Shown one piece after another: positions 1-16,567 of a stretch of DNA of 16,567 bases. Position numbers and translations under genes: made by a program. Location of the stretch: the NCBI GenBank assembly GCA_902384455.1, contig CABMCB010000042.1:1-16567 (forward strand), written 5' to 3'. Positions within the stretch are counted from its first letter, which is position 1. The number at the start of each line of letters is the position of its first letter. The notes beneath the pieces are model-generated. The model ran no database searches. It worked only from the letters and a program-made list of their open reading frames with translations, and was not told the origin of the DNA. Source of the DNA: an uncultured archaeon. Lineage in GTDB: Archaea > Altiarchaeota > Altiarchaeia > IMC4 > SCGC-AAA252-I15.

Positions 1-20
1 CGAAAAAGCACCATTCTGGG

Positions 21-509
21 TTGAGAACCATGACAAGGCTTGACACTTCCAAACTTAACGAAGGCGACTTAGTCTACATAAACATCCCCTGCTATGGTGA
101 TGAGGGTGAAGGTAGCGACGAAATCGCCAAAAATATCCTTTGCCGATACAAAAGGAGTTTAGGTCGCTATGAGGGCGCCTCCAACGTCAACGGCAGAGAA
201 GTCACACCGTCCTACTCAATCATGGTAGAAGAGGTTTTCCAAAGCGTAGACAGCCACGAATATCACTACCCTCAACATGTCCTCAGCGTCCGCTTAGCCA
301 CTTTCTGCGCAGTCGACCGTAAACCATGCGTAGATAACTGGCATACCTGTCGACGCAACGGTAACAAAAACAGAGCAAAGCAACACAACAAAGACGCCTG
401 CCCCAACTGTGTATTACCAAAAGAGATAGAGAAAAGGGGCGACAAATTGGACCTTGACCCCGTCCTAATTAACAGCCTAATCAAACACCGAATAGTACGA
501 GATGACTAA
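21..509 (+). CDS. Hypothetical protein with C-terminal Cys cluster (likely start ATG at 30)
   Basis: 162-aa ORF; CAVDRKPC..HTC..CPNC; G-rich SD-like site before ATG30. Confidence 0.7.
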   Translation: MRTMTRLDTSKLNEGDLVYINIPCYGDEGEGSDEIAKNILCRYKRSLGRYEGASNVNGREVTPSYSIMVEEVFQSVDSHEYHYPQHVLSVRLATFCAVDRKPCVDNWHTCRRNGNKNRAKQHNKDACPNCVLPKEIEKRGDKLDLDPVLINSLIKHRIVRDD

Positions 510-512
510 GCA

Positions 513-767
513 ATGCCAAAACACAGAGAAATACCCCAGCCTCAAAAGAAAATCTGCCCCCAAGACGGCGCACAGTACGAAGATTTCTGCATGGCTTACG
601 GATGCGAAAACCAAGACGGGTCAGGCGGATGCAAAGCCGTCCAGCCACGCGAATGTATCAACTCAACCGAGCATAAATGCAACAAGACCAAAATGCCCTG
701 CAAAATCTGGTGTGACGGCAAATGCGCAAAGTGCCCAATTTCAGCCAACAAGGAGCACCCACAATGA
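513..767 (+). CDS. Small Cys-rich (10 Cys) putative metal-binding protein
   Basis: 84 aa; starts 3 nt after the previous stop; ATGA overlap with the next gene. Confidence 0.7.
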   Translation: MPKHREIPQPQKKICPQDGAQYEDFCMAYGCENQDGSGGCKAVQPRECINSTEHKCNKTKMPCKIWCDGKCAKCPISANKEHPQ

Positions 768-1180
768 AAGGCATAAAGCTTCCCTGCATGCTTGGCGCTA
801 ACCGTTTCCATACAATGGGCGGCGTCCACGTTGAATGCTTGGGTTGCCTTATAACAAGACAGTGCCCGCCAGCAATCCTTAACGATTTCAAGCTGGATGA
901 CGAAACCCTCACTTTCTTTTACGCTCACATCGTAGAAGGCAAATGTGTTGAATGCGGACAAAAATTCCCATACAAAGGCTGTCCAGATGGTCTATGCCCT
1001 AAATGCGGCAAAGAATGCCACGAAAGGGTAATGGATAACGAAGACGGCGGAGAATGGGATACATGTGACTACAATTGCCCCTACGGACCCAAAGACGACG
1101 AAATAGATTATGAAAAACTGGAAAAAGACTATCCCCCACCATCAGATGAAGAAATAAAAAAAGCCCTTTTGGAGCAATAA
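764..1180 (+). CDS. Zn-finger protein (CVECG, CPKCG) with acidic tail
   Basis: ATG764 overlaps the upstream TGA (ATGA) and follows AGGAG at 751-755; 138 aa, 12 Cys. Confidence 0.75.
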   Translation: MKGIKLPCMLGANRFHTMGGVHVECLGCLITRQCPPAILNDFKLDDETLTFFYAHIVEGKCVECGQKFPYKGCPDGLCPKCGKECHERVMDNEDGGEWDTCDYNCPYGPKDDEIDYEKLEKDYPPPSDEEIKKALLEQ

Positions 1181-1182
1181 AC

Positions 1183-1665
1183 ATGCCAAGTTTCTATGAC
1201 GAATGTTTCTGTACTTTCACAGAAAAAAGACCTGCCGGCACCCGAATGAATTACATAGGGAACGGCATCTTCAAGTGCCCAACATGCGGCGCAACCCACG
1301 ACCACCACGACATCATATTCAGAATGCGCCTACGCTTTGAGAAGAAAAACGGCTACACGCACATCGCAATACACAAACCATACGATAGCCGCTTGCGCAA
1401 AATCGACACCGACCGCTATGAAGACAAAGACGACATGTGTCACTGCCACGGAAGAGAACCACATCGACACACGCTACTACACTCAATCAAAGATGACATG
1501 GACAGCGGCGAACGCATCGAATGTATGGACTACATGCCAACAAAAGACCACCCACTTGGAGACTTTGATTGTGATGTCATGTACTCTTGGGAAGACGGCG
1601 AAACAGACTGTGGCACTGAATGGGACTTAGACTTCAAAATAATCGCAGAGACAAGGGTGAATTAA
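1183..1665 (+). CDS. Zn-ribbon protein, paralog A
   Basis: ECFC..MNYIGNGIFKCPTCG..IFRMRLRF; motifs shared with the next ORF. Confidence 0.85.
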   Translation: MPSFYDECFCTFTEKRPAGTRMNYIGNGIFKCPTCGATHDHHDIIFRMRLRFEKKNGYTHIAIHKPYDSRLRKIDTDRYEDKDDMCHCHGREPHRHTLLHSIKDDMDSGERIECMDYMPTKDHPLGDFDCDVMYSWEDGETDCGTEWDLDFKIIAETRVN

Positions 1666-2154
1666 ATGAGCGAAGCCCAACTAAAAGTAATCAATCCCAT
1701 GTACTGCGAATGCCAAGTCGAATACGGACCCCGCGGACCCAAAGGCAAACAGATAAAAATGGATTATGAAGGCAACGGCGTTTTCAAGTGCCCCAAGTGC
1801 GGACACAAAGAAGACGATCACGGCGGAATCTTTAGGATGTACCTGATATTCGGAGAAAACGAAGAGGAAGAATTGTACACCGTCAAGCTGATGGACCCAA
1901 TAATCGATAGCCGCCTCAACGAGAAGAAAGACCCTGCTCAACCATACGAGAAAATGACATGCACAATGCGGGAAGTCATCGAAGGAAGCTTGGAAGATTT
2001 CGCTGACGACTTTGAGAGTCATGAAGAGGGCATATTTGAAGTAGACTTACGATATGCGACTTCATGGGATTCTGAAGAGGGCGACGGCGATGTCGAAATC
2101 GAAATCGTAGCTGAAAGAAAGCTCGATAAAATCCCCGAGGTAAAAGCCTCATAA
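1666..2154 (+). CDS. Zn-ribbon acidic protein, paralog B
   Basis: YCEC..MDYEGNGVFKCPKCG..IFRMYLIF; GGTGA SD upstream; abuts the previous stop. Confidence 0.85.
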   Translation: MSEAQLKVINPMYCECQVEYGPRGPKGKQIKMDYEGNGVFKCPKCGHKEDDHGGIFRMYLIFGENEEEELYTVKLMDPIIDSRLNEKKDPAQPYEKMTCTMREVIEGSLEDFADDFESHEEGIFEVDLRYATSWDSEEGDGDVEIEIVAERKLDKIPEVKAS

Positions 2155-2161
2155 TTTTTTT
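2155..2161 (+). terminator. Oligo-T (T7) archaeal-type terminator
   Basis: T7 run immediately after TAA 2152-2154. Confidence 0.45.
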
Positions 2162-2173
2162 GGGTGTTTTAAA

Positions 2174-2572
2174 ATGCAGACACAACCACAAAAACAAAGA
2201 TACGCTTGCAAATTCTCAGTCACTTGCATACGAAGAATTTGGATTTCACCCGACGACCGCAATAGCTGTACAAGAGACCCAGCGGAATGCCCATGGTCTC
2301 TGCACGAAAAAGTCAAAAACAACGAAATCTCCAAACAGGAAGCTTTAGCAATCATCGAAAAACTCAAAGAAGCCATACGAAAAAGAACCAAAGAAGAGCT
2401 AGAAAACGTTTGCAACAAAGCGGACGAGCTTGAAGCTGAAGAGAAAAAAGGCAAAAACGTCGACGCAGAAACCCAGAAGCTGGAAGAGCAGGCAAAGAAA
2501 TGGCACTATGACACACTCAACGGTAGCGACGATTACAAGCAATTAGAAGCACTTGAAAAGGAGCTTGCTTAA
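2174..2572 (+). CDS. Hypothetical protein, N-terminal 4-Cys motif plus charged coiled-coil
   Basis: 132 aa; E/K-rich helical C-terminal half. Confidence 0.75.
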   Translation: MQTQPQKQRYACKFSVTCIRRIWISPDDRNSCTRDPAECPWSLHEKVKNNEISKQEALAIIEKLKEAIRKRTKEELENVCNKADELEAEEKKGKNVDAETQKLEEQAKKWHYDTLNGSDDYKQLEALEKELA

Positions 2573-2574
2573 TC

Positions 2575-3327
2575 ATGGTACTCTTATCATTCTCTCTTGA
2601 GACCAAACGTGGTCCCGCCTACAAACTAATTCAGGACGGCACAAAAGCACAAACCTGCCGATTACCCCGAGACAGTCGACCAAAAGGTCTCCAAGACGCA
2701 CAACTCTACTGGAAAAGCAGAATCCCACTTTCCCAGAAACCAATCCATCAAATAGCCGATGGCTTAATCGACAAAATAGACTACGACACCAAATACGGGT
2801 CCTTCATGAACGACAACAAATTTGCATACTTAGACGGCTTTATCGACGCTGAAGAGCTAAGATTCTGGTTCAACCAAACCCACGAATGCAGTGAAGCAAC
2901 AGTTTTTGACGTTATCCATTGGGCACTCTACCACCCCTTGTACAGGTGCCCGATATGCGATTACACATCGGCAGTCACAAACATCCATCGTCAGTGCCAA
3001 CGCGCCATGTACCCGACAGGTGAAGAAGTCGCCTATTACACCACCGCGGACACCAAGATTATCCAGACACAACTACTCAAGATAGGCAACGAATCCAAGT
3101 CAAGAACGCTAATTAAAAAATACAAAAACTTCATGCCAGCAATGATGTGGGGCGGCACCGTATTCTCCAACGACCTTGTAGAAAGACGCTCAATTCCTGA
3201 GTGGGCAATCAAAAGCTTAGAGAAAGTCTTTGGCATCGATGTCCAACTGATACAAAAAAGCCCCGGATACATCAACGCACATCTACGAAACAACATTTTA
3301 GGAGGCAACAACGACGTTAGAAGTTGA
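2575..3327 (+). CDS. ASCH (PUA-like) domain protein fused to a Zn finger and an unknown C-terminal domain
   Basis: LLSFS..IQDGTKAQTCR matches the ASCH GxKxxTxR motif; FAYLDGF..ELRFWF ASCH tail; CPICDY..CQRAM. Confidence 0.75.
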   Translation: MVLLSFSLETKRGPAYKLIQDGTKAQTCRLPRDSRPKGLQDAQLYWKSRIPLSQKPIHQIADGLIDKIDYDTKYGSFMNDNKFAYLDGFIDAEELRFWFNQTHECSEATVFDVIHWALYHPLYRCPICDYTSAVTNIHRQCQRAMYPTGEEVAYYTTADTKIIQTQLLKIGNESKSRTLIKKYKNFMPAMMWGGTVFSNDLVERRSIPEWAIKSLEKVFGIDVQLIQKSPGYINAHLRNNILGGNNDVRS

Positions 3328-3379
3328 GCAAATACCTAATGAAACATTCGAAGAATTTCACGTAAAATACATTGAAAAA

Positions 3380-3652
3380 ATGATTTCAAAAGGCAAACCC
3401 CCACTAATCATCGCAGGCTCAATAAGCCACTTCCCTGACGACATCATCAGCACATGCCCAGACTGCGGCGGACCCATGGTTATGCGACCAAAAATCGCGG
3501 CTATCGTTAAGAAATATCACCTGAAAGCCAACTGTTTCACCTGTAAAGACCCCAAAGAAGTAGCAGTCGCTACAAAACAACTAAAGTGGATAATAAGAGC
3601 CGAACTCAGCAAAGAACAAAAGAAGAGCCAGCCTAAACTATCAAAAAGGTGA
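3380..3652 (+). CDS. Zn-ribbon protein (CPDCG..CFTC); frame open upstream to ACG at 3311
   Basis: Four-Cys ribbon; GTGA overlap with the next gene; GGAGG at 3301-3305 precedes ACG3311. Confidence 0.75.
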   Translation: MISKGKPPLIIAGSISHFPDDIISTCPDCGGPMVMRPKIAAIVKKYHLKANCFTCKDPKEVAVATKQLKWIIRAELSKEQKKSQPKLSKR

Positions 3653-4443
3653 CCAATAACCCGATGCCACAACAGTCTTACGAATTCAAAGGCAACAACT
3701 CAGTCATGAACTGCACCTACCTACAACGCAATTTCCGCGTGCCTATTTACAATTGGGATGCACTCAGCGTCGACCAATGGGCATCAATCGCCATGGCAAT
3801 CAGCAAAGCACTATACCACAACAAATTCACACTTGCCGCCACCAAAGACCACAAACTCTGGAAGGATGGCAGACCCGGCGACGAAGCACTCCAATTCGCA
3901 TTAATGCTGACTTCAGACAGAATGTTCCGCAAATCAGTCAGAGAATTCAACGCACAAGCAGAAAACATGAAGTACGGTCCATGGTTGAAAGCTATGGAAC
4001 AAGGCGATACAGCCGATTTCTGGTACCATATGTCTCAGCTTGGGCAGTTCATTTACAACTGCGTAAAGTTTCTGCGAGACACAGGGTATCTACTCATTTA
4101 CGGCGACAAAGTCACTCGGATACTTCGACCCTATTGGTGCCCACCGAGCGAATGGGCAATCAACAGAGACACCGCAAAAGCAATCATCGATGTCGTGGCA
4201 AAGCACTATGAAAGAACCCGCAAATACCCAACACTAAAAATAATTGCCAAGGAGCTAGATATTCCAAGATATACACTTATTGCGTCAGGCTTCACGAGAG
4301 ACGTTATTCACGAGACTTACAAAAACTATCGGAAGACAGCAGAGGTTAAAATTATAAAGCCAAAGAAAGAATACAAGCGTATGACTCAGGAAGAGACCAA
4401 TCAGGTTGCATTGAGAATAGCTCGCGGGATTTTCATTCCCTAA
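3649..4443 (+). CDS. Hypothetical protein with C-terminal HTH (possible start ATG 3664)
   Basis: 264 aa; YPTLKIIAKELDIPRYTL resembles an HTH; AGGTGA at 3647-3652. Confidence 0.75.
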   Translation: MTNNPMPQQSYEFKGNNSVMNCTYLQRNFRVPIYNWDALSVDQWASIAMAISKALYHNKFTLAATKDHKLWKDGRPGDEALQFALMLTSDRMFRKSVREFNAQAENMKYGPWLKAMEQGDTADFWYHMSQLGQFIYNCVKFLRDTGYLLIYGDKVTRILRPYWCPPSEWAINRDTAKAIIDVVAKHYERTRKYPTLKIIAKELDIPRYTLIASGFTRDVIHETYKNYRKTAEVKIIKPKKEYKRMTQEETNQVALRIARGIFIP

Positions 4444-4445
4444 GC

Positions 4446-4451
4446 TTTTTT
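4446..4451 (+). terminator. Oligo-T terminator
   Basis: T6 two nt after the stop. Confidence 0.35.
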
Positions 4452-4467
4452 CTATGGGTGAGGACAA

Positions 4468-5103
4468 ATGAGCGAAGACAAAGACATCAACAGAATCACG
4501 GACCCGAAAACAATCTTACGCGAGACCCGCAAAGCAGTTCAGCCGTATCTCCGAACCGTACAGCAACATAGCCGCGCCATAAAGCCACGCATCGAAATCA
4601 ACAGAAAATGGATAGACTACTACAAAAACATCGAAAAAATCCGCCCGCTCAAAAAAACTGAGCTAAAGAAGCTGGCGGACAGACAAGCCGCTTTAGACAC
4701 CGCGAAAGCGCGTCTTGAGATTTACAGAAACGCCGGTAGATACGCACGCACACACAAGACTGAAGACCTCATTAAACTTCGGCAAGCACAGTCAAAGTAC
4801 TATGAGGCAAGAGTACAGACAATGCCACCTGAAGAGCAAGCCAAAGAAAAAGAACGCATCGCCCCCGAGAAAAGCCAATACGATGCACTGGAAGACATCA
4901 AACAAGACATAGCTGAGAAATGCAAAAGTCTCAAAGGCGCTCGCTCTCCAACACGTTACTACGTCAGCACATCTCAAAGATACTTAGAAATACGCACCAT
5001 CTCAAAAGAGCTACAGCAAAACTTCAGAACAGCATATGAAATCGGTCACCCAGAAAAGTTCCCTGACGCATTATCAAATTACCGCGCTACAAACAGACTT
5101 TAG
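4468..5103 (+). CDS. Basic, all-helical hypothetical protein (possible nucleic-acid binder)
   Basis: 211 aa, K/R-rich; strong SD GGTGAGG at 4457-4463. Confidence 0.8.
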   Translation: MSEDKDINRITDPKTILRETRKAVQPYLRTVQQHSRAIKPRIEINRKWIDYYKNIEKIRPLKKTELKKLADRQAALDTAKARLEIYRNAGRYARTHKTEDLIKLRQAQSKYYEARVQTMPPEEQAKEKERIAPEKSQYDALEDIKQDIAEKCKSLKGARSPTRYYVSTSQRYLEIRTISKELQQNFRTAYEIGHPEKFPDALSNYRATNRL

Positions 5104-5115
5104 GAGAGAGGAAAA

Positions 5116-6084
5116 ATGGACATTAAACTATTCCATGACTTGAGTCCCCAAGAGTTAGGCTCTAATTATTTCAAGGGTATTGATGGGTTCTTTATGAGTC
5201 CCATCTGGTGGTTACTCAAACCAAAAGCATATGACTTCGTCACAAATATTTGGCAAAAAGGCGGCATCAAGAAAGCCTACAACATACCCGACGACGTACT
5301 GTACATTCAAGGGGCAGACAGAATCTTAGAGCGCCCAAAAGACGTCAAAGAAGGCGAACCATATCAGATGTTTATTCGCCCAACAATCTCAGCGCTCAAA
5401 GAGGCAGTTTGCTTAAACCCCGACATCATACAATTGCTTGATGTACCTTTAGACGACAACGACACCGAAAAGAAGATAGTGGAAAAAATCGCCATCAACC
5501 ACGATATTGTTGAACGAAGCGCCAAATGGTTAATTGAGAACAAGTATCGCAGTAGCGACCGCTACAAAAATGGCATTCACAAGTTCTCTAAATTCATGCT
5601 CTTAGGCGTCTGCCATGGAGACCTACCAGACATCTATGCGGAAGAAGCCAAGTTCATGAAAGACCACTGTGAAATCATTGGCATACCAATCGCTGGACTA
5701 CTCAGCCGAGTGAAAGGTCTGGACATGCGCCAGCGATATGACTACGTTTTCCAAGTAGTCGGGAAAGTTCTCGACGAAGTAGGCAACACACGACCACTGC
5801 AAATGATGGGCTACGGCTTGAGCAAAATTACAGAGCTTTCACGCATTGTTGGCTTAGCAAAGAAATACGACGCAACCATCTGGTTTGAATCCAGCACTAT
5901 TATTCGAAGCTCCGTGCATGCCCGAAAACTGCTAAGCATCAACCCGCTCACAGATGACATCGACTACGTTAACATTGCAAGGGTAGAAGGCGCAGACGAC
6001 ATGTCACCCCAAGAAATCTTTGTAGAAAACAACCAAACGCTAAAGGGTATAATAACCCAGACGCTTAAGCATGCGTCATTATAG
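5116..6084 (+). CDS. Divergent TGT/DpdA-like (guanine transglycosylase fold) TIM-barrel protein
   Basis: Collinear TGT motifs: GGIKK, PDIIQLLDVP, LLGVCHG, IGIPIAGL, RPLQMMGYG, WFESST; DSGGF motif and Zn site absent. Confidence 0.75.
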   Translation: MDIKLFHDLSPQELGSNYFKGIDGFFMSPIWWLLKPKAYDFVTNIWQKGGIKKAYNIPDDVLYIQGADRILERPKDVKEGEPYQMFIRPTISALKEAVCLNPDIIQLLDVPLDDNDTEKKIVEKIAINHDIVERSAKWLIENKYRSSDRYKNGIHKFSKFMLLGVCHGDLPDIYAEEAKFMKDHCEIIGIPIAGLLSRVKGLDMRQRYDYVFQVVGKVLDEVGNTRPLQMMGYGLSKITELSRIVGLAKKYDATIWFESSTIIRSSVHARKLLSINPLTDDIDYVNIARVEGADDMSPQEIFVENNQTLKGIITQTLKHASL

Positions 6085-6106
6085 GGTGGCAAACCGCTTG
6101 GAACTG

Positions 6107-6238
6107 ATGGAAAAAAGAATCTCTGATGTAGACCTATACTGTAAACATACCGACCAATGTGACCCAACGAAATGTGCAAGCTTCAAAATACGGGGAAGCA
6201 ACTATTACTGCGCGGGAAAATTTGCCCCGGCAGTATAA
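6107..6238 (+). CDS. 43-aa four-Cys microprotein, not in the ORF track (in-frame TTG at 6098 is an alternative start)
   Basis: MEKRISDVDLYCKHTDQCDPTKCASFKIRGSNYYCAGKFAPAV*; GGGTGG at 6084-6089; followed by a T-run. Confidence 0.6.
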   Translation: MEKRISDVDLYCKHTDQCDPTKCASFKIRGSNYYCAGKFAPAV

Positions 6239-6240
6239 CC

Positions 6241-6252
6241 TTTTTTCTTTTT
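6241..6252 (+). terminator. T-rich terminator closing the left arm
   Basis: TTTTTTCTTTTT between convergent stops 6238 and 6251. Confidence 0.6.
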
Positions 6253-6535
6253 AAAAACGGGTGTCTCGTTCAGTAAAAACAACGTCGCAGACTTTTTCGG
6301 CTTCATCGAAAGAGTTAAGCACTTGCGGACAATCAAGGACTCTAACAATCACGCCGACAGGTCCACCATGGAAAGTTTGCTTTTCATAGGTGCCGTAGAC
6401 TTCTTTGGCGCGTTTTTTGGCGTCAGGTAAGTTGTGGATAACTTCGGGATGAAAGACGCCATTTTCCCTTTTTCCCAGAAGCGCATTGTCTATAGCTATT
6501 TCAAAAGTGCATATGCCTTTATCATTGTCACCCAT
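6251..6535 (-). CDS. Hypothetical protein
   Basis: 94 aa; AAGGTGA SD (ttcacctt on +) and an upstream TATA box. Confidence 0.75.
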   Translation of the reverse strand: MGDNDKGICTFEIAIDNALLGKRENGVFHPEVIHNLPDAKKRAKEVYGTYEKQTFHGGPVGVIVRVLDCPQVLNSFDEAEKVCDVVFTERDTRF

Positions 6536-6540
6536 TCAAT

Positions 6541-6632
6541 TCACCTTTAAATTAACAAGATACTATTTGCAAACAACCGCTATATAAGAATAATATAAAG
6601 TCTTAAATATTCATACAAAGATAAGCAAGCGT
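6541..6632. promoter_or_regulatory. Divergent archaeal promoter pair
   Basis: AT-rich; CTTATATA on - (6581-6588); TTAAATA on + (6603-6609) about 24 nt before ATG6633. Confidence 0.55.
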
Positions 6633-6728
6633 ATGTATGTTTCTCCACGAACTGGCTTTAGCGAGCGCGAGCTTAGAGAAGAGTTAGAAAAACGTAAAGC
6701 CAAAGAAAAAGCGAATCAGAAAAATTAA
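6633..6728 (+). CDS. 31-aa charged helical microprotein, probably leaderless
   Basis: MYVSPRTGFSERELREELEKRKAKEKANQKN*; TATA box at leaderless spacing. Confidence 0.45.
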   Translation: MYVSPRTGFSERELREELEKRKAKEKANQKN

Positions 6729-6756
6729 AAAGCACTCACTAGCCATACGCTTCAGC

Positions 6757-7134
6757 ATGTGGATTTGCATTGAATCATACAAGGTCTACGCATATTATCC
6801 GGGCTTGCTACTCACCGACGAAGATATGCACCGAAGCTTTATGCATCGGCTGACCTTGAGGGGCATCAAAAGAATGCCAATTGGAACTATCCGAGGGAAT
6901 ACAAGCAGTGGATTGTTCTGTTTGGTTTTCATGAAAGTTGAGGATGATGTCGCCAAGCAATTCACCACGCTCATGATAAAAGTACATGGAAAGCATGGCG
7001 ATTATTGGCGCCCCTATTTTGAGTATAAAAAAGAGCTTGCCGAAAGGGAAGCTGAAGAAAACAAAGAGATTCTTAGGGAACTCCCATGGTTTAGCGATAC
7101 TTTACTATTAGCCATAGGGACAAGACCGTTATGA
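6757..7134 (+). CDS. Hypothetical protein
   Basis: 125-aa ORF; 3' end overlaps the convergent gene by 44 nt. Confidence 0.55.
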   Translation: MWICIESYKVYAYYPGLLLTDEDMHRSFMHRLTLRGIKRMPIGTIRGNTSSGLFCLVFMKVEDDVAKQFTTLMIKVHGKHGDYWRPYFEYKKELAEREAEENKEILRELPWFSDTLLLAIGTRPL

Positions 7135-7714
7135 GTACGCCCATGACGACGGCGAACAGCATTGTTGCAGGGTTCAGCAAGAAGGCTTCTAACATTGCGG
7201 CGACTGCTACGAAGGCACCGGCATAGAGAAAAAGTGTTCCTGAATCAACAATGGTCTCGCTTAATGAGACAGGTTTCTTGAATAGTTTTAGAGCAACATA
7301 TTTCGGGAAAAGTAAGCCTCCCGCTATGCCGAATACTAGAGAGAGTGCTTCCAGTACGCCGAAAGACATCAGGCTTATTGCAAGGTTCGCTGGGGAAACG
7401 GCGCTCGCTACCGCGCCAAAGGAAGCCCCGACGCTGTAAATCATTACGGATGGCGGGAAGTAGTTTATGCCGAATACCGGGAAGACAAACCAACCGACCC
7501 AACCCATTGCGGCAATCATGCCATTGTTTTGGGCAATCATTTGAAAGTTGCCGGTTATGTCGGTAACATCGATTTGCCGGTTTCGTGCGTTTTCAACGAT
7601 TGCCTGACCATAAGGAGATACGAGACCGATTGCGAAGCCGGCAAAGAAGAGCATCAAGGTAATTACTAAAACGTCTAAGTGTTTTTTGAAGAGGGTACAG
7701 GGGGGCTGAATCAT
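7091..7714 (-). CDS. SpoIIM/DUF95-like integral membrane protein
   Basis: IAQNN, SFGVLE and AAMLEAF correspond to the family motifs IFxNN, PHGxxE and AAxxE; about 5-6 TM segments; GGTGA SD. Confidence 0.7.
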   Translation of the reverse strand: MIQPPCTLFKKHLDVLVITLMLFFAGFAIGLVSPYGQAIVENARNRQIDVTDITGNFQMIAQNNGMIAAMGWVGWFVFPVFGINYFPPSVMIYSVGASFGAVASAVSPANLAISLMSFGVLEALSLVFGIAGGLLFPKYVALKLFKKPVSLSETIVDSGTLFLYAGAFVAVAAMLEAFLLNPATMLFAVVMGVLITVLSLWLIVKYR

Positions 7715-7724
7715 TTTTGTTCAC

Positions 7725-8126
7725 CTATGGAGCGCTCAGGAAATTTTGGATTGGCTGAGCCATGGGCTGGATTATTGCTGAAACCCCAAATGAGGGGAAA
7801 GGGATATTTTTCAGGTAACCAGAGATTTGGTCGAATAGCGGTAAGCCCATGATAACCAACAGAGTTACAAAGACTACCACTAAGGAGAGAATCACACGAA
7901 CGCCAAAATGCTTTGTTAACACGCAGACAAAACAGATAGCGCCAAACATTCCGAAAAGTAAACCGATTATGCGGACGCCGTATGCGAAGTCATGAATTGA
8001 ACTGCCAAAAATAGGCACTTTTGTTGCTAAGTCAGCTACGCCTTGTATTGATGAAAAAAAGGAGAGTACTACGTAGGATATGGCGAATAGTAGTACGCTT
8101 GCGATTAGGTACAGTAGTCGATTCAA
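7725..8126 (-). CDS. Small multi-pass membrane protein (about 3 TM)
   Basis: 133 aa hydrophobic; TTG start 1 nt after the upstream stop. Confidence 0.8.
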   Translation of the reverse strand: MNRLLYLIASVLLFAISYVVLSFFSSIQGVADLATKVPIFGSSIHDFAYGVRIIGLLFGMFGAICFVCVLTKHFGVRVILSLVVVFVTLLVIMGLPLFDQISGYLKNIPFPSFGVSAIIQPMAQPIQNFLSAP

Positions 8127-8127
8127 C

Positions 8128-8583
8128 TTATCGCTTACCTTTGAACAGTAGTATGGCTAACATTGCAATGGCGACGATTGTTACGATTATGGCTTCAGGG
8201 TTTGTTTGTATCCATTCTGAGGACCCGCCAGCATAGTATGCGTTGAGGCTTGCAGTGTGGTCGAGCATTGGTGTCAAGACGAACATGTTGCTGTAGTCCA
8301 TGGCAATTCCAGCCAGTAACCCCAAGAACGGGATTAAGCCAAGCATGATGCCCATGAACGGGTATTTTTGCAGTGGCATAGCGCCTGTTTTAATGATTGC
8401 AAAGACAATGACGACGAGCGGGAAGCAAATGATGAGTCCAGTTAGCAGGTGCATCGTTGAAAGTATCGCTAATCCTACGATAGAGAGTATGATGGCGACA
8501 ACACCGATGCCAAGGGCAATTATCGGGTTATCCATCAGGAACCCTATGAATCCAGACCGGGCTACGTTTTTTGCGATTTCCAT
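8128..8583 (-). CDS. Multi-pass membrane protein (about 4 TM, basic tail KGKR); candidate envelope/matrix protein
   Basis: ATG8583 is 2 nt after the upstream stop and has a GAGGT SD; 151 aa. Confidence 0.8.
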   Translation of the reverse strand: MEIAKNVARSGFIGFLMDNPIIALGIGVVAIILSIVGLAILSTMHLLTGLIICFPLVVIVFAIIKTGAMPLQKYPFMGIMLGLIPFLGLLAGIAMDYSNMFVLTPMLDHTASLNAYYAGGSSEWIQTNPEAIIVTIVAIAMLAILLFKGKR

Positions 8584-8585
8584 TT

Positions 8586-9848
8586 TTAATGACCTCGTTT
8601 CTTGTAGGCGTAGTAGACGCCGATTGATAGGATGGAGACACCGACTACAATGATGAGTAACCAGAGGATTGTACTCCATGGAATAACTGTTGTGACAGGT
8701 GGTTGACTCTTTGGTACGCCGGGGTTGCTTGGCTCTGCGGGGATTTCAATGTTAAGGTTTTGTTGCTCTTCTGGGGGTAGCTCGTAGTTGGGAATCTTGG
8801 GTACTGTCCAGCCTTTTGGTGTTTGGAATGCTAGGTCAACTCTGAACCATTGGTCGACGACGGGTGCAGTGCCATCGCCGTATTTTTCATGTGCCCAGCT
8901 AAAGTAGTTAGGTCCAGCTTTTGAGGTATCGAAAACTAATTGTACGCCTAAGTTTGCGATGTTGACTTGCCACCATGCGTTTTGAACTGCAAAGTGGTTA
9001 AACCAATATTGCTGTGTCGGCGTTAGGAGAGGTTGTCCGCTTTGGTATTTTGGTGCCCAGCATTGTTGTTGGAGTGTTGCGTCTGTGTAGAGCGAAACTG
9101 ATGTACCTTTGGAGTTTGGTAGGATTTGTGCGCCGGTTCCAGCGGTGTAACCTGCCATTTTGTAGTCAGAGAGCCACATGCCCATGATTCCTAAGTAATC
9201 AGGGTTAAGGGAGTATGCTTGGTCTTGTCCGAGTGTTGGAGCGTTCATGCTTAGGAGAATCTTTGCGTTTGTGAGATAGTTCTTGTTGAAGTCTTGAATG
9301 GCGATGTTTGTGGCTTGTTTGACTAGGTCGTCATAGCTAGGGGTTCCGGGTGGGACTAAAGTGTCAATGCGAGAATCTTCGACGTTTATGTTGGCTGAGC
9401 CAGACCATTGTGTTTCTAGCTTAAAGCCATAGCCGTATGTTTGGATTGAGACGTTTTGGTACTGTGTTTCAGTGTCCGTATCTTTGACGACAAAATTGGG
9501 CGATTGGATGGTTGTCTCATATTGCGGAGAAGCTAAGTCGGTTACTTGCATGCTAACTTGAAGGGTTACATGGAGTCTCAGGTGGACATAACGTTGTTGT
9601 CCAAAGACGTTACTCCATTTTGATTCAGCTACTGCGGAAGTGTAGTCAAGAGTTGTGATAGTGCCGTATGCGCTGTTGACGGTGACAGACTTGACATCAG
9701 GTGCATTTTCCGTGAAGGATTGAATAGTGATGCCGGGTATGCCATATCCAGAATAGAATGCGCCTTGTTGGCTGGCAAGTAGCACAGTGGCAACAAGGGC
9801 TATGGTGACGACGATTAAAATGTTTCGTTTTCGGGGCGTTAACTGCAT
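8586..9848 (-). CDS. Surface/spike-like protein: N-terminal signal, beta-rich ectodomain, Pro-rich stalk, C-terminal TM plus KKRGH
   Basis: 420 aa; MQLTPRKRNILIVVTIALVATVLLA; VIPWSTILWLLIIVVGVSILSIGVYYAYKKRGH; TAATG overlap with the protease gene; GGTGA SD. Confidence 0.85.
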   Translation of the reverse strand: MQLTPRKRNILIVVTIALVATVLLASQQGAFYSGYGIPGITIQSFTENAPDVKSVTVNSAYGTITTLDYTSAVAESKWSNVFGQQRYVHLRLHVTLQVSMQVTDLASPQYETTIQSPNFVVKDTDTETQYQNVSIQTYGYGFKLETQWSGSANINVEDSRIDTLVPPGTPSYDDLVKQATNIAIQDFNKNYLTNAKILLSMNAPTLGQDQAYSLNPDYLGIMGMWLSDYKMAGYTAGTGAQILPNSKGTSVSLYTDATLQQQCWAPKYQSGQPLLTPTQQYWFNHFAVQNAWWQVNIANLGVQLVFDTSKAGPNYFSWAHEKYGDGTAPVVDQWFRVDLAFQTPKGWTVPKIPNYELPPEEQQNLNIEIPAEPSNPGVPKSQPPVTTVIPWSTILWLLIIVVGVSILSIGVYYAYKKRGH

Positions 9849-10549
9849 TAGACTCTCACCTGATATTTAGATTTACTTAGCGCATATCCGCTTATAAAGA
9901 CTATACAAAAAATTATTACGTATAGCCAGACGTTCATGTAGCCGAAGGCTAAGTAATCATAAGCAAAGTGGGCAACTATCAATCCTGTGAAACAGTTGAA
10001 GACGTAAATCATTACGCTGAAGAGAACACCCACCACTATCGCGTTTATCCAATCGCTGGGGTTCCAGAACAGGTGCATCGCGGCGAATCCGATACCACTG
10101 GCGCCAATAGCCACTTTTGGCGAGCCAAATCCCACCGCAAACAGGAAGTAGATTGCGATACGGAGAAGTTCTTCGCATGCCGTCCCGATGAAGATAATAC
10201 CGGGTGTTGGTGCGGCGGCTGATGAAGAGTAAAAGCCAGTTCTCAAAACAGTCAATATAATGGGAAGACCCATAATGAGAGAGGGCGCGGCGGCTTCCTG
10301 AAGGAAGTTTCCTATTTTCAGAGCACCAAAATCGTAGCTATCTGTACGGAACATCAGCAAAAGCATGATTACGGTGAGGATAGCACCACCTATGCCATAG
10401 AGAAGATGAATGTCTGTGATGTGTGTTAAGTCAGTGTAAGGAGCAAACTTGTCGTACCTCTTGTAAGCTAGAAATACGATGACAAACATGACGACGAGAT
10501 ATTCCCATTCGACGTGAACCTTATAGCCAGCCATATGTTTACCGCTCAC
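9848..10549 (-). CDS. CPBP (type II CAAX/Rce1/Abi-like) intramembrane glutamic protease (possible start ATG 10534)
   Basis: EELLR, FAAMH and HFAYD motifs in order within a polytopic membrane protein. Confidence 0.8.
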   Translation of the reverse strand: MSGKHMAGYKVHVEWEYLVVMFVIVFLAYKRYDKFAPYTDLTHITDIHLLYGIGGAILTVIMLLLMFRTDSYDFGALKIGNFLQEAAAPSLIMGLPIILTVLRTGFYSSSAAAPTPGIIFIGTACEELLRIAIYFLFAVGFGSPKVAIGASGIGFAAMHLFWNPSDWINAIVVGVLFSVMIYVFNCFTGLIVAHFAYDYLAFGYMNVWLYVIIFCIVFISGYALSKSKYQVRV

Positions 10550-10595
10550 TCAAGTTATTTTTTGGAAAGAGGGGGTAGAAGGAATGTAGCGGTTG

Positions 10596-12356
10596 CTACT
10601 TCTTTCGTCTTGTTGCCACAATTGCGGCTAAGACTGCACCGAGAGCTAAGACGCCAATTAGACCGTAGATGTAGACATCAGGTAGCAGGTAGAACGGTGT
10701 GTTGGTGTAGGGGTTGATGGCTTGACCGTTTTGTTGTGGTTGACTGTTGACGCCGGTGTCGATTACGTCGTTGCTGTTTGTGGCGATTGTTGCGTAGAAG
10801 TTGCCGTCGTTTTCTACTGTGAAGTCAACGAGTTTGATTTGCGTGCCAGCGTTGAATGTTGAGTGATATTGACCGTCGAGTAGCATTGCTGTGCCGTATC
10901 CGTTGCTGATTGGAACGTTGATGCTTTCTTTTGCAGAGGTTAGCGTTATGGCACCGCTTGGGAATGAACCGTCTGATGCGTTGACGTTGAAGGTCCAGAA
11001 GAATCGGCGACTGATTGTGAGTGTTTGTGATGCGCTGTCGCTTACTGAGAAGGTCTTGGATGCAGAGTATGTTTCTGTGCCGACTTTGACTGTTGCAGTT
11101 AGTGTTATGGGGAAGTCTTTGTCGCGTTCATCGAAAGTGAATTCGTGGGTGTATGTTCCTTCAGGTGCTGAGATGCCGGTTAGTAGTTGTGGAGCGGTGC
11201 CTACGAAGTTGTAGGGAGTTGTTTCGGTTAGTGTTGCTGGGAGTGAGTGTCCTTTTTGGTCGACTATGTTGTAGATGACTGAGTCAGACATTGAGTGATA
11301 GACAGGTGCCGGTGTTGGAGTTGCAGGGTCTTGTGTTGGAGCTTGTGTTGGCGCGGCTGTCGGTGCGGCGGTAGGTTCAGTGTTGCCGTTGTCTGGTGGT
11401 GGTGTTGGGTTGTCAACTGGCGGGTGCCATGCAGGCGGAGGGGTTGGTGTTGCCATTCCCGGAGGCATGTCGAATAGATAGGTCTTTGCTTGGTCAGCAT
11501 TTAAAGTGACAGAATCGCTTCGTGTAACACCACCGACTGTTACGCTGATTTGGTAGGTGTAGCCACCCGGTAATTGCAGTGCGGCAAGACCATTTGCGTC
11601 AGTATAAATTGGTTGTGCGCTGGGGTAGTTGTCGAAGGTAACTTTGGCATTTTGGATTGTTGGACCACCAGTGTAGCGAGCATAGATTTTGAGGTCGTAA
11701 ACAGTTAACGAATATTGGATGTTCAATGTGGCTTGACCGTTCAGCCAAGCACGTTGACCCGTCATTTTCTGTTGTGAATTGTAACCCGAGTCAGGTTGTA
11801 CAACGAATGTTACGACTTTGTCACCCTTCAGGTGGTTGTTAATTGTACTGAGTCCCGCGCTGTACGAGCTTGGAAAACTAAGAGTGCCAGAAGAACCCGA
11901 GCCGTAAACGTGAGACGAAGTGAACCCAATACCCGGATAAGGTTTGTTACTCCAAGTTACGCCATTTTGAGACCAACTATTATCGTCGGTCATTGCACAG
12001 GTATAATATGCCTGCCCGGTAGACCCGGTAAGAGGCACATTAAGAGTGGCGCTAGTGACAGTAGCACCCGCGGGTAACCATGAGAGGTCAAATTTGTAGT
12101 AACACCAGATGTCTGATGTTGTAGCGGTCAAAAGGTTCCAATCAATCTGTTGACCTGCAATGGCTTGTCCACCATAGTTGTTATTCGAGTATTTGTTGTT
12201 CTCGACATACGCGACGGAACTCGAAGTGAAATTGTGACTTAGACCCAATGTAGCAAAGAAGCCTCCATTGAATCCAATTAAAACTGTAACGGTGATAATG
12301 ACCACTGCGGCAATACCTATGTACTTTTTCTTGCTTGACATATTTCGGGTGCACAC
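10596..12356 (-). CDS. Surface adhesin-like protein: signal, DNRLRE/CBM96-like domain, Ig/carboxypeptidase-regulatory-like domains, P/T linker, C-terminal TM plus RRKK (likely start ATG 12341)
   Basis: YYKFDLSWLPAGATVTSATLNV..WSQNGVTWSNKP; IQNAKVTF..TDANG..YQISVT; YGLIGVLALGAVLAAIVATRRKK. Confidence 0.85.
   Translation of the reverse strand: MCTRNMSSKKKYIGIAAVVIITVTVLIGFNGGFFATLGLSHNFTSSSVAYVENNKYSNNNYGGQAIAGQQIDWNLLTATTSDIWCYYKFDLSWLPAGATVTSATLNVPLTGSTGQAYYTCAMTDDNSWSQNGVTWSNKPYPGIGFTSSHVYGSGSSGTLSFPSSYSAGLSTINNHLKGDKVVTFVVQPDSGYNSQQKMTGQRAWLNGQATLNIQYSLTVYDLKIYARYTGGPTIQNAKVTFDNYPSAQPIYTDANGLAALQLPGGYTYQISVTVGGVTRSDSVTLNADQAKTYLFDMPPGMATPTPPPAWHPPVDNPTPPPDNGNTEPTAAPTAAPTQAPTQDPATPTPAPVYHSMSDSVIYNIVDQKGHSLPATLTETTPYNFVGTAPQLLTGISAPEGTYTHEFTFDERDKDFPITLTATVKVGTETYSASKTFSVSDSASQTLTISRRFFWTFNVNASDGSFPSGAITLTSAKESINVPISNGYGTAMLLDGQYHSTFNAGTQIKLVDFTVENDGNFYATIATNSNDVIDTGVNSQPQQNGQAINPYTNTPFYLLPDVYIYGLIGVLALGAVLAAIVATRRKK
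11305..11463 (-). repeat. Coding Pro/Thr-rich low-complexity linker with degenerate 12-nt repeats
   Basis: PTPPP..PTAAPTAAPTQAPTQDPATPTPAP. Confidence 0.8.
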
Positions 12357-12384
12357 CTTTGTTTTGGCGAAAGCAGGCAGAGGG

Positions 12385-12390
12385 AAAAAA
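12385..12390 (-). terminator. Oligo-T terminator after the 92-aa membrane protein gene
   Basis: A6 on + (T6 on -) within a pyrimidine-rich tract. Confidence 0.4.
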
Positions 12391-12427
12391 GGGTTAAGTA
12401 ATAGCGATGCGGTCAGTCGCTACTACT

Positions 12428-12706
12428 TCAATTCAGCTTTAGTTTTGATAGCCATATTGCAATCGGAACGATTACAGACCCTACAATCGCAAATACGAAG
12501 TAGGGTATCAGTGCGGTCAGCGTGAAGATGAACGTTGTGTCGCTTGTGAAAGCGATGATGAAGTCGATGAGTAGCGACAGTAGTGCGCTTATGAGGACAG
12601 CGATGACGGTGAAGAGTAGCGCATCTCGGTACTCTTTACCGTTTACGAGAACTTTGACCAGAGTGATGACTAAAGCTATGACTATTGGTAGCCATATTGT
12701 CATCAT
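12428..12706 (-). CDS. Very hydrophobic 92-aa membrane protein (about 3 TM)
   Basis: GGAG SD directly after the TAA at 12722-12724. Confidence 0.8.
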   Translation of the reverse strand: MMTIWLPIVIALVITLVKVLVNGKEYRDALLFTVIAVLISALLSLLIDFIIAFTSDTTFIFTLTALIPYFVFAIVGSVIVPIAIWLSKLKLN

Positions 12707-12721
12707 TGCGGTCTAGTCTCC

Positions 12722-13681
12722 TTACTCTTCGGTGATTGCGACTGTTATTGCACTGCCGATGAGTGTGTCTGGTGACCAGAAGCGTAGGTTAGTTCTCATG
12801 ATGCCAGAGTCAACGAAGAGCTTTGCTTGCAGTGAGCCTGCGTCAGTTACGCCGTTTGCTTGGATGTCGACGACGATTACGATTTGTCCGTTGTCTGATG
12901 CTGTTGCAACTACGCCGTTTGTGCCGGTGACTGCGATTTGTTAGCCAACTGGACCACTTGCAGATTCTGTGTTTTGTGTGACTGTTGCGTCTTCGCCGTT
13001 TACTGTTGCGCTAACGACAGAGAGTCCGCTGATGGATGATGGCATGTAGAAGATGCTGTCTGGTAGGACTGCGTCTGGTGCACTGCCGGGGTCTGAGATG
13101 TTGATTGTGTAAGTCAGTTTCCATTCGCTTGCGTTTGCAACGTTGATTTCGGCTGTAGTGACAGGTGTGAGTGCGGCGCCAGTTTCGTCAGCGATTGCTT
13201 TGATGGTTGGAGTGTCAGCATCGCCAGTTGAGTCAGCTAGAGTTGAGACGGATAGTGTGCCGGGTGTTGCCCAAACGGTTTTGCCGTCGTCATTTGTTCC
13301 GGGGATGTTTACTGTGAAGGTTTTTGGTAGGAATGCACTGTTTGTGCTGTAGACGAGGCAGACATAGCTTCCAGCGTCTAGCTGAGCTTGCCATGCGCCT
13401 GCGGTTGCGCTGTATGTTGCTTGGTCGGTTGGAGCGTCTTTGAAAGTCTTTGTACCAACGGGGTCTGTGCCAAGTGGGAAGAATTGAACCTTTGCGTTGT
13501 CTGTGACAAGCGAAGAGGTTGCAATGTTGTTAACTTTCAGGTTAACTGAAAGTCCCGTGTCATACTTGTAGACAGTAGTTGACCCGGTTGTTGGGGTTGC
13601 GTAGTAGTAGTTTGCGGCTAATGCCACAATTACGATTGCGATTAAAGCTATGACCACATATACGACTTTTTTGTTTGCCAT
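12722..13681 (-). CDS. Signal-anchored, T/A/S/V-rich putative major surface/virion protein of 319 codons with one in-frame TAA (12941-12943): readthrough, nonsense mutation or sequencing error
   Basis: After ..SGPVG* the same frame continues for 72 codons (QIAVTGTNGVVATASDNG..SAITVAITEE*) with the same composition, ending exactly at the SD of the next gene. Confidence 0.8.
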
Positions 13682-13722
13682 TTTTTCGAGCCTTCTTTCT
13701 GGCTACCTATTGCTTGGTTTTG

Positions 13723-13730
13723 TTTATAAA
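13723..13730 (-). promoter_or_regulatory. TATA box TTTATAAA for the structural operon
   Basis: Consensus archaeal TATA box about 40 nt upstream of ATG13681. Confidence 0.6.
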
Positions 13731-13795
13731 TTCATGCCCGTCTAATCAGCGAGCAAGGGCTTGAAACCTGTTAGAAGGGTATCTAACGCATGGTC

Positions 13796-14218
13796 TTACC
13801 ATGCTTTTTTGATTTCTCGGACCACTAAAATGGCGCCCGCCGCACATGCCGAGACAACAAGTGTGAGCGTTAGCAGGTTCCCAACAGGCAAAATTGCGAC
13901 TAGGGAAATAAGAAGGAAAATACAGAGAAAAGGCATCCATTGAATAATGGCACGTTCCAACTGACTTTTTAGCCCACGAGCAACACTTACGCGAACAATC
14001 TCTTTAACAACGTAGTTGCCAAAAGCATCTTTTTGGACCAAATAAGCGCCGATAAGACGGTCGCAGTGGTGAAGAACCGTGGGTTTAGTTAGCTTAAGCT
14101 CACCCGCAAGCTTTTCGAGAGCTAACCCGGTTGAGTTATGCTTCATGAGACATTCATAGACCCGTGAAGTCTCAGGAGTAAGTACTTTCAGTATCTTCTC
14201 ATCGTCTGCGTTTAGCAT
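13796..14218 (-). CDS. Membrane-tethered winged-HTH regulator (N-terminal wHTH plus 2 TM)
   Basis: TSRVYECLMKH..LEKLAGELKLTKPTVLHHCDRLIGAYLVQKDAFGNY; two C-terminal hydrophobic helices. Confidence 0.8.
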   Translation of the reverse strand: MLNADDEKILKVLTPETSRVYECLMKHNSTGLALEKLAGELKLTKPTVLHHCDRLIGAYLVQKDAFGNYVVKEIVRVSVARGLKSQLERAIIQWMPFLCIFLLISLVAILPVGNLLTLTLVVSACAAGAILVVREIKKAW

Positions 14219-14261
14219 ACATTCCCCTCAACCGTTAGGCTCGCCAGTTAGTGAAAAACAC

Positions 14262-14468
14262 TTAAACGGGCGACTGAACGCGCAATGCTTCATGTATTTT
14301 CTGGTAGACTTCAGGCTTTATGGTTACGAAGTTATTCTCAAGCTTCAGGTTGCCGTCTAGCCCCATAGTCGCATTGTAAACGTTACCGTCAGGTGTTTTG
14401 CAGACGAATTTCTTTGACCCATCTTCCGAGGTCCCGGTTTGTGTGCATTCTGTTTTCTTATCAAACAT
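14262..14468 (-). CDS. Small hypothetical protein
   Basis: 68 aa; AGGTGA SD and its own TATA box. Confidence 0.7.
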   Translation of the reverse strand: MFDKKTECTQTGTSEDGSKKFVCKTPDGNVYNATMGLDGNLKLENNFVTIKPEVYQKIHEALRVQSPV

Positions 14469-14484
14469 TTAACTATTCACCTAC

Positions 14485-14520
14485 GTCTTGTTTGCTCGGT
14501 TTAGCTATAAAAAATTTTTG
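14485..14520 (-). promoter_or_regulatory. BRE/TATA promoter, copy 1 of a shared motif
   Basis: CAAAAATTTTTTATA-N11-CAAACAAGAC on the - strand. Confidence 0.65.
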
Positions 14521-14534
14521 GATGAATTGATGGT

Positions 14535-14777
14535 CTACCGAATAGGTTTGCGCTTGAGAGCAAACATGCCGTTGTTGGTTACAACGGGAGACCAGAAATC
14601 TGCCGGATTGAACTGAAATTCGTCTGTGGCTCGCACATTGACAAATTCAAGGTCCATCTTTTCGTGGGAATCAGCGAGATTAAGAGTACAGGTTACACCT
14701 GAGAGGACAGGGACCCCGGAGTCTAATTCAGTTACGAATGTTTTGCAAGTCACTTCAGCTTTATGATGGTTTGACAT
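14535..14777 (-). CDS. Small beta-rich hypothetical protein
   Basis: AGGTG SD 6 nt before ATG14777; 80 aa. Confidence 0.7.
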   Translation of the reverse strand: MSNHHKAEVTCKTFVTELDSGVPVLSGVTCTLNLADSHEKMDLEFVNVRATDEFQFNPADFWSPVVTNNGMFALKRKPIR

Positions 14778-14814
14778 AGTGTGCACCTATAGGCGTTTGA
14801 CCTGCGTAAAAATG

Positions 14815-14846
14815 AAAAAAAAAGAAAAAGTTGAGGTTTTTCTTTT
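14815..14846 (-). terminator. A/T inverted repeat with long U-run; probable terminator
   Basis: AAAAGAAAAA(14820-14829)-gttgagg-TTTTTCTTTT(14837-14846), a perfect 10-bp inverted repeat. Confidence 0.55.
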
Positions 14847-14900
14847 GTTAACGTGACGTTTGTGGTGGAATTAAAGAGGGGGAAGGTGAGAGCGGCGTGT

Positions 14901-15101
14901 TTAGAGGTTTTCTCTCATGCACTGAGAGAACTCGGCACGGTTGCCTGCTTTGCCTTTGCAAGTCTGGACTGCTTTGCCAAACTTTTCGCGTTGGGCGACT
15001 GATTTGTCATCCATGGCTTTCTTGTTGGTTGGGGGACGGAATGCTAGTTTTCCTTTTGCTGTCACGTATGGTTTGAAGATTTTTATGACTGGAGTTGGCA
15101 T
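14901..15101 (-). CDS. Small basic protein; candidate nucleoprotein/DNA-binding protein
   Basis: 66 aa with 15 K/R versus 5 D/E; AAGGAG SD; flanked by non-coding gaps and terminators, so likely monocistronic. Confidence 0.75.
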   Translation of the reverse strand: MPTPVIKIFKPYVTAKGKLAFRPPTNKKAMDDKSVAQREKFGKAVQTCKGKAGNRAEFSQCMRENL

Positions 15102-15209
15102 GTTTTTTTTGCTCCTTGATTTGTTTTTTGGGTTTTCCCTTTGATAACAGAGTTAAGCGATTTACCTTTTAAGGCTTATTCAAGGATTTTTTATACATTG
15201 AAAAAAAGT

Positions 15210-15641
15210 TCATGCTGGAATCGTGGGAACGGCTTGTTTTGCCCCCGCGACTAGACTTTCAACGCAAGTCATCGAGGGGTTTTTGTGGCATGTTCGAACC
15301 TTATCGCAAATCAAAAGACTCGTAAATTCGCCGATGCATAAGCAAAGTGGCGGGCTTTGATTGAGCTTGTAAACACCCGGTACGAGCGAGTATTTGGAGA
15401 TGTTGGCACCGTTTTCCTTTGTAATGAAGGGGCGTTCTGCCAGTTTTTTCAGGTAGTAGAATACATGTTGTGGTGACAGTGTAGGAATGTCTCGGCTTCT
15501 TCGTTGCTTGTTGACTTCAGTTACAAGGTCCTTTAAGGGAACCTTTGCTTGCCCGCGGTGCTTGAGTTCTAGGAATGCGTTCAAAACTTCGTATTCAATC
15601 GGATTCATTGATTCTAGCAGTTCGGCAGTCATATTTATCAC
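15210..15641 (-). CDS. Winged-HTH transcription regulator with C-terminal Cys cluster (likely start ATG 15632)
   Basis: EYEVLNAF..LKDLVTEVN..LSPQHVFYYLKKLAERPFITK..KYSL; T7 run after the stop. Confidence 0.8.
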   Translation of the reverse strand: MINMTAELLESMNPIEYEVLNAFLELKHRGQAKVPLKDLVTEVNKQRRSRDIPTLSPQHVFYYLKKLAERPFITKENGANISKYSLVPGVYKLNQSPPLCLCIGEFTSLLICDKVRTCHKNPSMTCVESLVAGAKQAVPTIPA

Positions 15642-15642
15642 T

Positions 15643-15678
15643 GACTTGTTTGATGACTCTTAATATAAAAAACTTTTG
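15643..15678 (-). promoter_or_regulatory. BRE/TATA promoter, copy 2 of a shared motif
   Basis: CAAAAGTTTTTTATA-N11-CAAACAAGTC on the - strand. Confidence 0.65.
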
Positions 15679-15700
15679 AATGTACTTATAAAAAGGAGCG

Positions 15701-16285
15701 TTATCTGGGCTTGTTTGGGTCCCAAGCGGGTAAGATAGCCGGTCCGCCGAGGAACATTAAGCGTTCAATCTCCAATTCAGATTCTTCCGCCGACAATCCT
15801 CGGAAGATACCTTTTGGCGCGTAGGGCTCCATAACTGTGGGTACAACCTGTATTTGGTAGCGGTATTTTAGGGCAATGTTAGCAGGGTGGGCAAGATTGA
15901 GTATTTCAACGCGGTCGACAAAAAGCTCTTCGCGGATGTGGTCTATACCGTAGTCAGCGACTGTTTTAATAAAGCGTCGGGAGTCAATGTCCGCTCTGGG
16001 TTCAGGGCGTGCACGGCGCAAACCTAAATCTCGATTGATTTGGTAGCCGCGCCGGTATTTTTCAAATCTAACGCCTCCAAACATCTGGATAGGTTGAGTA
16101 GCGTCGAACCCTTGTCTCATGAGGATTGTTTCTATTTTGCATTGTTTAACCTCTTCAGGAACATTTGGCGGACGTACTCGGAAGACGTTTTTGAGGTTGG
16201 CGTCGTTTTCGCCGTACCACATCAGTTTTCGACATACAGGGCATCCCTGCATAACGAAAAATCGAATCCAAGAGTTTAGCATCAT
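15701..16285 (-). CDS. Thioredoxin/glutaredoxin-fold protein with a large Arg-rich insertion
   Basis: IRFFVMQGCPVCRKL (CxxC at 15-18); VEILNL; YQIQVVPT (cis-Pro loop, P149). Confidence 0.7.
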   Translation of the reverse strand: MMLNSWIRFFVMQGCPVCRKLMWYGENDANLKNVFRVRPPNVPEEVKQCKIETILMRQGFDATQPIQMFGGVRFEKYRRGYQINRDLGLRRARPEPRADIDSRRFIKTVADYGIDHIREELFVDRVEILNLAHPANIALKYRYQIQVVPTVMEPYAPKGIFRGLSAEESELEIERLMFLGGPAILPAWDPNKPR

Positions 16286-16289
16286 AGTC

Positions 16290-16567
16290 TTACACCGAGT
16301 ACGAGGTTAATGGTGGTCTTGTTATGACTGATTCGCTGTGGAAATTGTTGAAGTGGTCATGTACATCACAGATGCCGCCGATGAATCCGGGGACTTTGCG
16401 GAGGGTGTCAGATGTGCTTTTCCATTTCATTTTTACGTGCACGGTGTAGCGTAATGGGTTTCCAAGGTCCTTCGGTAGGTCCAAGCTCTGTGTTTCTAGG
16501 ACAACAATCATGCCGTGAGACATTGTGCGTGCTTGTCCACCGATAATTAGACGTCTTAGGGCATCGA
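16290..16567 (-). CDS. C-terminal fragment of an FtsK/HerA-superfamily P-loop ATPase (gene begins beyond the window)
   Basis: Frame open from 16565: DALRRLIIGGQARTMSHGMIVVLETQSLDLP, consistent with helix, Arg finger and hhhhTQ strand; Walker motifs not in window. Confidence 0.6.
   Translation of the reverse strand, partial: DALRRLIIGGQARTMSHGMIVVLETQSLDLPKDLGNPLRYTVHVKMKWKSTSDTLRKVPGFIGGICDVHDHFNNFHSESVITRPPLTSYSV

Follow-up and report, generated by a model that had tools for sequence, protein, structure and literature searches.

The closest described relatives of the gene considered here are the tRNA-guanine transglycosylases (TGTs) and DpdA. Three active-site Asp residues, including the general acid/base residue, are invariant across tRNA and DNA transglycosylases, and the acid/base Asp activates the incoming base in both TGT and DpdA, according to the available sections of PMC10164549. 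The archaeosine enzyme (arcTGT, TgtA; catalytic domain in 1iq8) has a DSGS-F motif, an Asp nucleophile, and a CxCxxC...H zinc site, and with its C1, C2, and PUA domains it is about 580 aa long. Bacterial Tgt (e.g. from Zymomonas mobilis) is encoded by a housekeeping gene and has a DSGGFQ motif and an Asp280 nucleophile; its zinc subdomain serves dimerization (PMC5699537, available sections). QTRT2 (6fv5), the noncatalytic subunit of eukaryotic TGT, pairs with a catalytic paralog and is described in the same sections of PMC5699537 as having no active-site Asp. Bacterial DpdA, the DNA preQ0 insertase of the Dpd system, depends on the ParB-like ATPase DpdB and retains all three Asp residues, of which D95 and D256 give inactive enzyme when changed to Ala (PMC10164549, available sections). 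Phage DpdA is usually clustered with preQ0 genes.

The window, a stretch of 16,567 nucleotides from an uncultured archaeon, encodes a TGT-like protein of a family that we call F2. This family is small and unnamed and resides on large mobile elements of uncultured archaea. The gene and its neighbors are as follows.

3380..3652, plus strand: F20, a short protein that carries two CxxC pairs and is conserved upstream in 4 of 25 loci (tblastn)
3649..4443, plus strand: F3, a basic, mostly helical protein (median pI 9.6) with an HTH-like C-terminal segment
4468..5103, plus strand: F1, a basic, Arg-rich helical protein (median pI 9.7), ending 12 nt upstream of the F2 gene
5116..6084, plus strand: F2, the TGT-superfamily barrel protein, 322 aa, ATG start
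7091..7714, minus strand: F4, a SpoIIM-like membrane protein, first gene of a convergent membrane module, in 21 of 25 loci
8128..14218, minus strand: conserved membrane/surface module of F7, F6, F8, F9, F14, F12, and F15

We tentatively favor, at rather less than an even chance, the reading that F2 is an active, minimal, DpdA-like base-exchange enzyme acting on the DNA of its element. The evidence for the separate parts of this reading differs in strength and begins with the fold. The AlphaFold2 model of F2 (pLDDT 88.9, pTM 0.88) is a barrel covering residues 1–322, and the C1, C2, and PUA tRNA-binding domains are absent. In the VIA all-against-all search, the top chain of 48,161 was arcTGT 1iq8 (Z 22.6, rmsd 3.2 Å, 266 residues aligned), followed by DpdA 7ui4 (Z 21.4), bacterial TGT 3unt (Z 20.9), and QTRT2 6fv5 (Z 20.0); the fifth rank went to a generic TIM barrel (Z 14.9), about five Z units below the four TGT-superfamily chains. 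All 50 Foldseek matches listed for the model are tRNA-guanine transglycosylases (best E 1.8e-10, TM 0.63), and the agreement with phage TGT-like models is poorer (best Foldseek E 5.1e-7). Both searches place F2 closer to TGTs than to other barrels, as a TGT-type (β/α)8 barrel. A TGT-superfamily fold is, on this predicted model, close to certain. The TGT/DpdA fold had been proposed from the letters of the DNA in a first-pass annotation; the model matches the TGT superfamily specifically, and the barrel that Foldseek recovers is a TGT barrel.

At the level of sequence, the resemblance of F2 to TGT is beyond chance, whereas its sequence scores under the threshold of every curated family model tried. 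The only Pfam family matched is TGT, PF01702 (E 4.5e-4; 19.8 bits, under the 26.3-bit gathering cut-off), with F2 residues 98–234 aligned to profile positions 123–237. Of 26 family members, 7 match the same profile at E ≤ 0.1, the lowest E being 1.5e-4, and no precomputed Pfam domain is recorded among F2 relatives. The NCBIfam TGT and PADLOC DpdA models gave no match to F2, nor did the PDB by sequence or by profile, and PHROGs returned nothing usable. Identity to arcTGT is about 12%. Profile alignment by hhalign against arcTGT was not significant, with a probability of 0.6% against 4 arcTGTs and 2.4% against 31, and both the global mode and the F2 C-terminal segment alone failed to align with arcTGT. 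Because these hhalign comparisons are not significant, the residue register discussed below is concordant but weak. This register is consistent across the Pfam range, the two hhalign runs, and the order of the eight strands in the model, which is also the strand order of arcTGT.

An ORF with TGT-like motifs in order had been described at this position; the ORF is real, and each motif is found where it was placed (QGADR at 65–69, DIIQLLDVP at 103–111, VCHG at 165–168, PIAG at 191–194, RPLQMMGYG at 226–234, and WFESST at 256–261). The residues of most interest are encoded as follows.

5311..5322, plus strand: codons of G66-A67-D68-R69 in the strand-3 loop, replacing the DSG(G/S) motif
5440..5442, plus strand: codon of D109, aligned with the base-binding Asp (D130 in arcTGT and DpdA, D156 in bacterial TGT)
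5614..5616, plus strand: codon of H167 (His in 28 family sequences, Gln in 3), aligned with arcTGT Q169, bacterial TGT Q203, and DpdA H181
5668..5670, plus strand: codon of C185, which occupies the +1 position next to the intein insertion of alleles P0029 and P0043
5887..5889, plus strand: codon of E258, with which strand 8 ends (Glu in 30 of 31 sequences, Asp in 1)

Conservation was counted over 31 distinct family sequences with identity down to 28%. D8, G66, D68, R69, D109, Q229, and N305 are invariant, and M231 (30 of 31) and G194 (27 of 31) are nearly so. The roles of TGT and DpdA residues were taken from the available sections of PMC5699537 and PMC10164549, and arcTGT numbering was checked against 1iq8. 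In the low-confidence alignment, the positions of the TGT guanine pocket appear to be kept or conservatively replaced in F2 (D109, H167, G194, and M231). D109, earlier identified as a retained base-binding Asp, is present in all 31 sequences in the context LD[VLI]P, which lies inside the Pfam-aligned stretch and both hhalign alignments. H167 has a counterpart in DpdA, which also has a His at this Watson–Crick-edge position. In the same low-confidence hhalign register, G194 corresponds to G196 of arcTGT, and M231 to F229 of arcTGT, M260 of bacterial TGT, and L236 of DpdA. F2 thereby shares with arcTGT the LD[IV]P base-binding Asp, the Gly of the strand-6 loop, and, following strand 7, a hydrophobic residue; with bacterial Tgt it shares the Met at that last position and an L-M-G motif. 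Such a pocket, matching the one for guanine or 7-deazaguanine, gives no support to the new base specificity that the first-pass annotation had suggested.

The catalytic positions are more divergent. QGADR does stand at 65–69 in place of the DSGG/SF motif, as had been noted, and there is no DSG motif in F2. The proposal that D68 takes the general acid/base position differs from the low-confidence hhalign alignments, which place the variable residue 65 (His in 19 sequences, Gln in 5, Ala in 5, and Tyr in 2) at the canonical Asp, with the invariant D68 three residues downstream. For the nucleophile, E258 is indeed found at the position given for it. Its equivalence to the nucleophile Asp comes from barrel topology rather than from a superposition: E258, at the end of strand 8 of the model, would be the topological counterpart of the TGT nucleophile. 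Sequence profiles do not resolve the segment in which E258 would pair with D249. A precedent for a Glu nucleophile is reportedly provided by the E. coli TGT D264E mutant, for which a literature search found no paper. The loss of the CxCxxC/H zinc site is borne out, with no C.C..C pattern in the F2 protein, whose three Cys residues are at 99, 166, and 185, and no conserved Cys/His cluster in the C-terminal part of the family. Zinc loss has a partial parallel in the DpdA of phage 9g, which is without two of the four zinc ligands (PMC5699537, available sections).

These departures could be taken for decay of this one copy. G-[SA]-D-R and [FILVM]-E-[SG]-S are, however, present in close and distant homologs alike, and DSG/FDS in none, so the altered motifs are family traits; strict conservation across the 31 sequences rules out a decaying copy. 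Inteins point to the same regions of the protein, as two conserved loops are interrupted in other F2 alleles. The C185 site lies at the start of strand 6, in the GIPxAGL loop, and in the allele on L023 the intein directly precedes the C/I64-H-G-S-D-R motif, upstream of the strand-3 loop. Inteins usually occupy conserved functional sites.

Could F2 nevertheless be a catalytically dead binder or decoy, as was also suggested, or a noncatalytic subunit that like QTRT2 binds only nucleic acid or a partner? F2 has indeed lost its DSG acid/base motif along with the zinc site, and QTRT2, an inactive TGT paralog (PMC5699537, available sections) whose TGT barrel likewise has a changed active site, is a precedent at Z 20.0. 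F2 differs from QTRT2 in keeping the strand-8 carboxylate, which none of the 31 sequences has lost. The catalytic strand ends of the model are lined with invariant polar residues, and inteins interrupt two such loops. The partner is missing as well: no second TGT-like gene, and hence no catalytic paralog, was found in the window or in related loci. We consider a noncatalytic role very unlikely and predict, with good confidence, that F2 is an active enzyme.

The substrate of this predicted enzyme is probably a guanine-type base in nucleic acid, although here our confidence is modest. F3, F1, and F2 form a fixed three-gene unit with intergenic gaps of 24 and 12 nt; wherever a related locus includes DNA upstream of the F2 gene, F1 is there (22 of 22), while F3 is encoded in 19 of 25 loci and the remaining six are truncated upstream. 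F20 is less constant, being found in 5 of 15 sources with the window included. Most members of all three families of the unit are basic, the median pI of F2 being 9.1; the F2 protein of the window, with a pI of 6.2, is not. Complex prediction for F3, F1, and F2 gave 0.79, 0.80, and 0.78 against 0.00 and 0.00 with a partner swapped, although an unrelated protein in place of F3 still gave 0.74; by the rule of the tool, these scores speak neither for nor against binding. F1 and F3 have no recognizable fold, with no usable match in Atlas and none in PADLOC or NCBIfam; for F3, the predicted structure is of low quality (pLDDT 65.8), and Foldseek found nothing similar to it at E ≤ 0.001. No DpdB-like ParB ATPase is linked.

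DpdA is the system that F2 most likely works like. Both have a TGT-type barrel without tRNA-binding domains, and both are found on mobile DNA. F2 differs in its partners, which are two unrelated basic proteins, and in having no linked preQ0 genes. We propose that a guanine-type base would be flipped into the TGT-like pocket formed by D109, H/Q167, G194, and M231 and that the strand-8 carboxylate, Glu258 in place of Asp, would cleave the glycosidic bond by way of a covalent intermediate. The invariant D68-R69 pair would assume the acid/base role, and perhaps also the base stacking, of the lost DSG-aromatic motif. In the last step, a new base would take the place of the original one; preQ0 made by the host, or some other 7-deazaguanine, is the simplest candidate. 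The target would be the DNA of the element itself, in line with phage and bacterial DpdA, and the modification would shield it from host restriction; no restriction genes are linked to the F2 gene. F1 and F3 could be DNA-binding or DNA-opening helpers that substitute for DpdB.

If nucleic acid is the target, DNA is a good deal more plausible than RNA. A role on RNA, as a transglycosylase with which the element alters tRNAs of its host or as a substitute for arcTGT, would fit the nearest structure, the arcTGT catalytic domain at Z 22.6. It would also fit the genome that contains the window (G000), which encodes QueC, QueD, and FolE and in which neither a canonical TGT nor any match other than F2 was found, whereas a canonical TGT scores above cut-off in 51 of 61 genomes from its phylum. 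G000 is 91.9% complete, however, and contig C42 has a GC content of 0.459 vs 0.505, which makes a gap in assembly or binning the probable reason for the lack of arcTGT. A second genome, G061, carries its own canonical arcTGT (273.7 bits) beside an F2 family member, and this coexistence rules out F2 as an arcTGT replacement. The distribution of the two families is also dissimilar. arcTGT is widespread, being present in 39 of 41 related genomes; arcTGTs of relatives are 563–590 aa long. F2 is element-borne and sporadic: searches of 41 genomes around G000 and of 81 around G061 each recovered it in a single genome, and its absence from the other 40 and 80 relatives searched is unlike a tRNA-modification gene. 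Moreover, F2 has neither C1/C2/PUA nor the zinc subdomain that mediates TGT dimerization (PMC5699537, available sections). We regard an RNA target as quite unlikely.

Given DNA, exchange of the base is again the likelier outcome compared with mere excision. Excision would make F2 a hydrolytic nucleic-acid glycosylase with the same pocket and carboxylate, in which water resolves the intermediate and a guanine-type, possibly modified, base is released; it could act against competing elements or host DNA marks. Loss of the canonical acid/base Asp would fit a changed second half-reaction, in view of the role of that Asp in activating the incoming base. The supply of a base to be inserted bears on the same question. 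The window had been said to hold no folE, queC, queD, or queE gene, and this is upheld by Pfam for 20 of the 28 ORFs treated as genes, while six-frame whole-genome searches place QueC, QueD, and FolE of G000 only on other contigs. The absence of linked base-supply genes suits a glycosylase, whereas a host such as G000, which encodes these three proteins, could supply preQ0. In G061, QueC is matched weakly, with 30.5 bits at best in a 522-aa frame. We know of no glycosylase with the TGT fold. Glycosylases are employed in phage–host conflicts according to bioRxiv 10.1101/2025.10.29.685425, the available text of which does not mention "TGT". Uncontrolled abasic sites would also harm the element itself, and the gene is fixed in a replication/recombination-side module with two DNA-binding-like partners, as self-modification predicts. 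Altogether, a glycosylase seems improbable, and exchange on the element's DNA remains our preferred reading.

A bolder form of this preferred reading, which we think unlikely, is that F3, F1, and the zinc-less F2 make up a self-contained and undescribed DNA base-replacement system of archaeal mobile elements. Such a system would use a Glu-linked intermediate and a relocated Asp-Arg pair, would do without DpdB and without a linked preQ0 pathway, and might install a base beyond the known 7-deazaguanines. Among the papers listed by a literature search on DpdA in Bathyarchaeia or Bathyarchaeota, none mentions DpdA, and the main text of the Bathyarchaeia virus paper mentions neither transglycosylase nor DpdA nor archaeosine. 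To our knowledge, the epigenetic defenses and counter-defenses of uncultured archaea have hardly been described. The F2 family is strictly conserved even though it departs from two of the three Asp rules and has no zinc subdomain. If F2 is active, it would show that a TGT active site can be rebuilt with Glu as nucleophile, with its acid/base residue displaced, and without the dimer that zinc mediates, and the family would point to modification of DNA (or RNA) in these elements; its obligatory partners F1 and F3, with no recognized fold, would be new handling factors.

The remainder of the locus raises one further alternative, namely that F2 is a TIM-barrel enzyme acting on a small molecule, protein, or glycan, either with the adjoining membrane/surface module or in a Cap10-like attachment of a base to protein. 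Members of this module include F6 (420 aa, hydrophobic at both ends), F8 (an Rce1-like protease), F9 (CBM96), and F15 (HTH). The marginal sequence similarity to TGT would accommodate such a role, as would the invariant acids D8, D103, D116, and D169, to which no TGT counterpart could be assigned. Cap10 of type IV CBASS is likewise a TGT-related barrel in a conflict system, away from tRNA metabolism, and Cap10–CdnD (9ntn) is among the VIA barrels. Its Z of 14.7, however, does not exceed that of unrelated barrels, Cap10 falling with all the others on the far side of the five-unit gap, and no QueC-like Cap9 or cyclase lies near F2. The conserved positions aligned with the TGT base pocket and the basic character of the three unit proteins also argue for nucleic acid. 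In every locus, the F2 gene is on the strand opposite to the surface module and in the same orientation as the HerA/HTH genes. An enzyme acting outside nucleic acids is thus a poor prospect, and base exchange on DNA remains the reading that we favor.

The surroundings of F2 bear the marks of a mobile element. No F2 relatives were found in a phage collection, in PLSDB, or among 66 candidate stretches from IMG/VR. The window and 16 related stretches have no tRNA genes; searches for terminal repeats and Rfam families found none, and a search of the rest of G000 found no spacer-like match to the window. Among the 10 largest ORFs of the rest of the G061 contig there are no housekeeping genes. Related loci encode a HerA-type ATPase, RadA (intein-bearing in one copy), and DUF5131, and the remainder of the 44.8-kb G061 contig encodes Orc1/Cdc6, TnpB, and a second HerA-like ATPase.

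The protein encoded at 5116-6084 is a borderline member of the tRNA-guanine transglycosylase (TGT) superfamily by sequence, and a clear one by its predicted structure. Its gene, which follows two partner genes, lies on a contig of 16,567 bases that makes up the whole window and comes from a 2.41-Mb bin, G000 (103 contigs, 91.9% complete).

Genes of the three-gene unit; locus counts are from tblastn of the window proteins
3649-4443: F3, 264 aa, in 19 of 25 related loci
4468-5103: F1, 211 aa, in 21 of 25 related loci
5116-6084, + strand: TGT-like protein, 322 residues

The motifs quoted by the first-pass annotation, which proposed a TGT/DpdA fold, are all present where stated: QGADR (65-69), DIIQLLDVP (103-111), VCHG (165-168), PIAG (191-194), RPLQMMGYG (226-234), and WFESST (256-261). 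TGT is the sole Pfam match (E 4.5e-4, 19.8 bits, residues 98-234), below the 26.3-bit cut-off; 7 of 26 relatives match the same model at E ≤ 0.1, with no competing family. Nothing relevant was found in PHROGs, NCBIfam, PADLOC (which presumably includes Dpd-system models), or the PDB searched by sequence or profile. An AlphaFold2 model built from 26 sequences (pLDDT 88.9, pTM 0.88) bears out the proposed fold. Foldseek against the PDB listed 50 matches, every one of them a tRNA-guanine transglycosylase (best E 1.8e-10, TM about 0.63). VIA-align, a comparison with 48,161 representative chains that is independent of Foldseek, ranks archaeosine TGT (arcTGT, 1iq8) first (Z 22.6, rmsd 3.2 Å, 266 residues), followed by the DNA preQ0 insertase DpdA (7ui4, Z 21.4), bacterial TGT (3unt, 20.9), and the non-catalytic eukaryotic subunit QTRT2 (6fv5, 20.0); the fifth chain is an unrelated barrel at Z 14.9. 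Phage TGT/DpdA-like models in BFVD are poorer matches (best E 5.1e-7). The closest structures include tRNA enzymes, and the protein could be one as well; the zinc site and RNA-binding parts are lost, and we consider a tRNA enzyme unlikely. That the zinc site is missing had been recognized from the start: the CxCxxC pattern was not found in the protein, which has three cysteines in total.

A word-indexed search of 5.8 billion proteins returned 27 relatives with 38-60% identity, and an exhaustive HMMER search of 1.84 billion cluster representatives gave nine matches. A profile search gave 31 clusters in all, none named beyond "hypothetical" and none with a precomputed Pfam domain. Conservation was counted over 31 distinct sequences from two alignments, reaching down to 28% identity. 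Asp8, Gly66, Asp68, Arg69, Asp109, Gln229, and Asn305 are invariant; Met231 and Ser260 are kept in 30 sequences, Asp169 in 29, His167 in 28 (Gln in the other three), and Gly194 in 27. At position 258, 30 sequences have Glu and one has Asp. DSG or FDS was found in no member of the family, and this conservation rules out a decaying copy. An inactive subunit, the state of QTRT2 among the structural matches, is very unlikely in our estimation.

In some members, inteins interrupt two of the conserved loops. In the 746-residue homologue P0029, segments matching residues 1-185 and 184-316 of P0001 flank a 426-residue insert that starts with Cys, ends in His-Asn before a further Cys, and matches a LAGLIDADG domain above the Pfam cut-off, with weak Hint matches; P0043 has an insert of the same kind at the same site, the start of strand 6 leading into the GIPxAGL loop. 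A 690-residue ORF at another locus, L023, has a second site (...SVIY / C...THN / CHGSDR...), directly preceding the G-S-D-R motif of strand 3. Its 372-residue insert has the same terminal signature and shares 26% identity with the P0029 intein across 253 residues (E 6e-8). Because inteins usually lodge in functionally important, conserved sites of enzymes that act on nucleic acids, their presence supports a functional role for both loops. Action of this barrel on a substrate other than nucleic acid strikes us as improbable. The RadA/Rad51 gene of a related locus (L021:2963-5095, - strand, 710 aa) also has a LAGLIDADG intein, the intein-free copy at L007:4060-4923 having 287 aa; inteins thus occur in at least two genes of the element family.

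Profile-profile alignment of the family with arcTGT is not significant, at a probability of 0.6% with 4 arcTGTs and 2.4% with 31, yet the two alignments are mutually consistent and also fit both the Pfam range and the eight-strand order of the model. The landmarks of arcTGT, its numbering confirmed by aligning a relative's arcTGT to 1iq8, are Asp95 in vDSGSF, Asp130 in FLDIP, Gln169, Gly196, Phe229, and Asp249 in LFDSAS.

Register of the TGT-like protein from this low-significance alignment
Residue 65: D95 of arcTGT
D68: S98 of arcTGT
R69: F99 of arcTGT
D109: D130 of arcTGT
H167: Q169 of arcTGT, H181 of DpdA
A193-G194: G195-G196 of arcTGT
M231: F229 of arcTGT, M260 of bacterial TGT, L236 of DpdA

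As residue roles are described in PMC5699537 and PMC10164549, the purine pocket of bacterial TGT comprises Asp102, Ser103, Asp156, Gln203, and Gly230, with Asp280 as nucleophile. DpdA sandwiches the base between Phe99 and Leu236, reads its Watson-Crick edge with Asp130 and His181, and uses Asp95 as acid/base and Asp256 as nucleophile. In the low-significance register the TGT-like protein appears to retain a guanine-type pocket, which argues against the new base specificity suggested in the first-pass annotation; the base-binding Asp, in contrast, is kept as had been claimed, Asp109 aligning with arcTGT Asp130 in 31 of 31 sequences. The acid/base position, residue 65, is variable (His 19, Gln 5, Ala 5, Tyr 2), and the invariant Asp68-Arg69 sits three and four residues after it. 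A Glu had also been placed at the nucleophile position. Strand 8 of the model does end with Glu258; the sequence profiles give no register for this segment, however, and the equivalence is topological only.

We tentatively favour a DpdA-type base-exchange enzyme acting on the element's DNA, a reading that we regard as possible. The base would be held in the retained guanine/7-deazaguanine pocket, Glu would be the nucleophile, and the relocated Asp-Arg pair would be used by the enzyme. The two basic partners would substitute for DNA handling of the kind provided by DpdB, with a replacement base obtained from the host. What the analysis establishes is the fold, the conservation, the missing zinc and RNA-binding parts, the operon, and the element context; activity, substrate, incoming base, and partner roles are inferred. 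A hydrolytic glycosylase built on the same pocket and Glu258 seems unlikely to us.

The proposed partners F3 and F1 are well conserved and basic (median pI 9.6 and 9.7), like the TGT-like family at large (median 9.1, though 6.2 in the window copy). In the window, the gaps are 24 nt between F3 and F1 and 12 nt between F1 and the TGT-like gene. Of the 25 related loci, one is from a GTDB genome labelled Candidatus Bathyarchaeota (G061) and 24 are from metagenomes. Closer inspection with higher sensitivity added F1 in L025, and because the three loci still without it (L023, L024, L027) have at most 12 bases of upstream DNA, F1 precedes the TGT-like gene in 22 of 22 loci where it could be seen. All six loci lacking F3 are truncated on the upstream side. 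An HTH-like segment is present in F3, but its model is poor (pLDDT 65.8) and no fold match was found; F1 is a helical, Arg-rich protein with no relatives of known function found.

As first noted, folE, queC, and queD lie outside the window, on other contigs of G000:

C25:683-1321: QueC
C25:31991-32395: QueD
C25 and C32: FolE, two copies

No canonical TGT was found in this 91.9% complete bin, whereas one scoring above the Pfam cut-off is present in 39 of 41 related genomes and in 51 of 61 from its phylum; the absence is probably an assembly gap, since 8% of the bin is missing and the binning of our contig is doubtful. G061 carries a canonical arcTGT (273.7 bits) alongside the TGT-like gene, and the family is therefore no arcTGT replacement.

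The setting has the signature of a mobile element, given its sporadic distribution, element-type genes, deviant GC, and lack of G000 paralogs. Among 41 genomes around G000 and 81 around G061, only G000 and G061 themselves carry the family; no paralogs of the window proteins were found elsewhere in G000, and GC is 0.459 in the contig, 0.505 in the bin, and 0.39-0.44 in related loci. ORFs clustered over the 15 longest of 26 sources (the window and 14 loci of at least 9 kb) show a fixed order, ...F11 F20 F3 F1 F2 F13 on one strand (F2 being the TGT-like gene), with F4 F5 F10 F7 F6 F8 F9 F14 F12 F15 F18 F22 converging on it from the other. The clustered families include a HerA/FtsK-type ATPase (F11), a RadA/Rad51 recombinase (F25, with an intein in one copy), and a DUF5131 protein (F23). 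Most proteins of the converging module have one to three hydrophobic segments; an Rce1-like protease and a CBM96 protein are among its members. The remainder of the 44.8-kb G061 contig encodes an Orc1/Cdc6-like protein, TnpB, a second HerA-like ATPase, and surface proteins, with no housekeeping genes among its ten largest ORFs. No relatives of the element were found in IMG/VR, a phage collection, or PLSDB; it may be a virus, a conjugative plasmid, or another kind of element.

No prior description of the family was found, nor does DpdA occur in the listed papers on Bathyarchaeia or Bathyarchaeota; the main text of the paper on Bathyarchaeia viruses does not mention transglycosylase, DpdA, or archaeosine. 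A genome-mining preprint on the 7-deazapurine pathway describes curated aTGT, bTGT, eTGT, and DpdA models at E 1e-5, which we would expect to miss this family because its scores are weak.

G000 is assigned to Altiarchaeota, whereas the homologues are labelled Bathyarchaeota, and none of the 80 relatives of G061 (G062-G141) is among the 60 further genomes from the phylum of G000. This two-lineage occurrence and the GC offset suggest either that the contig was mis-binned or that the element has a broad range of hosts. In L021, a HerA-type ATPase upstream of the three-gene unit (5575-7041, + strand) matches PADLOC mad8 (E 2.4e-11) and a DUF5131 protein (1477-2181, + strand) matches two PADLOC candidate-system models (E 1.5e-19 and 1e-18); both genes are absent from the window. 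A TnpB/Cas12f-like gene (OrfB_IS605 and TNB domains; L062:2696-3712, + strand) is on the G061 contig. ORFs between 3 and 3327 have no counterpart in the 25 loci, and this region is thus a variable part of the element. Its adjacent ORFs at 1183-1665 and 1666-2154 (+ strand; 160 and 162 aa) are paralogous (33% identity, E 1e-15) and both contain a CPxC motif, and a 22-nt direct-repeat family occurs in the same block (1078, 1413, 1728, 1794). The 420-residue protein at 8586-9848 (- strand), present in 11 of 25 loci, has hydrophobic segments at its two ends and, between them, a long stretch rich in Thr, Gln, and Asn. This layout resembles that of envelope or surface proteins with an anchor; the called start and the downstream ORF 8128-8679 overlap by 94 nt. 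Strand composition bias is very strong over the + strand genes (1-5500; AT skew up to +0.36, GC skew negative) and is reversed over the - strand genes (8500-16500); in the window the switch tracks gene orientation.
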